The notes below the pieces were generated by a model. The model saw nothing but the letters and a program-made list of their open reading frames with translations. It was not told where the DNA came from and did not search any database. From an uncultured Rhodospirillales bacterium (GTDB lineage Bacteria > Pseudomonadota > Alphaproteobacteria > CAZCBM01): a DNA stretch of 59,420 bases. The stretch lies in the NCBI GenBank assembly GCA_964496805.1, contig CAZCBM010000001.1:1-59420 (forward strand), read 5' to 3'. Numbering within the stretch: position 1 is the first letter of the stretch; each line of letters opens with the position of its first letter. Below, one piece after another: positions 1 to 59,420 of the stretch. Both the position numbers and the translations under genes were made by a program.

Positions 1-204
1 TGGCAGCGGCTTCAGTACCCTTTTCGGGTCGGTTGGCTCCTTTCGGGGTGGGTTTGCCCGGCGGGTGCCCTATCCTGGTCTGGTCCGCCGTTGCTGGGAG
101 ATGATCCCCTGCAAAAGGGACATGACGAGGCGGGTCGTCTTCGGCTAAAGGGGCGGGATCAGCACGCGCTGTTCCTGCCCCCTGCACCCCCCGGAGCCGC
201 CCCC

Positions 205-1701
205 ATGGCCGCCAAGACTGCTGTCACCCCCACCCGCGCTGACGATTATCCCGGCTGGTACCAGGCGGTCATCCGCGCTGCCGACATGGCGGAGAATGCG
301 CCCGTGCGGGGGTGCATGACCATAAAGCCCTGGGGCTACGGCATTTGGGAGCGGGTGCGGGATGAGCTGGATCAGCGCATCAAGGACACGGGCCACGACA
401 ACTGCTATTTCCCGCTGTTTATCCCCATGCGCTTCATCAAGAAGGAAGCCGAGCATGTGGAGGGCTTTGCCAAGGAAATGGCCGTGGTCACCCACCACCG
501 CCTCTCCAACGTTGATGGCGAACTGACCCTGGATGGCGAACTGGAAGAGCCGCTGATCGTCCGGCCCACGTCGGAGACCATCATCGGCGAGGCGATGGCC
601 GACTGGATCCGCAGCTATCGCGACCTGCCCTTGCTGCTGAACCAATGGGCCAATGTGGTTCGGTGGGAGATGCGGCCGCGCATCTTCCTGCGCACCTCCG
701 AGTTTCTGTGGCAGGAGGGGCATACTGCCCATGCCACCGATGAAGAGGCCATGGCGGAGACCGAACAGAACCTGGAGACCTACCGCCAAGTGGTGGAAGA
801 TCTGATGGCGATCCCGGTGATCCGCGGGCGTAAGTCGGAGTCTGAGCGCTTCCCCGGCGCCAAGGAGACCCTAACCATCGAGGCCATGATGCAGGATGGC
901 AAGGCGCTGCAGGCGGGCACCAGTCACCATCTGGGACAGAGTTTCGCCAAGGCCGCCAACATCCGCTACCAGGATAAGGATGGCGGCCTTCAGCATGTCT
1001 GGACCACCAGTTTCGGGGCCTCGACGCGCCTGATTGGCGCGCTGATCATGACCCACGGCGATGACAACGGGCTGCAGTTGCCGCCGCGTATTGCCCCAAC
1101 TCAAGTGGTGATCGTCCCTGTGCTGCGGGGGGATGAGGGTGATGCCCCGGTGCTGGAGGCCTGCCAGAGCTTGGCCGGGCAGCTTCGCGCCGTTGCGTAT
1201 GAGGACCAGAAGGTCCGGGTCAAGGTGGACGCCCGCGATATGCCAGGGCCGGACAAACGCTGGGAGTGGATCAAGAAAGGTGTGCCGCTGCTGGTGGAGA
1301 TCGGCCCGCGGGACATCGAGAAGGGCGGCTGCGCTGTCATCCGTCGCGACCAGTTGGATGCCAAGAAGACCTTCCCCCCGATCAGTGCCTTGGTGGAGGG
1401 TGTTGCGGGCCTTTTGGCAGAGATCCAGGACGGGCTTTTTGCCCGCGCTCTGGCCTACCGTGACAGCATGTTGCGCACCGATGTCACCGACTGGGAGAGC
1501 TTCAAGGCCCATTTCGAGGGCGAGGGTACGGGTTTCGTGCGTGCGTCCTGGTGCAACACACTGGAGAGCGAAACGCGCTTGAAGGAGCTTGGCGTCACCG
1601 TTCGCTGCCTCCCCCTGGATCAGGGAGATCTCACTGGCAAGGCTTGCGTCCTGACCGGCGCGCCGGCGGCGGTGGAAGCGGTGTTCGCCAAAGCATACTG
1701 A
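205..1701 (+). CDS. proS: prolyl-tRNA synthetase, archaeal/eukaryote-like architecture
   Basis: Lies in ORF 91..1701. Start moved to ATG 205 (MAAKTAVTPTRADDYPGWY...). Class II aaRS/ProRS pattern (CYFPLFIP, RPTSET, FLWQEGHTAH). No INS editing insertion. C-terminal end ...VFAKAY. Confidence 0.9.
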   Translation: MAAKTAVTPTRADDYPGWYQAVIRAADMAENAPVRGCMTIKPWGYGIWERVRDELDQRIKDTGHDNCYFPLFIPMRFIKKEAEHVEGFAKEMAVVTHHRLSNVDGELTLDGELEEPLIVRPTSETIIGEAMADWIRSYRDLPLLLNQWANVVRWEMRPRIFLRTSEFLWQEGHTAHATDEEAMAETEQNLETYRQVVEDLMAIPVIRGRKSESERFPGAKETLTIEAMMQDGKALQAGTSHHLGQSFAKAANIRYQDKDGGLQHVWTTSFGASTRLIGALIMTHGDDNGLQLPPRIAPTQVVIVPVLRGDEGDAPVLEACQSLAGQLRAVAYEDQKVRVKVDARDMPGPDKRWEWIKKGVPLLVEIGPRDIEKGGCAVIRRDQLDAKKTFPPISALVEGVAGLLAEIQDGLFARALAYRDSMLRTDVTDWESFKAHFEGEGTGFVRASWCNTLESETRLKELGVTVRCLPLDQGDLTGKACVLTGAPAAVEAVFAKAY

Positions 1702-1868
1702 GGCGATCACCCTGTCGCTGTGGCGGCCCCTGCGAGGGCCGTCAAGGAGAGCCGTGAAGCGTGCAACACTGATGACTTCTGAAGCGGTGGTGGGTTTCGC
1801 CGAAGGCACCCCCCAACCGCTTCCGGAGGATACGATCACACTGAACGGAGAGCCGCTCTCCCCCACCC

Positions 1869-3110
1869 TTAGCGCTCACGGATCCAAATCACCATGCGGC
1901 TGACTTGGGAGGCGCTGGCGTTGGCGTTGCGGTACCAACTGCCAACGAAATTGTTGTTCCTGTGGAACATGCTGTTCTGCCAACAGTTGGTGTACCACCA
2001 ACCGCCGTTGTAGCTGACATTGTTCCGCGCACAATTGCTGGACCACGTGTCATTGTCTCGGTCCCATGTGGTGAACGCCTGCCCGCGAATATCGTTACTG
2101 GTGCAGCTGCTGTAGGAATTCCGCAGGATCCAGCTGCTGCCGCAGCCGCCCCAACTGATCGCATAGGTGCTGCCTGAGATACTGAAATCCGTGTGGCTGA
2201 GATCAGGGTCGCCGTTGCCGCCCTGGTTGTCGATAAAGAAGTCGTTTTGGCTGTAGGTGCTGGTAAAGGCGGACCATGCCCCCAGGGGCATCCAATAAAA
2301 CCCAGTGGAAGGCGACGGGGTGCCATAGCCGTTCTGGGTGTACATGTCCCACCCGCCAGCGGCCACGGTCGTCCCGTCTGTCGCCGTCACGGTTGCGCTG
2401 CCATCGCCGCCCACCGCCAGCTTTTCAGAACTGGACATTCCGGTGGCCGACGTTGCCAGCAGCATCCAGCCACCCCCATCGCGGGATTGGTCACAATAAA
2501 CCTCCAGCGGCCCAAAACCGAAATCCACGGTATAGGTACCGCTGCCGGTCTGGCCACTGTCCAACAGGGCCTTGCAACTGGTGGCGGTGGTGACGCTGAC
2601 GGAAACGGTTGCGGTGTCTGATCGGCCGTCCGCCCCTTGAACGGTATAGCTAAACTGGACCCCACTGGCGGCCGAAGGAGTGACCTGGATGGCCGAACCG
2701 CCCAGGCTGACACTGGTGCCAACGGCGCCGCCAACCCCGGTTATGCGCAACCCCTCGCCGTCATCATTTGATAGAAGGTCCTCTAGCGGAACGCTGAGGA
2801 TGGCCCCCAATTGGATGGGGCCAACCGTGTCATCGCTGGCGCGCGTGGCCTCAAAGTCGGGGGCAGGGGTTGCCCTGGTGCCGTCCAGGGTGCTGGCAAC
2901 ACCGGTGAACAGCTCAGTCGTGCTTTCACCAACTCTATTTACGGCCGTCAGGGCCCCCAAGGCGATCAGACCAACCCCCAAGGCATAGGTCAGCGCCGTG
3001 GCGCCCCGACGCCTGCCGTTGCTTGAATGCATGTCCTGGCCCAAAGCACTCACCCCTGCCTGCGGATACCCATGGGCGGAAGGTGTGACCCCCTCAGCAG
3101 AGGCTGTCAA
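1869..3110 (-). CDS. secreted/pilin-like protein: Flp-type N-terminus, cadherin-like module and fibrinogen-related C-terminal domain
   Basis: N-terminus RRRGATALTYALGVGLIALGALTAV is collinear with the Flp pilin leader plus helix. Middle region has LLSNDDGEGLRITGV...FSYTVQGADGRSDTATVSVSV. C-terminus has LEVYCDQSRDGGGW and FTTWDRDNDTWSSNCA...NGGWWYTNCW. Alternative start at ATG 3032 (MHSSNGRRRG). Confidence 0.75.
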   Translation of the reverse strand: MTASAEGVTPSAHGYPQAGVSALGQDMHSSNGRRRGATALTYALGVGLIALGALTAVNRVGESTTELFTGVASTLDGTRATPAPDFEATRASDDTVGPIQLGAILSVPLEDLLSNDDGEGLRITGVGGAVGTSVSLGGSAIQVTPSAASGVQFSYTVQGADGRSDTATVSVSVTTATSCKALLDSGQTGSGTYTVDFGFGPLEVYCDQSRDGGGWMLLATSATGMSSSEKLAVGGDGSATVTATDGTTVAAGGWDMYTQNGYGTPSPSTGFYWMPLGAWSAFTSTYSQNDFFIDNQGGNGDPDLSHTDFSISGSTYAISWGGCGSSWILRNSYSSCTSNDIRGQAFTTWDRDNDTWSSNCARNNVSYNGGWWYTNCWQNSMFHRNNNFVGSWYRNANASASQVSRMVIWIRER

Positions 3111-3122
3111 GGAGCGGACCGA

Positions 3123-4331
3123 TCAGGCGGCAGCGGTCGCGGCTCCGGCACCCAGGACCCCAAGCGTGTAGCGCGCAATCATCCGCTCCTCGTCCGTGGG
3201 CAGGACGAACACCCGCACGCGGGAACGATCCGAGCTGATGACAGTCGCATGGGTTTGGTTGCGGTGAGTGTCTAGCTCCACCCCCAACCATCCGGCGTCA
3301 GTCAACACCCGCTCGCGAATGCGCGCGGCGTGCTCGCCAATGCCACCGGTAAAGACGATGGCATCGAGCCCCGCCAGGACGGCCGCCAGCGCACCCAACT
3401 CCCGTCGCACACGGAAGACGAAATAGTCGATGGCTCGGGCTGCGTTGGGATCATCGCTGGCCTCCAGGGTACGCATGTCGGCGGCGATCCCGCTCATACC
3501 CTTGAGCCCACTGTCCTTGTAGATCAGGTCGGTGACGTCCCCGACACTCATGCCCTTCTGTTCCATCAGATAGAGCAGCACACCAGGGTCGATCTGGCCA
3601 CAGCGGGTGCCCATGGGCAGCCCATCGACGGCGGTGAAGCCCATGGTGGAGCCCACCGATTGCCCATCTTGCATGGCACACATGCTGGCCCCGTTCCCCA
3701 AATGCGCCACCACCACCCGCCCGGCGGCATGGTGAGGGGCGATCTGGCGCAAGCGGCGGGAGATGTAGTCGTAGCTTAGCCCATGGAACCCGTAGCGCCG
3801 CACCCCCTGTTCATAGAAACGGGGAGGAAGCGCGAAGGTGTCATTCACCCAGGGGTGATGGCGATGGAAGGCGGTGTCAAAGCAGGCGACATTGACGGCC
3901 TGCGGAAAGGCTGCCTGGGCGCCGCGGATGCCGGCCAGATTGTGAGGCTGATGCAGCGGCGCCAGGGGAACGAAGGTCTCCAGCGTCTCCAGCACGGCTG
4001 GGGTGATGGCCACGGGCTCCGCAAAGTCCGGGCCGCCATGCACCACCCGATGACCCACCGCCGTGACATCCAGGTCCGCTTGCGCGCCCTGCAGGGCGGT
4101 CAGGGTCTGGGCCAGAGCCTCCCCATGGGCGGTCTCTTCCGCGCTGGGTTGGGTCAGTCGCTGATCCACCACCTTCTCGCCACGCGGGGTCCGGAGCGTC
4201 AACTGCGGATCGGTCCGCACCCGGTCCACCTGACCGCTGAGGCGCTCGATCAACCCATCTTCGGCGCCCCCACGCTCAAAGACGCCGATCTTCAGGCTGG
4301 AGGAGCCCGCATTCAGGGTCAGCAGCGTCAT
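3123..4331 (-). CDS. ackA: acetate kinase
   Basis: MTLLTLNAGSSSLKIGVFE N-terminus and full-length acetate/propionate kinase pattern. ATGA overlap with the upstream pta stop codon. Confidence 0.9.
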   Translation of the reverse strand: MTLLTLNAGSSSLKIGVFERGGAEDGLIERLSGQVDRVRTDPQLTLRTPRGEKVVDQRLTQPSAEETAHGEALAQTLTALQGAQADLDVTAVGHRVVHGGPDFAEPVAITPAVLETLETFVPLAPLHQPHNLAGIRGAQAAFPQAVNVACFDTAFHRHHPWVNDTFALPPRFYEQGVRRYGFHGLSYDYISRRLRQIAPHHAAGRVVVAHLGNGASMCAMQDGQSVGSTMGFTAVDGLPMGTRCGQIDPGVLLYLMEQKGMSVGDVTDLIYKDSGLKGMSGIAADMRTLEASDDPNAARAIDYFVFRVRRELGALAAVLAGLDAIVFTGGIGEHAARIRERVLTDAGWLGVELDTHRNQTHATVISSDRSRVRVFVLPTDEERMIARYTLGVLGAGAATAAA

Positions 4332-5791
4332 TGCGCTGCCTCCTTGTGGACAGCCTCACTGGCCTCTGCCAGGGCCGTCACGCGGCTGGTGCCGGTTTCT
4401 TTGTAGTGCTGAGACAAGACCGCCAAAGCGCAGGAAATGATCCGCGCCCGGGCGTCGTCGGCCCGGCTGGTGAGCATGATGGGCACCTTCGCGCCCATGC
4501 ACAGGCCGGCGGCGTTGGCGTGGGCGATGTAGATCAACTCTTTGGCCAGCATGTTGCCCGCCTCCAGGTTGGGGCAGATCAACACATCGGCACGGCCGGC
4601 CACCAAGCTGCGGATGCCCTTGGTCCGGGCGGCTTCCACATCCACGGCGTTGTCGATGGCAAGCGGGCCATCCACCAGACCGCCCTTGATCTGGCCCCGG
4701 TCCGCCATTTTGCTGAGCACGGCCGCATCCAGGGTGGACGGAATCGCCGGCACCACCGTCTCGACAGCGGACAGGATCCCCACCTTTGGCTCTGGCATGC
4801 CCAGCGCATGGGCTAAGTCGATGGCGTTCTGGGTGATATCCACCTTGGTTTGCAGGTCGGGCGCGATGTTGATGGCCGCGTCGGAAATCAGGGTGAGGCT
4901 GTCCCGACCCGGGACTTCCAGGACGAACACGTGGGACAGACGGCGACCGGTGCGCAGGCCGTGGCTGCGATCCAGCACCGCGCTCAGCAGTTCATCGGTG
5001 TGCAGATGCCCCTTGGAAATCGCCTGCACCTCCCCCGCACCGGCCATGCGGGCGGCACAGACGGCAGCATCATGGGGGTCATCGCCGGTGTCGATGACCT
5101 CGCGTCCCTCAAGGGTCACGTCCACCTCTGCCGCGGCCTGCTCGATGCGCTGACGGTTGCCGATCAGCACGGGTTCAATCAGGCCGGCTTTGGTGGCGGC
5201 GATGGCGGCGGCCATGGGGTCTGCTTTTTCAGGGCAGACGATGGCGGTTCGCATCGGCGGCAGGTCCTCACAGGCCGCCATGAGCCGATCGAACAGGGCG
5301 TGCCCACTGACCAGCAGGCCAGGTAGGTCGCTGGTGGGGCGCTCCATACGCACCGAAGGGGGTTTGACCGTCGCGGTCCCCGTGGCCAGGGTCTCGCCGG
5401 CGCCATTGATCAGGCTGAGGGCGAAGAACACATGGCTCGGCGCGTCCTTGGCCGTAACTTCCACCCGCACCGTGAGGGTATCGCCCACCTGCGCGTGGGC
5501 CAGGAAGCTGATCTCCTGCGCCAGCAACTCACTGCCAGCACCGGGGAGGATCATCCCGAACACCGCACTGAACAGGCTGGCAGCCCAGGCGTTTGGAACC
5601 ACGGCTTCCGGCTGGCCGTCGCCATCACCATCGCTGTCTGGCAGGGTCAAGGGGTTCCGGTTGCCGCTGGCGTGGGCGAACACGATCAAGTCGGTTTCGT
5701 TCACACGGCGGCGGATCTCCGCCGTTTGCCCGACGCTGATATCGTCGAACAGATGGTTGCGTCCCAGTGTCTCGATGCTCATTTCGCCCAC
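4328..5791 (-). CDS. pta: phosphate acetyltransferase with N-terminal MaoC-like hot-dog domain
   Basis: N-terminal ~140 aa are MaoC dehydratase-like (VGQTAEIRRRVNETDLIVFAHASGNRNP). The C-terminal ~320 aa show the PTA/PTB pattern (ISKGHLHTDELL, DAAINIAP, ADVLICPNLEAGN). Confidence 0.85.
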   Translation of the reverse strand: MGEMSIETLGRNHLFDDISVGQTAEIRRRVNETDLIVFAHASGNRNPLTLPDSDGDGDGQPEAVVPNAWAASLFSAVFGMILPGAGSELLAQEISFLAHAQVGDTLTVRVEVTAKDAPSHVFFALSLINGAGETLATGTATVKPPSVRMERPTSDLPGLLVSGHALFDRLMAACEDLPPMRTAIVCPEKADPMAAAIAATKAGLIEPVLIGNRQRIEQAAAEVDVTLEGREVIDTGDDPHDAAVCAARMAGAGEVQAISKGHLHTDELLSAVLDRSHGLRTGRRLSHVFVLEVPGRDSLTLISDAAINIAPDLQTKVDITQNAIDLAHALGMPEPKVGILSAVETVVPAIPSTLDAAVLSKMADRGQIKGGLVDGPLAIDNAVDVEAARTKGIRSLVAGRADVLICPNLEAGNMLAKELIYIAHANAAGLCMGAKVPIMLTSRADDARARIISCALAVLSQHYKETGTSRVTALAEASEAVHKEAAQ

Positions 5792-5800
5792 TCCTCTGGC

Positions 5801-6568
5801 TCACGCCATGATGTTCTGACCGCCATCAATGTAGACGAGGCTGCCTGTTACATTTCTTGCGTGATCACTGGCCAGGAACGCGGCATAGGCGCCCACGTCT
5901 TTTGGTGTGGCAAGATGATGGGTTGGGGCTTCGGCGGCGGCGGCGGCCAACAACTCGTCGAAGTGATCGATGCCGCTGGCTGCCCGGGTGGCCATCGGGC
6001 CAGGCGATAGGGTGTGAATGCGGATGCCCTGCGGCCCCAACTCATGGGCCAAGTAGCGCGTGGTGCTCTCCAACGCTGCCTTTACCGGTCCCATCATGTT
6101 GTAGTGCTCCACCACCTTGATGGACCCATAGTAGCTGACGGTCAGGCAGGTGCCGCCGTCGGGTTGCATCAAGGGTTCGGCATGGCGGACCATCCGCACG
6201 AAGCTGTGGCAACTGATGTCCATGGCCTGAGCAAACCCGGCGGCGGAGCTGTCCACGACCCTGCCATGCAGGTCTTCCTTGGTCGCAAAAGCAATGGCGT
6301 GGAGACAGATGTCCAGGCGTCCATAAGTGTCCCGGATGGCCTTGAACACGGTGTCCATCTGATCGTCCTGGCTGACATCCAGCGGCAGGAACAGCTCAGC
6401 ACCCAACTCCTCTGCCAGGGGGCGAACCCACTTTTCCGCTTTGGCGTTGAGATAGGTGACGACCACCGTCGCACCGGCATCCCGAAATGCCCTGGCGCAG
6501 CCATAGGCGATGGAGTGGTCGTTGGCGATGCCCACCACCAGGGCGATCTTTCCAGTCAGGTCGATCAT
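5801..6568 (-). CDS. fabI: enoyl-ACP reductase (NADH)
   Basis: Start moved to ATG 6568 (MIDLTGKIALVVGIANDHSIAYGCA). Short-chain dehydrogenase FabI pattern (SYYGSIKVVEHYNMMGPVKAALE). Confidence 0.85.
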   Translation of the reverse strand: MIDLTGKIALVVGIANDHSIAYGCARAFRDAGATVVVTYLNAKAEKWVRPLAEELGAELFLPLDVSQDDQMDTVFKAIRDTYGRLDICLHAIAFATKEDLHGRVVDSSAAGFAQAMDISCHSFVRMVRHAEPLMQPDGGTCLTVSYYGSIKVVEHYNMMGPVKAALESTTRYLAHELGPQGIRIHTLSPGPMATRAASGIDHFDELLAAAAAEAPTHHLATPKDVGAYAAFLASDHARNVTGSLVYIDGGQNIMA

Positions 6569-6813
6569 GCCGCGTGCTCCTCCTGCTCCAGCACTACCCA
6601 CCGCGCAGGACCAAAAAGGGGGCGCGGTCTGCATAAGAGAAGGCTATATTGCAACGCAGCATCCCGCAAGCACGCTGCTCAAGGATGCGGCAATGCGTTC
6701 CGGTGGGTGAGCAGCCATGTCGTCAGGCGGATGATTCCATTCGCAGCACGGAGGGATCCCCATGGCAGGCTGGCTGGGCGCGTCCCCCCCCACGTTCAAA
6801 GCGGCTGTACACA

Positions 6814-6845
6814 GAAAAAATCCCCCACCCGACATCGGGTGGGGG
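6814..6845 (-). terminator. rho-independent terminator downstream of acs
   Basis: On the minus strand, a 10-bp stem CCCCCACCCG/CGGGTGGGGG (6822-6831 / 6836-6845) with a 4-nt loop is followed by a U-run (plus-strand AAAAAAT at 6815-6821). Confidence 0.6.
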
Positions 6846-6910
6846 AGGGGGGCAGCAGATAAGCCCACCGCGCCGGAGACCTGCAAGGGCCTCCAGCCCG
6901 GAGCGATGGA

Positions 6911-8866
6911 TCAGGCGGCGTCCTTGTTGCCGCGGTTCTCAATCAAATCATGAACCACGCTGGGGTCAGCCAAGGTGGAGATGTCGCCCAGGCTGTCATG
7001 TTCATTGTGGGCGATCTTGCGCAGGATGCGGCGCATGATCTTGCCGCTGCGGGTCTTGGGCAAGCCCGGAGCGAACTGGATGATGTCAGGGCTGGCGATG
7101 GGGCCAATCTCCTGCCGCACCCACTTCACCAGGGCTTTGCGCAATTCTTCCGACGGCTCGGACCCATCCATCAGGGTGACATAGGCATAGATGCCCTGGC
7201 CCTTGATGTCGTGGGGGTAGCCCACGACCGCCGCTTCAGAGACGGCATCGTGGGCCACCAGCGCACTTTCCACCTCAGCGGTGCCCATGCGGTGACCGGA
7301 GACGTTGATCACGTCATCCACGCGCCCGGTGATCCAGTAATAGCCGTCCTCATCGCGGCGGCAGCCGTCGCCTGTGAAGTAATAGCCTTTGTAGTTGGAG
7401 AAATAGGTGTGAACGAAGCGCTCATGGTCGCCATAGACCGTCCGGCTTTGTCCGGGCCAACTGTCGGCAATACACAGGATGCCTTCGGTGGCTCCATCCT
7501 GGATTTTGCCGTCATTGTCCATGACCACCGGCTGAACGCCGAAGAAGGGGCGGGTGGCACTGCCGGGCTTGAGGCCCGTCGCGCCGGGCAGGGGGGCGAT
7601 CAGGATGCCGCCAGTTTCTGTCTGCCACCAGGTATCCACGATGGGGCAGCGACCATCGCCCACCACTTCATGGTACCACATCCAGGCCTCAGGATTGATC
7701 GGCTCCCCGACGCTGCCGAGGACCCGCAGGCTCTTGCGGCTGGTCTTGGTGACATAGTCGTTCCCGTGCTGCATCAGGGCACGGATGGCGGTGGGGGCCG
7801 TGTAGAAGATGTTGACGTGATGCTTGTCCACGACCTGCCAGAAGCGGCTGTGATCCGGGAAGTTGGGCACGCCCTCAAACATCAGGGTGGTGGCGCCATT
7901 GGCCAACGGCCCATAGACAATGTAGCTATGGCCGGTGACCCATCCCACGTCAGCAGTGCACCAGTAGACATCGCCCTCGCGGTAGTCGAACACATATTGG
8001 TGGGTCATGGCGGCATAGACCAAGTAGCCGCCGCTGCAATGGACAACACCCTTGGGCTTGCCGGTGGACCCAGAGGTATAGAGGATGAATAGCGGGTCTT
8101 CCGCCATCATCGGCTCCGGTGCGCAATGGTTGGATACTGCGGCCATGGCGTCATGATACCAGACGTCGCGACCCTTCACCCAATTCACCGCACCACCGGT
8201 GTGCTTGACCACGATGACGCTGGTCACGTGGCTGTATTCCTTCAGCGCGTCGTCCACATTGGCTTTCAGGTGGACATGGCGCCCGCCGCGCAGGCCCTCA
8301 TCGGCGGTGATGACGCACTTGGCGTCACAGTCAGTGATGCGCTGGTGCAGGCTGTCCGGGCTGAAGCCAGCGAAAACAATGGAGTGGATCGCCCCAATGC
8401 GTGCACAGGCCAGCATCGCATAAGCGGCCTCAGGGATCATCGGCAGATAGAGGACCACGCGGTCACCACGACCAACGCCGTTCACCTTCAGCACGTTGGC
8501 CAGGCGGGACACCCGGTCATGCAGTTGGCTGTAGGTGATGTGGCGGGCTTTGGTGGTGGTGGGGTCATCCGGCTCCCAAATGATGGCGGTTTGATCGCCG
8601 CGGGTCGCCAGATGGCGATCAACACAATTGGCAGCAACGTTAAGCTCACCGTCTTCAAACCAGTGAATCTGGACATTGCCGTCAAACTCGGTGTTCTTGA
8701 CCTTGGTATAGGGCTTCATCCAGTCCAGGCGCTTGCCGTGTTCGCCCCAAAAGGCTTCCGGGTCTTCCACCGATTGCTTGTACCACGCCTCATAGGTGGC
8801 TTCGTCGATGTGCGCCCCCTGGGCGGCACTGGGATCAACCGGGAAGAAGTGCGGATCGTAAGTCAT
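6911..8866 (-). CDS. acs: acetyl-CoA synthetase
   Basis: 651 aa. Starts [10 protein letters not shown]...[28 protein letters not shown]-binding motif [11 protein letters not shown]. Ends [17 protein letters not shown]. Confidence 0.95.
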
Positions 8867-9174
8867 GGGCGTTGCCTCACCACTGTGGACCGTCTGCAGC
8901 TCTGTGCCGAGCCTTTGACGGATGGATTACCGGACGAACGATACTGTCGTCGGCAGGGTTTTCTTGATTGTTGGGGCCATCGACTGCCCCGTCGGGTAGG
9001 GCTGTCGACAAAAGGCATCACGGCGCTGCGCTGCCGTTCCACCATCGGTTTACAAGCTATCGCTTAACCGCTTCGACCCTCAAGAGTAACCGGCTGTTAA
9101 GTCGCGGTGCGCCAAGCTGGCCCGAAGAATTGTCACAGGGTGCCCTAAGGGGTGCTGTTGATCGGGAGTAGTGA

Positions 9175-9450
9175 GTGATGGCGTGGCGCGAGGATCTGCA
9201 TGGGTTGGGCAATGCCCGGGACGTGGCGCGGGTGGACGAGCGGGCACCGGCCGATCTCAGCCCCCGGGAGGCGATTGAGGCCAGCGATACCGTCTCGTTG
9301 GCCGCATTGAACGACCTGCTGCTGGAGGCCGGTGACTTCCACGGCAGCGATCACAAGGCCATGGTGGCTGCCAGCGCCCGTCTGCAGGACACCGCCGCTG
9401 ATTTGGCCCGCATGATGGCCACGCTGGAGGCGCAGGCAGCCGCGCTGTAG
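9175..9450 (+). CDS. hypothetical small protein (91 aa)
   Basis: GGGAG lies 8 nt upstream of ATGATG. Third codon positions are strongly G/C, like neighbouring genes. No recognisable domain. Confidence 0.4.
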   Translation: MMAWREDLHGLGNARDVARVDERAPADLSPREAIEASDTVSLAALNDLLLEAGDFHGSDHKAMVAASARLQDTAADLARMMATLEAQAAAL

Positions 9451-9527
9451 GCCGTCTGCGCTTTCCAAGGGGCGCTGAGCGCGGGGGATGGTTCGCTGTT
9501 TGCGCGCCTACAGGTCGTGCGACCGGA

Positions 9528-9551
9528 CGATCGGAGCGAAAGCTCCGGTCG
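9528..9551. terminator. stable GNRA-loop hairpin between convergent genes (possible terminator, no U-tract)
   Basis: CGATCGGAGC-GAAA-GCTCCGGTCG forms a 10-bp stem with one G-U pair. It lies between the 3' ends of ORF 9175..9450 and htpG. Confidence 0.25.
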
Positions 9552-9647
9552 TATCCACAGCCCACCATCATGGGCAGCAACGCCGGCAGAGCCCTGTTCG
9601 CCTGGCTTGGGCGGGATCGCCAAGGCCATGGATTGTTCTAGCCACGC

Positions 9648-11576
9648 CTACACCAGCCCACGGGCGGCGGCGGCGGCCAGTCGGCGGGCGAAGGCGGCGG
9701 TGTCGGGCAGGGGCTCGCCCTCCACCACCAACGCTTGGTCCAGCAGGAGGGAGAGCGTCTCCCCCACCACCGGATCGGCGGTGTCTGCCTGCTGGCGGCT
9801 GGCAAGGCCCCGGATCAGCGCGTGCTTGGGGTTGAGCTCCAGGATGCGCTTGGCCTCCTCCGGCAGTTGCCCCGTCTCCCGCAGCATCCGCGCCAGATGC
9901 ATGTCGATGTCCCCCTCATCCGCAGCCAGACGGACAGCGCTTTCGGTCAGGACATCGCTGGTGCGAACATCCTTCACCAATGGGCCCAGCACCTCCTTCG
10001 CGCGGGCCACCAAGGCATCAAGGCCCTCGGGCAGGGGGGCGGCGGCCGTCTCGTCGGCGGTCTCGGCTTCCTGAACATCGGCAGCCGTGGCGCTCTTGAT
10101 GCCGGCCAGGTCTCCGCCGGCGCGGGTAATGCTCTTGAAGGTCTTGCCCTCAAAGGCCGTGGCATTGGTCAGCCAGAATTCGTCAATCCGGTCGTCCAGC
10201 AGCAGCACCTCGACCCCCTTGGCGCGGAACCCTTCCAGATGGGGGCTGGTGCGCAGCACGGAGAGATCATCGCCGGTGAGCACATAGATGGCCTCCTGCC
10301 CCTCCTTCATGCGGGAGAGGTAATCCTCCAGGCTGGTCATCTGATCGGTGGCGTGGGTGGAGTGAAACCGACAGACACGGAACAGCGTGTCACGGTTCTC
10401 CCAATCCTCATACAAGCCTTCCTTCAGGGTCGGACCAAAGGTGTCCCAGAAGGTCTTGAATTTTGCCGGATCGCGGGCCTGCTTCTCCAACTCAGAGAGA
10501 ATGCGCTTGGTGAGACCACTGCGAATTTTCGCCACCACAGGATTGGTCTGCAACATCTCCCGACTGATGTTCAGTGGCAGGTCGGCGCAGTCCACGACAC
10601 CGCGCACGAACCGCAAGTAGGCCGGCAGCAGCTCGTCCACATCGTCGGTGATGAATACCCGACGGACATAGAGTTTTAGGTGGTTGCGACGCCGCGGGTC
10701 AAACAGATCGAATGGCCGGGAGGAGGGAATAAACAGCAGATTGGTGTATTCAATCAGCCCCTCCACCTGGTTGTGTAGGGTCAGCCACGGGTCATCAAAC
10801 ACATGCGCGACGTGGTGGTAGAACTCCTTATACTGCTCGGCAGTGATATCTGATTTTGGACGGGACCAAAGGGCGGAGGCGCGATTGAGCGTCTCCTCCT
10901 GGTCGGCGCCAGCCAGAATGATCGGCAGGTCAATATGGTCGCTGTAGGTCTCGACCACGTGCCGAAGGCGGGTGGGATCGAGATATTCCTTGCGATCGTC
11001 TTTCAGGTGCAGCGTGACCTGTGTGCCGCGCGGGGTTTCGGTGGGGGCAGGGGTGACCGTGAACGTGCCCTTGCCGTCACTTTCCCACCGCCAAGCCTCC
11101 AACGATCCGGCTCGGCGGGACAGCACAACCACCCGATCGGCCACCATGAAACTGGAATAGAAGCCCACCCCGAACTGTCCGATAAGGTTCAGCCGAGACT
11201 CGTCCGTTTCAGCCTGGGCAAGGCCCTGCATAAAGGCGCCCGTGCCCGATTTGGCGATGGTGCCCAAGTTGGCGATCAACTCCTCCCGATCCATGCCGAT
11301 GCCATTGTCCGCGATGGTCAGCGTGCCGGCGGGTTCGTCGACCGACAGGCGGATGCGGAAATTGGGATCGTCCTTGGTTAGCTCAGGTTGGGTGACGGCC
11401 AGATAGCGCAGCTTATCGCAGGCATCGGAGCTATTGGAGATCAACTCGCGCAGGAACACCTCGTGCTTGGAGTACAGCGCATTGGCGACGATATCCAAAA
11501 GCCGGCTAACCTCGGCCTGGAAGGCGACCTGGGAGGCACCGGCGGCAGCGGAGGGGGAGGCAGCAGTCTCGGACAT
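9648..11576 (-). CDS. htpG: molecular chaperone HtpG (Hsp90)
   Basis: Start moved to ATG 11576 (MSETAAS...FQAEVSRLLDIVANALYSKHEVFLRELISNSSDACDKLRY). GHKL ATPase motifs are present. Confidence 0.95.
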   Translation of the reverse strand: MSETAASPSAAAGASQVAFQAEVSRLLDIVANALYSKHEVFLRELISNSSDACDKLRYLAVTQPELTKDDPNFRIRLSVDEPAGTLTIADNGIGMDREELIANLGTIAKSGTGAFMQGLAQAETDESRLNLIGQFGVGFYSSFMVADRVVVLSRRAGSLEAWRWESDGKGTFTVTPAPTETPRGTQVTLHLKDDRKEYLDPTRLRHVVETYSDHIDLPIILAGADQEETLNRASALWSRPKSDITAEQYKEFYHHVAHVFDDPWLTLHNQVEGLIEYTNLLFIPSSRPFDLFDPRRRNHLKLYVRRVFITDDVDELLPAYLRFVRGVVDCADLPLNISREMLQTNPVVAKIRSGLTKRILSELEKQARDPAKFKTFWDTFGPTLKEGLYEDWENRDTLFRVCRFHSTHATDQMTSLEDYLSRMKEGQEAIYVLTGDDLSVLRTSPHLEGFRAKGVEVLLLDDRIDEFWLTNATAFEGKTFKSITRAGGDLAGIKSATAADVQEAETADETAAAPLPEGLDALVARAKEVLGPLVKDVRTSDVLTESAVRLAADEGDIDMHLARMLRETGQLPEEAKRILELNPKHALIRGLASRQQADTADPVVGETLSLLLDQALVVEGEPLPDTAAFARRLAAAAARGLV

Positions 11577-11634
11577 GGTCTCTCTCGGGGTTGGGCGGCA
11601 AAAGGTGGGGGCGCTCTCACAGCGCCGTGTGGGC

Positions 11635-11663
11635 ACTTAGGCAGGCCGCGCGCCACATGCAAG
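11635..11663 (-). promoter_or_regulatory. candidate RpoH (sigma-32)-type promoter of htpG
   Basis: The minus strand reads CTTG-N18-CCTAAGT, compared with the alphaproteobacterial heat-shock consensus CTTG-N17/18-CYTATNT. It lies about 60 nt upstream of the htpG ATG. Confidence 0.3.
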
Positions 11664-11737
11664 GCCCGGCATCGCCCGCTGGGTCGCGCCAGAGAGCGAC
11701 GCCAGGCCTATGGTTAGGGCACCCGGGGGAGCCTGCA

Positions 11738-13753
11738 TTATCCAACGGGTGTCCCGTCATCGCGGCGAATGACCACCACGCTGGGGCGCGGCGGCATGCC
11801 GGCTGCAAAATCCGGCCAGCGGGTGGCGGGATCAGCAAAGGTGCTGTCCCGCTCAAAGCCTGGAAAGTCCTTGGCGCCATCCGCACCCGGATGCTGCACC
11901 GCCACAAACAGGCTGCGGTCATCGCTGGTAAAGCGCGGGCCGCAGAGTTCAGCCCCCACCGGCACGCGGAACAGTTGGCGGGCCTCGCCGCGCCGCTCCC
12001 CTGTCACCTCCAGGGCATAAAGGCCATCGGCCACCCCGGTGCGTCCCCAACCCCGACCCTGATCGGTGGCCACCCACAGGCGGCCGCGATGGTCCAGAGC
12101 ACAGTTGTCCGGGCAGGCGAACCATTGGCCGTCGCCGGCCCCCGGGGCCCAGCGCGCCCCGACCTCCGCAATGCCGGGATCACCGCAGACCACCAGCATC
12201 TCCCAACCCATGGTGTCGGCGCTCAAGTCGCGCCCTGGGGCCTGCATTTGGACGATATGGCCGAAGCGGTTGTCCGCCCGGGGGTTGGCCGCGTCCGGCT
12301 TCTCGCGGCGGCTGTTGTTGGTCAGCATGATGTGGATGCGTCCGGTGGCTGGGTCTGGCTCCACATCCTCTGGACGGTCCATGGGGGTCGCGCCCAACAG
12401 GTCCGCTGCCAGCCGGGTGTCAATCAGAACGTCTGCCTGGGAGCCGAAGCCATTGGCCGCCGTCAGCGGCCCCTCTCCGTGGACCAGGGGCAGCCAGACG
12501 ACTTCCCCCCCTTCATCAAAGCGCGCCACGCTTAGGGTCCCATTATCCAGCAGATTGCGGTTGGCCTGTGGGGTCTCCAGGTTCACCCGGTCGCGGCTGA
12601 CAAAGCGGTAGACATAATCGAAGCGCTGGTCGTCGCCCATGAACACCACCAACCGGCCATCGGTGGGGTTGACGACGCATTCCGCCCCTTCGTGCTTGAA
12701 CCGCCCCAGGGCTGTGCGTTTAACGGGGGTCGAGGTGGGATCGAAGGGGTCGACCTCCACCACCCACCCAAACCGGTTGGGCTCCTGGGGGACGAGGGAG
12801 ATGTCGAAACGGGGCTCAAACAGGCCCCAGTCGTACCAGCCGCCGGGAATGCCGTACCGTGCGAGCTTGGCCTGCTCCGGATGGCCGGCGGGATCACCCA
12901 AGAAATAGCCGTGGAAATTCTCTTCTGCCATCAACCAAGTACCCCAGGGGGTGACGCCGCCTGCGCAATTGTTGAGCGTGCCCCGGACGGCGGTTCCGGT
13001 GGGGTCTTCGGCGGTCTTCAGCCTGTCATGCCCCGCGGCCGGGCCACTGAGCCGAAGCGGCGTCTCTGCGGTGATGCGGCGGTTGTAGGGGCCATCGCGG
13101 ACCACCTGCCACTGCTGGCCCATGCGCCGGATTTCCACAATGCTGCCGCCATGGGCTGCCATCTCCGTGCGGATGCGCTGCGGGGTGGGCTCGCCAGCGG
13201 CGGCATATCCTGGTCCGGCGGCCACCTCCGGAAACATCAGATCTTCGTTCGTGTATTCGTGATTGACCACCAGCAGCGCCGCCTCGCTGGTGTCCGTGGT
13301 CCCGGGCAGGGGGATGAGGCCCACGAAATCGTTGTTGTAGCCGAACTGGCGGGCTTGCGCCTCAGGGCTCTGTCGCATCGGATCAAAGGCCGGCGCGTCC
13401 GGGAAGAGCGGGTCCCCCCAGCGCAGCAGCACCTGCGTAGCGTGTCCGTCCGCCACATGATGGGTGGCGTCAACGCCATGGGGGACGGGCTGAAAGCCGA
13501 ACGATCCCTGCGCGTCGGGAGGGGCCTGACTGTCGGCGGCCGGTTGAGCTTCGGCGCGGGCAAGGGGCATCCCGACGCCCGCCATCACGCCGGCTGCCAA
13601 CAATCCCTGCAGGGCGCCGCGGCGGTTGAGGCGGCGTGCAAGCAGATCCCCCAGGGTTGGTTGACCCCTGGGGCTGGTGCGCCGATCATCCTGTATCTCG
13701 CGCCAGAAATCCAAGCCACGGGCGGATCGCATGGGACGCTGACGGTCAGTCAT
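11738..13753 (-). CDS. phoX: PhoX-family alkaline phosphatase (Tat-exported)
   Basis: Start moved to ATG 13753, with AGGAG upstream. Twin-arginine leader RRLNRRGALQGLLAAGV. DUF839/PhoX pattern (FGYNNDFVGLIPL, LLVVNHEYT, NCAGGVTPWGTWL). Confidence 0.85.
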   Translation of the reverse strand: MTDRQRPMRSARGLDFWREIQDDRRTSPRGQPTLGDLLARRLNRRGALQGLLAAGVMAGVGMPLARAEAQPAADSQAPPDAQGSFGFQPVPHGVDATHHVADGHATQVLLRWGDPLFPDAPAFDPMRQSPEAQARQFGYNNDFVGLIPLPGTTDTSEAALLVVNHEYTNEDLMFPEVAAGPGYAAAGEPTPQRIRTEMAAHGGSIVEIRRMGQQWQVVRDGPYNRRITAETPLRLSGPAAGHDRLKTAEDPTGTAVRGTLNNCAGGVTPWGTWLMAEENFHGYFLGDPAGHPEQAKLARYGIPGGWYDWGLFEPRFDISLVPQEPNRFGWVVEVDPFDPTSTPVKRTALGRFKHEGAECVVNPTDGRLVVFMGDDQRFDYVYRFVSRDRVNLETPQANRNLLDNGTLSVARFDEGGEVVWLPLVHGEGPLTAANGFGSQADVLIDTRLAADLLGATPMDRPEDVEPDPATGRIHIMLTNNSRREKPDAANPRADNRFGHIVQMQAPGRDLSADTMGWEMLVVCGDPGIAEVGARWAPGAGDGQWFACPDNCALDHRGRLWVATDQGRGWGRTGVADGLYALEVTGERRGEARQLFRVPVGAELCGPRFTSDDRSLFVAVQHPGADGAKDFPGFERDSTFADPATRWPDFAAGMPPRPSVVVIRRDDGTPVG

Positions 13754-14197
13754 GGAAAGCTCGCTCCTGCAAAGGTCGCTATGACAGCGGGGGCTGGTAT
13801 CGGTCGACATAGGGTACCACGTGCCAATAGGCGAGGGGGCACGGAAGCGACCGACCCGCGCCCTGATGTCCTGTCCCAGCCGCGACACGCCGGTGCCCCC
13901 GCCTGGGTGAGCGCTGATGGCTGTGGCATGGGCAAGGAACCGACTGGCAGAAGGCTGTTAGAACTGCCTGGAGACCGGGCATGGAGTGGGTTGACACTGT
14001 CGCGTGGGTGGCTCATGGTCCGCGGTCATGACTGGTGGCGCGTCCGGGCGCGTGGGGGTGTTGAACCCTTGCTGATTGTTCGCCCACCGTCGTTCTGTTT
14101 TCTGATCAGGCGGCGATCCGATCACACCCCGAGCGACCTTGTCGCCGGGGCAGGGGAGGGTTCGTCGCCAATCCTGTGTTCAACGAGGCTTCGTCCC

Positions 14198-14506
14198 ATG
14201 TCCCGCCGCTGCGTCGTGACCGGTAAAGGTGTCCATACCGGCAACAATGTCTCCCACTCCCAGCGCAAGACCCGCCGCCGCTGGCTGCCCAATATTCAGG
14301 ACGTCTCGGTGTATTCCGAGGCGTTGGCCAAGCCGGTTCGCCTGCGGATTTCCACCGCCGGCCTGCGGACGCTGGAGCACAAGGGTGGGCTGGATGTGTT
14401 CCTGCTGGACACCGCGCCGACCAAGCTGGACCCATCCCTGCGGGCACTGCGCAAGGAAGTGGCTGCGGCCGCTGAAGCCAAGGCGGCTGAGGCTCCGGCT
14501 GCGTGA
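14198..14506 (+). CDS. rpmB: 50S ribosomal protein L28
   Basis: MSRRCVVTGKGVHTGNNVSHSQRKTRRRWLPNIQ... lies inside the long artefactual ORF 12692..14506. Confidence 0.95.
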   Translation: MSRRCVVTGKGVHTGNNVSHSQRKTRRRWLPNIQDVSVYSEALAKPVRLRISTAGLRTLEHKGGLDVFLLDTAPTKLDPSLRALRKEVAAAAEAKAAEAPAA

Positions 14507-15792
14507 TCAGCCAGACGCCCACGGCCCTGGCAACGCCTTCGGCATGGGCCAGCACGCGCTACCCCGGTTTCTGTTTTGAGATAACCCATCGCGACTCCGG
14601 CAGCCGCGCCCGTCTTGGCCGGCTGCGGACACCCCATGGCGACCTCTCCACACCCAACTTCATCTTCTGCGGCACCAAGGCCGCGGTGAAGGGGGTGACC
14701 GCAGACCAATTGCGCGCCTTGGACGTCGATATCATTCTGTCCAATACCTATCATCTGATGATCCAGCCGGGGGCCGACACCGTGGCGCGCCTGGGGGGAT
14801 TGCATCGGATAATGAATTGGCATGGCCCGATGCTGACCGACTCTGGGGGTTTCCAGATTTTCAGCATGGGCCACGGCGGTGTGGCGGATGAAATCAAGGG
14901 GAGAGCAAGGCCGGAGCGCGAGGCCAGCCTTGTCAAGATCAGCGAGGAAGGCGCCAGCTTCCGCGCGTACACCGACGGCCGCACCATTAACCTTCGGCCC
15001 GAAGACAGCATCGACATCCAGCGCAAACTGGGGGCCGATTTCATCGTCCAACTGGATGAATGCACCCCCTACCACGTGGACAAGGACTACACGGCGCGCT
15101 CCATGGCCATGAGCCATCGCTGGGGATGGCGATCCCTAGCAGAGTTCGACCGCGGGAACGACGGGCGCCAAGCGGTCTATGGCATCATCCAAGGGGGCGT
15201 TTACGAGGATCTGCGGCGGGAGAGCAGCGAATACACCCGGGATGCGGACTTCTTTGGCACGGCCATCGGTGGTTCGCTGGGCGGCAGCAAGGCCGAAATG
15301 CACGCCATCGTCGCCATGTGTATGCCCTTCGTTCACCCCAACCGTCCCGTGCACCTTTTGGGCATCGGCGGCATCCAGGATATCTTCAACGGCGTCCGCC
15401 ACGGGGTGGACACCTTCGACTGTGTGAGCCCCACCCGCATCGCACGGCATGGATGGGCGTTGATGAAGGGGGCACCCAAGGAGCGGATCAATATCCGCAA
15501 TGCGCGCTTCCGCGATGACCCCGATCCGCTGGATGATAGCACCCCCTCTGAGGCCTCTCGCCTATACGCCAAGGGCTACCTGCATCACCTGTTCAAGGCG
15601 GGGGAGACGCTGGGGCCGCAACTCCTGAGCCAGCACAATATCGCTGTGATGATGCGCCTGCTGCGCGAAATCCGCTCGGCCGTTCGGGCAGGGACTTTGG
15701 ATCAATGCGAGCGGGAATGGCTGGGCGACCCCGCGCAACAGCCGGAGACCGATGCGGTGCCGACGCTTCTGGGCACGGATGACGGCGGCTGA
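14503..15792 (+). CDS. tgt: tRNA-guanine transglycosylase homologue lacking the Zn-binding cysteines
   Basis: Collinear with bacterial Tgt (TDSGGFQIFS, LDECTPY, GIIQGGVYEDLR, GGSLGGSK, VDTFDCVSPTRIARHG, INIRNARF, YLHHL, QHNIAVMMRLLREIR). The GTG start overlaps the rpmB stop (GTGA). Confidence 0.8.
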   Translation: MISQTPTALATPSAWASTRYPGFCFEITHRDSGSRARLGRLRTPHGDLSTPNFIFCGTKAAVKGVTADQLRALDVDIILSNTYHLMIQPGADTVARLGGLHRIMNWHGPMLTDSGGFQIFSMGHGGVADEIKGRARPEREASLVKISEEGASFRAYTDGRTINLRPEDSIDIQRKLGADFIVQLDECTPYHVDKDYTARSMAMSHRWGWRSLAEFDRGNDGRQAVYGIIQGGVYEDLRRESSEYTRDADFFGTAIGGSLGGSKAEMHAIVAMCMPFVHPNRPVHLLGIGGIQDIFNGVRHGVDTFDCVSPTRIARHGWALMKGAPKERINIRNARFRDDPDPLDDSTPSEASRLYAKGYLHHLFKAGETLGPQLLSQHNIAVMMRLLREIRSAVRAGTLDQCEREWLGDPAQQPETDAVPTLLGTDDGG

Positions 15793-15892
15793 TTGCGCCT
15801 GACACGCCCGTTGTGGCGTGTCATTGCCCCTTGCATCCGGGTTTGGCTGGCTTACCTGCTTCGTTACCGTTAGATTGTAGGCTTTCGGTGCT

Positions 15893-15924
15893 GATTGATC
15901 TGTCAGTGGATTGATCTGTCAGTG
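15893..15924. repeat. perfect 16-bp tandem duplication (GATTGATCTGTCAGTG x2)
   Basis: Read directly from the sequence. It is followed at 15925 by GATCAATC, the reverse complement of the unit's first 8 nt. Confidence 0.9.
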
Positions 15925-15963
15925 GATCAATCCTTCCCCGCCAATACGGAGCCCGTCGCCCCT

Positions 15964-16629
15964 GTGACGCTCGATATTTTGATCTACGCCGCTGTTGCCA
16001 TTCTGCTGCTCTATCGCTTGCACAGTGTTCTGGGCACGCAGGACGAAACGCCCGGGCAAAGCCCCAAAAACCCCTACCAACAGAAGGGTAACGGGCAGGG
16101 GGCAACCGGACCCAGCGCACGCAGCGAGGCTCAGGCCGGCGAGAGCGCGCCCGCCAAGGCTGCCCCGATGGCCGCAACCGGGCCGGTGGGCACGCTGAAG
16201 CATGCAGACGCCAGCTTTGATGAGCAGCAGTTCGTCAAGGGTGCGGAAATGGCCTTCGGCATGATCACCAAGGCCTTCGCTGAGGGCAACACGGATACGC
16301 TGCGACGCCTTCTGAGCCCGCCACTGTTCCAAGTGTTCTTGCAAGCCATCGACCAGCGCGAGACGGCTGGAGAGTCGCAGGAACAGACGGTCCACACCGT
16401 CGAGAGCGTGGATATTCACAGCGCCGAGGTGGACGAGGACTTGGCACGGGTGGAGGTCCGCTTTGTCAGCGAACAAACCCAAGTTTGGCGCAATGAAGGT
16501 GGTGTCGTCATTGACGGCGACCCGGAGCAGCGACTGACCGTGACCGACCTTTGGACGTTTGAGCGTCGTATCGGCGCCAACGATCCAACGTGGTTGCTGG
16601 TGCGCACGCGGACGCCAGAGGATGCCTAA
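15964..16629 (+). CDS. Tim44-like domain protein (N-terminal TM helix)
   Basis: The GTG 15964 start gives VTLDILIYAAVAILLLYRLHSVLG. The C-terminal domain has FDEQQFVKGAEMAFGMITKAFAEGNTDTLRRLLSP...WTFERRIG. The ORF opens at 15895, so the start is uncertain. Confidence 0.7.
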   Translation: MTLDILIYAAVAILLLYRLHSVLGTQDETPGQSPKNPYQQKGNGQGATGPSARSEAQAGESAPAKAAPMAATGPVGTLKHADASFDEQQFVKGAEMAFGMITKAFAEGNTDTLRRLLSPPLFQVFLQAIDQRETAGESQEQTVHTVESVDIHSAEVDEDLARVEVRFVSEQTQVWRNEGGVVIDGDPEQRLTVTDLWTFERRIGANDPTWLLVRTRTPEDA

Positions 16630-16759
16630 GGCCTGGGGCAGGGCCTGGGGCAGGGTGGCCTTCTGCTCCAGCAAGGCGCAGTTAGGGCAAGAGGCCCTGC
16701 CCGGAGACAGACTGGCCGCCCTGATGGCGGCCAAGCCGTCCCGCTGCTGAGCACCCATA

Positions 16760-17986
16760 ATGCTGCGTTTGTCCAAACAACCTGCGGGCTTCCGGCGATG
16801 GCTGCCGGTCTACATCATCGCCGTGCTGAGCGTTTTCCTCTGGGGCATCGGCGGCATCACCCAGAGGCAGCAAAGCACCGTGACCACCGATCCGCTCAAT
16901 CCCTATCGCCTGGAGCAATGGGACGATCTTCCGGGATGGCAGACCGACCGGCTCAGTGAGGCGCTGCCAGCCTTGAGGGAAAGCTGCACGGCGTTGACCC
17001 GGGGCGAACCTGCCCGGCCGGTGGGTCCCGATGGGCTCGGCGGACGGGTGGCCGACTGGCTGAGCCCCTGCGAGGCCCTGCAAGCGGTGGCAGACGGGGA
17101 TGATGACGCGCTGCGCGCCTGGCTCACGACCTATTTCAATCCCCACAGCGTCTATGGACCGGAAGGACCGGACGGTCTGTTCACCGGCTATTACATCCCT
17201 GAAGTCCGGGGATCGCTGACACGCACCGGCCCCTATCAGACCCCGGTCTATAGCGTGCCGACAGACCTGATTACGGCGCGCTTGGCGGACTTCCGACGGG
17301 ATGGGGAGGGTGCCATCATTGGCCGTGTGGAAGGCGGCCGACTGGTGCCACACTTCAACCGGAGCGAGATCAATGCGGGCGCCTTGGAGGGGCAGGGTCT
17401 GGAGATCTTGTGGGTGGATGACCCCATTGACCTGTTCTTTCTGGAGATCCAGGGCAGCGGCATCGCCGTCCTGCCAGACGGCTCCCGGCGGGGCGTGGGC
17501 TATGCTGGCAAGAATGGCCACGCCTATTTTGCCATCGGCCGAACACTGCTGGAGGAAGGGCACCTGACCCGTGAAGAGATCAGCCTGCAGTCCATCAAAG
17601 CATGGCTTCGGGCCAATCCCGACCGGGCGCAGGAGGTGATGGAACTGAACCGCTCCTACGTCTTTTTTCAGCTCAACGAAGATGTCCGGGCGCGCGGCGC
17701 GCTGAACGTGCCGCTGACGCCGGGCCGGTCCCTGGCCGTGGATCGCCGGCACGTGCCCCTTGGCGCGCCCCTGTGGGTGGACATCACTCATCCCACGGAT
17801 GACGCCGAGGAGGCACGGGTCCAGCGGCTGATGGCGGCGCAGGATGTGGGAGGCGCGGTCACGGGCGTGGTGCGTGGTGACATGTTCTGGGGCTACGGCG
17901 AGGAGGCGGAAGCCTTGGCCGGCCCCATGCGCAGCCTGGGTCGATACTGGCTGATCCTGCCCAAGGGAACCGCCCCAGAGGGCTGA
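16760..17986 (+). CDS. mltA: membrane-bound lytic murein transglycosylase A
   Basis: MltA-specific and 3D-domain pattern (LFTGYYIPEVRGS, LFFLEIQGSG, YFAIGRTLLEEG, AVDRRHVPLGAPLWV, QDVGGAVTG). Confidence 0.85.
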   Translation: MLRLSKQPAGFRRWLPVYIIAVLSVFLWGIGGITQRQQSTVTTDPLNPYRLEQWDDLPGWQTDRLSEALPALRESCTALTRGEPARPVGPDGLGGRVADWLSPCEALQAVADGDDDALRAWLTTYFNPHSVYGPEGPDGLFTGYYIPEVRGSLTRTGPYQTPVYSVPTDLITARLADFRRDGEGAIIGRVEGGRLVPHFNRSEINAGALEGQGLEILWVDDPIDLFFLEIQGSGIAVLPDGSRRGVGYAGKNGHAYFAIGRTLLEEGHLTREEISLQSIKAWLRANPDRAQEVMELNRSYVFFQLNEDVRARGALNVPLTPGRSLAVDRRHVPLGAPLWVDITHPTDDAEEARVQRLMAAQDVGGAVTGVVRGDMFWGYGEEAEALAGPMRSLGRYWLILPKGTAPEG

Positions 17987-18167
17987 TCGTGGGCTTATCG
18001 TGAGCTGCCAGAGGGATGGCGCCAGCAGCGGTGCCCGGCACTGGCTGGCATCGGACCTGGATTTAGTCCCATAATCAAAATTATCGGACTTTCGGATGCT
18101 GGGAGGGGGGTGATCTTCCCGCCCCTCGCCCGCCCTTCATGACCGCCATTGGCGGTCATGCGACCTC

Positions 18168-19118
18168 TCACGCGACGTCCTGTTGGTTCTGGAGGGCGGT
18201 GATTTCGCGATCCGTTGAGGGCGGCCGGACTGGCGCAAGCGCCGGTAGGCGAGGACGCGGCAGAGACCCCAACCCTGGCCATAAGCGCATCTGGCCCGTG
18301 TCAGGCTCCGGCGCTGCGATCACCGTCCACTGGCCTGGGCGCCCACCCCGGCTGCGTACCAAGCTGAGGTGCCAGGCCGTCAGGCCAACGCCGGGCAACG
18401 CCGCCCCTGTGAGGTCTTGCTCGGCGGGGCCTGGCGCAGCGGCCACAGCCCACACGCTGTGTAGGCCCGCTTGGATCCCCTTGGGGCTGCTGCCCCTGCG
18501 TCTATCAGTGGACTGGTGAGCCTCTGCCGTGTCGGCTTGTTGGGTTGCCGCATGACGTGGGAGCTCTGGCGATTCCGTCAGCCCAGGGTCTTCAGCCGTC
18601 CGATGGGGCAGAATAAGACCCATGACCCCACCGGCCTCCGCGGCCAGTTGCAGCCGTCGGGCCGCCGTCACGCCCTGTGGTTCCACCTCCGCCACCACCA
18701 CTGACAGCGCCGGGCACCGCAAGCCCTGTTCAAGCGCCCAGAGCCGGTCTGTCGCCTCCCGCACGCTGTGTGCCAGGATCAACCTGTCGGGGGTTACGCC
18801 CCAAGCCGCCAGCCCCGGGGCGTGCAGGGCTGCCCCCTGTTGGATCCATAGGGCTGGCCGTTGCGGTGTGGCCAGTTGGGCCGTGATCCAGGCAGCAAAC
18901 CCCAGCACCGGCCCCCCCTGCCCGCCGAGACGATGGACGGCTGCCCGCTTCATTCCCCCTGGTGGCAGGTGGCGATCGATATCCGGCACGCCCAGGGATA
19001 GTCCCGGCACAGGTGTGCCCGCCGCACTCCCCATCCCCTGGATGTGCTGGATTTTGCGCTGAAGTCGCTGTAGAGCCCCTGGTGACGGGGCGTGTTTGCG
19101 CCCATGATGCCCTGTCAT
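18168..19118 (-). CDS. imuA: ImuA-like SOS mutagenesis protein (RecA-fold, inactive)
   Basis: ALQRLQRKIQHIQG...GVPDIDRHLPPGGMKRAAVH...ALWIQQ...DRLWALEQGLRCPALSVVVAEV...RRLQLAAEAGGVMGLIL...WHLSLVRSRGG matches the ImuA pattern as I recall it. An SOS box lies immediately upstream. Confidence 0.6.
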   Translation of the reverse strand: MTGHHGRKHAPSPGALQRLQRKIQHIQGMGSAAGTPVPGLSLGVPDIDRHLPPGGMKRAAVHRLGGQGGPVLGFAAWITAQLATPQRPALWIQQGAALHAPGLAAWGVTPDRLILAHSVREATDRLWALEQGLRCPALSVVVAEVEPQGVTAARRLQLAAEAGGVMGLILPHRTAEDPGLTESPELPRHAATQQADTAEAHQSTDRRRGSSPKGIQAGLHSVWAVAAAPGPAEQDLTGAALPGVGLTAWHLSLVRSRGGRPGQWTVIAAPEPDTGQMRLWPGLGSLPRPRLPALAPVRPPSTDREITALQNQQDVA

Positions 19119-19133
19119 GTTCTGATTGTGTTC
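19119..19133. promoter_or_regulatory. alphaproteobacterial LexA (SOS) box GTTC-N7-GTTC
   Basis: GTTCTGATTGTGTTC was read directly. It abuts the imuA start codon (19116-19118) in the imuA/mazG divergent intergenic region. Confidence 0.55.
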
Positions 19134-19233
19134 TTATTTGTGCCTGCCGTCAAGGCGGTTGCGGCCCCGGAGTTGCCTCCCCCCGTCTCCGGTCTGTCTT
19201 TGTCCCCCCCTGCCCCAAGGAGTGTTCTGCCCC

Positions 19234-20073
19234 ATGACCGCAGAGGATCATCTGCCGGCCGAGCCGCTGGCACGCCTGTTGAGCATCATGGCCCGTCTGC
19301 GGGACCCCAACGGCGGCTGCCCCTGGGACCTGGAGCAGACCTTTGCCACCATCGCCCCCTACACCATCGAAGAAGCCTTCGAGGTTGCCGATGCCATCGA
19401 CCGCTTTGAAGCGGGGGAGGCGTCGGCGGAGGATCTGAAGGACGAACTGGGGGATCTGCTGCTGCAAGTGGTCTTCCACAGTCAGATCGCCCACGACCGT
19501 GGCTTGTTCGGGTTTGCGGACGTGGCCCAACAGGTGGCGGACAAGATGCTGGCCCGTCATCCCCATGTCTTTGGCACCCTGGACATTGCGGATGCCGAGG
19601 CCATGACCCGCAAATGGGAGGACCTGAAAGCAGCCGAGCGCCAGGCCAAAGCGGCCCAGGAGGGACGCGAGCCCAGCGTGTTGGATGGGGTGGCGCTAGG
19701 CCTTCCTGCGCTGCTACGGGCGGCAAAGTTGCAGAAGCGGGCGGCGCGGGTGGGTTTCGACTGGACGGATCCGGCTGACATCTTGGATAAGGTGGAAGAG
19801 GAACTGGGGGAAGTCCGCGGGGCCATGGCCGTGCAGGATCTAGACAACCTGGCGGAGGAAATCGGCGACTTGCTGTTTGTGTTGGCCAATCTGGCACGCC
19901 GGCACGGCCTGGACCCCGAAGCCTGCCTGCGGGGGGCCAATGCCAAATTCATAGGCCGCTTCCAGGGCATGGAGAGGCTGGCCGATCAGGAGCGCCGTCC
20001 CCTCAGCGAACGCTCCTTGGTTGAACAGGAAGCCCTGTGGCAGCAGGTGAAGACGGCGGAGCGCAAGGGGTAG
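19234..20073 (+). CDS. mazG: nucleoside triphosphate pyrophosphohydrolase MazG
   Basis: Start moved to ATG 19234, with AAGGAG upstream. LARLLSIMARLRDPNGGCPWDLEQTFATIAPYTIEEAFEVADAI. Tandem MazG domains. Confidence 0.9.
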   Translation: MTAEDHLPAEPLARLLSIMARLRDPNGGCPWDLEQTFATIAPYTIEEAFEVADAIDRFEAGEASAEDLKDELGDLLLQVVFHSQIAHDRGLFGFADVAQQVADKMLARHPHVFGTLDIADAEAMTRKWEDLKAAERQAKAAQEGREPSVLDGVALGLPALLRAAKLQKRAARVGFDWTDPADILDKVEEELGEVRGAMAVQDLDNLAEEIGDLLFVLANLARRHGLDPEACLRGANAKFIGRFQGMERLADQERRPLSERSLVEQEALWQQVKTAERKG

Positions 20074-20171
20074 GCCGACACTCAGCGCTCCCTGGGGGAC
20101 AGACCTTGGTATCCTGATCCTGCGTCCACAGCGCCTGTCAGCGCCGGTGTCCAGAGCGCGTTGCGCCGGCA

Positions 20172-20277
20172 TAGAGCGCAGGACTCCAAAGGGACAACGC
20201 CACTGAGGGGATCATCCGAGCGACCACCAGAAAGCGACAGCAGCGAGACCGATTTGGAATCGGTGTCGCTGCTGTAG
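20172..20277 (+). repeat. structured intergenic element, copy A (~106 nt)
   Basis: About four-fifths of positions are identical to 41371..41477 by manual alignment. The 3' half folds as ACAGCAGCGA-GA-CCGATT-TGG-AATCGG-TG-TCGCTGCTGT. Confidence 0.7.
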
Positions 20278-20287
20278 AGTGATCACC

Positions 20288-20372
20288 AACCCCCCTCGAC
20301 CCCACCCGGCCAGCCATTGCGATGATGCTGGCGTTGGTGGCCGGGGGGGCGTGGGGTGGCCGAGGTGGGTGG
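20288..20372. repeat. GC-rich palindromic element (imperfect), related to 53314..53380
   Basis: Arms CCCCTCGACCCCACCCGGCCAGCC / GGTGGCCGGGGGGGCGTGGGGTGGCCGAGG. The loop TTGCGATGATGCTGGCG resembles the reverse complement of the 53339-53355 loop. Confidence 0.5.
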
Positions 20373-20418
20373 AACCTGCCCCGAGCCGGTCGGCCCAAGA
20401 CCGCCGAACCGGGCGCGC

Positions 20419-21933
20419 TCAGTCAGGCTCACTGAGCTTAATGACCAAGCGTCCTTCCAGCAGTTGCACCGCGCCCGGGGCAGGCCACGGAGGCTGATCC
20501 CGCAACACTTCTGCTGCGACAGGAACAAACGCTAGGTCCCTGTAAAACCGCCGCTCTGGGGCCACGAACTTCAACACTTCCACCTGCGACCAGGGGGCAT
20601 GAAAAGCCGAGCGAAGGACACTGTTCTGGCGCTGGCCATAGTGGCTCTCCACCACGCCCACCACGCTAACCCGCTGATGAACCTGCGGATCATAGCCGGG
20701 CAGGCCATCCACGCGCCCCACGATTTGGATCGCCATCGCCTGATCTTGCTGATATGTCAGTTGTTGCAGAAAGACCAAGGACGACCCGGTCAGCGCGAAT
20801 ATCCACACCACCAGCGCCCCTGCCCCATAGGCCAGGACGCGGATTGCGCGGCTGCCAATCATTAGCGGCGCCCCGATCAATGCGGCCCCCACCAGGGCAT
20901 AGGCGGTGATGGCCCGGGGCGGCAGGTCCCCAGAATGACTGACGGCCATCAGGAAGGGAGACACCAGGGCGGCAAGCCACAGCAACAGAACGCTCAGCGT
21001 GCGGCTTAGCGGCATGTGTAGGCGTTGGCGCAGCGCCGAAAACGCCACTAAGCTCAGCACCAGCCCCGCCAGAAGCAAGAATTTGGCGGGACGCGGAAAC
21101 AGCACCTCGTCCGCCAACAAGGAGCGAAGGGCAAGGGCCAGCGGGCTGAAGAGTTTGACCACCACACCGCCAACGGTCTCTGGCTGCTGGCTGCGGGTGT
21201 CCATGGCCGTATCCAGGAATTGGCTCTGGATGACGAACAAGGCCAAATACCCGAAACCGGCCAGCAGTAGGACACCTGCATGGGCAAGGGCGCGCCGAAA
21301 ACAATAAGCCAGCGAGGCCTGCTTGTGCTTGAGGCCGAGAAAAACCAACCCAACCATCAGCGTGCAGGTGTAGACGGAAACGCTGGGCTGATAGATGGCA
21401 AGCCCCATGAGCAGGAGCGACGCGGCCACGGGGTAAGCAACCCTCCGGCGCTTGAAGGCAGAGGGCAGCAAGCCTGCGCGACGGTCCGCGATCAGCAAAG
21501 CCACAACAGCCAACAGATTGGCCAGCGGATAGGTGAGGACGGCCGTGCCGAAATTGTACATGTCGAGATGATAGGGCAGCAGCGCCATCAATAGCGCGCC
21601 CATGACCGCCGGCGCTGTCCGCGACAGACCGACATAGCGCAAACTGAGCGTAATGAGCAGGGTGTGGAACACCAATCCACAGAAGAGTGCCAGCGTGGGG
21701 GCAAACCTCCCCCCCAAAACAAACTGATAAATCCAGGTTTGAAGCCAGCGGCCAAGAGAGTGCCAGCTCACACTGGTCTGACTGAATTGGCCATAGTCAT
21801 CGACGTTCAAGGTGGCCTGTGACAGTTCTGGCAAGAAAACCAGAACAAGGCTTCCAAGCGCCGCTGCGAAGATGGGCCAATCCCGCCGCGCCAGTTCCGT
21901 CAGTCGTTCTTGTCGTGATCCAACCCTATCCAC
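20419..21933 (-). CDS. polytopic membrane protein, GT-C/GtrII-like glucosyltransferase candidate
   Basis: 504 aa with about 11-12 hydrophobic helices. An acidic DDYGQF motif follows TM1. The C-terminal ~110 aa form a soluble domain. The family assignment is tentative. Confidence 0.5.
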   Translation of the reverse strand: MDRVGSRQERLTELARRDWPIFAAALGSLVLVFLPELSQATLNVDDYGQFSQTSVSWHSLGRWLQTWIYQFVLGGRFAPTLALFCGLVFHTLLITLSLRYVGLSRTAPAVMGALLMALLPYHLDMYNFGTAVLTYPLANLLAVVALLIADRRAGLLPSAFKRRRVAYPVAASLLLMGLAIYQPSVSVYTCTLMVGLVFLGLKHKQASLAYCFRRALAHAGVLLLAGFGYLALFVIQSQFLDTAMDTRSQQPETVGGVVVKLFSPLALALRSLLADEVLFPRPAKFLLLAGLVLSLVAFSALRQRLHMPLSRTLSVLLLWLAALVSPFLMAVSHSGDLPPRAITAYALVGAALIGAPLMIGSRAIRVLAYGAGALVVWIFALTGSSLVFLQQLTYQQDQAMAIQIVGRVDGLPGYDPQVHQRVSVVGVVESHYGQRQNSVLRSAFHAPWSQVEVLKFVAPERRFYRDLAFVPVAAEVLRDQPPWPAPGAVQLLEGRLVIKLSEPD

Positions 21934-22169
21934 TCAAACCCCCTTCAGCCTATCCCTCCCGCTTCCCTTGCCCGTTGGCCCCTTGAAGGCTGTGCTGCCG
22001 TAGGGGCCACAAGAGGGCGCGCGGCATGGTAGAGACTGGTCAATAGACCTTTCAACGCCAGGCCCCTGGTTTAGGGGGGGATGGGTATGGCGCACAAGGG
22101 ACGGCCTGTCTCACGTCATCGGCGAAGCAGCGTCCGTTTGTGCAAACCCCCTGAACGCTGCGAACTCGG

Positions 22170-22217
22170 GCGTAGGACCCGGAAGTTACAACGCCCAGCA
22201 GGGGACACGACAGCAGG
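22170..22217 (+). repeat. degenerate partial copy of the 20172/41371 element
   Basis: GCGTAGGACCCGGAAGTTACAACGCCCAGCAGGGGACACGACAGCAGG aligns to the 5' part of copies A and B, with an internal deletion. Confidence 0.4.
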
Positions 22218-22626
22218 GGTCACCCACTTACCCACCGCGCCTACTTGTGCGGGCCAGCCCTGCATCCGCTTGGAGGCCCTGCAAAACTCTGGGCGGCGCC
22301 GGGAGCCCTGAACCCGAGCGTTCAACCGCCGCTGATGCTCACGACGTCGTGAGGCAGCTGTGCCGGCACGGGCACCCAAGCTGGTCTGCACCCTGATGCG
22401 GTTCCCAATCGGCACCGTCCAGGCTGGCGCGTGGGGGCGCAGACTCCTGGGCACGCTGCCACCATGCCCGGTTTTGCACGTGCAATCTCAGCCTGAGCTC
22501 GTACGGCTAACAGGGCTGTGAAGAGGTATGACAGCGCGAACGGGATGACACGGACGTAAACTAAAGCCAAGTATAGTCAGCCGCATCGACGCGGTCGCCC
22601 TGTCCCTTGGGGAGCGCCCCGATCCC

Positions 22627-23811
22627 ATGTCCCGTATTGCCTTCTACGCCCCGCTCAAGGCGGTTGACCACCCCGTTCCATCCGGTGACCGGGCTGCGGG
22701 ACGGCTCTTGCTGGCGGCCTTGCAACGCACGGGCCTGCAAGTGGAGGTGGCCTCCACATTGCGGGCGTTTGATGGCCGGGGCGACCCGGTGGCGCAGCGC
22801 GCCATTGCAGAGGCTGCCCGACGGGAGGCCAAGGTCCTGGTCCGGCGTTGGCGAGATGTGCCGGCCCATGACCGGCCCAGCGCGTGGTTCACCTATCACA
22901 ACTACCACAAGGCGCCCGACCATCTGGGCCCCATTGTGGCGGAGATGCTGGGTATTCCCTATTTCGTTGCCGAAGCCAGCCATGGGGAAAAGCAGCGTGG
23001 CGGGCCGTGGGATGCAGGTCTGGCCATCGCAGAGCGGGGCATTCGCCTCGCCTCCGCGATCTTCTGCCTCAACCCGGCCGACCGACCGGGACTGACCCGC
23101 CTGTTGGGCCATCAAGAAAACTTGGTGGATTTGCCGCCGTTCATCGACTGTGTGGAGTTGATGCGCAAACTGCCCGAGCGGGAGGAGGCACGGCGCAGCC
23201 TAGCCGCCAGTGGCCGTGTGCCCTGCGATGATCCGGACCTGCCCCTGCTGGTGACAGTGGCCATGATGCGCGACGGCGCCAAACTGGAGAGCTATCGCTT
23301 GTTGGCGACGGCTTTGGCGCTGGTTAGCCCCCGCCCGTTCCACTTGTTGGTGGTTGGGGACGGCCCTGCCCGCGCAGAGGTCGCCGATGCCTTTGCACCG
23401 TTGGCGGACCGGGTGACGCTGCTGGGGGAACGGGATAGCGCCGGTGTGCTGACGGCATTGCGCGCCTCCGACCTTTATGTCTGGCCTGCGGTGAAGGAAG
23501 CCTATGGCATGGCGTTTCTGGAGGCCCAGGCCGCCGGTGTGCCCATCGTGGCAGGAGCGGAAGGCGGGGTCACGGCTGTGGTCCACGATGGCTTGACGGG
23601 CCGTCTGGTCACCCCCCGGGATCCAGAGGCGTTGGCACAGACCATCGCCGGGCTATTGGATGACCCCAGGGAGCGCCACCACTTGGCCTCGGCAACGCGA
23701 ACCACGATGCTGGACCGGCACGACATCGATACCGCCGCACGCCAATTGCGGACCACCATTCAGCCCAAACTGCGCGCGGAGAGCCCGCCGCTGAACCTGG
23801 AGCGGGTTTAA
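22627..23811 (+). CDS. glycosyltransferase, GT4/GT-B family (paralogue 1)
   Basis: 394 aa. Begins IAFYAPLKAVDHPVPSGDRAAGRLL. C-terminal GT1/GT4 pattern ([35 protein letters not shown]). Confidence 0.8.
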   Translation: MSRIAFYAPLKAVDHPVPSGDRAAGRLLLAALQRTGLQVEVASTLRAFDGRGDPVAQRAIAEAARREAKVLVRRWRDVPAHDRPSAWFTYHNYHKAPDHLGPIVAEMLGIPYFVAEASHGEKQRGGPWDAGLAIAERGIRLASAIFCLNPADRPGLTRLLGHQENLVDLPPFIDCVELMRKLPEREEARRSLAASGRVPCDDPDLPLLVTVAMMRDGAKLESYRLLATALALVSPRPFHLLVVGDGPARAEVADAFAPLADRVTLLGERDSAGVLTALRASDLYVWPAVKEAYGMAFLEAQAAGVPIVAGAEGGVTAVVHDGLTGRLVTPRDPEALAQTIAGLLDDPRERHHLASATRTTMLDRHDIDTAARQLRTTIQPKLRAESPPLNLERV

Positions 23812-24083
23812 CCGCAAGCAGGGCAAGGCCGATCTCCTCGGGCTCTGAAACCCTCTTGGGTACAGCATGGCCCTCAACGCGGCTCTGGCGGGTCGCATGG
23901 GCTTGGCGCCCGCCTTCTCAGACCCCTCCGGCTGGGCCCCCTGCCCTCCTGCCAGCATCGGCCTGACCTGAGGCAAAACCGGCCCAACGATAAGGATCTT
24001 CACGGACTGAACCGCGCTTGTGTTTGATTCCTACACACCAGCCCGGTATAGCCCGACGAAGGAAACCCGAAGGGATAGGAGCC

Positions 24084-25268
24084 ATGGCGCTCGGCCCAAT
24101 TGCCTTTTATTCACCCCGTGTCACGCTGGAGGACGTCCGTCACTCCGGGGAGCGACGCTTGGCGCGCCTGTTCGCCCAGGCTTTGCAGCGGGCTGGCGCG
24201 CGGATCGAGGTCATCAGTCAGACCCTCACCTACGACCGGGTTGGATTGGAGACGGAGCAGAAGGAGCTTCAGCGCGCCTGCGAGAAAGAGGCGGAGGCGC
24301 TGGTCCAACGTTTTCGCGCCCGCGAGAGTGCCCAGGTGCCCCGCGCGCTGTTCACCTTCGCCAACTCCCACCTCTCACCCGATCACATTGGCACCGTGCT
24401 CAGTGATGTGCTGAGCATCCCGTATTTTATCGCCGATTGCAGCTACAACCTGCAGGAGCGAGCGGGGAAATGGCGGGAGAACTTCGCCTCCGCGAAGGAT
24501 GCCATCATCCGGGCCCGCAAGATCTTTTGCATCAACCGCCATCAGGTGGCCGCGCTGAGCCAGATTCGCACGGACCGTGGCGCCCTGGTCCAGGTGCCGC
24601 CGTTCACCGATGTGGGCCAGCTGCGCGCCCTTTCCGGCCAGCGCATGACCGCACGCCGCCAGTTCGGCAGTCAGTACAAGCTGGACCCAAGCAAAGGCTG
24701 GCTGCTGGTGGTGCAGAGCATGATGCGCGGCGAAGTTCAGACCAGCTTTCACATGTTGGCCCAGGTCCTGGAGCATATGCGGCAGGAGGACTGGCAACTG
24801 CTGGTGGTGGGCGATGGCCCGCAGCAGGCGGAGATCCGTAAGCGTTTCCGGCCCCACAAGGATCGGGTTCGCTTTCTGGGACGCCTGCCCACCCAGACCG
24901 TCCAGGCCCTCTATTCCGCCGCTGACATCTATGTGTGGCCCTCGAATCGCCTGGAAATCGCCTCTGCCCTGTTGGATGCTCAGGTGGTGGGCCTGCCGGT
25001 GGTGGCCGGCCGATCGGAGAGCGCCAGCGAGATCGTCCGCCACGAGGAAACCGGCTATCTGGTGCCGCAGGGCGACGTTGGGGAATTTGCCCTGGCGATT
25101 GACCGGTTACTTGCCCGCCCTCGCAAGGCGTTGGACATGGGGTTGTCGGCACGCCTGATGCCCCGGGAAGCGAACGATTTACCCTATATTTCCAACCTGC
25201 TGCAGCGGGAGATTCAGCCCGTACTGGAGTCGGAGGAAGCGGGGGCGAGCTGGTTGCAGCCCCGTTGA
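24084..25268 (+). CDS. glycosyltransferase, GT4/GT-B family (paralogue 2)
   Basis: Start moved to ATG 24084, with AGGAG upstream. 394 aa and collinear with paralogue 1 ([25 protein letters not shown]; LLVVGDGP). Confidence 0.8.
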
Positions 25269-25365
25269 TCAGAGGCCGCCTCGGGGTCTGGCGTGTCCGG
25301 TTCCCCTTGCACTGACACCGGAACCGGGGTACGCGCTTGTCCGACCTTTGAGGACGGAGGCAGCT

Positions 25366-26214
25366 GTGCTAACCCTGGACGGATTGACCAAGCGTTTTGG
25401 CGAGACGCTGGCGGTGGATGCCGTCAGCTTGTCTATTGATCGCCCCCAGATGCTGGGGGTCATCGGGCGGTCCGGGGCGGGCAAATCCACCCTGCTTCGC
25501 ATGATCAACCGCCTAAACGAGGCGACAGCCGGGCGGATCCTGGTGACCGGTGCCGACGGCCAGCCAGAGGACGTCTTGACCCGTCAGGGCCGCGCAAAGC
25601 GGGCATGGCAGTCCCAATGCGCCATGATTTTTCAGCAATTCAATCTGGTCCCCCGCCTGGACGTGCTGACCAATGTGCTGTTGGGGCGCTTGTTCCATAA
25701 GTCCTGGTTGGCCGGCACCCTCGGCCTGTTCACCGACGCCGAGCGCGCCAAGGCCCTCTCCATTCTGGATCGACTGGACATTGCCGATCTCGCCCTTCAG
25801 CGGGCGGAGACCTTGTCCGGGGGGCAACAGCAGCGGGTGGCCATCGCCCGCGCCCTGATGCAACAGCCCAAGATCCTGTTGGCCGATGAGCCCATCGCCA
25901 GCTTGGACCCACGCAATGCCCGCATCGTGATGGACACCTTGGCCCGCATCCATCGCGAAGATGGCTTGCTGGTCATCACCAACCTGCACACGCTGGATAC
26001 CGCCCGCAGCTATTGCGATCGCGTCCTGGGCATGTATCAGGGCCGCGCCGTCTTCGACGGACCGCCTGCCCATCTGACCGATGCCATGGTCCGCCACATC
26101 TATGGGGTCGAAGCTGACGACGCCACGTTCGATGATGGCGTCACCTCCACCAGTTTGGGGAAGGCCGCCAAAGGCAGCGCCCCCCCTGCCCAGGCCATTG
26201 GGTCACCGGCCTGA
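25366..26214 (+). CDS. phnC: phosphonate ABC transporter ATP-binding protein
   Basis: GTG 25366 with GGACGGAGG upstream. Walker [10 protein letters not shown], signature [15 protein letters not shown], Walker B ILLADEP. Confidence 0.85.
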
Positions 26215-26354
26215 TCTGCAAGCGGCGCCACCCCCCGGACCCCGGCCCTTCCCGGGCCGAGGGCACCGGCGCCACCCCCCACCGGCTGGAAGAGGAGCCA
26301 GCCGGGACCCAACGGGAAGACAAGTCCCCGCGCTTGAGGAACCAGGAGAGAACC

Positions 26355-27266
26355 ATGACCAAGACAACCACGGCCATTGCCGCCGCTGCCCTACTGTGCC
26401 TGAGTGCCAGCACCACCCTCGCCCAAGACCTGACCGAGTTCCGCATCGGTCTGCTGGGTGGCGAGAACGAACAGGACCGTTTGCGCAGCAGCGAGTGCCT
26501 GCGTGCCACGATGGAAGAAGCCCTGGGCATGCCCGCCAAGCTGTTCCCCAGCCCCGATTACGCCGGTGTGCTGCAGGGCCTGCTGGGCGGCACCCTGGAG
26601 TTTGCTGAACTGGGTGCCTCCGGCTATGCCGGCATCTATCTGGAGAATCCTGATGCTGTTGAGCCCCTGGTTCATACCGAACAGTTGGACGGTTCCCGCG
26701 GCTCCTACAGCGTGCTCTATGTGCGCGCTGACAGCGAGTTCCAGACCCTGGATGACCTCAAGGGCGCCAGCATTGGTTTCGCTGACCCCAACTCCACCAG
26801 TGGCTATCTGATCCCCACCGTGGACCTGCCCAACACCCTGGGAACCTCCGTGGAAGAGTTCTTCGGGGAGACCGGGTTCGGCGGTGGACATGAGCAGACC
26901 GTGATCGCGGTGCTGAACAAGCAGTTCGACGCGGGCGTCACCTGGACCAGCGGCATCGGCGAATACAGCGAGGGCTACACCGCCGGCTTCCTGCGCAAGA
27001 TGGTGGACAAGGACATGCTGGACATGAGCGACATCCGCATCCTGTGGCGCAGCAACCTGATCCCCAACGGTCCCGTGGTGATCCGTCAGGACATCCCTCA
27101 GGAGGTCAAGGACACTGTCCTGAAAGTCCTGCTGGAGCTGCCGCAGACCGACCCTGAGTGCTTCTACAGCGTCTCTGGCGGTGACCGGAACGGCTATGTT
27201 GAAGTGGACCACGAGGCGTTCAAGACCATCGTGGACGCCCGCCGCTCCACCATCGAACAGGACTGA
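26355..27266 (+). CDS. phnD: phosphonate ABC transporter substrate-binding protein
   Basis: ATG 26355 with AGGAGAG upstream. Signal peptide ...STTLAQD. PhnD pattern (FRIGLLGGEN, FADPNSTSGYLIP). Confidence 0.85.
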   Translation: MTKTTTAIAAAALLCLSASTTLAQDLTEFRIGLLGGENEQDRLRSSECLRATMEEALGMPAKLFPSPDYAGVLQGLLGGTLEFAELGASGYAGIYLENPDAVEPLVHTEQLDGSRGSYSVLYVRADSEFQTLDDLKGASIGFADPNSTSGYLIPTVDLPNTLGTSVEEFFGETGFGGGHEQTVIAVLNKQFDAGVTWTSGIGEYSEGYTAGFLRKMVDKDMLDMSDIRILWRSNLIPNGPVVIRQDIPQEVKDTVLKVLLELPQTDPECFYSVSGGDRNGYVEVDHEAFKTIVDARRSTIEQD

Positions 27267-27350
27267 TCCCTGTGACGGCGGTGACGGCGGGGCCTTCGGG
27301 TCCCGCGCGTCACCGCCCCCCTGCTGATCAAGGACGAGGGCTGGATCATC

Positions 27351-29777
27351 ATGGCCATCAGCACCCAGGGCGATGATCGGAATGGGCCTGCCACCGGCAC
27401 GCTGCAGGCCATCAACGGCCTGATCGCTCGCCGCCGGCGATTCACCCTCTATGTCGTTTTGGGCCTGCTTTTCGGGGTCTGGATGGGCCTTCGGGTGGCT
27501 GAAAACGCCTCCGCCCGCAGTTTCGCGGATGGTTTCCAGCACATCCCGGATTTCTTCACCGATTTCTTCAGCTATTTCCACCGGGGCGAGTTGGAGCGCC
27601 AGGAGCTCAGCCCCTACGCCAACCTGCTCAGCCTGGAGACCGAGGATCGCGGATCCATCGCGCGCTGGCTGCGCAACTGGCCCCAGTATTTTGACCTTCT
27701 CTGGCAGACCGTGAACGCGGCTTTGTTCGCCAACGTCCTGGGCTTCTGCTTGGCTGTGGTGCTGGCCTTTGTTGCCTCCCATCGCTACGGCCCGACGGGG
27801 ATCTTGGTCCTCTGGGTCACCCGCCTGCTGGCCCTGCTCCGGCGCTTTGGGATGCTGGGGGAGATCCAACACCGCTCCCTCCAGGCCTGGGCCGAGGCGC
27901 GACTGCCCCGCACCCTGTTGCGCGATGGGGCGCGCCGGATGCTGGAACTCTGCCGCTCCGTCCCGGAGCTGATCTCCGCGCTGTTCCTGGTCTATCTGCT
28001 GGGCGGGGGGCCCTTGGCGGCGGTCTTCGCGCTGACCATTCACACGGTCGGCGCCCTGGGCAAGCTGTTCAGTGAGGTGGCTGACAATGCCCCCCCGGGC
28101 CCTGTGGAGGGGTTGACCTCCTCAGGGGCAAGCTGGGTGCAGCGCATGCGCTACGGCATCCTTCCGCAGGTGCTGCCCAACTTCTACAGCTATGGCCTGC
28201 TGCGGCTGGAGATCAACATCCGGGTCTCCACGATCCTGGGATATGTGGGCGCCGGTGGGATCGGTCAGGAACTGCAAGTGCGCATCGCCCAGGGCAATGA
28301 GCCCCAGGCCTTCGCCATCATCGTGCTACTGATCGCCACCATCATCCTGATCGACTGGATCAGTGCCGTGCTGCGCCAACGCTTGATCCGTGATCAAGAA
28401 GGCAGCCCTGCCCGCGCCGGTTGGCTGCGCGTCATCGCTCAGGCTCTACGCTGGGTGGGGGCGCAATTGACGGAGATCGGCTCTGACCTTTGGTATGGCG
28501 TGCGGCAAGGGCTGCCCGCGCTATCCGCCGCCGTGGGCCGCTTTGTTCATCGGGCGGCCCTGGGTCCACCCGATGCCCTGGAACCCGCCCCCTATCGCGC
28601 CGCCCGGCAGCGCCTGTGGATCGGGCTGGGCGTCACATCCCTGGTGATGATTTACGTTTTACAGTCCTTACTGACATTTCAGATTCTTCGTGTCGTACCG
28701 GGATTGTCTTTGGGGGCCCTGGGCACCCTGCCCGCCTTGGACTGGGGGGAACCGTTCCAGCGGGGATCGGAATTCTTCTGGCGCGCCTGGGAGGCGATGG
28801 TGGGGTGGGGGACCTATGACCCCGAGAGCCAAAAGGGCTGGATCAATTTCTGGGTTTGGCCCCACGCCGCCATTTGGGAAGGGGTTCTGCAGACCCTGGT
28901 GATTGCCTTTCTGGGCACCCTGTTTGCCACCCTCACCGCCATCCCGCTGGCATTCATGGCCGCACGCAACGTCCAGGGTCAGTTCTGGTATGGGCTGGGG
29001 GTGGCTGGCCTGCTGCTTCTGGCTGTCCTCGGTTTCCCAGCCATGCTTACTTTGGTGTTGGCAGCCGCCAGTCTAACCGCCATCCGCGCCCACGTCATGG
29101 GACCAGGCGCGGAGAACAAGGTCGTGAGGTGGCTGATGGCCCGCGCCGGGCACAGCCCGCGCTTTGAATCCTTCGCGCGCCGCAGTACCCGCTTTGCCTT
29201 TGGCGTGGTGCGAGGCGTTGACACCCTGATCTGGGCCTTGGTGTTCATTCGCGCCTTCGGTCTGGGACCCATCGCGGGGATCCTGGCCATCTGGCTGGTG
29301 GACAGCGGCACCTTGGGCAAACTGTTCAGTGAAGCCATCGAGAATATTGACCGCAAGCAGCCCGAGGGAGTCCGCGCCACTGGGGCCCGTCAGGCCAGCA
29401 TTTACCGGTTTGGGTACCTGCCCCAGGTGTTCCCGGTGATGTTGAGCCAAGCGCTGTATTTCTTTGAGAGCACTGTGCGCTCTGCCACCATCATCGGTGC
29501 TGTGGGGGCCGGTGGCATCGGGTTGCTGATCACTGAGCGCATACGGGCGGACATCTGGGATCAGACCCTCTATATCGTGTTGATCATTCTGGTGCTCGTC
29601 TATGTGATCGACCAGCTGAGCTATTGGGTGCGGATGCTGGTGATCCGCCAGGAGGAGCGGGTGAAGCCCCCGGCGGCGGTGGTGGCCCTGTTGAGTCCGC
29701 TGTGGCTGATGGCGGGGCTCTGGCGGCAGGTGCGCGCGGCAATGGTGCGCACCCGCACTGATCTGGAGCGGCTGTAG
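27351..29777 (+). CDS. phnE: fused tandem PhnE-PhnE phosphonate ABC permease
   Basis: Contains two complete permease modules. Each carries GxLGKLFSE...P.EG..(S/A)(S/T)GA....(M/I)(R/Y)(Y/F)G(I/Y)LPQV(L/F)P and (Y/A)VGAGGIG. A linker of about 150 aa joins them. Confidence 0.8.
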   Translation: MAISTQGDDRNGPATGTLQAINGLIARRRRFTLYVVLGLLFGVWMGLRVAENASARSFADGFQHIPDFFTDFFSYFHRGELERQELSPYANLLSLETEDRGSIARWLRNWPQYFDLLWQTVNAALFANVLGFCLAVVLAFVASHRYGPTGILVLWVTRLLALLRRFGMLGEIQHRSLQAWAEARLPRTLLRDGARRMLELCRSVPELISALFLVYLLGGGPLAAVFALTIHTVGALGKLFSEVADNAPPGPVEGLTSSGASWVQRMRYGILPQVLPNFYSYGLLRLEINIRVSTILGYVGAGGIGQELQVRIAQGNEPQAFAIIVLLIATIILIDWISAVLRQRLIRDQEGSPARAGWLRVIAQALRWVGAQLTEIGSDLWYGVRQGLPALSAAVGRFVHRAALGPPDALEPAPYRAARQRLWIGLGVTSLVMIYVLQSLLTFQILRVVPGLSLGALGTLPALDWGEPFQRGSEFFWRAWEAMVGWGTYDPESQKGWINFWVWPHAAIWEGVLQTLVIAFLGTLFATLTAIPLAFMAARNVQGQFWYGLGVAGLLLLAVLGFPAMLTLVLAAASLTAIRAHVMGPGAENKVVRWLMARAGHSPRFESFARRSTRFAFGVVRGVDTLIWALVFIRAFGLGPIAGILAIWLVDSGTLGKLFSEAIENIDRKQPEGVRATGARQASIYRFGYLPQVFPVMLSQALYFFESTVRSATIIGAVGAGGIGLLITERIRADIWDQTLYIVLIILVLVYVIDQLSYWVRMLVIRQEERVKPPAAVVALLSPLWLMAGLWRQVRAAMVRTRTDLERL

Positions 29778-29839
29778 CCGCTTTCCGTCAGGGGCGCTAT
29801 CCTGCGGCGTCCCGATCCTGCTGACCTGAGCGCTGCGCC

Positions 29840-31285
29840 GTGGCCCATAAGCACCGCAAGAAGCCTGTCCCTCCGACCGCCGGTGCTGCCACCGCGGACC
29901 AGGAGTCCGCTGAACAGATTGCGGACCAGGAGTCCGCTGACCAAAAAACGGATCGGGGGTCTGCCGCCTCAGCCGCGGGGGATCAAGGTTGGACCGATGC
30001 GACGCCCGCGCTCTATAGCCATGCAGCCCTGCAACAGGCCCAAGACGGGGAGACGGCAGACGCCGACAGTCCGCAGCAGCCTGAAGGGCTGATGGACAAG
30101 TTGGCCCGCATGGCCCGTACCGCCGCCTCCACCATGGGCGAACTCTGGCGCGGGGAGCGAGAGCGCGGCGTCCTGGATCGCAGCTACAATGACAAGGCGA
30201 AACCCTGGTTTGGCTTCGGCAAGCGGCCTGTCTATCGGGTGCTGGCCATCGATGGCGGCGGGATTCGCGGCCTTGTCCCTGCCCGCGTCCTGGAAGAGAT
30301 CGAACGCCGCACCGGCAAGCCCATCGCCAAGCAGTTTGATTTGATCGCCGGCACCTCCACCGGCTCCGTCATCGGCCTGGGCCTCAACGTCCCCAGTCCC
30401 GAGGACCCGACCCAGCCAGCCTACAGTGCCGCTCAGGTGGCGCGCCTGTATGCTGAAGATGGCCAATCCATCTTTCCGCCCTCGCGGTTCAAGGCCTTTC
30501 GGCAGATGATGGGCCCAGCCTATGACGCCGCACCGCTGCGCGAGAAACTCCAGGCGATGCTGGGCGACACGAAGATGAGTGAGTCCCTCACCAACGTCAT
30601 TGTCCCGGCTTATGACATTGAACGGGGCGATGCGCTCAGCCTGCGCCATATCCGCAACCTGAAGGGCGCCTCCGATCCCGACTATGCAATGGCCGATGTG
30701 GCCGCGGCCAGTTCAGCGGCGCCAACGTATTTCCCGCCCCACCGCTTCACCAGCGTCGATGGGCGGGAGAGTCACGCCTGCATCGATGGCGGCGTGATCG
30801 CGCGAAATCCAACGCTGTTCGCCCTGACCCAAGCCATTAAGCTTGCCCCCAAGGACGCCCGGATTGAGATGGTGAGCCTGGGGACCGGGTCCTATCCGCC
30901 GAAAATCCCCTATGAGAAGGCCGAGAAGTGGGGGGCGGTGGAGTGGGCCAATCCCCGTGCCGGCTCGCCCATGATCGGGGTGATGATGGATGGTGCCTCG
31001 GAGATGGCCAATCGCTTGGCCGAGCGACTGTTGGGCGATGGGTTCTTGCGCCTGGACATGGACATCGACCAGATGCCGGAGGGTCCCACCCGGCCCAGCG
31101 GGCACCTGGACGACGCCAGCCCAAAAAATGTGGCGCGGCTGGAGGCCTTTGCAAAGAAGCTGATCACGGACAACAGCGACACCATCGATCGGATTTGTGC
31201 CACCATCGATCCCAGCTACACCCCTCAACCGGCTCCCCCGCACAGCGTTGCTGGACCAGCTGCGGCACCGGGGCCGGCGCGGTGA
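29840..31285 (+). CDS. patatin-like phospholipase with N-terminal basic/acidic extension
   Basis: DGGGIRG oxyanion motif, GTSTG nucleophile elbow and IDGGVIARNP catalytic Asp. GTG start gives MAHKHRKKP. Later starts such as MDKLARMA cannot be excluded. Confidence 0.85.
   Translation: MAHKHRKKPVPPTAGAATADQESAEQIADQESADQKTDRGSAASAAGDQGWTDATPALYSHAALQQAQDGETADADSPQQPEGLMDKLARMARTAASTMGELWRGERERGVLDRSYNDKAKPWFGFGKRPVYRVLAIDGGGIRGLVPARVLEEIERRTGKPIAKQFDLIAGTSTGSVIGLGLNVPSPEDPTQPAYSAAQVARLYAEDGQSIFPPSRFKAFRQMMGPAYDAAPLREKLQAMLGDTKMSESLTNVIVPAYDIERGDALSLRHIRNLKGASDPDYAMADVAAASSAAPTYFPPHRFTSVDGRESHACIDGGVIARNPTLFALTQAIKLAPKDARIEMVSLGTGSYPPKIPYEKAEKWGAVEWANPRAGSPMIGVMMDGASEMANRLAERLLGDGFLRLDMDIDQMPEGPTRPSGHLDDASPKNVARLEAFAKKLITDNSDTIDRICATIDPSYTPQPAPPHSVAGPAAAPGPAR
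29894..29940 (+). repeat. 20-nt unit repeated at 27-nt period inside the patatin N-terminal extension
   Basis: GCGGACCAGGAGTCCGCTGA occurs at 29894-29913 and 29921-29940. It encodes ADQESAEQI/ADQESADQK. Confidence 0.8.
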
Positions 31286-31575
31286 GAGAACGGCCGCGCG
31301 CCCGGAGAAACCCCTCGGCAGCGAACCTCTGGCAGTGAAGGGCCTGGGCTGAACGTCCCGAAGTGAACGCCCTTCGGCGGTCGAGGCCCTGCGGAAGACT
31401 TCCGTCCCGCCGGCGCTTTTGACCGGAAAAGGCTGCCTGTTTGGTCTCCACAAGCAACCGTTCCCAGGCTCATCTGGATCGCACCCTCTGGGTCGCACGA
31501 TCGGCGGTGCTCAGCCGGTCCACCGATCGTGCCACGACGGGCTCGAAAGCCTGCCCCCTAAGAAGTCTAGCCCCC

Positions 31576-32871
<1,296 letters not shown>

Positions 32872-33010
32872 CGGGTTCCTGTCAGGCAAGGGGAAAGGGC
32901 TGAGGCGTCGCGATGGGACGGGATCAGCGGCAGGCATTGCTGCGGTCGGTAGAGCAGACCGCGCCCAAAGGCAAGCAGGCTGGCCCGTTTGCGGCGTGCG
33001 CCAAGGGGTC

Positions 33011-33916
33011 TTACTCGGCCACCAGGCGGCGGGGGGCGGTCACCGCCACCATATGGGTCAGCAGCCCCCGGATTTGATCGCGCAGGCGCGGCATCCTTGA
33101 TGTTGGTGTGAGGTTGGCCTCATCAAGATACAGCGCACGGCTCAATTCCAGCTGGACAGCGTGCAGACCCTCCGGCGGCCGGCCATAGCGCCGCGTAATA
33201 TACCCGCCCGCATAGGGCACATTGCGCCCGATGACCCGGCCCTGATCGCGCCACCAAGCGGCGATCGCCTCAGCAAAGTGGCGATCGCAGGAGGCGCCAT
33301 AGACGTCGCCGAGGATCACATCGGGCGCCGGGGCACCGGTGCCATCGTGAACCAGGGCAGGCATGGAATGGGCGTCGATCAACAGGCAGAACCCAAACCG
33401 GGCACGGGTTTCCTGCACCAGGGCGGACAGCGCCTCGTGATACGGCCGATAGAAGCTGGTCACCCGGAACTCCGCTTCACGGAAACTCAGCTTGTGCCGA
33501 TAGATCTCCCGCCGTGGGGCGACGATCCGGGCCAACGTCCCCAGGCCCGCGGCCACACGAGGGGAGGTGACGTTGACGAAAGACGGCAACGGCGCATCCC
33601 GGAACATTTCCGGATCCAGTTCCCAAGGCTCACGATTGACATCGATATAAGCCCTGGGGAACTGCGCGCTCAGCAAGGGGATGCCCAGGGTCGGCGCATC
33701 CTGGAACAACCGATCGACAAAGGCGTCCTCGGACCGGCGCAACGAGAGGGGATCCAAGCGGGAACTGGCAACAAAGTCGGGCGGGTACCATCGACCGGAA
33801 TGGGGAGAGGCCACCACGATCGGGGCCACTTGCACGGCGGGTCGGAGGACTTCCAGCACCGGTGCGCTGTCCGGGCCGGTGACGATGTCGCGAAGGATCG
33901 AGGGCGGCTCACTCAT
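33011..33916 (-). CDS. N-formylglutamate amidohydrolase family protein
   Basis: Start moved to ATG 33916. FGase pattern ([32 protein letters not shown]). Confidence 0.75.
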
Positions 33917-34042
33917 GATACAGACACCATGCCTCAGCCATGACGCAGGTGTCGAGCCTGTTGGAAGGGTCCGCGGATGATGGGGGTCGGTGTGGTGCCT
34001 GTCACGGTCCGTCGGATCAGCCGCTGGCGCCGGGGGCATCGC

Positions 34043-34981
34043 TCACCGCCCAAAGGTCTTGAACCCCACCAAGGCGGCCTCGCCCTCCGTCTCATCCTGG
34101 CCCAGGCTGACCACGCCCACATCCGGCAGGTCCATCATCTCCCGGATCAGACTGATCCGACGGCCCGGCAGGATGACATAGGTGCCATTGCGCGAGTGAT
34201 CCTTGATGGACAACCGCCCACGCTCAAGGCTCATGGTGGCATGTTCACGGGAGGTGTTGTGGCAGCGGACGGTCACATCGCAATGCTCGCTGCGACCCAG
34301 GAGGATGCGGGGATTGTCCACGGAAAGCTCTGCCATCTCGCCCTGGTAATCCAGGATCACCCGCAGCCGGGCAAATTGGGCCTGAGGTTGAGCAGCGGCC
34401 ACCTCAGAGGGGTCCATAAAGATCGTGGGGCTCTCCGTCTCATCGGCCTCCACGGCCTCTTCCTGCTCGCGCAGAGTGGGATCGGAGAGGAAGAAAAGAT
34501 CCACGGGCTCCTGCCGTCCCCGCAGCGTGACCCTTTTGAGCGGCTCAAACCGGATGCCGCCCGGGGGTTGAATGCCAAACGCGTCCACCACTGCGCCGCT
34601 GGCCAGGGTCTCCGACGCCCGGGCCAAGCCAGAAATGCGGGCCGCGCAATTGACCACGTCCCCAAAAATATCGCCGGTGTCGTCCAACAGGACGTTCCCA
34701 TGGTCCAGGCCGATCTTAATGCGAATGCGATTATCGTGGCCGGTCATAATGGCCCGTACCGCTGCTACGGCATCATGGGGTGTAGAGAAACGGCACAGCA
34801 CCCCATCGCCCAGGGTCTTCACCACGACGCCACCCGTACGGGCGATCTGCTGGACCATCGCCTCCACCCCGCCAGTCACGAGGCGGGCGGCTGTCTCGTC
34901 GCCCAACACCTCATACAGGCGTGTGCTGTCCTGGATGTCCGCAAACATCACGGTGTTTATGAGCGATGCAGCCTCGGCCAT
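34043..34981 (-). CDS. class III adenylate/guanylate cyclase fused to C-terminal FHA domain
   Basis: CHD pattern (VMFADIQDSTRLYE, KTLGDGVLCRF, GDIFGDVVNCAARI). The C-terminus ILLGRSEHCDVTV...SREHATMSLERGRLSIKDHSRNGTYV is FHA-like. Start taken at ATG 34981; 35032 or 35059 are also possible. Confidence 0.8.
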   Translation of the reverse strand: MAEAASLINTVMFADIQDSTRLYEVLGDETAARLVTGGVEAMVQQIARTGGVVVKTLGDGVLCRFSTPHDAVAAVRAIMTGHDNRIRIKIGLDHGNVLLDDTGDIFGDVVNCAARISGLARASETLASGAVVDAFGIQPPGGIRFEPLKRVTLRGRQEPVDLFFLSDPTLREQEEAVEADETESPTIFMDPSEVAAAQPQAQFARLRVILDYQGEMAELSVDNPRILLGRSEHCDVTVRCHNTSREHATMSLERGRLSIKDHSRNGTYVILPGRRISLIREMMDLPDVGVVSLGQDETEGEAALVGFKTFGR

Positions 34982-35315
34982 GGCAGCCTCGTGGCAGGGA
35001 TAGGGGTTTCGGATTACCCGCAAAGGGGCCATCTCTCGGGTGTTATCGACATTTATCAATGTCCCCTGAGATGGAAAGGCGGTTTAGCATGGCCACGGCT
35101 ATGCGCCAACGGTCAAGCAACGGCCGTCCCGAACCGTTCTGGCGGCAAACAGCGGGCAAGGGGAAAGACGTCTGCCCTAAAGGCCAAGGGCGAACCTCAA
35201 GCGCCTCCGGAGGGGTGATTTTGCTTGGGCCTTTCGGCATTTGCGGCCAGTTTCAGGGGTGTCAGCCGCCCTGATCCCAATTCCCTGGATCCCATGCCCT
35301 GGAGAGGACCCCACG

Positions 35316-36356
35316 ATGGCGAAGCATCGCAAGAAGCCGCAAAAGAGCCATCAGAAGGCAACGCCCCAGGCCTCTGGTCCCAGTGGCATGGAGCAAAAGT
35401 TTGGCGCCTGGGGTATCGATATGAAGGAGGTGACCTTCACCAAGTCACCCACCAAGACGGCCCGTTCCGCCTTCAAGGAGGTACGCCGCGGCTTCCTCCA
35501 GCACTTGGCCGAGAACTACAGCGATGAATTGCGCAAGGCCGGCCTGAGCGAGGCGCAGATCGACACCATGCGCGATCAGGGTCGCAGCCCCCCCAACATG
35601 AATGTCCACCACAAGCTGCCCTTGAGCGGCGGTGGCAAGAATGTCTGGGATAACTTGGTCCTCATCCCGATTGAGCCGCATCACAGCGCCATCCATCGGC
35701 ACAGCGATCCGCAGATCGTGGACCTGGGCAAGGGTCAGAGCCGCACCATTGTGATGGCATGGCCGGCCGGGCCGATCTATGCGCCCAAGCATCCAGATAT
35801 GTGGAAGGGCCGCGATATGGACGCGATCATGGCGGCTGCCCAAAAGGGCCAGCGGCTGGACGCCCCGGCACAGCAGCAGCCCTCCGTATCCGCCCCAACC
35901 CGTGCACCGCGGGTGATTGAATCCTCCGCGCCGGTGGCACAGGCCCCATCGGCCGCAGCCCCGGCAAAGCCCGCGGCTGATCCTGCCGCAGCGCCCGCTG
36001 CCCCGTCCAATGACGGCTACGGGTGGGCTTTGGGGGAAGAGGACGCCCGCCCTTCGCGGTCCCTGGCGCCTCCCTCCCACCAGGCATCGGCGCAGCCGGC
36101 GGCCTCGGATGACGACGCTGCCCACGGTTGGACCCTGGATGGGGCCGAAACCGGCAGCAACCCGGCGCCTGCTCGCCCTTCCGCCCCCAAGTCCCCGCCC
36201 AAAGGCGACGATGCTGAGGGCTTTGGCTGGACGCTGGGTGTCAGTGAGGATGCCCCGGCCAGCAGCAAGGGGCATCGCAAACCCCAGAAGCCAGCAAAGA
36301 AGACCTGGGTCGAGTCCTTCGATCCCAATCAGATTTCCACGCCGCGAAGGCGCTGA
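35316..36356 (+). CDS. HNH-motif nuclease domain protein with long Ala/Pro-rich tail carrying repeated acidic-GW motifs
   Basis: ATG 35316 with GGAGAGGA upstream. HNH core NVHHKLPLSGGGKNVWDNLVLIPIEPHHSAIHRH (aa 97-129). The tail contains DGYGWALGEED, AAHGWTLDGAE and AEGFGWTLGVSED. The C-terminus is basic. Confidence 0.7.
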   Translation: MAKHRKKPQKSHQKATPQASGPSGMEQKFGAWGIDMKEVTFTKSPTKTARSAFKEVRRGFLQHLAENYSDELRKAGLSEAQIDTMRDQGRSPPNMNVHHKLPLSGGGKNVWDNLVLIPIEPHHSAIHRHSDPQIVDLGKGQSRTIVMAWPAGPIYAPKHPDMWKGRDMDAIMAAAQKGQRLDAPAQQQPSVSAPTRAPRVIESSAPVAQAPSAAAPAKPAADPAAAPAAPSNDGYGWALGEEDARPSRSLAPPSHQASAQPAASDDDAAHGWTLDGAETGSNPAPARPSAPKSPPKGDDAEGFGWTLGVSEDAPASSKGHRKPQKPAKKTWVESFDPNQISTPRRR

Positions 36357-36627
36357 ACGGGCTTGGCGGACAGGGGCCGTTCGGGCTAGAGGCTCCGGGG
36401 GAAAGAGCGTTTCTGCCCCCGGCGCCAACGCCGCTGTCCTCAGGGTTTAGACAGCACCTCGAGGTCGGGCTGCATAGTGAGCCGTGGCCCCACCGCTCCT
36501 GTGGACGCTGCTTCCGTGGCGCCGTTCTGTGGCGCTGTTCCGTGTCGACGCTTTTTCTGGACGCCTTCTCTGGATTCGGTGGTGCCGTCAACGCCGTGAT
36601 ATGTGTCATCAGCAAGGACTGATCCCA

Positions 36628-37062
36628 ATGTATGAGCCGATCCTTGAACGCCTGGCCGCAGAGGCCATCCTGTTCCCACCCGCCACGGTGGAAGAGGTCA
36701 GCAGCCTCCAGGACGGGTTGAAGGCGGCACAGCTGTCCGGCATCCCCCAGTCGTACGGCCAGTTTCTGCTGGAGAGCAACGGCTTCGCCTGGAACGGCGT
36801 CCAGTTCTATGGCACGCGGGAGATGGTTGAGCCGGCCGATCCGTTGACCCTGCCTTCGTTAATCCAGGCCCATCAGCGCATCGCTGACATCCGCCCTGAT
36901 CTGGCGCCTTGGCAGGTGATCGGTGCAGCCGACGACGACCTGTATGTCTTTGACACGGAGAAGAAGACAGCCGCCGTGCTGGACCGCTCCACCTTTGAAG
37001 TCATCGAAGAATATCGCAGCTTTGGCGACCTGTTCGAGGCGGTGATCGAGGAATATAGCTGA
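36628..37062 (+). CDS. SMI1/KNR4 (SUKH)-family immunity-like protein
   Basis: ATG 36628. GIPQSYGQFLLESNGFAWNGVQFYG...VIGAADDDLYVFD...EEYRSFGDLFEAVIEEY matches the SUKH/YrhA-like pattern. Confidence 0.65.
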   Translation: MYEPILERLAAEAILFPPATVEEVSSLQDGLKAAQLSGIPQSYGQFLLESNGFAWNGVQFYGTREMVEPADPLTLPSLIQAHQRIADIRPDLAPWQVIGAADDDLYVFDTEKKTAAVLDRSTFEVIEEYRSFGDLFEAVIEEYS

Positions 37063-37196
37063 GGCCCCTCTGCCAAGACCGCAGGGGGCTTCGCGCAAAG
37101 ACAGAACCGCTTACCGGGCAGTGGCTTTTCTCCCACATATGCCGCTTGGCGATATTGCCACGGACCCAGGTGGATGAAAGCCGCTTGTGGGTTGGG

Positions 37197-37964
37197 TCAG
37201 GCCGTTACCGGCTCAAGCCGGGCCATCGCACCCATGTCGCTCACGCCTGTGACGACGGCATCGGCGACGGTTGTTAGGGTCGCCAAGTCGGGTCCCCGCA
37301 ACACCACCCGCGCGCCCCCTTTCTCCCCATCGAAGAACGGATAACTGCCGATGGCAATGGTGGGGTTGGCGTCTTGCAGCGCCCCCAGCAAGGCCGCGAT
37401 TTTCGATTCTGCGATCAGGCAGGTCACGGTGAGGGATTGCAGCACCAGCCCCCCTGCCAGATGATCTGCCAGGCCAAGGAACATGGCGTTCATGATCTTG
37501 GGCACGCCCGCCATCACATGGACATTGCCCAGGATGAACCCCGGGGCGCCACTGACGGGATTGTCAATCAGACGCGCACCGGCCGGGATGTTGGCCATGC
37601 GAAGCCGTGCTTCTGTCAACTCCCCCGGCGGATAGTGGGCCTCCAGACGCGCCACCGCTTCCGGATTGCGCTCCAGGGCGACGCCGAAGGCGCGGGCGAT
37701 GGCCTCCGCGGTGATGTCATCATGGGTGGGACCGATGCCACCGGTGGTGAAAACATAGGTATAGGTCGCCGAAAGCGCCCGCACCGCCTCCCCAATTTGA
37801 TCGAAATCGTCCCGCACCACCCGCATCTCATGGACCTGGATGCCACGCTGCCCCAACTCGGTCGCAAGCCATCCCATGTTCTTGTCGGCCGTGCGGCCAG
37901 AGAGAACCTCGTCGCCGATGACCAGAACAGCGGCGGTGATGAGATCAGCGGGGGTATCGGTCAT
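37197..37964 (-). CDS. CinA-like molybdopterin-binding (MoCF_BD) domain protein
   Basis: Start moved to ATG 37964 (MTDTPADLITAAVLVIGDEVLSGRTADKN...TTGGIGPTHDDIT). The upstream part of ORF 37197..38285 is repeat-derived. Confidence 0.8.
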   Translation of the reverse strand: MTDTPADLITAAVLVIGDEVLSGRTADKNMGWLATELGQRGIQVHEMRVVRDDFDQIGEAVRALSATYTYVFTTGGIGPTHDDITAEAIARAFGVALERNPEAVARLEAHYPPGELTEARLRMANIPAGARLIDNPVSGAPGFILGNVHVMAGVPKIMNAMFLGLADHLAGGLVLQSLTVTCLIAESKIAALLGALQDANPTIAIGSYPFFDGEKGGARVVLRGPDLATLTTVADAVVTGVSDMGAMARLEPVTA

Positions 37965-37985
37965 GGTTGGGTGTCCGGGGGTGGC

Positions 37986-38057
37986 GTTGGCGGTGCCGAC
38001 AGGGTGGCCGTTGGCGGTGCCGACAGGGTGGCCGTTGGCGGTGCCGACAGGGTGGCA
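37986..38057. repeat. 24-bp tandem repeat x3 (GTTGGCGGTGCCGACAGGGTGGCC)
   Basis: Two perfect copies and one copy with a single change, followed by a partial fourth. It lies in the divergent cinA-like/sfsA intergenic region. Confidence 0.9.
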
Positions 38058-38145
38058 TTGGCGGCGCTGAGTCGGTAGCCCGAACGCCGGTCGCTGGCAA
38101 GCGCCTGTGCCGCTGTCCCTTTTGACTCTTTGCCCATGATGGACC

Positions 38146-38883
38146 ATGCCTATGGAGTTCCCGCACCCGCTGCTGCCCGCAACCCTTGTGCGCCGGTACA
38201 AGCGCTTTCTGGCTGACATTCGCCTGGAGGATGGGACGGAGGCCACAGCCCATTGCCCTAATTCCGGGGCGATGTTGGGGCTCAATGCGCCCGGATCGCG
38301 CGTCTGGGTGGCGGATCATCGCGGCGATCCCAAACGCAAGCTTCCCTTCGCCCTGGAGCTGGTGGAGGCGGACGGGGGACCGGTGGGCATCAATACCATG
38401 ATGCCCAATCGCCTGGTGGCCGAAGCCCTGGCTGCCAACCTGTTGGATGAGTTCGGTGCCCCAACCAAGGTCCGCCGGGAGGTTCCCTATGCTGAGCGCT
38501 CGCGGGTTGACTTTCTGTTGGAACGCGATGGGGAAAAGCCGCTGTACCTGGAAATCAAGAATGTCCATCTGCGCCGGCCGGAGCGAGGGGATGGTCTGGA
38601 TGCCGAGTTCCCCGATTGCGTTACCGCGCGAGGCGCCCGCCACATGGCCGATCTGGCCCACGTGGCGCAGGCTGGGGAGGCGGACGCCGCCCTGCTGTTC
38701 GTGGTGCAGCGGACGGATTGCCAGCGTGTCCGTCTGGCGCAAGACTTGGACCCCGGCTATGCCGCCGCCTTCGCGGCAGCCCGTGCCGCAGGGGTTGCAG
38801 CCTATGCCCGCGCGTGCGACATCAGCCCCTCAGGAATCAGCTTGGCTGCGCCGCTGCCGGTTCTCGACCCCCTCCCCATCTGA
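38146..38883 (+). CDS. sfsA: sugar fermentation stimulation protein A
   Basis: LLPATLVRRYKRFLADIRLEDGTEATAHCPNSGAMLG...YLEIKNVHL. Confidence 0.9.
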   Translation: MPMEFPHPLLPATLVRRYKRFLADIRLEDGTEATAHCPNSGAMLGLNAPGSRVWVADHRGDPKRKLPFALELVEADGGPVGINTMMPNRLVAEALAANLLDEFGAPTKVRREVPYAERSRVDFLLERDGEKPLYLEIKNVHLRRPERGDGLDAEFPDCVTARGARHMADLAHVAQAGEADAALLFVVQRTDCQRVRLAQDLDPGYAAAFAAARAAGVAAYARACDISPSGISLAAPLPVLDPLPI

Positions 38884-38901
38884 GACAAAGGCCCCACGAC
38901 C

Positions 38902-39747
38902 GTGGACGAAGACGACGACCCCCGCCAGATCCCCATCCACACGGCTGAGGACTTTGCCGGCATGCACAAGGCCGGTGCCCTGGCGGCCCGTATCCTGGAC
39001 GAGATCACGCCCTTTGTTCAGCCGGGCGTGACCACCGCCAGCCTGGATCAGCGCATTGCGGAGATGGTGCAGGATGCCGGTGCCGTTGCGGCGACCCTGG
39101 GCTATCAGGGTCCCCCGGGGGTCATGCCCTATCCGGCCTCCAGCTGCATCAGCCTCAACCATGTGGTTTGCCATGGCATCCCAAGCGACAAGAAGCTGGC
39201 GGACGGCGATATCCTGAATATCGACGTCACACCCATCGTGGATGGATGGCATGGGGACACCAGCCGGATGTATCTGGTGGGGGATGTGCCCATCAAGGCC
39301 CAGCGACTGGTGGACGTCACCTATGAGTGCCTCATGCGGGGCATTGCTGTGGTCCGACCCGGTGCCACCACCGGCGACATCGGCCACGCCATTCAAACCC
39401 ATGCGGAGAGCCACCGGTTCAGTGTGGTCCGGCAGTTCGTCGGCCACGGGCTTGGCCGCAAGTTCCATACGGCCCCCCAGGTCAAGCATTTCGGCCGTCC
39501 CGGCGAAGGCACCGTCTTGAAGGCGGGGATGTTCTTCACCATCGAGCCGATGATCAACGCCGGTGGCTGGGGTGTGAAGACCCTGCGCGATGGCTGGACA
39601 GCGGTGACCCGTGACCGATCCCTGTCAGCTCAGTTTGAGCATTCCATCGGCGTGACGGAGACGGGGTACGAGATCTTTACCGCCTCGCCGGCGGGCTACA
39701 CCCGTCCCCCCTATGTGGCGTCGGCCTCCGTAGCGGCGTCGGGCTGA
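38902..39747 (+). CDS. map: type I methionine aminopeptidase
   Basis: VCHGIPSDKKLADGDILNIDVT, GHGLGRKFH and FTIEPMIN motifs. GTG start. Confidence 0.9.
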   Translation: MDEDDDPRQIPIHTAEDFAGMHKAGALAARILDEITPFVQPGVTTASLDQRIAEMVQDAGAVAATLGYQGPPGVMPYPASSCISLNHVVCHGIPSDKKLADGDILNIDVTPIVDGWHGDTSRMYLVGDVPIKAQRLVDVTYECLMRGIAVVRPGATTGDIGHAIQTHAESHRFSVVRQFVGHGLGRKFHTAPQVKHFGRPGEGTVLKAGMFFTIEPMINAGGWGVKTLRDGWTAVTRDRSLSAQFEHSIGVTETGYEIFTASPAGYTRPPYVASASVAASG

Positions 39748-39752
39748 CGCGG

Positions 39753-40478
39753 ATGGCGCGCGGGGGTCGTGATCTGTTGGGGGAGGCGGCCGCGGCGCCT
39801 CCGGAAGACAAGCATTATCACGGTCATCGCCAACGCTTGCGGGCCCGCTTTCTGGAGCACGGCGCGGACAGTTTCGCCGACTATGAATTGCTGGAATTAT
39901 TGCTGTTCATGGCCGTGCCGCGGCGGGACATCCGCCCGTTGGCCAAGCAGTTGATCGCCCAGTTCGGTGATTTTGCTGGTGTCTGTACCGCCCCGCCGGA
40001 GCGGTTGATGCAGGTGGCCGGGATCAGCGAGGCGGCAGCGGCGGCGATCAAAACCGTGCAGGCCTCGGCCATCCGTCTGAGCCGCCAGCAGGCCCGCCAG
40101 GGACCGGTGATCAGCAACTGGCAGGGCCTTCTGGACTATTGCCACACGGCCATGGCCCACGAGCCAGTGGAGCAGTTCCGGGTGCTGTTTCTCGACAAGA
40201 AGAACCGGATCATCGCCGATGAGGTGCAGGGACAGGGCACCGTGGACCAGACCCCTGCCTATCCTCGGGAGGTCATGAAGCGGGCGTTGGAATTGGGCGC
40301 CACCGCCTTGGTCCTGGTTCACAATCACCCATCCGGCGACCCAACGCCCTCAAAGGCAGACATCGCCTTGACCAAGGACATCGTGCAGGCCGCCCGCCCC
40401 TTTGACATCGTCATCCATGACCATCTGATCATTGCCCGGTCCGGCCACGAAAGCCTGAAAGCTTTGGGCGTGATGTAA
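39753..40478 (+). CDS. radC: RadC-family JAB domain protein
   Basis: HGHRQRLRARFLEHG...YELLELLLF... and LVHNHPSGDPTPSKADIALT (JAMM motif). Confidence 0.9.
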   Translation: MARGGRDLLGEAAAAPPEDKHYHGHRQRLRARFLEHGADSFADYELLELLLFMAVPRRDIRPLAKQLIAQFGDFAGVCTAPPERLMQVAGISEAAAAAIKTVQASAIRLSRQQARQGPVISNWQGLLDYCHTAMAHEPVEQFRVLFLDKKNRIIADEVQGQGTVDQTPAYPREVMKRALELGATALVLVHNHPSGDPTPSKADIALTKDIVQAARPFDIVIHDHLIIARSGHESLKALGVM

Positions 40479-40599
40479 CACCCGATGGGGGAACGGGATC
40501 GGCTCCCCTTGCCCCCATGCCATGATCGGGGCATGGAGGGATCGTAGCCCCTGAACCCTTCCGCCCTGAACCCGTCCGCCCTGATGCGATGGCGCCCCC

Positions 40600-41373
40600 A
40601 TGATTGAGACTGCTGCAACCCTTGGGGCGATGCTGCTGCCCGCGGTGACGTGGCTGGCCTATGGTTACTTCGCCGGTCGGTGGGAGCGGTCCCGCCCGTC
40701 TTTGTCGTCGATCATGGATCATCACCGGGGCCGGTGGGCCCTGTCCTTGCCAGGACGATCTGCCTTGCCCTTCGATGCCATTCTGATCGGCAACATCATG
40801 CGGTCGGTCGGGTTCTTTGCCTCCACAACGGTCCTGGTTTTGTTGGCCCTGGGGGCGTATCTGGGGGAGATACAGCGCCAGGGACGGGCGGCGGTTGCGG
40901 CGGTTGGGCCCCTGGCACCCGGGCCGAACGCCGCTGGTCTGGACGTCCCCGCACAGTGGGCTGAGGCCCATGTGGGGCTGCTGATCGTCATGATGGCGGT
41001 GGTGTTCCTGAAGTTCGTCACCTCACTGCGCCAGTACAATCACCTGTGCATCCTCTGGGGCTCCATCTCCGGGCGGGAGGCTGGCGATGACGAGGGGCTG
41101 AGCGAGGAACTAAACCTCGCCCAGCGTATCCATGCGCGGGCAGCACGCAGCTTCAATGCCGGTGTCCGGGGCTGTGTCATGAGCGGGGCCGCCATGACGT
41201 GGCGCATTGATCCGTTGGTGGCCGTTGCTGTCAGCCTGGGCGCCATCGGGTTGCTGATCCAGATTGAGTTCTCCGGCAGCTACCTGAAGGATCTGCAACT
41301 GCGCGGAAGGGCGCCGCGGCCGCCTCAAGACACCGCTCAGAAGCCAACGCAACGGCCAGAGGACACCCCGTAG
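40600..41373 (+). CDS. DUF599-like integral membrane protein
   Basis: About 4 TM helices, with SSIMDHHRGRWALSL after TM1. Family assignment is from memory. Confidence 0.5.
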   Translation: MIETAATLGAMLLPAVTWLAYGYFAGRWERSRPSLSSIMDHHRGRWALSLPGRSALPFDAILIGNIMRSVGFFASTTVLVLLALGAYLGEIQRQGRAAVAAVGPLAPGPNAAGLDVPAQWAEAHVGLLIVMMAVVFLKFVTSLRQYNHLCILWGSISGREAGDDEGLSEELNLAQRIHARAARSFNAGVRGCVMSGAAMTWRIDPLVAVAVSLGAIGLLIQIEFSGSYLKDLQLRGRAPRPPQDTAQKPTQRPEDTP

Positions 41374-41477
41374 AGCGTAGGACCCCAGAGTGGCAACGCC
41401 ACGGAGGGAACCATCCGAGCGTCCACCAACAAGCTACAGCCGGGGGGCCGATTCCAAATCGGTGTCCACTGCTGTAG
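41371..41477 (+). repeat. structured intergenic element, copy B (~107 nt)
   Basis: Aligns along its whole length with 20172..20277. It starts at the stop codon of the preceding gene and ends 8 nt before the stop of the convergent hydrolase gene. Confidence 0.7.
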
Positions 41478-41484
41478 CCATCGC

Positions 41485-42633
41485 TCAGCCGGTCAAACGC
41501 GCCCGCCACCGCTGGACTAAGCGTCCACCGCTGGGGCTTTGCTCGCTTGGCTGGACCACCGGACCCAACAGACCCCGGATCATCTCCCTGGCCAACAGGG
41601 CGTAGTAGGGCTCATCCCGTCCGGCCATGTGGAAGCCCACATGGCCCCCCGCTTGGGTCATCACCACCTGCACCGAGGCATTGCTCAAGGTGGCAGCCTC
41701 ATGATGGGCATGGGGCGGTATCCAGGGATCATCCTCCGCATGCAGAATGACACTGGGAATGCGAATGTCTGGCAACAGGGCGAGGCTGGAATAGGCGTCA
41801 TACAGGGCCTCTGCTGAGGGATGCCCGGTGCGCCAGGCACTGACCTCCCGGTCCCAGTCCAGCACTGTCTTGGCGCCGTCGGCCCGCGCCACCAGTTCTG
41901 GATCCACGTCCCGAATGGCCCGAACCTCCTTGCGGGCATCGCGCAGAAGTGCCTGCTCATAGACTTGGTTGCGGCGCTCCGACAGGCTTTGACTGGCATC
42001 ACGAATGCGCAAGGGCGGGCTGACGCTCAGCACCGCCCGCACGACACTGGGCCGGCTTGCCTGCTCGCCCGCCCATTTCAGGGCCACATTGCCACCCATG
42101 GAAAAGCCCACCAGCAAGACACCGTCCCGCGCCGCCTCCCCCTGTAACTGATCCAGCACGCGGCAGATGTCATCGGTCTTGCCGCCATGATAGAGCACGC
42201 GGCACAGCCCCATGGATTGTCCGGCGCCGCGCTGGTTGAGGCGCAGGACCCTGACCCCTTTGGCCGTCAGATAGCGGGAGAGCAGGCGCATGTAGTAGCT
42301 GTCGGCCACCCCGGTGACCCCATGCAGGGCCACCACCAGCGGGGTCCGTGGCCGACGCTGGCGCGGCTGATCCAGCAGCCCCACCATCTGGTCGCCGGTG
42401 CCGTCATTCATGGGGAAATGCAGCGTGCGCGCGGCTTGACCGGGGAAGGGTCGCTTGCTGCCAAAGATGAAGTTCTTGAGCGTCTGCAAGTCGCCCCCCC
42501 GCCAAGGCCACCGCGGCTCAAACGCTGGCAATGGATCCAGCGGCAGGCTCAGGGGTGCCAAGCGGGCACCATCGGCGATGGCACTGGGGGACACGACACG
42601 GGCCTCCTCACGATCCAATCCACGAAGATACAA
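41485..42633 (-). CDS. alpha/beta hydrolase (YheT-like)
   Basis: VVALHGVTGVADSYYMR, GFSMGGN nucleophile elbow and a C-terminal H motif. Start uncertain: TTG 42633 or GTG 42597. Confidence 0.75.
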   Translation of the reverse strand: MYLRGLDREEARVVSPSAIADGARLAPLSLPLDPLPAFEPRWPWRGGDLQTLKNFIFGSKRPFPGQAARTLHFPMNDGTGDQMVGLLDQPRQRRPRTPLVVALHGVTGVADSYYMRLLSRYLTAKGVRVLRLNQRGAGQSMGLCRVLYHGGKTDDICRVLDQLQGEAARDGVLLVGFSMGGNVALKWAGEQASRPSVVRAVLSVSPPLRIRDASQSLSERRNQVYEQALLRDARKEVRAIRDVDPELVARADGAKTVLDWDREVSAWRTGHPSAEALYDAYSSLALLPDIRIPSVILHAEDDPWIPPHAHHEAATLSNASVQVVMTQAGGHVGFHMAGRDEPYYALLAREMIRGLLGPVVQPSEQSPSGGRLVQRWRARLTG

Positions 42634-43483
42634 TGTGCATCTGGCTGTGATCCATCAAGGCAGGGGCATGGCCGCAGCCTGCAATTTCAGCGATCGTTGC
42701 CGGCTCACCCGTTTTGGCTCCGACCATCTCCCGGGCGACTTCCGCGGGCAGCAGGTCACTGTCCTCGCCCCGCAGAATCAGGGTCGGTGCCTGGATCGCT
42801 TGCCAGAGGGGCCCAAGGTCCAGATCGGTGTTGCCGTTGGGCTGGATCGCCGCCCCTATGGCCGGATCATAGTGCAGACCCCAGCCCTGCCCCTGCGGGC
42901 GGACTGACGTCTCAGCCAGGTGTCGCCATTGGGCGTCACTCAGGGCACCAAACGGGGCATGAACCCGCCGCAGGTGGGCCTCCACCTCTGCCATGCTGTC
43001 GAACCGCTGGGGCGCGGCCTGCATGTAGGCCCCGATCCGATCCAGGGCTGCCGCCGGGATCACCGACCCCACATCGTTGATCACCAACCGCCGCACGGGG
43101 CTGAGCGGGTCAGCGGCCAGGACAAAAGCGATCAGCCCGCCCATGGAGGTTCCCACCCAGTCCACTTCGGTCAGCCCAAACGCGTTGAGCATATTCACGA
43201 TGTCGGCGGCATACTGGCCAGGATGGTAGTGCTGGGGATCGCGCAGCCAATCGCTGCCCCCGCGCCCCACCATATCCGGGCACAGCACCCGCCGCCCCTG
43301 CCCGGCCAGATGGGCCGCCAGAGCATCAAAGTCCCGTCCCGTGCGGGTCAGCCCATGCACGCACACCACCGGTGGCAATTCAGGCCCTGCGGTGCACACG
43401 GGCTCGTGAACATGGACGTTCAGGCGATGCAGGCCAGCCGGGCTGGAACAGAGGACGGAACGGGTATAGGTTTCGTTGGACAT
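42608..43483 (-). CDS. alpha/beta hydrolase
   Basis: VVCVHGLTRTGRDFD, GTSMGG, GCGHAP. Start at ATG 43483 or 43510. Confidence 0.75.
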   Translation of the reverse strand: MSNETYTRSVLCSSPAGLHRLNVHVHEPVCTAGPELPPVVCVHGLTRTGRDFDALAAHLAGQGRRVLCPDMVGRGGSDWLRDPQHYHPGQYAADIVNMLNAFGLTEVDWVGTSMGGLIAFVLAADPLSPVRRLVINDVGSVIPAAALDRIGAYMQAAPQRFDSMAEVEAHLRRVHAPFGALSDAQWRHLAETSVRPQGQGWGLHYDPAIGAAIQPNGNTDLDLGPLWQAIQAPTLILRGEDSDLLPAEVAREMVGAKTGEPATIAEIAGCGHAPALMDHSQMHIVSSWIGS

Positions 43484-43576
43484 TGCTTTCCCATTTTCAG
43501 CACCCATCATCGGCTTGCCACCCCTGACGGGTCGCGCCTAGACTGTCTACCGTCCTCTTTGATCACCGGAGCCCTC

Positions 43577-44341
43577 ATGTCCGCGATTACCGGCAAAGTC
43601 ACGCAGCTGGTGAATTTTTACCGCTCCAGCGCCTTGCCGTGCCCCTACATCCTTGGCCAACTGGAACGCAAGTTGTTCACCCGGCTGCCGGGGCAGGATG
43701 TGGATAACCTGAATGGCAGCCTGACCGTTGGCGGTTTCCGCCGGTCTCACGAGTTTGTCTACCGGCCCATTTGCGATCATTGCTCCGCCTGCAAGCCCGT
43801 TCGCATTCGTGCGGAGGCCTTTGCGCCGTCCCGCAACGTCAGGCGTCTGTTCAAGAAGAATGCCGACCTAGTGATGCGCGAAGCGCCCTGTGTGCCCACG
43901 AGCGAGCAGTATCGGCTGTTCGCCCGATATCAGGCCCGGCGTCATGGGGACGGGGACATGGCCAGCATGGGCCCGGAAGACTATGCGGCCATGATCCGCG
44001 AAGGCAGCGAGCATTCGTCCCTGATGGAGTGGCGGTTGGGGGAGGCGCTGGTGGCAGTGATCCTGATCGACCATGTGGAGGGGGGCATCTCCGCTGTGTA
44101 CAGCTTTTTCGATCCGGCGATGCCCGAACGCTCCCTCGGCCGGCATATGGTGAACGCCTTGGCGCACTGGGCGCGGGAGGAGGGGCTGAGACACGTCTAC
44201 CTTGGCTACTGGATCGCACAGTCCCGCAAAATGGCCTACAAGGCTGAGTTCCAGCCCTTGGAGGTGCTGGAAGGCGGCCATTGGATCCCCTTTGAGGGGA
44301 GCATGGCGCAGCGTGAGAGCCAGGGCGTCGAAACGCGTTGA
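43577..44341 (+). CDS. bpt: arginyl/aspartyl-glutamyl-tRNA--protein transferase (bacterial ATE homologue)
   Basis: ATG 43577 inside ORF 42920..44341. LPCPYILGQLERK, GFRRSHEFVYRPICDHCSACKPVRI, YLGYWI. Confidence 0.85.
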   Translation: MSAITGKVTQLVNFYRSSALPCPYILGQLERKLFTRLPGQDVDNLNGSLTVGGFRRSHEFVYRPICDHCSACKPVRIRAEAFAPSRNVRRLFKKNADLVMREAPCVPTSEQYRLFARYQARRHGDGDMASMGPEDYAAMIREGSEHSSLMEWRLGEALVAVILIDHVEGGISAVYSFFDPAMPERSLGRHMVNALAHWAREEGLRHVYLGYWIAQSRKMAYKAEFQPLEVLEGGHWIPFEGSMAQRESQGVETR

Positions 44342-44569
44342 ATTGTCCCACCGACCTGGCGTAGGGTCGCAGCCATCGGACGCCCAAAAATAGGGCTCCG
44401 CGGTCTGGTTTGACCCTGGGCCGAGCAGCGTTCTGCGCTGTCACCGGGCGGAACAAAACCGCTCACCAAGAGGGCTCACCAGAAGACCTCAACGAACAGG
44501 AAACGGTTTGTGGCCCATACACGGGCCCGCCAACCGGCCCCATCAAGATTTCTAGGGAGAAGACGATCA

Positions 44570-45673
44570 ATGAAGCGTCGTAATCTGCTCAAGGGCGGTG
44601 CCATTGCTGGCGCTGCCGTCGCCGCGGCCAGCAGCTTTCCGGCCCCGGCCATCAGCCAGGGCATCAAGCAGTGGCGTCTGGTTACCACTTGGCCCAAGCG
44701 CTTCCCGATCCTGGGCACCGGCGCCGAGCTGGTGGGGGAGCTGATCACCAAAGCCTCCGGCGGCCGCCTGGAAGTCCAGGTCTTCGGTGCGGGTGAGATC
44801 GTCCCGGCCTTTGAAGCCATCGACGCCGTTGCCAATGGGACAGTCGAGATGGGCCATGGCGCCCCCTACTACTGGAAGGGGAAGGTGCCTGCGGCGCAGT
44901 ACATCGCCGCCATGCCGTTTGGCCTGCTGGCGCAGGAGTTAAACGCTTGGTTTGAATTCGGTGGTGGCCAGGAGCTGGCTGACGAAGTTTACGCCGAGAT
45001 GGGGTGCAAGTTCTTCCCCGCCGGCAACACCGGCGTCCAGATGGGCGGCTGGTACAACAAAGAGATGAACACCATCGACGACTACCAGGGCCTGAAGCTG
45101 CGCATGCCGGGCCTGGGCGGCGAAGTGGCCAAGCTGGCCGGTGCCACCGTGATCAACCTGCCGGGCGGTGAACTGCTGGGCGCCATGTCCAGCGGCACCA
45201 TCGACGCCATGGAGTGGGTGGGCCCGTACAACGACTATAGCTTCGGCATCCACAAGGTTGCCCAGTACTACTACTACCCGGGCTGGCACGAACCGGGCAC
45301 CTGCCTGGACTGCTTCATCAATCTGGAAGCCTACAACAGCCTGGACGACGACCTGAAAGAGATCGTCGCCATGGCCAACAAGATCGCCAACGCCACCGTG
45401 CTGTCCGAGAGCGTTGCCCGGAACAATGAGTTCCTGACCAAACTGACCCAAGAAGAGGGCGTGGACCTGCGTCGCTTCAGCGATGGTATCCTGACCTCCC
45501 TCGGGGGCTTGGCCGGCACCTACCTGTCCGAGCAGATGGCCGCTGATCCGCTGTCCCGCAAAGTTGGCGAGAGCCTGGTGAAGTTCCGGGAGGAAGCCCG
45601 GGCCTGGACCGGCCTCAGCGAGGAGCCCATGGCCGCCGCGCGCGCCCTGGACTTCAAATACGTCCAGCTTTGA
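44570..45673 (+). CDS. TRAP transporter substrate-binding protein (DctP family), Tat signal
   Basis: ATG 44570 with GGGAGA upstream. MKRRNLLKGGAIAGAAVAAASSFPAPAISQG. DctP-family pattern. No dctQ/dctM genes are adjacent. Confidence 0.8.
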   Translation: MKRRNLLKGGAIAGAAVAAASSFPAPAISQGIKQWRLVTTWPKRFPILGTGAELVGELITKASGGRLEVQVFGAGEIVPAFEAIDAVANGTVEMGHGAPYYWKGKVPAAQYIAAMPFGLLAQELNAWFEFGGGQELADEVYAEMGCKFFPAGNTGVQMGGWYNKEMNTIDDYQGLKLRMPGLGGEVAKLAGATVINLPGGELLGAMSSGTIDAMEWVGPYNDYSFGIHKVAQYYYYPGWHEPGTCLDCFINLEAYNSLDDDLKEIVAMANKIANATVLSESVARNNEFLTKLTQEEGVDLRRFSDGILTSLGGLAGTYLSEQMAADPLSRKVGESLVKFREEARAWTGLSEEPMAAARALDFKYVQL

Positions 45674-45727
45674 TCTGAAGCGGACCTACCCTGCCCCACC
45701 GGCGCAGGCTTTCAACACTTCTGTCAA

Positions 45728-45754
45728 GGGCAGCCCCGCTGGGGCTGCCCTTTT
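45728..45754 (+). terminator. rho-independent terminator after the TRAP binding-protein gene
   Basis: GGGCAGCCCC-GCT-GGGGCTGCCC followed by TTTT. Confidence 0.75.
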
Positions 45755-45880
45755 CCTGGATCCGACCTCGTTCCGGCTGCCATGGCGCCAGGGAACTAGA
45801 GAATCGGGGGACCATAGCCGGAAGGGTCAACGCAATCGGATGATCCCCTCCGTGGCGGTGCCACTTCAGGGTCCGACGCT

Positions 45881-46762
45881 CTACGCGCCGCCTTGCCAAT
45901 CCATGCGCTGGCAGAGCTTGACAAAGAAGTCCACGACAGGGGTGTGGCGACGACCACGCCGGGTGACGACGGAGACCGTTCGGCTGATCGGCGGCTGGCT
46001 CAGGGGGCGATGGCGCAACTGCGGGTTCACGGCCAGACTGGCCGGCATGATGGCGCACCCCAACCCCGCGACCACCATGGCCTGGACCCAGCTTTCGTGC
46101 TCGCTCTCAAACCGATGCTCAGTGCCATTGTGGTAAGCGAAGCCGGCGCTTTCGAAGAAATCCAGGTACTCGCAATTGATCCGCTTGAGGTAGCGCTCCC
46201 CGCGAAGGTCTTCGATCCCGACTTGTTCCATGGCCTCAAAGCGATGCCCAGCAGGGAAGGTGATGACATAGCTTTCCTGAAAAAGCGGCTGGGCACTGAG
46301 CGTGTCTGGATAGGTGGGTAGGGCCACCAGGGCCACGTCGATGTCGCCGGCCTCCAGCAGATGGATCAGGCGCGCGCCGGGTGCCTCGCGCAGGCTGAGG
46401 TTCAATTGCGGTGCCTGGCGGCTGAAATACTCGATCAACCCGATCATGCTGTCCGGTGCGATGGTGCACATGCACCCCAAGGTCAGTTTGGCGTTGACCA
46501 TGGCCGAGAAATCCAACGCCTCCGTCTTTGCCGCTTCGGTCAGCGAATATGCCTGCTCAAGACGCGGACGCACCATTCGCCCCAGTTCGGTCAGGTGGGT
46601 TTGCCGGCCCTCCCGACGAAACAGCGGCCCTCCCAACTCCTGTTCCAATTTCTGGATGGCTCGCGTCAGGGAGGGTTGGGTGACGTTGCACGCTTCCGCC
46701 GCGCGGGTGAAGTTCAGGCAATCAATCACGGCCAGGAAATAGCGGATTTGATGCATTTCCAT
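45881..46762 (-). CDS. LysR-family transcriptional regulator
   Basis: Start moved to ATG 46762 (MEMHQIRYFLAVIDCLNFTRAAEACNVTQPSLTRAIQKLEQELG). Confidence 0.9.
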   Translation of the reverse strand: MEMHQIRYFLAVIDCLNFTRAAEACNVTQPSLTRAIQKLEQELGGPLFRREGRQTHLTELGRMVRPRLEQAYSLTEAAKTEALDFSAMVNAKLTLGCMCTIAPDSMIGLIEYFSRQAPQLNLSLREAPGARLIHLLEAGDIDVALVALPTYPDTLSAQPLFQESYVITFPAGHRFEAMEQVGIEDLRGERYLKRINCEYLDFFESAGFAYHNGTEHRFESEHESWVQAMVVAGLGCAIMPASLAVNPQLRHRPLSQPPISRTVSVVTRRGRRHTPVVDFFVKLCQRMDWQGGA

Positions 46763-46816
46763 CGGGCTTGGTCTCCGGCGGGTCACGGGCAATAACGCTG
46801 GCATAGCAGGCGCGTG

Positions 46817-46852
46817 ATGGGCGATCCCATGCCTTTGAGCTATCGATCCCAT
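46817..46852. promoter_or_regulatory. candidate LysR operator (palindrome ATGGGCGATCCCAT plus second CGATCCCAT half-site)
   Basis: The palindrome is at 46817-46830. CGATCCCAT repeats 22 bp downstream (46844-46852). The site lies in the divergent LysR/cupin intergenic region. Confidence 0.3.
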
Positions 46853-46951
46853 AGCCTGCGGTGACTTCCTCTCCTGCTCACTTCCTGGCCATGTCTGCGC
46901 ATCCGGCCAGCAGGCGGTCGGTCCCCTTTTCAGAAGCAGGAGTGCCCCACC

Positions 46952-47461
46952 ATGACAACCATGGTCAAATCCCTCGCCCTATCCCTGGGCTTGTTTTGCG
47001 GTCTTGCCCCGCAGGCCCAGGCGGCCGGTTGCCCGCCGGAACACGTCCTGACCGAGCCACGGCAACTGGAGAGGATGCCGCAGGAACACCTCACCCGGGA
47101 GGTGATTGCCAATGTCCGGCTTGAGGGCTGGCGCGACATGGGACCCTTCATCCTGCGCACCCGGCGGCTGGAACTTCAGCCAGGCGGTTTGGTGCCCACC
47201 CACAGCCACGCTGATCGGCCGGCCATCGTCTACATCCTCAAAGGCACGGTGATTGAGCACAACAGCTTCTGCGCCGTTCCCATCGTGCACCATGCCGGCG
47301 AAGTGTCTGAGGAGTTTGGCCCAGGGTTTGTCCATTGGTGGGAGAATCCAGGCAACGAGGTCGTCACGTTCTTGTCCAGCGACGTGGTGCCCTTCCCCAG
47401 TGACGCTGACCTCTTCTACGGGTTTGAGGCCAACAGCAGCCCGGAAGACGCCCGCAACTGA
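46952..47461 (+). CDS. secreted cupin-domain protein
   Basis: AGGAG lies upstream. Signal peptide ...APQAQAAG. Cupin motif GGLVPTHSHADRPAIVYILKG. Confidence 0.65.
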   Translation: MTTMVKSLALSLGLFCGLAPQAQAAGCPPEHVLTEPRQLERMPQEHLTREVIANVRLEGWRDMGPFILRTRRLELQPGGLVPTHSHADRPAIVYILKGTVIEHNSFCAVPIVHHAGEVSEEFGPGFVHWWENPGNEVVTFLSSDVVPFPSDADLFYGFEANSSPEDARN

Positions 47462-47645
47462 CGTTTCCTGGCATGCGCGCTGCCCTGCATCCCCAAGGGC
47501 AGCGCCCCTGCCGCCTGGTGCAGCATGTCTTCCCGCTCCTGTTCCCCTTCGGTCCACCCAAGGCAGCATCATCGCCGGCGGTGGCCCCGCAGGGGGAGCG
47601 GGAGAGAGATGCCGCGCGTGCCAATCAATGGCCTGCGGAGGGCCG

Positions 47646-48125
47646 ATGATGTTGAAAAATGTGGTTCTGAGCCTGCTGCTGATCATCGGATCTGCCTCTC
47701 TGGCGCAGGCCCAGACCGCCGACTTGGGGCCCGATGGGCCAGCGTCTCTGTTGGCCACCTATGAGGCATTCGCTGCCGCACAGAATGATCGTGATCTTGA
47801 TCGGGTGGGGCAATTCTTCATCGATGGACCTGAGTTCCTGTGGGTCTCCGATGGTCAGTCCTTCTGGGGACGGGAAGCCGTCCTGGCACGCATGGGCCGC
47901 TTTCAAGGGGCGGATATCTGGCGGGTTCTCCCTGACTTAGACACCGCCAGGATTGTTCCCCTGTCGCAAGACAGTGCTTTCCTGCACCTGTCCTTGGTGT
48001 TGGAGATTGGGTCGGATCCCCGCCCGAACCGCTTGGGGTTCCTGGTCACAATTCTGTTTGTTAAGCAGGAAAGTGCGCCATGGCGCATTGCAGCATTGCT
48101 CACCACCCGCGAGAAGAACCAGTAG
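47646..48125 (+). CDS. secreted SnoaL/NTF2-like (DUF4440-like) protein
   Basis: ATG 47646 inside ORF 47253..48125. Signal peptide MMLKNVVLSLLLIIGSASLAQAQ. The fold assignment is tentative. Confidence 0.5.
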   Translation: MMLKNVVLSLLLIIGSASLAQAQTADLGPDGPASLLATYEAFAAAQNDRDLDRVGQFFIDGPEFLWVSDGQSFWGREAVLARMGRFQGADIWRVLPDLDTARIVPLSQDSAFLHLSLVLEIGSDPRPNRLGFLVTILFVKQESAPWRIAALLTTREKNQ

Positions 48126-48200
48126 TGGCGACGCAGGCCCAAGGGGCTGTCCGCCCGGCGCAGCCGCCCTCGCCGTGACCGGGCCATGGAGGACTGAGAC

Positions 48201-49446
48201 ATGCTCTATTTGGTTCAAGGGGCTCTACGGGGGGATCGGCCGCGGGACATTATTCGTCGCTCCACCATCATCGGGATCATCAGCTTTCTTACGCTGATCG
48301 ACTTGTTCGGCAGCCAGGCCTTGCTGCCCCGGCTGGTGGTTGCGTTCGACACCGACCCTGGGTTCATGGGCCTCGCGGTGAACGCGGCCACGCCGGGCAT
48401 GGCGCTGTCTGGCCTGCTGGTGGCATAGTTTGCAGACCGGATTGACCGTAAGCGCGGCATCTGGATCAGCCTTGCCTGCCTGAGTGTCCCGACGGCATTG
48501 CTGGGGGTTGTGGACTCGGTCAACCTGTTCATGGCGCTCAGGATTGCCCAGGGCGTGTTCATGGCGGCAGCCTTCACGCTGACCATGACTTATCTGTCGG
48601 AGCAGTGCGATGTGACCGCCGCCGGTGGAGCCATGGCCGCCTACATCACCGGCAATGTTGCCTCCAACCTGCTGGGTCGCATCATGGCGGTGAGTGCCGC
48701 CGATGGGCTGGGCCTCAGCGGTTCTTTCTTCGTCTTTGCCGCTCTCAACCTCGTGGGCGCGCTGCTGGCCTTTACGCTGGTGGGGGCCCGGGATAACGAG
48801 CGCCCGGTGCGGACGGGATCGCCGGCGGCCGCCTGGCGTCAGCATATGGCCCATCCGGCACTGCGGGCCGCCTTTGTGATGGGGTTCGCCATCCTGTTCA
48901 TCTTCGTGGGTGTCTTCACCTATGTGAACCTGCATCTGACCCAAGCCCTGGGCATCGATGAGGCGTTGCTGGGCGTGGTCTACTTGGTGTTTCTGCCGGC
49001 CCTGATCACGACGCCCTATGCATCGCGGGCGGTGAGCCACTTTGGACCGAAGCGGGTGTTCCAGGTGGCGGGGGGGGGGCTGCCTCGCTGGGACCGGCCT
49101 CACTTTGATCCCCGCACTGCCACCGGTTCTGGCGGGCCTCGCCGTGATTGGCGCTGGCACCTTCTTTATGCAGGCCGCCGCCACGGGATTTGTCGGCCGA
49201 ACCGCGCTAACCAATAGGGCGGCTGCCAATGGGCTCTATCTCACCAGCTACTATGTAGGTGGCCTTGTTGGGGCGTTGGCGTTGGGTCAGGCCCACCTGA
49301 TCGGCCAGTGGCCGCTCATCGCGGCCATTGTGTTGGCCGTCCTGGCAGGCCTTATCCTGCTGGCTCGGTTCTTGGGTAACCCTGGGCCGGAGGTGCGCCC
49401 GCTGGCGGAACAAGCGACGGCATCGTCGGCGGCATCTGGCTCCTGA
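48201..49446 (+). pseudogene. MFS transporter disrupted by an in-frame TAG and a frameshift at a G10 tract
   Basis: Three ORF pieces are collinear with one 12-TM MFS protein. TAG at 48426-48428 interrupts the motif-A region (GLLVA*FADRIDRKRG). A frame change occurs at the G-run 49070-49079. Confidence 0.7.
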
Positions 49447-49562
49447 GCCCGTTGCCTTGCCGATGATTCAGGCATTAGGCCTTGGCTGGCCGTCTGCTGC
49501 AGGTGTACGGTTATGACAAATGCGTCTTTCAACCCTTTGTCTCGCCTGTATGAGGTCGTACC

Positions 49563-50165
49563 ATGTCCACAGTCCCTATGGCCCGCTTTCTGGTGCTGGC
49601 TCCCTTGAGCCTCCTGGCCCTCAGCGTCCCTGCCCTTGCCCATGCTGGCGAGGGGCTTGGGGGCGGCTTCGTGAGTGGCTTTTCGCATCCGGTGCTGGGA
49701 TGGGACCACGTGGTGGCCATGGTGGCCGTGGGCCTGTGGGGGGCTTTCCTGGGTAAGCCCGCGCTTTGGATCCTGCCCATTGCTTTTCCCCTGGTGATGA
49801 CGTTGGGGGCTGTTCTGGGCATCCTCGGCGTGCCTGTCCCTGAGGTCGAGGTGGGCATCGCCGCTTCCGCTATTGTCCTGGGCGGGCTGATCGCCACAGC
49901 CGCTCGGTTGCCTGTGGTGGCCGCTGCCGTGGTCGTTGGGCTGTTTGCTGTCTTCCATGGCCATGCCCATGGCACAGAGTTGCCCGCCGCCACCAATGCG
50001 GCGGCCTATGCAGTAGGATTTGTGCTGGCCACGGGCCTGTTGCACTTGGCCGGGATCGCCTTGGGCGTGCTGGTACGTTGGCGGATGGGCCGGCTGGCCG
50101 TGCGTGCCGGCGGCGTCGGCATTGCGGCCCTGGGGGTGTTGTTCCTCAGCCGTGCCCTGGCGTAA
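49563..50165 (+). CDS. HupE/UreJ-family metal (Ni/Co) transporter
   Basis: Signal peptide followed by HAGEGLGGGFVSGFSHPVLGWDHVVAMVAVGLW and FHGHAHGTE. Confidence 0.8.
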   Translation: MSTVPMARFLVLAPLSLLALSVPALAHAGEGLGGGFVSGFSHPVLGWDHVVAMVAVGLWGAFLGKPALWILPIAFPLVMTLGAVLGILGVPVPEVEVGIAASAIVLGGLIATAARLPVVAAAVVVGLFAVFHGHAHGTELPAATNAAAYAVGFVLATGLLHLAGIALGVLVRWRMGRLAVRAGGVGIAALGVLFLSRALA

Positions 50166-50193
50166 AGCGCGCGGCCTCTTCAAACGCTCTTTC

Positions 50194-50886
50194 GTGGGCC
50201 GGAGTCTCTTCCTGGCCCTTCCGGCGATTGTCTTCAGCAGCCCCGCCTCTGCCCATGGTCTGCCCAATGGGTTCGAGGGGGTGAGTCTTGGTGCCGAGAT
50301 TGTCCTCGGCAGCCCCTATACCCTCCTTCCAGCGGTGGCTGCGGGCCTGTTGATTGGCCAGCACCCCTTCAGTCGCCTAGCCTGGACTTGGGCGGCGCTG
50401 GCCGGAGGGCTGGCCCTTGGCAGCATTGCCGCCATCCTCGTAACCCTGAGGCTGATCCCGGCCCCGGTCTTCACCCTGTTGGTCTGGTCCCTGTATGGCG
50501 TGATGGGATTGGCCGCGGCGGCAGCCCTGCTGGCCGCCGCCCTGCCCCGGCTGCCACTGGGGGTGAGTGTCGGGTTGATCGCTGCCCTCGGGGCCCTCAC
50601 CGGGGTCTTGGCCTCCGATGATCATGCCGACGCTGACACCGGCGGTCTGGTGGCGTTGCTTTGCGGCTATGCGGTGGCGGGGCAGATGGTCCCGGCGGGT
50701 CTGGGTTGCTTTGCGGCGGCGCTGCGGGAGGCGTGGCCCTCATCGGCCTGGGTGGGCATCGGCTTGCGCATTGTTGCGGCCTGGACAGCGGCCATTGCCG
50801 TGCTGATCCTGACCGTCGATGCCACCGCGCCTGTGTGGAGCGAGGAGCCCCAGCCTACTGAGGCCATGACCGCATCAGGGCTGTGA
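50194..50886 (+). CDS. integral membrane protein (weakly HupE/UreJ-like topology)
   Basis: GTG 50194 inside ORF 50020..50886. Signal-like N-terminus ...SSPASAHG followed by about 6 TM helices. Both the start and the family are uncertain. Confidence 0.4.
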   Translation: MGRSLFLALPAIVFSSPASAHGLPNGFEGVSLGAEIVLGSPYTLLPAVAAGLLIGQHPFSRLAWTWAALAGGLALGSIAAILVTLRLIPAPVFTLLVWSLYGVMGLAAAAALLAAALPRLPLGVSVGLIAALGALTGVLASDDHADADTGGLVALLCGYAVAGQMVPAGLGCFAAALREAWPSSAWVGIGLRIVAAWTAAIAVLILTVDATAPVWSEEPQPTEAMTASGL

Positions 50887-51751
50887 CCTTGGCGTAGTTC
50901 TGCGCGACTTGGTCCAGTTCACCCCCATCGCGGAACAGCTGCTTATCCAGTTGCCGATGGGGGTCGCCGTTGGGCCATAGCCGCCAGCTGTCGTTGTCCA
51001 CCACGTCGGCGATCATCGGGTGCCCCTGCGCGTCCAGCCCCACCTCCATCTTGCAATCGGCCAGCACCAGCGGGCCGTCCGGCGCCGGCACGGCGGCCCA
51101 GGTTTGCTCCAGCACCTGGAAGGCAGGCAGGATGAGCTCCCCCATGATCCGGGCGAACAAGGCCGCGCTGACCGGGGCGGGGATACGGATCAACGGTGTG
51201 CCCTGAACCGGGGCTTTGGCAGAGTACAGCGCCCAGTGGTCCGACGCCCGGACGCAGTAGGGGTCTGTGTGGACACCGTCGGCCCAGGCGCCCTGGTGCA
51301 GATACCGCTGCCGGGCCGCGCCCTCCTCCATCACCTGCGGCTGCGCCACCGCCGGGGGGACCAGGGCAGCGTGCTTGTGGAAAACCTCGCTCACCAGACA
51401 CGCGAACCGCTTCGGTGGCCCATCAGCGGCGGGGGTAGCCTCCGGATGCCGCTTGAGGTAGCTGCCGAATGCAAAGCGCCGCACCACAAATTCCAGCGGC
51501 AGCATGTCCACCGCGCGGCACAGCAGGCGGTCCGGTGGCATATGATCCAGGAAGGCCGTTGCAATACCCGCAGCAGACAAGGTGCGAAAAACGATCGCCG
51601 CCTGTTCGGTCTTCTCCTGCCCCAAGGATGCGATCTCCGCCCGCCGCGCGGCGTCCCCGGCGGTCAGCCCGTCATTCGTCACCAACCAGACCGTATCCGG
51701 CTCCGGCCCCTGGACGATGGTTTTGGTTTTGCCAGCCGCCAGAACGGTCAT
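50855..51751 (-). CDS. divergent SAICAR synthetase-like protein
   Basis: Start at ATG 51751, overlapping the upstream stop (ATGA). GKTKTIV, LPLEFVVRRFAFGSYLKRHPE, LADCKMEVG, DNDSWRLWP, LDKQLFRDGG. It has a long insertion relative to typical PurC. Confidence 0.7.
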   Translation of the reverse strand: MTVLAAGKTKTIVQGPEPDTVWLVTNDGLTAGDAARRAEIASLGQEKTEQAAIVFRTLSAAGIATAFLDHMPPDRLLCRAVDMLPLEFVVRRFAFGSYLKRHPEATPAADGPPKRFACLVSEVFHKHAALVPPAVAQPQVMEEGAARQRYLHQGAWADGVHTDPYCVRASDHWALYSAKAPVQGTPLIRIPAPVSAALFARIMGELILPAFQVLEQTWAAVPAPDGPLVLADCKMEVGLDAQGHPMIADVVDNDSWRLWPNGDPHRQLDKQLFRDGGELDQVAQNYAKVTALMRSWPQ

Positions 51752-52533
51752 TGCAGCGCCCTCACGGCATTGCGGAACAGATGGATGCCGTCGCCATAGC
51801 GGGGCGGGGCGTCGCCGGATTGCACGCGTCGGGTCCAATCCGGCAAGTGATGGAAGAACAGTGCCCGTTCCGGATGGGGCATCAGCGCCAGAACCTGGCC
51901 GCTGGGGTCCGTGAGGCCGGCGATGTCGTCAACGCTGCCATTGGGGTTGGCCGGATAGGCGCCGCCCGCCGGCGCCCCCTGCTCATCACTGTAGCGCAGG
52001 GCCACTTGCCCCTGGGCCTCCAGATGCGCCAAGGCGCCTGGTGCCACCATCCATTGCCCTTCGCCGTGGGCCACGGGGACATGCAGGCGCTTGATGTCCG
52101 CCAACCAAGGCGAGGCGGTTCGTCCTACCACCAAATGGACCCAACGGGCCTGATAGTGTCCGCCGCGGTTGGGCAATAGGGTCACACTGTCCCGCCCCAG
52201 GGCCACCAACCCCAGGGAGGCCAGCACTTGGCACCCATTGCAGATGCCCAGCACAAGCCCGCCCCGTGCAATCAGACCTGGGATGTGATCTGCCCAGCGT
52301 CCTTGGATACGGCTGGCCAGGGCGTTGCCAGCACCCGTATCATCGCCGTAGCTGAATCCCCCAGGGATGGCCAAGATCTGTGCGTCCCGGATGATTTCAG
52401 CCGTGATATCGTCCGTATGGACGATGCGCGCCTTTGCGCCGGCCTCCTCAAAGGCTCTTGCCGTCTCCGTTTCGCAGTTCAGGCCATGACCGGCAACGAC
52501 GAGGGCATGGGGGGAGGCGGGAAGAGACATCAC
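51748..52533 (-). CDS. FGAM synthase-type glutamine amidotransferase (PurQ-like)
   Basis: GHGLNCETETARAFEEAGA, ILAIPGGFSYGDD, GICNGCQVL and HGEG (Cys-His triad pattern). Start at GTG 52533 or ATG 52530. Confidence 0.75.
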   Translation of the reverse strand: MMSLPASPHALVVAGHGLNCETETARAFEEAGAKARIVHTDDITAEIIRDAQILAIPGGFSYGDDTGAGNALASRIQGRWADHIPGLIARGGLVLGICNGCQVLASLGLVALGRDSVTLLPNRGGHYQARWVHLVVGRTASPWLADIKRLHVPVAHGEGQWMVAPGALAHLEAQGQVALRYSDEQGAPAGGAYPANPNGSVDDIAGLTDPSGQVLALMPHPERALFFHHLPDWTRRVQSGDAPPRYGDGIHLFRNAVRALQ

Positions 52534-52821
52534 GGGACCACAGGCAAATGGCGGGAGGGCGGTGCGACGGGACTTGCCACACTTTTCGGCGTCGGCGGAC
52601 TGGCCGATCGCCGCCCACGGTCAGAAAGACAGGATTGCTCAGACGCTCGGATGTTTCCACACACCACGCAGCAACCCGAGACGCTGGCCATAGCTGACCG
52701 CTCCTGACAGGGCAAGCCGGCAGCCTGGAGAGCAACCCGCTGTGGCGCCCCGTGCCCCCCTTGATCCGCGGTATGCCGGGTTGACCTTGCCTCTCCCATC
52801 AGCCTCAGAAGGACAATAGGC

Positions 52822-53289
52822 GTGCCGGACCCCACCTCTGCTTGTAGCCTCTCCCTCACCGGTGCCGCCGCCATCACGCGCGGAGCGCGGCGGCATCTGG
52901 CCCTCGGCGGCTGTGATGCCCTGCCGGAAGTTACCCTGCCGGACGGCCGCCGCGCCGACCTGATGGGCATGAGCCGCGATGGCCACCCGCTGATTGTCGA
53001 GGTGAAATCGGGGCCCGCAGACTTTCTCAGCGATAGCAAGTGGCCTGCCTATCTGGGGTACTGTCAGCGCTTTTGGTTTGCCGTCGACGCGGCGTTCCCG
53101 CTGGCGTTGCTGCCGGACGAGCCCGCCGTGGGCATCCTGATCGCCGACGCGTACGGAGCGGTCGAACACCGCCCCCCGGACACCCGCAGCATGGCCCCCG
53201 CCAGGCGTCGGGCGATGCTGCTGCATCTGGCCACGCTGGCCGCCAGGCGCCTGCATCACCTGCAGGACCCGTGGGCAGACGCGGGCTAA
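52822..53289 (+). CDS. MmcB-family (DUF1052) PD-(D/E)xK DNA repair protein
   Basis: EVTLPDGRRADLMGMSRDGHPLIVEVKSGPADFLSDSKWPAYLGYCQRFWFAV...GILIADAYG. Confidence 0.6.
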   Translation: MPDPTSACSLSLTGAAAITRGARRHLALGGCDALPEVTLPDGRRADLMGMSRDGHPLIVEVKSGPADFLSDSKWPAYLGYCQRFWFAVDAAFPLALLPDEPAVGILIADAYGAVEHRPPDTRSMAPARRRAMLLHLATLAARRLHHLQDPWADAG

Positions 53290-53313
53290 AGCCTGTCCCA
53301 CCTACCTTGACCA

Positions 53314-53380
53314 CCCCGCGCCCCCACCCGGCCACCCACGCCAGTATCGTACCAATGGGTGGCCGGGTGGGGGCGCGGGG
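53314..53380. repeat. perfect 25-bp inverted repeat with 17-nt loop (bidirectional terminator-like palindromic element)
   Basis: CCCCGCGCCCCCACCCGGCCACCCA (53314-53338) pairs with TGGGTGGCCGGGTGGGGGCGCGGGG (53356-53380). It lies between convergent genes and is related to 20288..20372. Confidence 0.8.
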
Positions 53381-53501
53381 CTGGAGTGGACTCTATCTCA
53401 CCGAAACGGGCTCTAAAGCCGTTCGCGCGGCAAAGGAACCGCTGCGGGGTCGCAGAGCGGGTGGGCCAGACGGCTCCTAAAAAAGGCCCTGACTGCCAGG
53501 A

Positions 53502-53981
53502 TCAGTAGCCGATGTGGGCCGTGAACTCCCGCAGCACCAAGCCCCAGAAATCCACCGTGTCCTTGAAATTGGCGGTGCAGACGCCGCCGTCCAAATTGAC
53601 GTTCATCTCGATCACCGCATCGCCCTGGGTGTCGAGATAGGCTTTGCCGAAGCGCTTCTCATAGTTCCAACTGTTGATCTGATCCAGCGTCACAGGCGTG
53701 TCCACGGTGAAACCGGCAGTGAACTGGACATCCGTGCAGTCCTGCCCGTTGGTGCAACCATAGAAGTAAACGGCATAACTGATCCCCTCCATACGCCCGG
53801 TGATCAAAGGATCTCCTTCTTGGTCCTTGGTTACCTCAGCCGCCCCGGCCGCCTGGAGCAGGGTAACCATGGCCTGGGGATCAGAGGCGCTGATGGTTTC
53901 GCATTGGGCGTGGGCGATGCCGGAACCGGCCAGCAGACCGAGGGCCAGCACGGGAAGCAGGGTACGCAGGCGACGGGTCAT
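53502..53981 (-). CDS. secreted YbjN-like domain protein
   Basis: Start at ATG 53981 inside ORF 53502..54623. Signal peptide MTRRLRTLLPVLALGLLAGSGIAHA. The family call is tentative. Confidence 0.45.
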   Translation of the reverse strand: MTRRLRTLLPVLALGLLAGSGIAHAQCETISASDPQAMVTLLQAAGAAEVTKDQEGDPLITGRMEGISYAVYFYGCTNGQDCTDVQFTAGFTVDTPVTLDQINSWNYEKRFGKAYLDTQGDAVIEMNVNLDGGVCTANFKDTVDFWGLVLREFTAHIGY

Positions 53982-54203
53982 GGCAGAGGGCTCCGATCCG
54001 GTGGATAGCTTGAGGAAGGCGCAGACATGGGCTTCTATGCTGGACCACCATGGCCCGATCATGGCAACCCCTGTGGCGCCATGGCGCGCCTTGGCCACTT
54101 GTGTGCGTCTCCACACCTTGATTTGCGGGGTCAACCGACGACAAGGGGTCATCCGCTGCTTCTCGTGCGTCACCTTACCTCCAGAACAACAGGTCTCCCA
54201 GCC

Positions 54204-55058
54204 GTGTCCAATCCGATCTTCGTGTTCAAGCTGAGCTGTCAGGATCGCCCTGGCATCGTCGCTGCCGTATCCAGCTGCATTGCCGAGCATGGTGGCAATA
54301 TTCTGGAAAGCGCACAGTTTGACGATCTGGACACAGGCGACTTCTTCATGCGCGTGCGGTTCAGTTGTCAGACCGATCAAGGGCGGGATCGGTGGGAGCA
54401 CGCCTTCAAGCCTGTGATTGACCGCTTCGGCATGCGCCACGAATTGATTGACGAAAGCCACCGTCAAAGGGTGGTGATCATGGTCTCCAAGATCGATCAT
54501 TGCCTCAATGACCTGCTGTATCGTTGGCGGCGTGGTCGCCTTGCCATGGATATTGTTGCCGTCGTCTCCAACCACGATGTCCTGCGGTCGGAGGTGGAGG
54601 CCTTGGGCATCCCTTACCATCATTGGCCGGTGACACCGGAAACGAAGGCGGAGCAGGAGGCAAAACTCCTAGCGCTGATTGATGCCGAACAGGTGGACCT
54701 GGTGGTGCTCGCGCGCTACATGCAGGTTTTGAGCAACAGCCTGTCCCGGAAGTTGTATGGCCGGGTGATCAACATCCATCACTCGTTTCTGCCTGGGTTC
54801 AAGGGGGCCAAGCCCTATCATCAGGCCCATGCACGGGGCGTGAAACTAATTGGCGCCACGGCCCATTTCGTGACAGAGGACCTGGACGAGGGTCCAATCA
54901 TCGCCCAGGACGTGGCCGTTGTGGATCACAGTTTCAGTGTGCGCCGAATGGTGGATGCCGGCGGCGACGTTGAGGCACGGGTGCTGGCACGGGCCGTGCG
55001 CTATCACCTGCAAAACCGCATTCTGCTGAACGGCAACAAAACGGTGGTCTTCACCTGA
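54204..55058 (+). CDS. purU: formyltetrahydrofolate deformylase
   Basis: GTG 54204. N-terminal ACT domain (FVFKLSCQDRPGIVAAVSSCIAEHGGNI). Formyltransferase core (INIHHSFLPGFKGAKPYHQA, GATAHFVTEDLDEGPII). Confidence 0.85.
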   Translation: MSNPIFVFKLSCQDRPGIVAAVSSCIAEHGGNILESAQFDDLDTGDFFMRVRFSCQTDQGRDRWEHAFKPVIDRFGMRHELIDESHRQRVVIMVSKIDHCLNDLLYRWRRGRLAMDIVAVVSNHDVLRSEVEALGIPYHHWPVTPETKAEQEAKLLALIDAEQVDLVVLARYMQVLSNSLSRKLYGRVINIHHSFLPGFKGAKPYHQAHARGVKLIGATAHFVTEDLDEGPIIAQDVAVVDHSFSVRRMVDAGGDVEARVLARAVRYHLQNRILLNGNKTVVFT

Positions 55059-55127
55059 CGCGCGCGCCTGACGAGAGGGGCAACAGGTGGGACACCGACC
55101 CCCAGTCCCCTGTACGGAGGAAGGCCC

Positions 55128-56054
55128 ATGACCGCCGCCACCGCAGACATCATTGATGGCAAGGCCTTCGCCCAGGGCGTGCGTGCCCGCGTGGGCGAAG
55201 GCGTTGAGCGATTTCGCGCCCGATGCGGCCGACCGCCTGGGTTGACCGTGATCCTGGTGGGTCAGGATCCTGCCAGCGAGGTCTATGTGCGCAACAAGGC
55301 CCGCATGGCCCAGAAACTGGGGATCGATGGGGAGTTGGTGCGCCTGCCGGCAGAAACCAGCGAAGCCGATCTGTTGGGTCGCATCGCGGCGCTTAACCGG
55401 AACCCTCGGGTGGATGGCATTCTGGTGCAGTTGCCCTTGCCAGCCCACATCGACGAAGACCAAGTCATTTCCAGCATCGATCCCGACAAGGATGTGGATG
55501 GCTTTCACCCGTTGAATGTTGGGCGCCTGCACCTGGGCCAAGAAACCATGGTCCCCTGCACGCCCCTGGGCTGCCTGATGCTGATCCAGGACCGGGTCCC
55601 GGATCTCTCTGGGAAACTGGCTGTGGTGGTGGGCCGCTCCAACATCGTCGGCCGGCCTATGGCTGCCCTGCTGACCCAAGCCAATGCCACCACGGTCCTG
55701 GCCCATTCCCGCACCCGGGACCTGCCGGCCCTGTGCCGACAGGCGGATATCCTGGTGGTGGCGGTTGGCCGTCCAGGGATGGTGACAGGGGATTGGATCA
55801 AGCCCGGCGCGCTGGTCATGGATGTGGGCATCAATCGATTGGAGCCAACGCCCGAAGCCCTTGCGGCCAATCCGGAGGCGAAGGCCCGCCTTGCCGGCGA
55901 TGTGGCGTTTGAGGAGGCCATGGAGGTTGCCTCGGCGGTGACCCCTGTCCCCGGAGGCGTCGGCCCCATGACCATCGCCTGCCTGATGCAGGCGACCCTG
56001 ACCGCCGCCGAGCGTCGGCAGGCCCGTGCGGCAGGCCACGCTGCCACCGCCTGA
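55128..56054 (+). CDS. folD: bifunctional methylene-THF dehydrogenase/methenyl-THF cyclohydrolase
   Basis: [15 protein letters not shown]..., [53 protein letters not shown]. Confidence 0.95.
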
Positions 56055-56136
56055 GCAGAGCAGCGCCGTTTCCTGGCCGTAATTCTCCATCCTAAAAGGG
56101 GTCGTGTCTTTTTCCCGCCCCTTGCCGGAGGTCGCC

Positions 56137-56529
56137 ATGCGCCTACCCCTTCTGACTGCTGGTCTTCTTGCCCTCAGCACAAGCCTTGCTGCGGCCGAGA
56201 CCGTCACCCTGGATAGCCTTGCTGGGGATTACGGTGATCGAAATGGCCGACTTCGCTGCGCGGCGGACAATGAGTTCCTGCGGTTCGGGGCTGACGGTGC
56301 CCTGCAGATTAACGAGGGCCGGGGCTTGGAACCGGCGGGAACCGTTGCCCTGGATCCTGATGAGCGGGTGCGCTTGACCTTGCCAGATGGCATGGCCATC
56401 CTGCTCACCGTCTACGCGGGGGAGCTGACCATTTCCGGGGCTGAACGGGATGGCAGTGCCGACGCTGATCTCCTGCAGAGCCTTCAGGATCGCCACGGCG
56501 GGTTTGTGCGCTGCGACTTCATTGATTGA
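56137..56529 (+). CDS. hypothetical secreted protein (130 aa)
   Basis: ATG 56137 with GGAG upstream. Signal peptide MRLPLLTAGLLALSTSLAAA. No recognised domain. Confidence 0.45.
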   Translation: MRLPLLTAGLLALSTSLAAAETVTLDSLAGDYGDRNGRLRCAADNEFLRFGADGALQINEGRGLEPAGTVALDPDERVRLTLPDGMAILLTVYAGELTISGAERDGSADADLLQSLQDRHGGFVRCDFID

Positions 56530-56729
56530 CCCTTAACCCGGTTTCCCAGGTATTGGCGCCATCCACCGCCTTTGGCATCTAAAGCAGAGGGCACCGAATT
56601 GGAACCGGCCCCGCTGCCGTCCTGGGAGGGTGGTCGCTCGGATGATCCCCTCCGCGGCGTTGCCCCTTCGGGGGTCGACGCGCTCCAAGCCGCCCAAGGC
56701 AACCGCCGCCACGGCCCTTGGGCCAGGGA

Positions 56730-59120
56730 TCACGGCGCTGTGTCGCGGGGATACAGATGGACGGCTCCCGCCTCCTCATCCTCGCGGTTGTCGCCGGGGG
56801 CTGCCACCAGCAGGGCGCTGGGGATCACAGCAACCCGGCGGCCAAAACTGGGCTCCGTGCCCTGCCCTGTCGGTGCCTGTGGGTTACGAAAGATGCTGCT
56901 CAGTTGCCAAGGCATGTCCGCCCCAGCACGCTGATAGAGGTACGCCCCGGGTCGCGCTTCGGCCTCCCCCGGCTGACCGGGCGCCCCCACCAGCAGCGTG
57001 GTCTCATCCATACCAAGGCTAACCCCGAAGGCCACGGGACCGTCCAGGGGTTGGGCTTGCAGGCTTTGCTGCACGGTCCAGTCCGCCAAGGGGGCTCCCC
57101 TCTGTGCGGGTGCCAGACTATGGACCTGCCGTGCTCCCGGTGCCGCCACCAGCAGGTGTTCCCCATCCAGGGCCAGGGTCGCCCCGAACCCATCACCGGG
57201 GCGGGACTGTGGGGCCGACAAGGTGACGGCCGGGGCAAGGGTGACGGCCCAGGGATTCGACCGCTGGTAGATATCCACCCGACCAGGCGTGTTGTCGTCG
57301 CCTGGAGAGCCCACGAACAAAGCGGTCTCCGTCAGCAGCAACGAGGCTGCAAAGCGGGCAACCCCCACAGGAGGCGCCTCCACCTGGCTTGGAAAGGTGC
57401 CAGTGAGGGGCGTCAACAGCACCGGCCCCCCCTCTGCGGCGCTGGCCAGCAGCGCCTGATCGGCCACGGCTGCCACCGGCCCGTTGCCATGGCGGACCTC
57501 AACCAGATCGACCACCGTTGAGGGAACGGCCGGGTCCAGCAACCGCACTTGCAGCGTCCTGGTCGCCGAGCCCTCGGCGGATGTGTCCTCAGCGGATGTG
57601 TCCTCAGCCGGAGTGCCCTCAGTGGGAGTTCCGTCACTGGGGGTTTCTGTCCGGGCCGGCCCGCCCTTGGGAGAGATCAGCAGCAGCTTGTCCCCTTCGA
57701 CAACCGTGCCGAGCCTCACCCTATCTCCGCTCACGTCCAAGGCAGGCCAACTATCACCCACCAGGATCCCCAGGCGAGAAATCCCATCCGCATTGCCCAG
57801 TCGCACGGCGTCCACCCGGGCCAAGCCGGCCAACGCAGGGTCCATGGGGACACTCAACACATAGGCTTCGTCCCCCACAACACCCAGGTCCCACCCCAGC
57901 CGAGCGCCGGCTGTGGTGCCAATCAGCGTCTGAGGCTCCAGGTCGGCGGAGGGTGCGGCCGGAGGCGGCGTTGCGGTGGTGGTGGGCTCACCAGCAGCAC
58001 TGTCGGTCTGGGCCATCAGGCTGGAGGCCGTCTGCTGCCCCAGATGCCCCTGGGCGTAGCGCGCCACCGCCCATCCCAGGCCCAGCAACACAAGGATCAA
58101 AACCAGGCCTGTGGCCACCGGCGCCTTGCGGCCCCCTTTGACCTCAAGATCCGGCGCCATGCCCGGGCTAGCGGGCGTCGCAGGGGCATCGTCATCGATG
58201 CTGGTGATCTCGGCGGTTAACCACGTCCGAGCGCCTGCTGGCGGGGGCGGCGCCGGCTCGGCCGCCACATTGGCCAGCGACGGATCCAAAAGGGCCAGCA
58301 ACTGGGATCCGCTGCCGGCACGGTGTGCCGGATCAGGGGTTAGCCCAGCGATGAGCATGGGCCGCAGCCAGTCCGGCACGAAGGAGAGGTCAGGGGCCGC
58401 CTGCCGCGCGGTCACCGCATCGGTGAAGCCGGAGCCTTCAAACAGCGGGCGGCCGGTGGCGGCGAACAGGATCACCACGCACAGGCTGTACAGATCAGTC
58501 TTGGGGCCAATGGTGCGCGCCCCGCCGAACAAACCCATCTGCTCCGGCGCGGCATAGCGCAGTTTGCCCGCAAACCGATCCCCAATGACCGTGGCGGCGT
58601 CATCGTCCGCCAAGTCCTTTGAGATGCCAAAATCAATCAAGGTGGCCTTGGCCACTTCATCGTCGCGCAGAATGATGTTGTCCGGCGCAAGATCCCGATG
58701 CACCACGCCAAGGGCGTGCAGGGCATCCATGGCCGGCAGCAGCCGGCGGCACAGCGCCACAATGTCCGCCTGCGACAGGGGCGAGGTCTCCAAAGGGCTG
58801 GGCTTCACCCGCTGCTGCAGGGACGGCCCCTCCACATAGTCCATGACCAGGATCAACTGCCCATCCGGGCTTTGCTGGATGCCATAGCACCGGACCACCG
58901 CTTCCACATTCAGTTGGATCAGGCGCCGCGCCTCCCGCCGGAACAACTCCGCGGCGGTCTCGTTCAGGCTGCCCTCGTGCAGGGCCTTCAGGGCGTAGAC
59001 AGTGCTGTCGATGGACGGGTCGAAGCTCTCCGCCTTATAGACGGTGGCGAAACCTCCCTGGGCGACCTCGCCCAGAACCCGATAGGTGTTGTTGAGGATA
59101 TCCCCGGGATGCAGCGGCAC
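56730..59120 (-). CDS. receptor-type Hanks Ser/Thr protein kinase with extracytoplasmic FG-GAP-like repeats
   Basis: Kinase motifs GGFATVYKA, YALK, HRDLAPDN, DFGISK and YAAPEQ. One TM helix (LVLILVLLGLGWAV). The C-terminal region has repeated LLV(G/A)APG...G.V.LY motifs. GTG start with GAGGG upstream. Confidence 0.85.
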   Translation of the reverse strand: MPLHPGDILNNTYRVLGEVAQGGFATVYKAESFDPSIDSTVYALKALHEGSLNETAAELFRREARRLIQLNVEAVVRCYGIQQSPDGQLILVMDYVEGPSLQQRVKPSPLETSPLSQADIVALCRRLLPAMDALHALGVVHRDLAPDNIILRDDEVAKATLIDFGISKDLADDDAATVIGDRFAGKLRYAAPEQMGLFGGARTIGPKTDLYSLCVVILFAATGRPLFEGSGFTDAVTARQAAPDLSFVPDWLRPMLIAGLTPDPAHRAGSGSQLLALLDPSLANVAAEPAPPPPAGARTWLTAEITSIDDDAPATPASPGMAPDLEVKGGRKAPVATGLVLILVLLGLGWAVARYAQGHLGQQTASSLMAQTDSAAGEPTTTATPPPAAPSADLEPQTLIGTTAGARLGWDLGVVGDEAYVLSVPMDPALAGLARVDAVRLGNADGISRLGILVGDSWPALDVSGDRVRLGTVVEGDKLLLISPKGGPARTETPSDGTPTEGTPAEDTSAEDTSAEGSATRTLQVRLLDPAVPSTVVDLVEVRHGNGPVAAVADQALLASAAEGGPVLLTPLTGTFPSQVEAPPVGVARFAASLLLTETALFVGSPGDDNTPGRVDIYQRSNPWAVTLAPAVTLSAPQSRPGDGFGATLALDGEHLLVAAPGARQVHSLAPAQRGAPLADWTVQQSLQAQPLDGPVAFGVSLGMDETTLLVGAPGQPGEAEARPGAYLYQRAGADMPWQLSSIFRNPQAPTGQGTEPSFGRRVAVIPSALLVAAPGDNREDEEAGAVHLYPRDTAP
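57578..57652. repeat. 15-nt tandem repeat (2 perfect and 3 degenerate units) inside the kinase ectodomain linker
   Basis: CGGATGTGTCCTCAG x2 followed by diverged units. On the minus strand it encodes the pentapeptide repeats TPTEG/TPAED/TSAED/TSAEG. Confidence 0.8.
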
Positions 59121-59420
59121 GGCGCCCTCGTTCCTGAATGACCGCGGTCTTGGTGAGCGTGAGCTATATCAGGGCCGGGCGGCGCTGCCTATGGGCCAGG
59201 AGGCCAAGCACAGGGCCAATCCCCTGCCCGGTTTCTGCGGGCGAAGAAACGGCACTGGATCTATTCCCGGAGAGCCCGTCAGGTTGGATCCCCTGCCCCA
59301 GTCCGGCCCCTGGCATAGGGTGCAAGGAGGAGGGTCCCCCAACGGCGCGCAGCGCTGCGGGTACATCCATCAGGCGGGTTCCGCTTACCCGTAAGGCCGC
59401 GCAGACCCGATACCATGCAA

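What the first reader, a model, noticed from the sequence alone, without database searches (positions are those of the whole stretch)
1869..3110. Flp-type prepilin N-terminus fused to cadherin-like and fibrinogen-related (FReD) domains
- **Flp-like N-terminus:** residues RRRG/ATALTYALGVGLIALGALTAVNRVGESTTELF are collinear with Flp/Fap pilins (G/ATAIEY followed by a hydrophobic helix). The normally invariant Glu5 is Thr here.
- **Long extension:** Flp pilins are normally 50-80 aa, but this protein continues for about 330 aa.
- **Cadherin/VCBS-like module:** LLSNDDGEGLRITGV...FSYTVQGADGRSDTATVSVSV.
- **Fibrinogen-like C-terminal domain:** it carries the hallmarks of the animal fibrinogen C-terminal globular domain (CKALLDSG..SGTYTV...LEVYCDQSRDGGGW; FTTWDRDNDTWSSNCA...NGGWWYTNCWQNS; terminal MVIWIR).
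- **Why it matters:** FReD lectin domains are rare in bacteria, and I know of no description of one on an Flp-type leader. It could be a pilus-tip or minor-pilin lectin adhesin, or the Flp helix may simply serve as a membrane anchor.
- **Context:** no tad/cpa genes are in this window.
Basis: partly seen in the sequence, partly recalled or inferred. Interest (0 to 1): 0.7.

Follow-up and report, generated by a model that had tools for sequence, protein, structure and literature searches.

The report
Flp-leader lectin: a cargo-carrying pilin
A real, selected gene joins a Tad/Flp pilin helix that lacks its usual glutamate to an Ig-like spacer and a fibrinogen-type lectin domain, and it belongs to a large, apparently undescribed class of Flp-leader proteins carrying adhesion modules, probably for display on Tad pili.

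Summary
ORF 1869-3110 (-), most likely starting at the ATG at 3032 (387 aa), encodes four parts:
- a leader ending in Gly10
- a 40-45-residue Flp-like helix
- a Big_9 Ig-like domain
- a complete fibrinogen-related domain (FReD), confirmed by profiles and Foldseek, with both disulfides and the Ca-site triad

Flp_Fap alone is below Pfam's cut-off. However, a profile of this leader finds annotated Flp pilins, one heading a classical tad operon.

Among the 150 nearest representatives:
- Leaders with Ser/Thr/Gly at +5 are long (116 of 127).
- Leaders with Glu5 are short pilins (18 of 22).
- Gly-1, Tyr+6, Gly+25 and Leu-Phe +31/32 are conserved in both classes.
- Cargo is FReD, ALK_LTK_GRD, Lcl_C, LRR, discoidin and similar.

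One alphaproteobacterial MAG has at least 11 such genes. CPR bacteria put the same FReD on N_methyl pilin leaders.

An ortholog gives dN/dS = 0.08.

No tad genes lie in the window or within the 10-kb flanks of most relatives; one has a TadG-like gene about 9 kb away.

Best reading (confidence 0.5): a Glu5-less modular Flp minor pilin that displays a lectin on Tad pili, probably at the tip. Processing and pilus incorporation are inferred, not shown.

The parts
1869..3032 (-). Whole gene (387 aa plus stop) from the ATG at 3032. The open frame extends upstream to a TTG at 3110.
   Evidence: ORF list. The database call P0001 and the ortholog P0267 both start at this ATG. dN/dS = 0.08 against the ortholog.
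3003..3032 (-). Hydrophilic, basic leader peptide MHSSNGRRRG ending in Gly10 (the -1 position of a class III, prepilin-type signal).
   Evidence: Gly at -1 in 95% of both leader classes and Arg at -2 in 82% of Glu5-less leaders. Replacements between orthologs are enriched here: 4 of 9 residues against 17 of 378, p = 7e-4.
2868..3002 (-). Flp-like helix module, residues 11-55. It has a 21-residue hydrophobic core, ATALTYALGVGLIALGALTAV (2940-3002), with Thr at +5 (2988-2990) and Tyr at +6. The post-membrane half, NRVGESTTELFTGVASTL (2886-2939), follows.
   Evidence: Flp_Fap is the best Pfam family but below its cut-off. The protein scores 78 bits, E = 3.4e-17, against the family leader profile, which included its own leader. 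AlphaFold places a single helix at 13-52. Gly+25 is 100% and Leu-Phe at +31/32 is 96-97% conserved in the class.
2826..2885 (-). Flexible linker DGTRATPAPDFEATRASDDT.
   Evidence: pLDDT is below 50 at residues 51-67. The equivalent stretch in the class is rich in Ser, Ala, Gly, Pro and Thr.
2598..2840 (-). Bacterial Ig-like domain (Big_9), residues 65-145.
   Evidence: PF17963 scores 28.7-28.9 bits against a cut-off of 23.6. Cadherin_5 is below its cut-off. The model has beta strands at 70-148.
1872..2591 (-). Complete fibrinogen-related domain (FReD), residues 148-387. Landmarks: YCDQSRDGGGW (2466-2498), Ca-site motif FTTWDRDND (2049-2075), GGWWYTNCWQNS (1971-2006), and six Cys at 153, 180, 297, 310, 334 and 350.
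   Evidence: PF00147 at 2.3e-13. NF040941. PDB sequence hits. Foldseek hits are all FReDs. Invariant Cys pairs and D-x-D-x-D appear in the alignment with ficolin-3 and bacterial FReDs. Coordinates.

Best explanation
The gene encodes a modular ('cargo') minor pilin of the Tad/Flp (type IVc) pilus family.

Proposed mechanism, with each step marked:
1. The basic leader and 21-residue hydrophobic helix insert the protein into the inner membrane with the C-terminus outside. (Inferred.)
2. A TadV/CpaA-type prepilin peptidase cleaves after Gly10. (Inferred from conservation of the site; cleavage is not shown.)
3. The remaining 45-residue helix equals an entire mature Flp pilin. It packs with the helices of the major Flp pilin in a Tad filament. 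(Inferred.)
4. Position +5 is Thr rather than Glu, so the subunit should not homopolymerise. It is expected to sit where no Glu5 salt bridge is needed, as the capping or first-assembled subunit at the tip, or sparsely among normal subunits. (Inferred from established type 4 filament rules.)
5. A flexible linker and an Ig-like spacer hold out a Ca-binding fibrinogen-type lectin domain, which serves as the adhesive head. (The fold and Ca-site motif are shown; the ligand is unknown.)

The protein belongs to a large class of Glu5-less Flp-leader proteins that carry interchangeable binding modules. (Shown.)
For: Homology of the leader to Flp:
- Flp_Fap is the top Pfam family for all 11 leader modules tested, with best E = 1.7e-8, and for 96 of 115 long class members.
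- The leader profile retrieves proteins that sources name Flp pilins.
- One of these, the 60-aa P0248, heads an operon of Flp, secretin, Peptidase_A24, CpaB-like, CpaE-like, T2SSE and two T2SSF genes.

The leader is a specifically recognised signal, not a generic anchor:
- Conservation in the Glu5-less class is Gly-1 95%, Tyr+6 100%, Gly+11 100%, Gly+25 100% and Leu-Phe at +31/32 96-97%.
- This holds across representatives clustered at 50% identity whose cargo domains are unrelated. Mean column identity is 47% in the leader against 7% over full lengths.
- The post-membrane half of Flp is retained, which a simple anchor would not need.

Glu5 loss goes with cargo:
- 116 of 127 non-Glu5 leaders have a mature part over 150 aa, against 4 of 22 Glu5 leaders. 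Fisher p = 2.6e-12.

Literature rules:
- Gly-1 is critical for processing and Glu5 is dispensable for it. Glu5 mutants cannot homopolymerise but co-assemble with wild-type subunits (PMC4471445).
- Tip complexes are capped by a Glu5-less subunit (PMC10191384).

The cargo is adhesive:
- Fibrinogen_C 25, ALK_LTK_GRD 12, Lcl_C 10, plus LRR, TIG, discoidin and Gp38 adhesin.

Independent convergence:
- The same FReD sits on N_methyl prepilin leaders in Saccharibacteria, Paceibacterota and other metagenomic proteins.

A relative's genome has Tad parts:
- A TadG-like pseudopilin with VWA lies about 9 kb from a paralog in the Alpg2KO MAG.

The gene is functional:
- dN/dS = 0.08, and replacements are concentrated in the stretch before Gly10.

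Structure:
- One long helix, a linker, a beta sandwich and a FReD.
- All six Cys are in the FReD, which fits an extracytoplasmic location.
Against: - No tad/cpa gene lies in the 59-kb window. Of the six relatives' loci examined, five have none within 10 kb, or within the short contig held; the sixth has only the TadG-like gene about 9 kb away.
- It is not shown that the window's genome has any Tad system or prepilin peptidase.
- The Pfam score for Flp_Fap is below the gathering cut-off for this protein.
- At least 11 paralogs in one genome is many for a tip subunit.
- Known Tad tip subunits (TadE/F/G, KilLMN, CpaJKL) have a pilin beta-sheet domain that this protein lacks.
- The leader is more basic at -3/-4 than in canonical Flp, which is acidic there. 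That could mean a different fate.
- The lectin P domain is modelled poorly (pLDDT 42-51). The residue after the second P-domain Cys is Trp, not the His usual in acetyl-binding FReDs.
- There is no experimental evidence of any kind.
Confidence: 0.5

Rival explanations
1. The Flp-type leader is a sorting signal rather than a filament subunit. A prepilin peptidase processes the protein, and Tad-related machinery places it on the cell surface or releases it without building it into a long pilus. This would be a bacterial counterpart of the Sulfolobus 'bindosome', where sugar-binding proteins carry class III signal peptides.
For: - There are many paralogs with diverse binding cargo in one genome, scattered among housekeeping genes. 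That looks like a sorting-signal regulon: at least 11 in the Alpg2KO MAG.
- The bindosome precedent is described in PMC4471445.
- Tad systems derive from archaeal Epd-like pili (PMC6668835), and archaeal pilins often lack Glu5.
- The same conservation of Gly-1 and Tyr+6 supports this reading as much as the best explanation.
Against: - No bacterial bindosome-like system is known.
- The whole Flp helix, including the filament-packing half, is conserved.
- FReD on N_methyl pilins and the published modular-pilin and Tad-tip cases point to display on a filament.
Confidence: 0.2
2. The Flp-derived helix is an uncleaved signal-anchor. The protein is then a bitopic inner-membrane protein whose Ig and FReD domains sit in the periplasm, unrelated to pili.
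For: - It has a basic N-terminus followed by a 21-residue hydrophobic helix.
- There is no tad linkage in the window and almost none at relatives' loci.
- It lacks Glu5, the residue needed for homopolymerisation.
Against: - A plain anchor does not explain near-invariant Gly-1, Tyr+6, Gly+25 and Leu-Phe +31/32 across unrelated cargo.
- It does not explain the faster evolution of the stretch before Gly10.
- It does not explain the same cargo being placed on a second class of pilin leaders.
- A periplasmic location makes little sense for Lcl_C, LRR, discoidin or Gp38-type adhesin modules.
Confidence: 0.15
3. The N-terminus is an ordinary Sec signal peptide cut by signal peptidase I, for example near the Ala-rich end of the helix. 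The product would be a soluble periplasmic or secreted lectin.
For: - The N-terminus has a basic n-region and a hydrophobic core. The class consensus has an Ala-Leu-Ala-like stretch at +17 to +19.
- The closest FReD relative, P0002, has a Sec-like N-terminus.
Against: - The hydrophobic stretch (21 residues) is long for a Sec signal.
- Canonical Flp pilins share the same Ala-rich helix, so that motif does not discriminate.
- Sec signals do not keep specific sequence motifs across proteins with unrelated cargo, nor a conserved 20-residue segment after the membrane part.
- No signal-peptide predictor was available, so this rival is not formally tested.
Confidence: 0.1

Closest known systems
Flp/Fap major pilins of Tad (type IVc) pili, e.g. 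Flp1 and Caulobacter PilA (Pfam PF04964)
   Same: The leader ends in Gly, Tyr is at +6, and there is a roughly 21-residue hydrophobic helix followed by the Gly...Leu-Phe half. Homology to annotated Flp pilins holds at profile level, including one that heads a tad operon.
   Different: - Thr replaces Glu at +5.
- The protein is 387 aa rather than 50-80 aa, with Ig-like and FReD domains added.
- The residues before Gly are basic rather than acidic.
- The gene is not in a tad locus.
- The Pfam score is below the cut-off.
Modular type IV pilins: Streptococcus sanguinis PilB (vWA) and PilC (lectin), and the more than 1,200 IPR012902 modular pilins surveyed by Raynaud et al. 2021 (PMC8179133). Also the prepilin(N_methyl)-FReD proteins of CPR bacteria found here.
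   Same: A pilin N-terminal module is joined by a short linker to a functional binding module, proposed to be exposed at the tip. The CPR proteins carry the very same cargo domain.
   Different: Those use the N_methyl (type IVa/T2SS) class III signal and a globular pilin module. This protein uses a helix-only Flp module without Glu5. The published survey did not cover Flp or Tad at all: neither word occurs in the text.
Tad pilus tip minor pilins: TadE/TadF/TadG, Myxococcus KilL/M/N 'Tips' (PMC12075869) and Caulobacter CpaJ/K/L (PMC12607857)
   Same: A large minor pilin presents a variable C-terminal domain at the end of a Tad pilus. Several interchangeable tips are encoded away from the main locus, and they depend on a prepilin peptidase.
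   Different: Those belong to the TadE/Tad (PF07811/PF13400) families and have a pilin-like beta-sheet module. This protein gives no TadE or Tad hit. Its pilin module is only an Flp helix, and its cargo is a FReD rather than vWA or a KilN domain.
GspK/PilK-type capping minor pilins lacking Glu5, and the type IVb tip minor pilin CofB with a lectin-like head
   Same: A Glu5-less subunit caps the filament, and a large adhesive domain sits on the tip subunit.
   Different: They belong to different filament classes (T2SS, T4aP, T4bP) and different pilin families. The comparison is by analogy only.
Animal FReD lectins (ficolins, tenascin FBG, FIBCD1, tachylectin 5A) and bacterial 'fibrinogen-like YCDxxxxGGGW' proteins (NF040941)
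   Same: The fold, both disulfide pairs, the DGGGW motif and the F-T-T-x-D-x-D-x-D Ca-site motif are shared.
   Different: - The B domain carries an insertion of about 20-40 residues.
- There is an extra Cys pair (297/310).
- Trp replaces the usual His after the second P-domain Cys.
- The nearest relatives are bacterial, at about 40% identity, not animal.
Sulfolobus bindosome (class III signal peptides on sugar-binding proteins)
   Same: A pilin-type signal is attached to ligand-binding proteins encoded in many copies.
   Different: That system is archaeal and has different cargo, and no filament has been demonstrated. The comparison is an analogy only.

Membership tests
Flp/Fap pilin (Pfam PF04964) | Score at or above Pfam's gathering cut-off (32.2 bits) | tested here: not met
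   17.7 bits on the whole protein and 23.4 bits on the isolated module. Flp_Fap is nevertheless the best-scoring family.
Flp/Fap pilin (Pfam PF04964) | Profile-level homology of the N-terminal module to bona fide Flp pilins | tested here: met
   The leader profile finds proteins annotated as Flp at E of 1e-12 to 1e-14 in 1.84 billion sequences. One of them heads a tad operon.
Flp/Fap pilin (Pfam PF04964) | Processing motif G/XXXXEY: Gly at -1, Glu at +5, Tyr at +6 | tested here: not met
   Gly10 and Tyr16 are present, but +5 is Thr15. The class as a whole has Ser, Thr or Gly there.
Flp/Fap pilin (Pfam PF04964) | Small helix-only protein (about 50-80 aa as a precursor) | tested here: not met
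   387 aa. The Flp-like part is residues 1-55 only.
Flp/Fap pilin (Pfam PF04964) | Encoded with a tad/cpa locus, and the genome has a TadV/CpaA peptidase | tested here: not met
   None is present in the 59-kb window. The rest of the genome could not be searched.
Flp/Fap pilin (Pfam PF04964) | Cleavage after Gly by a prepilin peptidase and assembly into a filament | not testable with these tools
   This needs biochemistry or microscopy. The only indirect evidence is conservation of Gly-1 and relaxed constraint before it.
Fibrinogen-related domain (PF00147 / NF040941) | Profile scores above curated cut-offs | tested here: met
   PF00147 scores 50.9 bits against 22. NF040941 scores 38 bits against 30.
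Fibrinogen-related domain (PF00147 / NF040941) | FReD fold | tested here: met
   All 50 top Foldseek PDB hits are FReDs, with probability 1.00 and target-normalised TM up to 0.71. The A/B core has pLDDT 75-94, but the P domain is low, at 42-51.
Fibrinogen-related domain (PF00147 / NF040941) | Two conserved disulfide pairs and the D-x-D-x-D calcium site | tested here: met
   Cys153/180, Cys334/350 and Asp324/326/328 are invariant in the alignment with ficolin-3 and bacterial FReDs. Metal binding itself was not tested.
Fibrinogen-related domain (PF00147 / NF040941) | Acetyl-group (S1) pocket residues of ficolin, FIBCD1 and tachylectin type (His after the second P-domain Cys, downstream Tyr). The residue roles are from my own knowledge. 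| tested here: inconclusive
   The protein has Cys-Trp-Gln-Asn-Ser instead of Cys-His-x-x-Asn-Leu-Asn-Gly. The P domain is poorly modelled, so the ligand cannot be assigned.
Modular type IV pilins sensu Raynaud et al. 2021 | N-terminal IPR012902 / N_methyl (PF07963) motif | tested here: not met
   There is no PF07963 hit at E up to 10 and no N_methyl motif in this ORF.
Modular type IV pilins sensu Raynaud et al. 2021 | Pilin module joined by a linker to a functional module not specific to pilus biology | tested here: met
   The order is helix, low-confidence linker, Big_9, FReD.
Tad tip pseudopilins TadE/TadF/TadG (PF07811, PF13400) | TadE or Tad N-terminal domain and a pilin-like beta-sheet module | tested here: not met
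   Neither family hits at E up to 10. The model goes from the helix straight to a linker. A true TadG-like protein from L018 does hit both families.
Bacterial Ig-like Big_9 (PF17963) / Cadherin_5 (PF17892) | Profile score above the cut-off | tested here: met
   Big_9 scores 28.7 bits against 23.6, so it is met. Cadherin_5 scores 17.1 bits against 26.5, so it is not met.

The most novel reading that the evidence does not exclude
Glu5-less Flp leaders define a widespread, undescribed class of 'cargo pilins'. On this reading, Tad (type IVc) machinery in some uncultured lineages, notably alphaproteobacterial ones, takes a genome-encoded repertoire of a dozen or more scattered genes. Each gene is a complete Flp helix fused to a different lectin or adhesin module. 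The machinery displays them as interchangeable pilus caps, or as a bacterial bindosome-like surface array. The window's protein would be the member that carries a full calcium-type fibrinogen lectin.
Probability: 0.4. Interest if true: 0.8.

Novelty: new variant of a known kind. Interest (0 to 1): 0.66.

Why it matters
How Tad/Flp pili recognise their targets is poorly understood. The major Flp pilin is a bare helix, and only TadG, KilN and CpaL-type tips have been proposed so far.

A class of Flp helices that have lost Glu5 and gained lectin or adhesin modules would give Tad pili a second, simple route to binding specificity. It would extend the 'modular pilin' principle from N_methyl pilins to type IVc filaments.

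It would also supply a clean sequence rule that is directly testable by mutation and microscopy: Glu5 goes with shaft subunits, and Ser/Thr/Gly5 goes with cargo subunits.

Finally, it shows fibrinogen-type lectin domains used as bacterial adhesin heads on two unrelated kinds of pilin leader.

Tried and rejected
Searches that led nowhere:
- Two protein-guided scans of 185,579 species-representative genomes with the leader alignment. Pattern hits numbered 17 and 23, and none was confirmed by tblastn. No organism names or extra contexts came from that route.
- One protein-guided scan of metagenome contigs: 33 pattern hits, none confirmed.
- One direct DNA-pattern scan of metagenome contigs: 7 loci, all chance matches such as ABC transporters.
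- tblastn of the protein against 72,556 plasmids: no match.
- Exact-sequence look-ups of P0001, P0270 and P0133: not on record.
- Source names for window proteins: none, so the organism is inferred only loosely as alphaproteobacterial. The basis is the gene content (for example a Tim44-like protein) and the closest leader relatives.
- Rfam scan of the window: nothing.

Explanations considered and rejected:
- A Tat signal. The twin arginine is not conserved in the family.
- TadE/TadG membership. No hits.
- Recent transfer of the FReD from animals. The nearest relatives are bacterial.
- A spurious ORF. dN/dS is 0.08.

Full report
**1. The observation**

The open frame runs from a TTG at 3110. 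The public gene call for this contig (P0001, 387 aa) and an ortholog from an independent sequencing run (P0267 on L013) both begin at the ATG at 3032. That start leaves a 10-residue leader, MHSSNGRRRG.

Against that ortholog the gene differs at 100 of 1164 bases. There are 72 synonymous and 21 non-synonymous codon differences, and dN/dS is 0.08. So this is a real gene under strong purifying selection. Four of the 21 replacements fall in the nine residues before Gly10, against 17 in the other 378 (Fisher p = 7e-4). That pattern is expected for a hydrophilic leader peptide that is removed and little constrained.

**2. Domains**

- Fibrinogen_C scores 50.9 bits against a cut-off of 22. Big_9 scores 28.7 bits against 23.6.
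- NCBIfam's 'fibrinogen-like YCDxxxxGGGW' model scores 38 bits against 30.
- PDB sequence search gives tenascin, ficolin and fibrinogen FReDs down to 2e-10.
- Cadherin_5 is below its cut-off, so Big_9 is the supported name for the middle module.
- An AlphaFold2 model built on a 46-sequence alignment has mean pLDDT 65 and pTM 0.62. It shows one 40-residue helix (13-52), a disordered linker, a beta sandwich (70-148) and a FReD. The FReD A/B core is confident, but the P domain is not, at pLDDT 42-51.
- All 50 best Foldseek hits in the PDB are FReDs. M-ficolin has target-normalised TM 0.71.
- In an alignment with ficolin-3 and two bacterial FReDs, both disulfide pairs, DGGGW and the F-T-T-x-D-x-D-x-D calcium-site motif are invariant. 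All six Cys lie in the FReD.
- The residue after the second P-domain Cys is Trp, where acetyl-binding FReDs usually have His. The role of that His is from my own knowledge. I therefore do not assign a ligand.
- The nearest FReDs are bacterial and lack a pilin leader: P0364 and P0002, at about 40% identity and 144-145 bits. Animal FReDs score 72 bits or less. The cargo therefore comes from a bacterial FReD pool. FReDs are not especially rare in bacteria.

**3. Is the N-terminus Flp?**

Taken alone, Flp_Fap is below Pfam's cut-off: 17.7 bits, or 23.4 bits for the isolated module, against 32.2. The family evidence is much stronger.

- Database searches found proteins with near-identical leaders, G/A-T-A-L-(S/T)-Y-G-L-V-V-G-L-I-A...G-S-x-x-x-L-F, followed by linkers and FReD-like domains. 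All 11 leader modules tested have Flp_Fap as their best family.
- A profile of these leaders was searched exhaustively against 1.84 billion representatives. It gave 11,530 hits at E of 1e-3 or better and 306 at 1e-10 or better.
- The hits include short proteins that their sources name Flp pilins.
- One of these, the 60-aa P0248, heads a textbook tad operon: Flp, secretin, Peptidase_A24, CpaB-like, CpaE-like, T2SSE and two T2SSF genes.

The module is therefore Flp-derived.

**4. The Glu5 rule**

Among the 150 best representatives (clustered at 50% identity), position +5 is Ser 47, Thr 39, Gly 31 and Glu 21.

- Of the leaders without Glu5, 116 of 127 have a mature part longer than 150 aa.
- Of the leaders with Glu5, 18 of 22 are short, like ordinary pilins (Fisher p = 2.6e-12).
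- The query profile contained only the leader, so protein length was not selected by the search.

Conservation is similar in both classes: Gly-1 is 95% in both. In the long class Tyr+6 is 100%, Gly+11 100%, Gly+25 100% and Leu-Phe at +31/32 96-97%. So the whole Flp pilin is retained, including the half beyond the membrane segment. This holds although the cargo domains are unrelated: mean column identity is 47% in leaders and 7% over full lengths.

The stretch after the helix is rich in Ser, Ala, Gly, Pro and Thr. One systematic difference is that residues -3 and -4 are basic in the long class and acidic in canonical Flp.

**5. Cargo and genomic distribution**

Of the 115 long Glu5-less proteins:
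- 96 hit Flp_Fap
- 25 hit Fibrinogen_C
- 12 hit ALK_LTK_GRD
- 10 hit Lcl_C
- smaller numbers hit LRR, He_PIG, TIG, discoidin, phage Gp38 adhesin and others

These are mostly binding or adhesion modules.

One alphaproteobacterial MAG (GCA_054603435.1) holds nine such genes in 74 kb of sequence that I could read, and at least two more elsewhere. They are scattered among housekeeping genes.

That MAG also encodes a TadG-like pseudopilin about 9 kb from one paralog. It hits Tad (PF13400) and VWA above their cut-offs.

A FReD profile search showed the same cargo on N_methyl-type prepilin leaders. These include proteins annotated from Saccharibacteria and Paceibacterota. Two unrelated pilin leader classes have thus acquired a FReD.

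**6. Context in the window**

About 45 ORFs were checked. They include proS, ackA, a pta-like gene, fabI, acs, htpG, phoX, tgt, a Tim44-like gene, mltA, glycosyltransferases, a phosphonate ABC system, ahcY, purC/purQ and folD. None is a tad/cpa gene, secretin, T2SSE/F or A24 peptidase. No second Flp-like or N_methyl leader exists in any frame. Whether the genome has a Tad system elsewhere could not be tested.

**7. Mechanism**

The established rules are these.
- The Gly before the cleavage site is critical for prepilin processing.
- Glu5 is dispensable for processing.
- Glu5 mutants cannot homopolymerise but are incorporated alongside wild-type subunits (PMC4471445).

Applied here, the conserved Gly-1 and full Flp helix argue for processing and co-assembly. 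Loss of Glu5 in exactly the cargo-bearing members argues that they are caps or sparse subunits rather than shaft subunits. The linker, Ig spacer and FReD would form the adhesive head.

The shown steps are the architecture, the homology, the conservation pattern, selection and the fold. The inferred steps are cleavage, incorporation, tip position and the ligand.

**8. Rivals**

- A sorting-signal or 'bindosome-like' use of the leader without filament incorporation fits the many scattered paralogs. It also fits the archaeal ancestry of Tad (PMC6668835; PMC4471445).
- A plain signal-anchor, or a Sec signal cut by signal peptidase I, fits the lack of tad linkage. Neither explains the motif conservation across unrelated cargo, the retained post-membrane half, or the parallel N_methyl-FReD fusions.
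- I could not run a signal-peptide predictor, so the Sec rival is argued against but not formally tested.

**9. Comparison with what is known**

- Modular pilins are established for N_methyl pilins, for example S. sanguinis PilB (vWA) and PilC (lectin). A survey found more than 1,200 such proteins. It was restricted to IPR012902 and does not mention Flp or Tad (PMC8179133).
- Tad tips are proposed to be TadE/F/G-type complexes (KilLMN, CpaJKL) with a large modular subunit, plus short Flp-like adapter pilins (PMC12075869; PMC12607857).
- The present protein is neither. It gives no N_methyl, TadE or Tad hit, and its pilin module is a bare Flp helix.
- Six literature searches found no description of Flp-leader cargo proteins or of the association between the +5 residue and protein length. 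The library searched is not complete, so absence of a paper is not proof.

**10. Verdict**

I classify it as a new variant of a known kind: a modular, tip-type pilin in the Flp/type IVc lineage. Interest is moderately high. The main weakness is that no link to a Tad machine has been shown in this genome.

Noticed in passing
L001-L004 and L018 (MAG GCA_054603435.1), e.g. L002:11811-12950(-), L002:13095-14162(-), L003:7732-8751(-), L004:1657-2364(+): One alphaproteobacterial MAG carries at least 11 Glu5-less Flp-leader genes with different cargo: FReD-like, Laminin_G_3, ALK_LTK_GRD, DUF1554/endostatin-like, and unassigned. They are scattered among housekeeping genes. Two FReD paralogs at 82% identity sit about 300 bp apart in L001.
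   Followed up: partly
P0125 (883 aa, top hit): A protein with 14 separate matches to the core of the leader profile. It has a repeated '...TPALEYGLVVGM...' unit within acidic repeats. It may be a tandem array of Flp-core-like segments or a low-complexity artefact.
   Followed up: no
P0077, P0272, P0276, P0277, P0294: Proteins of about 340-350 aa, some annotated from Saccharibacteria and Paceibacterota, join a prepilin N_methyl leader and pilin module to a complete FReD with the Ca-site motif. These are lectin-tipped type IV pilins in CPR bacteria.
   Followed up: partly
Class-wide: Residues -3 and -4 before the cleavage Gly are mostly Arg/Lys in Glu5-less cargo leaders, but Glu/Asp in the Glu5 short Flp pilins. 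This may reflect topology needs of a large exported domain, or a different peptidase preference.
   Followed up: no
L018:19480-20771(-), with neighbours at 17829-19411 and 1092-2809: A TadG-like pseudopilin (Tad plus VWA) lies next to two DotI/IcmL-like genes. Phage-like Collar and Peptidase_G2 genes lie further along the same contig. The tad-side flank runs off the fetched locus.
   Followed up: partly
window 56730-59120 (-): A 796-aa protein with an N-terminal Ser/Thr protein kinase domain and C-terminal FG-GAP repeats.
   Followed up: no
window 20001-22000 and 48001-50000: There are strong local AT skews of +0.23 and -0.30. The first coincides with a GtrII-family glucosyltransferase gene (20419-21933, -) beside two GT4 genes. 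The second coincides with an MFS_1 ORF (48498-49217) that matches only profile positions 83-277 of 347, so it may be truncated.
   Followed up: no
window 35241-36356 (+) and 49287-50267 (-): Two sizeable ORFs (371 and 326 aa) with high GC3 have no Pfam family at E of 1e-3 or better.
   Followed up: no
window residues 297 and 310 of the protein (about 2103-2144): There is an extra Cys pair inside a B-domain insertion (WGGCGSSWILRNSYSSC). It is absent from the ficolin-3 and from the bacterial FReDs P0002 and P0077 in the alignment, and the region has low model confidence.
   Followed up: no

Follow-up and report, generated by a model that had tools for sequence, protein, structure and literature searches.

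A short basic leader and acidic GW motifs on a stand-alone HNH nuclease and a patatin-like phospholipase: a possible common address tag

Why should two enzymes with unrelated catalytic domains begin with the same few basic residues? The question is raised by two plus-strand genes, for a patatin-like phospholipase and an HNH nuclease, in the window, by which we mean the whole stretch of 59,420 nucleotides (59 kb) of Rhodospirillales DNA that was analyzed.

A basic N-terminus common to two enzymes

The patatin-like phospholipase gene (29840..31285, 481 aa) opens at 29840-29866 with GTG GCC CAT AAG CAC CGC AAG AAG CCT, which reads (M)AHKHRKKP. The gene of the HNH protein (35316..36356, 346 aa) opens at 35316-35339 with ATG GCG AAG CAT CGC AAG AAG CCG, or MAKHRKKP. 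The common N-terminus reported in an earlier note on this DNA is therefore borne out by the translation, with KHRKKP identical in both proteins, and no further predicted protein of the window has such a leader, as the note had also stated. When the residues at the N-termini of the 46 proteins predicted in the window were shuffled 20,000 times, pairs with a common 6-mer in residues 2-12 occurred in 0.4% of the shuffles. The reported match between the DNA segments was found as well: the 17-mer AAGCAYCGCAAGAAGCC is matched in the window at 29849 and 35322 and nowhere else (0.02 expected). It adds little to the peptide match because of the codon bias of this 64% G+C genome. A repeat search of the window (family D20) found no DNA likeness between the two leader regions past these 17 nt, and a recent DNA duplication or a mobile-element origin of the leader was rejected for this reason. 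The sole other polybasic run among the window proteins, ARRRKPEG, lies in a probable 5' over-extension of a glycosyltransferase ORF.

Several observations support the GTG at 29840 as the start of the patatin gene. After the in-frame stop at 29822 no start comes before it, and no other start lies upstream of a constrained segment described below, the GW island. GC3 is of the coding type in both ORFs from the proposed starts, the NCBI gene calls for the contig have identical starts (481, 346 and, for the immunity protein described below, 144 aa), and the orthologous gene at locus L002 also starts with GTG (GTG GCC CAA AAG CAC CGC AAA AAG CCT, or MAQKHRKKP).

The exact leader is no widespread tag: among 185,579 species genomes, MA(x)KHRKKP matches stayed at chance level; the DNA pattern used, ATGGCN{1,4}AARCAYCGNAARAARCC, gave 50 matches, nearly all away from ORF starts, and a widespread exact tag was rejected on these grounds. 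A related, gut-type leader pattern, H.KR..KKGKG, was found in a metagenome scan on members of the HNH family and on one TM-anchored protein starting MGRHSKRGKKKGKG. In gut alphaproteobacteria this leader was found on HNH proteins and not on other toxin types. The scan gave no evidence for portability of the gut-type leader, which would thus act there as a part of the HNH family and not as a portable tag. For the leader of the window only two carriers are known, which makes an enrichment statistic impossible. A tblastn search against plasmids returned one insignificant match (E 0.1) for the patatin N-terminal module and none for the HNH tail, and the N-terminal regions of both proteins had no Pfam or NCBIfam matches.

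No Sec or Tat signal was found in either protein. Within the first 80 aa, the Kyte-Doolittle value (averaged over 15 aa) peaks at 0.11 in the patatin and at 0.01 in the HNH protein, as compared with 1.6-1.9 for exported proteins of the window by the same measure. Secretion or delivery genes are absent from the window and from the surroundings of those relatives that we examined. The window is an ordinary metabolic chromosome segment in which the toxin genes lie among housekeeping genes, and the gene position of both loci is conserved in a related organism.

The nuclease, its immunity gene and an orphan phospholipase

The gene at 35316..36356 encodes a putative stand-alone HNH nuclease of the toxin type. 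Its match to the Pfam model PF01844 is weak (E 2e-3) and scores below the cut-off (18.6 vs 21.4); an exhaustive HMMER search with the protein found 487 relatives at E<=1e-3, covering aa ~30-165. These relatives, their alignment and an AF2 model delimit the HNH (beta-beta-alpha-metal) toxin domain at 35403..35810, in which H98, H99, N109, N113, H123 and H127 are invariant in 36 relatives. An AF2 model from two sequences had a pLDDT of 39.6, and a model from 75 sequences resolved the core only: aa 30-160 were mostly above 90 (10-residue block means 89-97), as against block means of 39-57 in the tail, aa 180-346. Low pLDDT marks an Ala/Pro/Ser-rich, disordered C-terminal tail (aa 178-346; 35847..36353). 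A Foldseek search of the PDB with the model gave nothing significant, with weak HNH matches.

The HNH domain has homologues (E down to 1e-32) in the C-terminal toxin domains of proteins with PAAR and prePAAR (P0220, P0223), LXG (P0228), WXG100 and PT-TG (P0212) or PT-HINT (P0260) domains. In the window protein the toxin domain is N-terminal and the tail C-terminal, the reverse of the usual polymorphic-toxin order. A relative in Photobacterium adjoins the T6SS genes Rhs, Hcp and VgrG. Genes annotated as 'T7SS effector LXG polymorphic toxin' and a T6SS/Rhs-linked gene, all homologous to the HNH gene, are each followed by a YrhA gene, and YrhA lies directly 3' of homologous HNH toxins in Polaromonas, Photobacterium and SPbeta phages (L131, L132, L133). 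The window has its own cognate immunity gene, 36628..37062 on the plus strand, encoding 144 aa of the YrhA family (SUKH-type; NF038335, 71.7 bits with a cut-off of 55, E 5.6e-20) with weak matches to SMI1_KNR4, SUKH_6 and SUKH-4. This gene is conserved in the related locus L001; the gap between toxin and immunity gene, 271 bp here and 177 bp in L001, is loose for an operon. On the basis of these homologies we read the HNH protein as a polymorphic-toxin-type DNase that is presumably held harmless in its producer by the YrhA/SUKH protein. Its likeness to colicin and pyocin DNases is weak (Col-Pyo_DNase in 2 of the 36 relatives; pyocin AP41). Stand-alone relatives occur on seven viral contigs, but a phage origin of the gene was rejected, phage genes being absent from the window locus. 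A class III cyclase-FHA gene adjoins the HNH gene in divergent orientation.

In the patatin-like protein, a 134-aa N-terminal extension precedes the catalytic domain, which has its Pfam limits at aa 135-328 (30242..30823; PF01734, E 5.6e-27). The GxSxG nucleophile motif GTSTG (S173) and the catalytic D316 of the Ser-Asp dyad, and the oxyanion motif DGGGIRG at 138-144 (DGGGxRG), are invariant in alignment A2. The domain also matches NCBIfam NF041079, the CBASS cGAMP-activated phospholipase, above the equivalog cut-off (208 vs 200 bits), and the PADLOC model of the CBASS phospholipase effector at aa 131-451 (E 1.7e-72). With these effector matches on one side, and toxin-domain homology and a YrhA partner on the other, the two proteins are indeed enzymatically unrelated and toxin-class, as previously proposed. 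The distance from the N-terminus to DGGG has a median of 9 aa among 120 homologues and exceeds 100 aa only in this lineage. The patatin of the window has neither an immunity gene nor a basic C-terminal tail; members of the nearest patatin subfamily have Arg-rich C-terminal tails instead. There is no CD-NTase cyclase or other CBASS gene near it, the neighbors being a phosphonate ABC permease and AdoHcyase, and its closest homologues are also orphans with no cyclase partner beside them. A CBASS or Pycsar operon was rejected: a CD-NTase is missing and the cyclase-FHA protein matches PycC models weakly (E 3.5e-10). From its sequence, the patatin is filed as CapV-like in fold and not as a member of a CBASS system.

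A CapV-type patatin without a cyclase partner needs some other form of control. This consideration bears on one alternative, in which the leader, the GW motifs or both are a shared degron or a docking site for a protease, chaperone or inhibitor. Two dangerous enzymes would be kept low or inactive, in abortive-infection style, and set free by phage infection, stress or a similar trigger. Either enzyme would kill the cell if it were active in the cytoplasm, ClpXP and Lon are known to recognize basic motifs anchored at the N-terminus, and the divergent cyclase-FHA gene with its weak PycC likeness is in keeping with such control. However, the HNH toxin is already covered by an immunity protein of its own, genes for a protease, an adaptor or a sensor are not linked, and the HNH domain family otherwise serves delivered toxins, so that we consider this alternative quite unlikely.

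Constraint on the leader and the GW motifs

The two proteins were also said to have acidic GW motifs in common, and all four sites are present as described. One lies in the patatin, in a disordered Ala/Gln/Asp-rich linker (aa 10-84, 29867..30091), so judged from its composition and its lack of hydrophobic stretches. Here the GW island GDQGWTDATPALYSHAALQQAQDG (aa 47-70, 29978..30049) has the core GDQGWTD (aa 47-53, 29978-29998), and a 27-nt tandem duplication (family D3) occupies 29894-29947. The other three lie in the HNH tail: NDGYGWALG (aa 232-240, 36009..36035; fits DGxGW; NDGFGWSLG in the orthologue), AAHGWTLDG (aa 267-275, 36114..36140; AGHGWSLDG in the orthologue) and EGFGWTLG (aa 301-308, 36216..36239; identical in the orthologue). 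They are followed by a second, C-terminal copy of a leader-like basic motif, KGHRKPQKPAKK (36267..36302), then by a conserved WVxSFDPxQISTP and a terminal Arg; the last 31 aa have a net charge of ~+7, which is conserved in the orthologue. GW[TA] alone is not rare and is also found in folded parts of AdoHcyase, methionine aminopeptidase and Tgt. By our own estimate, ~0.04 copies would be expected from composition in the 169-aa disordered HNH tail, which has three.

Comparison with orthologues shows how these segments differ from their surroundings. The HNH leader, MAKHRKKPQKSHQK (35316..35357), is identical over 13 aa in the orthologue P0122, with one synonymous change, while the tail differs by 54 non-synonymous and 30 synonymous changes and has conserved islands. 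The patatin leader is kept in P0001/L002 as MAQKHRKKP, with a synonymous AAG>AAA. The GW island of the patatin differs from L002 by 7 synonymous changes and 1 non-synonymous change; its flanks have more non-synonymous than synonymous changes, and the linker shows fast non-synonymous change and an 18-aa indel. The order His-Arg-Lys-Lys-Pro is invariant in both orthologue pairs while neighboring residues drift. In a third lineage, P0002 has ETAWQLDPD at the place equivalent to the patatin GW island, and the leader-region DNA of L003 is quite different, yet the peptide (RKRPKPRNK) is still basic, which again indicates that selection acts on the peptide. The constancy of the leader and the GW islands amid disordered flanks that change fast points to the same conclusion. 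Conserved islands in fast-evolving disorder of this kind are the signature of functional short linear motifs, which the leader and the GW segments would appear to be.

The basic leader goes with the stand-alone architecture of the HNH protein. A net charge of at least +4 in the first 25 aa was found in 23 of 55 short stand-alone HNH representatives and in 2 of 62 representatives of other architectures; H-x-[KR]-[RKP] occurred in the first 30 aa of 16/55 and 0/62, respectively, and of 76 among 97 further family members, alphaproteobacterial where named. By eye, the N-terminal pattern of these 97 is [YF]x[LFV][VI]HxKRxRKKGKG. MAFFT puts the window HNH leader under the [YF]x[LF][VI]HxKR basic leader column of the stand-alone clade; this alignment of the 8-aa leader with the family leader is compositional and does not amount to demonstrable homology. 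A basic N-terminal leader is, as far as these sequences indicate, a trait of the stand-alone, mostly alphaproteobacterial HNH clade. HNH relatives with PAAR, LXG and similar domains are without it, which fits a leader that stands in for the trafficking module. The C-termini of the clade read ...RxRQRG or ...GR, and phage-borne members end GRGGR. The gut relatives have conserved, core-like chromosomal neighborhoods without a YrhA gene, unlike typical accessory toxins. In gut alphaproteobacteria, HNH paralogues and a neighboring DUF6782 putative metallopeptidase end alike in ...GR-COOH, a hint that different degradative enzymes have terminal tags in common in these bacteria; no paper on DUF6782 was found in the literature searched.

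Some of these features would suit generic electrostatic anchors, which hold the nuclease to DNA and the phospholipase to anionic membranes with no common partner. The hexapeptide would then be a convergence or an old local copy of a convenient basic start, and the GW motifs unrelated interface or membrane-dipping residues. Arg/Gly-rich basic tails at both ends are common in the stand-alone clade, as suits non-specific nucleic-acid binding; its gut members are core-like and lack immunity genes; the leader is just 6-8 residues long; and the Arg-rich C-terminal tails of the nearest patatin subfamily suggest that charge matters more than position. On the other hand, charge alone would not call for a fixed His-Arg-Lys-Lys-Pro order, and an identical KHRKKP in 2 of 46 proteins is a 0.4% event, accompanied by a second common motif type (acidic GW) in disorder. 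Furthermore, the family motif is anchored near the N-terminus with a conserved non-charged Y/F-x-L-V-H, which suggests specific recognition, and the acidic surroundings of the GW motifs are wrong for membrane insertion. Together, these observations make electrostatic anchoring unlikely.

The same comparisons leave very little probability to an effect on the mRNA, in which the A-rich AAG CAY CGC AAG AAG CC keeps the start unstructured in a 64% G+C genome and boosts initiation, the peptide being incidental. The patatin gene with its GTG start would profit most from such an effect, as by eye no Shine-Dalgarno-like sequence precedes GTG 29840. Both 5' regions are among the less structured (6th and 12th of 40; -10.8 and -13.7 kcal/mol) and both genes among the most A-rich in codons 2-9 (0.33 and 0.38), but neither is extreme. 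The leader has synonymous changes with the amino acids fixed, the third lineage has a basic peptide with quite different DNA, and the HNH family retains basic leaders in genomes of 33-50% G+C, in which starts would be A-rich even without selection. The GW motifs are left unexplained. An RNA element was rejected, with no Rfam or tRNA matches in the window and unremarkable 5' folding energies.

GW motifs in disorder are also known from colicins. Released as bacteriocins, the two proteins might import themselves, the disordered segment threading the target's outer-membrane porin and the cationic leader suiting its cation-selective pore. The translocation domain of ColE9 has ~83 disordered residues; the layout of the patatin N-terminus, 84 aa of disorder with a W motif mid-way, resembles it. 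As the TolB box, colicin A has DGTGW (residues 11-15) and colicin E9 has DGSGW (35-39), in a natively disordered N-terminal translocation domain, and ColE9 needs a second Trp, W46 (PMC2821528). In the window proteins NDGYGW (orthologue NDGFGW), EGFGW, AHGW and GDQGW are conserved in disorder and followed by small, then acidic residues, and the HNH protein combines its weak colicin/pyocin DNase matches with an immunity protein. However, the full DGxGW fit is limited to one of the four motifs (NDGYGW), the other three being partial, and a second Trp equivalent to W46 is absent from the window proteins. A receptor-binding domain, a lysis gene and an SOS-type promoter were not found, the disordered region of the HNH protein is C-terminal, opposite to colicins, and the genes are chromosomal, among housekeeping genes, in a position kept in a related organism. 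Colicin-like self-import is decidedly improbable on this evidence.

The NLS and the packaging into vesicles or particles raised in the earlier note are speculation. If the enzymes were directed at a eukaryotic host, KHRKKP and the C-terminal HRKPQKPAKK could be nuclear localization signals, and the GW motifs Argonaute hooks or another eukaryotic linear motif. The basic clusters are NLS-like, patatin-like phospholipases are classic effectors against eukaryotes and require no immunity protein, and GW repeats in disordered regions are the Argonaute-binding format. Nevertheless, the Leu that follows GW[TA] in the window motif is not typical of Argonaute hooks, an NLS would be of little use to a phospholipase, and the HNH/YrhA pairing is typical of interbacterial toxins. 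With no sign of a host-associated lifestyle in this ordinary metabolic segment, we regard host targeting as highly improbable.

A possible address tag and its relation to known systems

We favor, tentatively, another reading, one that is quite possible: linear motifs particular to this lineage take over from the usual trafficking domain and direct both enzymes to a single partner, probably a route of export or delivery. Both MA-x-KHRKKP, as the leader, and the acidic GW motifs would be short linear recognition motifs in disordered segments, and would bring two lethal effectors, the HNH DNase and the CapV-like patatin, to the same partner in this lineage. In HNH relatives the N-terminal slot is taken by PAAR/prePAAR, LXG or WXG100 or, in plasmid loci, the toxin adjoins Rhs and T6SS genes; here and in the stand-alone clade, a short basic leader holds this slot. 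The patatin of this lineage would have acquired an N-terminal module with the same leader. It is the position of the leader, in the place of the trafficking domain of HNH relatives, and its presence on the patatin that suggest a lineage-specific delivery or export tag, probably made up of the leader plus the GW motifs and the basic C-terminal tail of the HNH protein. We infer an export or delivery machine as the common partner; candidate precedents for this machine are a VirB/D4-type T4SS coupling protein that reads charged tails and a T6SS-type cargo tag like RIX. The common targeting signal of the earlier note thus survives in part: the conserved motifs, the lack of a Sec/Tat signal and the tie between leader and stand-alone HNH proteins favor it, whereas the window offers no secretion genes.

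A broader version, in which the leader and acidic GW motifs are a self-contained delivery code for stand-alone alphaproteobacterial toxins, either colicin-like or a new class of N-terminal T4SS/exporter signal, is unlikely. In its colicin-like form a cationic N-terminus would thread the porin and DGxGW motifs would hijack TolB, and the patatin, if this were true, would be the first phospholipase bacteriocin of that kind. A new T4SS/exporter signal, if true, would also explain the basic termini of the stand-alone HNH clade and of the neighboring DUF6782 metallopeptidases.

What catalogues of bacterial weapons chiefly miss are effectors without recognizable trafficking domains, and each new delivery tag (MIX, FIX, RIX, prePAAR, LXG) opened a set of unrecognized toxins. 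The locus offers a compact candidate, an 8-aa basic leader with a GW motif on a toxin with a well-anchored domain and an immunity partner, and links it to a sizeable stand-alone HNH clade, alphaproteobacterial where named and common in gut metagenomes. A real address tag would make it possible to search poorly studied Alphaproteobacteria for effectors and would also serve as a small portable tag for protein delivery. Should the leader be a charge anchor only, the locus would remain of use as a record of a stand-alone HNH/YrhA toxin-immunity pair and of an orphan CapV-like lipase.

Among known systems, group A colicins may share with the window a conserved DGxGW-like motif in the disorder of an HNH-type DNase with an immunity protein; the window differs in the missing receptor-binding domain and lysis gene, in the C-terminal position of the HNH disorder and in its partial motif matches, and a phospholipase cargo would be unprecedented. 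CapV of CBASS is matched by the patatin catalytic domain above the equivalog cut-off and, in PADLOC, over almost the full length, but the window patatin has no CD-NTase or CBASS gene nearby and its 134-aa N-terminal extension is unique. In the Agrobacterium VirB/D4 system, substrates have charged tails rich in Arg, and for CagA the first 20 aa are required as well (PMC10025392). The likeness lies in net positive, Arg-rich terminal tails on unrelated substrates, as in the ~+7 tail of the HNH protein and the ...RxRQRG or ...GR ends of the stand-alone clade; those signals, however, are C-terminal, in contrast to the N-terminal element common to the two window proteins, the patatin lacks a basic C-terminus, and no T4SS genes were seen. 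Payloads of eCIS have N-terminal signals of ~50 aa without conserved residues (PMC9054023).

RIX is a helical domain of ~55 aa, restricted to Vibrionaceae and Moritellaceae, tied to the T6SS, and necessary and sufficient for secretion (PMC10435454). Like RIX, MIX and FIX, the window leader is a short, Arg/Lys-rich, lineage-restricted N-terminal element common to toxins with unrelated catalytic domains. Unlike RIX, it consists of 8 aa with a separate GW motif, has no sequence likeness and just two carriers, and has no T6SS genes in view, so that the resemblance to RIX and MIX is one in concept only. As for the polymorphic toxins (LXG of Bacillus and SPbeta, Rhs/PAAR of the T6SS), the window HNH protein lacks their PAAR, LXG, Rhs or WXG trafficking domain. 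Its HNH domain comes after a 24-aa basic leader and before a disordered GW-repeat tail of ~170 aa, and its immunity gene is 271 bp off and does not overlap. It nevertheless has the same toxin domain, with 38.8% identity (E 1e-16) to LXG proteins of SPbeta and B. subtilis and E values of 1e-11 to 1e-15 against PAAR, LXG and PT-HINT proteins, and the same immunity family, YrhA (SUKH-type), immediately 3' of the toxin.

A common leader on two unrelated enzymes

The gene for the 481-aa patatin-like phospholipase (29840-31285, +) opens at 29840-29866 with GTG GCC CAT AAG CAC CGC AAG AAG CCT, encoding (M)AHKHRKKP, and the gene for the 346-aa HNH nuclease (35316-36356, +) opens at 35316-35339 with ATG GCG AAG CAT CGC AAG AAG CCG, encoding MAKHRKKP. 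The earlier note had taken this leader, together with an acidic GW motif, as a common targeting, secretion or recruitment signal. The observations on which it relied are borne out: the two enzymes start alike, no other ORF among the 46 predicted window proteins starts in this way, and all four acidic GW motifs were found in the two proteins. When the N-termini of the 46 proteins were shuffled with their composition preserved, a pair with a common 6-mer in residues 2-12 arose in 0.4% of 20,000 shuffles. The 17-mer AAGCAYCGCAAGAAGCC has only two copies in the window, one in each leader (0.02 expected), and the DNA likeness between the two regions ends at 17 nt. Because of the codon bias of the source genome, this DNA match is in effect an echo of the peptide match.

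Third-position G+C is of the coding type from the proposed starts onward in both ORFs, and the NCBI gene calls for the contig have identical starts. The GTG at 29840 is the first start past an in-frame stop at 29822 and the sole start upstream of the GW island; the patatin orthologue in locus L002 (91% identical protein) has the same GTG start and reads MAQKHRKKP. The earlier note had allowed that this GTG might not be used as a start, which is unlikely in view of the orthologue start, the NCBI call and selection at the peptide level.

Synonymous and non-synonymous changes were counted codon by codon against orthologues from a related organism. The 13 codons of the HNH leader contain one synonymous and no non-synonymous change, while the 11 codons of the linker past it contain three and four. 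One change of each kind occurs in the patatin leader (aa 1-10), the non-synonymous one being His3 to Gln, with KHRKKP intact. The patatin GW island (aa 47-70) has seven synonymous changes and one non-synonymous; the corresponding counts are 5 and 7 in the first flanking disordered segment, which also differs from the orthologue by an 18-aa indel, and 1 and 5 in the second. In the disordered HNH tail (aa 178-346) they are 30 and 54, with the three GW cores and a C-terminal block, SSKGHRK.QKP.KK.WV.SFDP.QISTP, kept. In a third lineage (P0002 in locus L003, 64% identity) the DNA of the leader region is quite different and still encodes a basic peptide, RKRPKPRNK, possibly from a TTG start; the counterpart of the GW motif there is ETAWQLD. 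Together, the codon counts and the basic peptide encoded by different DNA in L003 indicate that the leader and GW peptides themselves are under selection. A 27-nt tandem duplication in the patatin disordered linker (29894-29947, +; ADQESAEQI / ADQESADQK) is not present in the orthologue P0001; the linker has therefore expanded recently.

An effect of the A-rich leader codons on translation initiation would agree with the 5' structures of both genes, which are weaker than the median. However, these structures are not extreme and basic leaders persist in low-G+C relatives, so that this explanation is highly improbable.

One genome per species, from 185,579 species in all, was scanned for ATG-GCN-(optional codon)-KHRKKP; of the 50 matches only two are at the start of long ORFs, which is chance level. 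The concern that the motif might be common at random N-termini was not confirmed in these genomes. By the same scan, the leader is not demonstrably a portable tag beyond this lineage.

The HNH nuclease, its immunity gene and its relatives

The HNH protein scores under the cut-off of Pfam HNH, and a word-indexed search found one close homologue. An exhaustive HMMER search returned 487 relatives matching aa ~30-165; H98, H99, N109, N113, H123 and H127 are invariant in an alignment of 36 relatives. An AF2 model from a 75-sequence alignment has a confident HNH core (10-residue block means of 89-97 over aa 31-160), with the leader at ~60 and aa 180-346 at 39-57. A Foldseek search of the PDB with this model gave weak HNH matches and nothing stronger.

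In long relatives the HNH domain is preceded by PAAR+prePAAR, LXG, WXG100+PT-TG, PT-HINT or a Mu-portal fragment. The tblastn matches include genes annotated as 'T7SS effector LXG polymorphic toxin' in Bacillus and SPbeta phages (38.8% identity, E 1e-16) and a Photobacterium gene adjoining Rhs, Hcp and VgrG genes. A 'YrhA family protein' is encoded directly 3' of the toxin gene in Polaromonas, Photobacterium and SPbeta. In the window, a 144-aa protein is encoded at 36628-37062 (+), 271 bp downstream of the HNH gene; the listed 192-aa ORF (36484-37062) is an over-extension of this gene. The protein scores 71.7 bits on the YrhA model NF038335, above the cut-off of 55 (E 5.6e-20), and has weak SUKH-family Pfam matches, and the gene is kept in L001, a locus from another organism. 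Because of this homology and gene order, the HNH gene and 36628-37062 are a predicted toxin-immunity pair, the immunity protein being of the YrhA family (SUKH-type). The divergent neighbour of the HNH gene (34043-35059, -) encodes a class III adenylate/guanylate cyclase with a fused FHA domain, which weakly resembles Pycsar cyclase models (E 3.5e-10) and ends in ...KTFGR; the divergent arrangement is also kept in L001.

The HNH representatives have two architectures: long proteins with a C-terminal HNH domain, and short stand-alone proteins of 160-300 aa with a C-terminal extension after the domain. The basic leader is associated with the stand-alone architecture. A net charge of at least +4 in the first 25 aa occurs in 23 of 55 stand-alone proteins and in 2 of 62 with other architectures; for H-x-[KR]-[RKP] within the first 30 aa the values are 16/55 and 0/62, and for Arg among the last three residues 41/55 and 16/62.

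When the stand-alone set was used for a profile search, 105 proteins matched. No precomputed Pfam domain is assigned to any of them; the few that are named come from Alphaproteobacteria MAGs ('HNH endonuclease' or 'hypothetical protein'). Both ends of these proteins are strikingly conserved, the N-terminus as M-x(2-5)-[YF]-x-[LFV]-[VI]-H-x-K-R-x-R-K-K-G-K-G and the C-terminus as an amphipathic stretch with ...[KR]QRG or ...GR as its last residues. In the MAFFT alignment the window's MAK-HRKK falls beneath the H-x-K-R column, a compositional alignment over eight residues that is no proof of homology. A metagenome scan found the gut-type leader at the N-termini of HNH family proteins only, plus one TM-anchored protein starting MGRHSKRGKKKGKG. 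Stand-alone relatives also occur on seven viral contigs, some ending ...GRGGR.

In gut-type genomes (33-50% G+C) one to three HNH paralogues stand in tandem, and their chromosomal neighbourhood is conserved (L054, L057, L060, L129, L136). The genes around them encode two DHHA1-like proteins, a ThiD-like kinase and a lipoprotein of ~103 aa; the neighbourhoods examined contained no YrhA gene. DUF6782 putative metallopeptidases (HExxH) are encoded near the paralogues in L136 (7367-8437, -) and L129 (9381-10643, -). Their tails, ...AAKGKTLGR or ...LYGSGR, are of the same amphipathic kind as those of the HNH paralogues, a hint that unrelated degradative enzymes have terminal tags in common in these genomes.

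The patatin, the GW motifs and other genes of the window

The patatin catalytic domain is canonical (PF01734, E 5.6e-27), with GTSTG, DGGGIRG and D316 conserved. It is CapV-like, scoring 208 bits on the NCBIfam model 'CBASS cGAMP-activated phospholipase' (cut-off 200) and E 1.7e-72 with PADLOC CBASS phospholipase-effector models. No CD-NTase was found near the patatin or its closest homologues, which makes it an orphan. This orphan CapV-like domain prompts the idea that the shared motifs are a degron or docking site restraining two dangerous enzymes in an abortive-infection manner, which we consider doubtful. The DGGG motif is preceded by a median of 9 aa among 120 homologues and by more than 100 aa in this lineage only; the module of leader, disordered linker, GW island and helix is therefore an addition specific to this lineage. 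Outside the lineage, the patatins of the closest subfamily (P0003, P0006, P0007, P0008, P0027) have C-terminal tails that are long and rich in Arg, with PPRL, PRL or PPR often at the end; P0027 carries PGWTG within this tail, and P0003 has RGWLG close to its N-terminus. Upstream of the patatin gene, with 62 bp between them, is a gene (27351-29777, +) whose 808-aa product contains two binding-protein-dependent permease domains and is apparently a fused double phosphonate ABC permease.

The GW motifs have the form [acidic]-x(0-3)-[GA]-W-[TAS]-[LD] within Ala/Pro/Ser/Gln-rich disordered sequence. HNH repeat 1 reads NDGYGW in the window and NDGFGW in the orthologue and agrees with the DGxGW core of the TolB box of colicins; the other three copies fit only in part. 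In colicins the box reads DGTGW in ColA and DGSGW in ColE9 and lies within a natively disordered translocation domain (PMC2821528). The likeness is a lead from sequence. ColE9 also needs a second Trp (PMC2821528), and the window proteins have no such residue. Colicin-like import by means of a TolB-box mimic is improbable. We attach very little weight to NLS or Argonaute-hook signals aimed at a eukaryotic host.

In a 413-aa protein (1869-3110, -) a weakly Flp/Fap-pilin-like N-terminus occurs together with a bacterial Ig domain and, at E 2.3e-13, a fibrinogen C-terminal globular domain, the last of these being uncommon in bacteria; the codon-position G+C of the gene is atypical for the window. 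The Ser/Thr protein kinase encoded at 56730-59120 (-) has 796 aa and carries FG-GAP repeats; its kinase domain matches the PADLOC defence-kinase models mad6 and PD-T4-6 (E ~1e-45). An arginine/leucyl-tRNA protein transferase (42920-44341, +; ATE_N/ATE_C) and a YbjN-domain protein (53502-54623, -) have N-terminal regions of ~240 and ~250 aa, respectively, without an assigned domain; these long starts may be ORF over-extensions. Neither tRNA genes nor Rfam families (gathering threshold) were found in the 59-kb window, nor, at that threshold, did Rfam show an SAH riboswitch in front of the AdoHcyase gene (31576-32937, -).

A possible address signal

In polymorphic toxin systems the delivery route is set by the segment N-terminal to the toxin domain. 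In the HNH protein this segment is the 24-aa basic leader; the patatin, a second enzyme of the same genome that is predicted to be lethal, has gained the same leader along with a W motif of similar form. On the simplest account, these linear motifs direct both enzymes to a single partner, for which an export or delivery pathway is most likely. We favour it tentatively. What the data show are the motifs, the selection on them, the identities of the enzymes and the immunity protein, and the association of basic leaders with stand-alone proteins; export itself and the machine are what we infer. A hydrophobic signal sequence was looked for in the two proteins and is absent from both. The HNH C-terminus contains a leader-like copy, KGHRKPQKPAKK, and has a net charge of ~+7; the HNH signal may therefore be bipartite. 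Several observations count against the address reading: no secretion genes are in view in the 59-kb window, the leader has only two carriers, the gut relatives are in core-like contexts without immunity genes, and the HNH protein has its domains in the reverse of the order known from classical polymorphic toxins. Alternatively, the leaders could be generic charge anchors that bind DNA in the nuclease and the membrane in the lipase. This is unlikely because the residue order is invariant, the leader is anchored at the N-terminus and a second motif is also common to both proteins.

Both enzymes are of known kinds, one a patatin/CapV-like lipase and the other an HNH polymorphic-toxin domain paired with YrhA immunity. 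The architecture is new in that a stand-alone predicted toxin combines a GW-repeat tail with a minimal basic leader; also new is that an unrelated enzyme, likewise predicted to be lethal, has this leader and the same type of motif. The window is further linked to a sizeable clade of HNH proteins whose basic termini are conserved and whose named members are alphaproteobacterial. On the basis of two carriers, the leader and GW motif are a concrete candidate for a delivery or control tag that is cheap to test.

Terminal address motifs such as those proposed for the window enzymes have three precedents. RIX is an arginine-rich, lineage-restricted N-terminal element that is enough for T6SS secretion (PMC10435454), and eCIS payloads carry N-terminal signals without conserved residues (PMC9054023). 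Agrobacterium VirB/D4 substrates have Arg-rich charged signals, and CagA has a bipartite requirement, N- plus C-terminal (PMC10025392).

Follow-up and report, generated by a model that had tools for sequence, protein, structure and literature searches.

A nuclease gene (gene 1) and, downstream on the same strand, a SUKH gene (gene 2) lie in a 59,420-nt stretch of DNA from an uncultured Rhodospirillales bacterium, here called the window. The two are probably a nuclease and its cognate inhibitor that now belong permanently to the chromosome and are passed on vertically, with the nuclease deployed outside the producer cytoplasm and the SUKH protein protecting the producer. The HNH-SUKH pair is of a known kind, but its inheritance is housekeeping-like and it has end motifs in place of the usual delivery domain. 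HNH toxins with SUKH immunity are textbook interbacterial weapons, in which fast-diversifying C-terminal warheads are carried on large delivery proteins. The locus departs from this in that warhead and inhibitor form a small standalone pair, are inherited vertically and evolve as slowly as tRNA-modification genes. It departs further in that about six nuclease paralogs accompany one inhibitor in gut Alphaproteobacteria, and in its conserved terminal motifs, which are common to a phospholipase in the window genome. The features are listed in Table 1.

Table 1. Features of the HNH-SUKH locus and the neighbouring patatin gene, with positions in the window.
Feature	Position	Strand	Basis or comparison with ortholog
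Patatin-like phospholipase with common end motifs	29840..31285	+	Pfam Patatin 5.6e-27
Gene 1, 346-aa standalone HNH nuclease, class-B architecture	35316..36356	+	ORF and start; ortholog; homologs
Basic N-terminal segment, aa 1-24 (MAKHRKKPQKSHQK..., pI 11.4)	35316..35387	+	Kept in P0002
HNH toxin domain, aa 25-165	35388..35810	+	AF2 pLDDT >90; invariant residues; toxin homologs
Catalytic core NVHHKLPLSGGGKNVWDNLVLIPIEPHHSAIHRH, aa 96-129	35601..35702	+	Sequence; weak Pfam HNH match; local HNH matches
Disordered Ala/Pro-rich tail, aa 181-346	35856..36353	+	pLDDT ~42-56, no secondary structure
GW motif 1 (DGYGWALG)	36012..36035	+	P0002 has DGFGWSLG; flanks vary
GW motif 2 (HGWTLD)	36123..36140	+	P0002 has HGWSLD
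GW motif 3 (GFGWTLG)	36219..36239	+	Same sequence in P0002
Basic C-terminal end (GHRKPQKPAKKTWVESFDPNQISTPRRR), last residue Arg	36270..36353	+	P0002 ends ...STPGMR
Spacer, 271 bp	36357..36627	+	Ends conserved versus ortholog
Gene 2, 144-aa YrhA-family SUKH protein, putative inhibitor/immunity, pI 4.1	36628..37062	+	NCBIfam; AF2/Foldseek

The HNH domain of gene 1

Gene 1 sits in an open reading frame at 35241..36356 (+), which contains the strings quoted in an earlier interpretation made from the letters alone (the sequence-only reading). Its ATG start at 35316 is located 3' of GGAGAGGA and agrees with the public gene calls for P0001 (346 aa) and the ortholog P0002 (343 aa). The ortholog is 82% identical to gene 1 in the MAFFT alignment (A1) and 81% identical by BLASTP. 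The GC3 values of gene 1 (0.76) and gene 2 (0.73) are similar to those of the remaining window genes. Gene 1 was also considered as an orphan cassette or pseudogene; this was ruled out because it has its own RBS, intact catalytic residues and a dN/dS of 0.05.

The N-terminal 165 residues house an HNH core with no cysteine in NVHHKLPLSGGGKNVWDNLVLIPIEPHHSAIHRH (residues 96-129), as the sequence-only reading had noted with regard to the zinc cysteines. That reading had also called the core atypical, which does not hold, as toxin and colicin-type HNH domains normally lack the zinc cysteines (PMC3113570). Across 64 diverse family members, H98, N109, N113 and H123 are invariant and H99 is nearly so. 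The AF2 model of the domain has a beta-beta-alpha core (E95-99, E114-118, H119-134; pLDDT >90), and this core, together with the HH dyad at 98-99, N109, N113 and H123, identifies an HNH or His-Me finger.

The profile match was weak. Pfam PF01844 (HNH) matched gene 1 with an E-value of 0.0021 and 18.6 bits, under the gathering score of 21.4, and an HNH match at E<=0.001 was present in 9/64 relatives (best 7e-5). A PDB sequence search gave weak local matches to Cas8-HNH, McrA and pyocin AP41, and Foldseek with the gene 1 model found no significant solved relative (best E 0.12); in both searches, the highest-ranking local matches were HNH domains. The sub-threshold Pfam score and the Foldseek result count against our main explanation.

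Word-indexed searches with both proteins recovered only the proteins themselves and one ortholog, and the nuclease has a single close homolog among 5.8 billion clustered proteins. The wider HNH family surfaced only in an exhaustive HMMER search, which yielded 507 representative homologs of residues 1-175 (E<=1e-3). The N-terminal modules on these family members include PAAR, prePAAR, RHS, LXG, PT-HINT, PT-TG, MuF and Mu-portal; PAAR, RHS, LXG and MuF polymorphic toxins end in the gene-1-type domain at their very C-terminus, and one member has a Col-Pyo_DNase match. Judged by these architectures, the HNH domain family of gene 1 is a genuine polymorphic-toxin warhead. Gene 1 would be a non-specific His-Me-finger (HNH) DNase with a domain that is otherwise the warhead of T6SS, T7SS, RHS and MuF toxins.

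The SUKH gene and the spacer

The ATG start of gene 2 (36628) lies downstream of a conserved AAGGA. A longer start, GTG-36484, was dropped because the ortholog locus L001 has indels there and lacks this region, and the start is not conserved. With the start at 36628, the spacer (36357-36627) is therefore exactly 271 bp, the distance at which the sequence-only reading had placed a SUKH gene on the same strand. The family assignment was confirmed by NCBIfam NF038335 (YrhA/SUKH; E 1.4e-19, 70.5 bits, curated cutoff 55); the Pfam SMI1_KNR4 and SUKH_6 matches were sub-threshold. By Foldseek, the AF2 model (pLDDT 81.6), predicted from a comparatively shallow alignment, has the SUKH alpha+beta fold. 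It superposed on YobK (2prv; E 1.4e-6, TM 0.70), BF1740 (3d5p, SMI1/KNR4) and Syd (3ffv), with further matches to 2icg and 2pag.

The charges of the two proteins are complementary, with a pI of 9.6 for the nuclease domain and 4.1 for the SUKH protein. Gene 2 most likely encodes a binder and neutraliser of the adjoining nuclease. This putative role is indirectly supported by the charges, by the conserved adjacency of the genes and by a natural fusion of the two domains, described below. Inside the producer, the nuclease is most likely blocked by the acidic SUKH protein, which would bind its basic, DNA-contacting face in the cytoplasm.

Approximately 45 nt past the gene 1 stop and 55 nt before the SUKH start are conserved between the spacer and that of the ortholog, with indels between. 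No sigma-70-like site and no Rfam match were found in the spacer, and positions 36530-36547 could form only a weak terminator-like hairpin. Scanning the spacer and the window for promoters, terminators and Rfam families gave nothing convincing.

Pairing in other genomes and rate of evolution

A YrhA-family gene was located directly downstream of the class-A toxin in 4/4 cases examined. The four toxins were a Mu-portal fusion, a 1069-aa protein in a T3SS-like cluster, an LXG toxin and a prePAAR-PAAR toxin, and their partners are 150-152 aa long, follow after a gap of ~10-15 bp and match the YrhA family with E-values of 1.5e-24 to 1.8e-52. In the protein P0117, the HNH domain (336-474) and the SUKH domain (518-653) are fused. 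The C-terminal position of the domain in toxins, the four partners and the fusion lend good support to the toxin-immunity pair that the sequence-only reading had proposed.

The HNH-SUKH linkage was also found beyond class A. The gene order of the ortholog locus L001 is identical to that of the window, and in gut and rumen Alphaproteobacteria MAGs an HNH gene of ~197 aa is followed by a SUKH gene of 146 aa between DTW and QueA. Orthologs of gene 2 adjoin HNH genes of class B (a subfamily, mostly alphaproteobacterial, of short proteins that start with a basic segment and typically end in Arg) in distant MAGs; the pair is present too in L069 and in the gammaproteobacterial MAG L062. The gut MAGs carry up to six nuclease paralogs, in conserved arrays of three, two and one, with one detected SUKH gene per MAG; five of the six paralogs have no adjoining inhibitor. 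A further class-B gene, P0007, is without a SUKH neighbour. Both the excess of paralogs over the SUKH gene and P0007 weigh against the main explanation. The scan of the genome collection used one peptide pattern, which was all that the narrow alignment gave, and therefore recovered almost only gut Alphaproteobacteria MAGs and did not pick up the species of the window itself.

The identity between the window and its relative is 95.6% for the HNH domain and 93.8% for the SUKH protein, compared with 94.5% and 95.7% for flanking genes. The respective dN/dS values of 0.046 and 0.056 versus the ortholog are level with those of the flanking genes. In the gut MAGs, the SUKH protein is 85-100% identical across species, with a mean identity of 91.5% versus 82% for QueA and DTW. 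No orphan cassettes were found within the window. The pair is thus not polymorphic; it evolves at a housekeeping rate and in conserved synteny. The absence of conflict-type diversification is a further point against our explanation.

The pair shares with polymorphic toxin systems that combine HNH/EndoVII-fold toxins and SUKH proteins (Zhang, Iyer, Aravind 2011, PMC3113570; Zhang et al. 2012, PMC3482391) its toxin domain family, its immunity family, the gene order on one strand and the cysteine-less HNH core. Such systems carry the toxin domain at the C-terminus of a multidomain protein, whereas here it is N-terminal (residues 25-165 of 346) and has no trafficking or pre-toxin domain. The immunity gene is immediately 3' on the same strand, though after 271 bp rather than ~10-15 bp. 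Their rapid diversification and orphan cassettes are absent from the window pair, which is inherited vertically at housekeeping rates.

These rates raise the alternative that a former toxin-immunity pair was domesticated as a housekeeping nuclease (for DNA repair, recombination, nucleoid processing or DNA scavenging), with the SUKH protein as its regulator. Purifying selection at the level of the flanking genes, synteny kept across many gut MAGs, a SUKH conservation exceeding that of QueA and DTW, and the retained paralog arrays would all be expected of such a nuclease, and its basic ends would suit a DNA-binding role. Its distribution is narrow, however, with the one close homolog noted above, and the HNH domain is otherwise found exclusively on toxin-delivery modules. 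The strict C-terminal Arg, and the motifs that a phospholipase has in common with gene 1, indicate targeting rather than DNA binding. We regard domestication as distinctly unlikely.

Genomic context

The window contains no secretion-system genes, as the sequence-only reading had stated, by Pfam analysis of 30 other genes and inspection of the remaining translations. Pfam scans identified no lysis or receptor genes in the window, and no secretion, lysis or receptor genes were present near class-B genes of other genomes in the neighbourhoods examined. The gene 1 sequence has no hydrophobic N-terminal segment or signal peptide, and Pfam detected no RHS, PAAR, filamentous or other trafficking domain in it, both in accordance with that reading. 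The missing signal peptide and the absence of secretion, lysis and receptor genes nearby speak against the main explanation, under which the nuclease most likely leaves the producer by release or by delivery into another cell, along a route that would be encoded elsewhere. The sequence-only reading had suggested an undescribed delivery format, which may be the case.

The same observations favour an intracellular module for toxin-antitoxin function, abortive infection or programmed DNA degradation. The SUKH protein would hold the nuclease, which would be freed on SUKH degradation or titration, for example by phage or severe damage. The 271-bp spacer with its conserved ends would permit separate regulation of the inhibitor, and a cyclase-FHA signalling gene adjoins the pair in both relatives. 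PADLOC, however, returned no defence-system match, with a weak hit of gene 1 to the HNH of a type IV restriction enzyme (E 0.062) and nothing for gene 2. Defence and toxin-antitoxin loci are usually patchy and island-borne, but this pair lies in synteny among housekeeping genes, whose rate of evolution it matches. The addiction or defence module suggested by the sequence-only reading fits poorly because of these rates, the conserved synteny and the PADLOC result. An intracellular module would also leave the five gut-MAG paralogs with no adjoining inhibitor, as well as the conserved terminal motifs common to the phospholipase, without explanation, and all other contexts of the HNH domain family are delivered toxins. 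We judge it unlikely.

The ends and the tail of gene 1

The tail of gene 1 comprises 166 aa with 37% Ala+Pro, so that the label Ala/Pro-rich is fair, and the disordered tail of about 165 aa with a basic end described by the sequence-only reading was borne out. The tail is 66.7% identical to that of the ortholog with a dN/dS of 0.40, versus 95.6% and 0.046 for the HNH domain. Both ends and the GW motifs of gene 1 are kept in P0002 while the rest of the tail diverges; judging from this alignment, the terminal and GW elements are under selection. Class-B relatives have an N-terminal motif of the Y-x-H-x-K-R type, and Arg is the last residue in 113/139 class-B ORFs (81%, versus 8% in the background). 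The tail is absent altogether from the short class-B relatives. The layout that the sequence-only reading had termed inverted does have an N-terminal nuclease; it typifies class B and is not a one-off, since 51/149 best representatives likewise have the domain followed by a tail ending in Arg. If gene 1 contains targeting information, it may reside in the polybasic MAKHRKKP N-terminus, the three acidic-flanked GW motifs and the basic, Arg-final end.

One version of the exported-effector idea is a colicin-like diffusible bacteriocin with reversed domains, in which the tail captures the periplasmic TolB of the target and the N-terminal HNH domain is cytotoxic. Like nuclease colicins and pyocins (ColE9-Im9, pyocin S2/AP41), the pair has an HH...N...H...H DNase core without zinc cysteines, a downstream immunity gene and a disordered region with a TolB-box-like D-G-x-G-W; the Col-Pyo_DNase match in one family member is in keeping with this. 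GW motif 1 (DGYGW) fits the colicin TolB box, which reads DGSGW in ColE9 and DGTGW in ColA (PMC2821528), and the three D/E-G-x-G-W motifs are kept while their linkers diverge. Only 1/3 of the motifs, however, has the full D-G-x-G-W. Unlike the colicins, the pair has a reversed domain order, no receptor-binding domain, no lysis gene and a chromosomal rather than plasmid context, and its immunity protein has the SUKH rather than the four-helix Im fold. The short class-B relatives, moreover, lack the tail. This version is most improbable.

Alternatively, the gene 1 product may be secreted by a type IV (VirB/D4-like) system whose genes lie elsewhere in the genome, with the Arg-rich C-terminus serving as a coupling-protein signal; its basic, Arg-final end is in line with such a signal. 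The layout, an effector N-terminal to a candidate C-terminal signal with a positive C-terminus and an adjoining inhibitor gene, resembles that of Xanthomonas X-Tfe/X-Tfi (a bacteria-killing T4SS) and Agrobacterium VirB/D4 substrates. The C-terminal Arg enrichment across class B is strong, the tandem paralog arrays recall effector families, and Agrobacterium VirB/D4 substrates have a common C-terminal Arg motif (PMC10025392). Nevertheless, no T4SS genes were present in the 59-kb window or in the class-B neighbourhoods examined, and gene 1, unlike X-Tfe, has no XVIPCD domain, nor a BID domain. The Agrobacterium consensus, moreover, is not known to need Arg in the final position. We consider it very unlikely that gene 1 encodes such a substrate.

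Motifs shared with a patatin-like phospholipase

A patatin gene is located ~4 kb upstream of gene 1. The N-terminus of its product is MAHKHRKKP, its variable acidic linker contains GDQGWT and its C-terminus is ...GPAR, all of which are kept in the ortholog P0237. In the six-frame translation of the window, KHRKKP occurs at two sites only, the N-termini of gene 1 and of the patatin. The KHRKKP codons of the two genes differ at synonymous sites, and the likeness is therefore at the protein level; no upstream DNA common to the two genes was found. The motifs common to the patatin and the nuclease hint at a shared targeting code, and the patatin is a possible second member of the targeting class of gene 1. 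A metagenome scan for the start ATG-Ala-(x)-KHRKKP gave chance-type matches and no effector-like proteins among the matches listed, and no further proteins with the class-B end motifs were present in ~600 kb of MAG loci.

In a more far-reaching reading, the polybasic N-terminus, the acidic-flanked GW motifs and an obligatory C-terminal Arg could be an undescribed export or targeting code for unrelated alphaproteobacterial effectors, with a delivery route so far connected to no known secretion system and one hyper-conserved SUKH protein as pan-inhibitor of the nuclease paralogs. This proposal is unlikely as a whole. The enzymes falling under it would be the HNH DNase and the patatin here and up to six HNH paralogs per genome elsewhere. 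If the motifs are such a code, they offer a testable route to a new export or uptake pathway in a little-explored group of gut and environmental bacteria. Otherwise, the locus remains a clear-cut case of a conflict system turned into a core gene pair.

Other nuclease-inhibitor systems

In barnase-barstar and Anabaena NucA-NuiA, as proposed for the window pair, a dedicated acidic inhibitor restrains a conserved, non-polymorphic nuclease within the cell that makes it; these nucleases are secreted, with signal peptides and folds unrelated to gene 1. Tox-REHH (Rehh-RehhI) is a divergent polymorphic HNH-type DNase warhead of several secretion systems, with immunity families that include SUKH and a proposed acidic, DNA-mimicking inhibition (bioRxiv 10.64898/2026.09.22.753552). 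By its description it differs from gene 1, in that Tox-REHH is reported to use R/E/H/H residues and to lack detectable sequence similarity to HNH, whereas the gene 1 family shows a recognisable HH-N-N-H core.

Coordinates and authenticity of the gene pair

The sequence-only reading had proposed two genes on the same strand separated by a 271-bp spacer, an HNH nuclease gene (gene 1) followed by a SUKH-type gene (gene 2). The coordinates and the conserved start of gene 2 agree with this arrangement, and the peptide strings it quoted were all found in the translations. The ATG of gene 1 lies downstream of a Shine-Dalgarno-like run, GGAGAGGA, and is the start used in the public calls, both that of the gene itself (P0001) and that of its ortholog P0002, encoded at locus L001. 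The AAGGA-N8-ATG start of gene 2 was kept in L001. A longer gene 2 starting from GTG 36484, present as a mechanical ORF, was rejected, the additional stretch being broken by indels in L001, the only close relative. With the start conserved at 36628 and the GTG-36484 stretch disrupted, the spacer measures exactly 271 bp.

The GC3 of gene 1 (0.76) and gene 2 (0.73) was at the level of the surrounding genome. Relative to L001, residues 1-180 of gene 1 had a dN/dS of 0.046 and gene 2 one of 0.056; the genes on either side, cyclase-FHA and CinA-like, gave 0.067 and 0.052. Both genes of the pair are under strong purifying selection.

Coordinates of the features in the window
Feature	Position	Strand	Description
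Gene 1, HNH nuclease	35316-36356	+	346 aa; ATG at 35316, stop ends at 36356
Gene 2, YrhA-family SUKH protein	36628-37062	+	144 aa
Patatin-like phospholipase	29840-31285	+	Pfam 5.6e-27
Adenylate/guanylate cyclase	34043-35059	-	C-terminal FHA
Ig-fibrinogen protein	1869-3110	-	413 aa; bacterial Ig (Big_9) domain and fibrinogen C-terminal globular domain (Pfam 2.3e-13)
Tandem repeat	~37965-38075		21-nt unit present three times, in the interval from the CinA-like gene to sfsA
Arginyl/leucyl-tRNA-protein transferase	42920-44341	+	ATE_N, ATE_C
Skewed region	48000-51000		AT skew -0.23 to -0.38
ORF	49287-50267		No match in Pfam
Eukaryotic-type Ser/Thr protein kinase	56730-59120	-	796 aa; C-terminal FG-GAP repeats

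The cyclase gene is divergent from the adjoining HNH gene. This adjacency was kept in L001, and over the ~115 bp that precede the HNH start the two sequences are nearly identical; a regulatory link between the genes is possible.

The HNH domain and its cognate SUKH partner

Gene 1 matched the Pfam HNH model below threshold (E 0.0021), and none of the Pfam and NCBIfam models names its domain family. Residues 1-175, searched exhaustively with HMMER, returned 507 cluster representatives at E<=1e-3, including 192 at E<=1e-10. Across 64 diverse members, H98, N109, N113 and H123 were invariant and H99 nearly so. In an AlphaFold2 model built from an alignment of 42 relatives, residues 25-160 had a pLDDT above 90 and residues 181-346 were unstructured; the strand-strand-helix of the His-Me finger was formed by residues 95-99, 114-118 and 119-134. 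Foldseek found no significant solved relative. Its best local matches were limited to ~57 residues of the HNH domains of Cas8-HNH, Gme and McrA (E 0.12 or weaker), and the scaffold around the HNH core is therefore unrepresented in the PDB. The description of the core as atypical for want of zinc cysteines was not upheld, as these are normally lost in toxin versions of HNH (PMC3113570). Several proteins carry the domain in three copies (P0016, P0113) or two (P0004, P0005, P0011), with charged low-complexity linkers between the tandem copies and degenerate catalytic residues in some of the copies.

The assignment of gene 2 to SUKH held. The protein scored 70.5 bits with NCBIfam NF038335, the model of the YrhA family within SUKH, and so passed its curated cutoff of 55, its matches to Pfam SMI1_KNR4 and SUKH_6 being sub-threshold. 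The AlphaFold2 model (mean pLDDT 81.6) superposed on B. subtilis YobK (2prv; E 1.4e-6, TM 0.70) and on the further solved SUKH proteins BF1740 (3d5p; SMI1/KNR4), 2icg and 2pag, and more weakly on Syd (3ffv). The protein is acidic (pI 4.1).

The N-terminal parts found among the 64 HNH relatives included PAAR, prePAAR, RHS, LXG/WXG100, PT-HINT, PT-TG, Phage_Mu_F and Mu portal. The HNH domain lay <=10 residues from the C-terminus in 65 of the 149 best representatives, typically ending ...WPIPxGxVYPP. Four loci encoding toxins of this kind (class A) with different delivery types were inspected: a Mu-portal fusion, a 1069-aa protein in a T3SS-like cluster, a Firmicute LXG protein and a prePAAR-PAAR protein. 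All four genes were followed, within ~10-15 bp, by a gene of 150-152 aa, and every one of these passed the YrhA model (E 1.5e-24 to 1.8e-52). In P0117 (656 aa), from the HMMER search, one polypeptide combines the HNH domain (336-474) with a domain of the YrhA/SUKH type (518-653); it is a natural fusion of toxin and immunity protein, or else a read-through gene call. These associations provide strong comparative evidence that the two families form a cognate toxin-immunity pair. At its core, this pairing of HNH toxins with SUKH immunity proteins is already established; it was first outlined by Zhang et al. (PMC3113570).

The 1069-aa toxin and its YrhA gene (L064, 4001-7675) lie on a metagenomic contig of 69% GC, in a T3SS-like or flagellar-export-like cluster with YscD-like and FHIPEP genes, which for a polymorphic toxin is an unusual setting for delivery.

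A class of short standalone nucleases

Short standalone proteins (class B) made up 51 of the 149 best representatives, and profile search added 88. These proteins (median 222 aa) have four parts: a basic N-terminus, often with Y-x-H-x-K-R; a G-x-x-L-K-E-V-x-Y-x-V-P strand; the HNH domain; and a tail of 11-86 residues that contains a short amphipathic segment and is basic at its end. At the fetched loci, the C-terminal residue was Arg in 113/139 class B ORFs (81%) compared to 8% of other ORFs, 'GR' being the commonest ending. Gene 1, from its MAKHRKK start to its ...STPRRR end, conforms to this pattern. With 181 residues beyond the domain, its tail is exceptionally long, exceeded by only one other among the Arg-terminal proteins. 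The inverted layout with an N-terminal nuclease was thus borne out, but as a trait of class B and not as a one-off format.

Conservation and genomic context

Among ~5.8 billion clustered proteins, the only close homolog of gene 1 was P0002 (81% identical; Logan assembly). L001 has the same gene order as the window: cyclase-FHA, HNH, SUKH, CinA-like. Identity was 95.6% for the HNH domain, 93.8% for SUKH, 94.5% and 95.7% for the flanking genes, and 66.7% for the gene 1 tail (dN/dS 0.40).

A scan of GTDB species genomes gave 55 loci, nearly all in gut and rumen Alphaproteobacteria MAGs. These carry <=6 intact class B paralogs in three conserved places: three genes in tandem, two genes in tandem and one gene alone. 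The single gene (~197 aa) lies between DTW and QueA together with a SUKH gene (146 aa) that begins ~70 bp downstream of it; SUKH adjoins this gene only and not the triple or pair (L002 3354-5274 (-), L005 8598-10642 (+) and many of L008-L061). The MAG SUKH proteins are 35-38% identical to gene 2, with common FAWNG and ADDDLYV blocks, and are clearly orthologous to it. A class B gene with adjoining SUKH was also found in another genome (L069) and in a gammaproteobacterial MAG (L062); the class B gene P0007 has no adjacent SUKH.

Mean pairwise identity across the MAG species was 91.5% for SUKH, 82.4% for QueA, 82.0% for DTW and 72.9% for the paired HNH protein. Such hyper-conservation would be expected if one SUKH must fit several nuclease paralogs. 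Two unexplained features are worth pursuing: the ratio of six nucleases to one inhibitor, and conservation of an immunity protein beyond that of enzymes of tRNA modification.

As the sequence-only reading had noted, the window holds no secretion-system genes; phage and mobile-element genes were likewise not seen there, and the class B neighbourhoods examined, housekeeping throughout, had genes of none of these three kinds. Given these neighbourhoods and the slow evolution, the pair is therefore not a polymorphic, horizontally shuffled weapon locus; its two genes are fixed and evolve slowly. It uses the same two families as polymorphic HNH-SUKH systems and is predicted to work alike, but lacks two of their defining features, polymorphism and a warhead at the C-terminus of a trafficking protein.

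Conserved motifs at the protein ends and the patatin-like phospholipase

The gene 1 tail contains three acidic-flanked repeats ~34 residues apart, DGYGWALGEE, AAHGWTLDGAE and EGFGWTLGVSED. All are kept in P0002, where the three GW motifs, an HRKxQKP stretch and the last 20 residues stand out within an otherwise diverged tail.

The patatin protein begins MAHKHRKKP and has KHRKKP in common with gene 1. When the whole window was translated in six frames, these two N-termini were the only places with H-[RK]-K-[KP]-P. The KHRKKP codons differ at synonymous positions, and the upstream DNA of the two genes is unrelated. The patatin protein also carries GDQGWT, within an acidic linker that varies otherwise, and its last residues are GPAR; its ortholog P0237 keeps the N-terminal motif, GDQGWT and the C-terminal Arg. 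No immunity-like gene adjoins the patatin gene. By rough estimate, the chance of an exact N-terminal hexapeptide common to two of ~43 proteins is 0.002-0.02. A metagenome scan for further genes with a KHRKKP-type start gave, among the matches listed, chance-type matches only. The features common to both proteins hint at, without proving, an element for targeting or recognition that serves two effector-type enzymes of unrelated kinds, and end motifs common to a nuclease and a phospholipase also merit pursuit as an unexplained feature.

Proposed mechanism and alternatives

In the best-supported reading, the gene 1 product is predicted to be a metal-dependent non-specific DNase, whose basic DNA-binding face SUKH would bind and occlude in the producer (pI 9.6 versus 4.1). 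That the nuclease would further act as an exported effector is proposed from two observations: all other architectural contexts of the domain are delivered toxins, and no catalytic role is obvious for the terminal elements that are conserved. Export is opposed by the lack of any known signal or of machinery nearby, and by the housekeeping-like evolution. The evolution would suit one rival, a domesticated cellular nuclease, which the delivered-toxin contexts speak against. The lack of signal and machinery would suit another, an intracellular defence or addiction module; the housekeeping-like evolution speaks against it, and the pair matches none of the PADLOC defence systems. Two further rivals retain export. 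One is a T4SS substrate, for which the terminal elements could serve. The other is a Tol-dependent bacteriocin with reversed domain order: the first GW motif of gene 1 (DGYGW) matches the core, D-G-x-G-W, that defines the TolB box of colicins, DGSGW in ColE9 and DGTGW in ColA (PMC2821528), but the architecture of the pair does not fit a colicin-type bacteriocin. The exported DNase remains the preferred reading, and these four rivals are less likely.

Other features of the window

Fibrinogen C-terminal globular domains, as in the Ig-domain protein of the table, are found mainly in animals and are uncommon in bacteria. ORF translations of the tandem repeat read GHPVGTAN three times on one strand and RWRCRQGG three times on the other. 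Outside the strongly negative skewed region, AT skew stayed within about +/-0.26. The tRNA-protein transferase has a ~235-aa N-terminal extension in the mechanical ORF.
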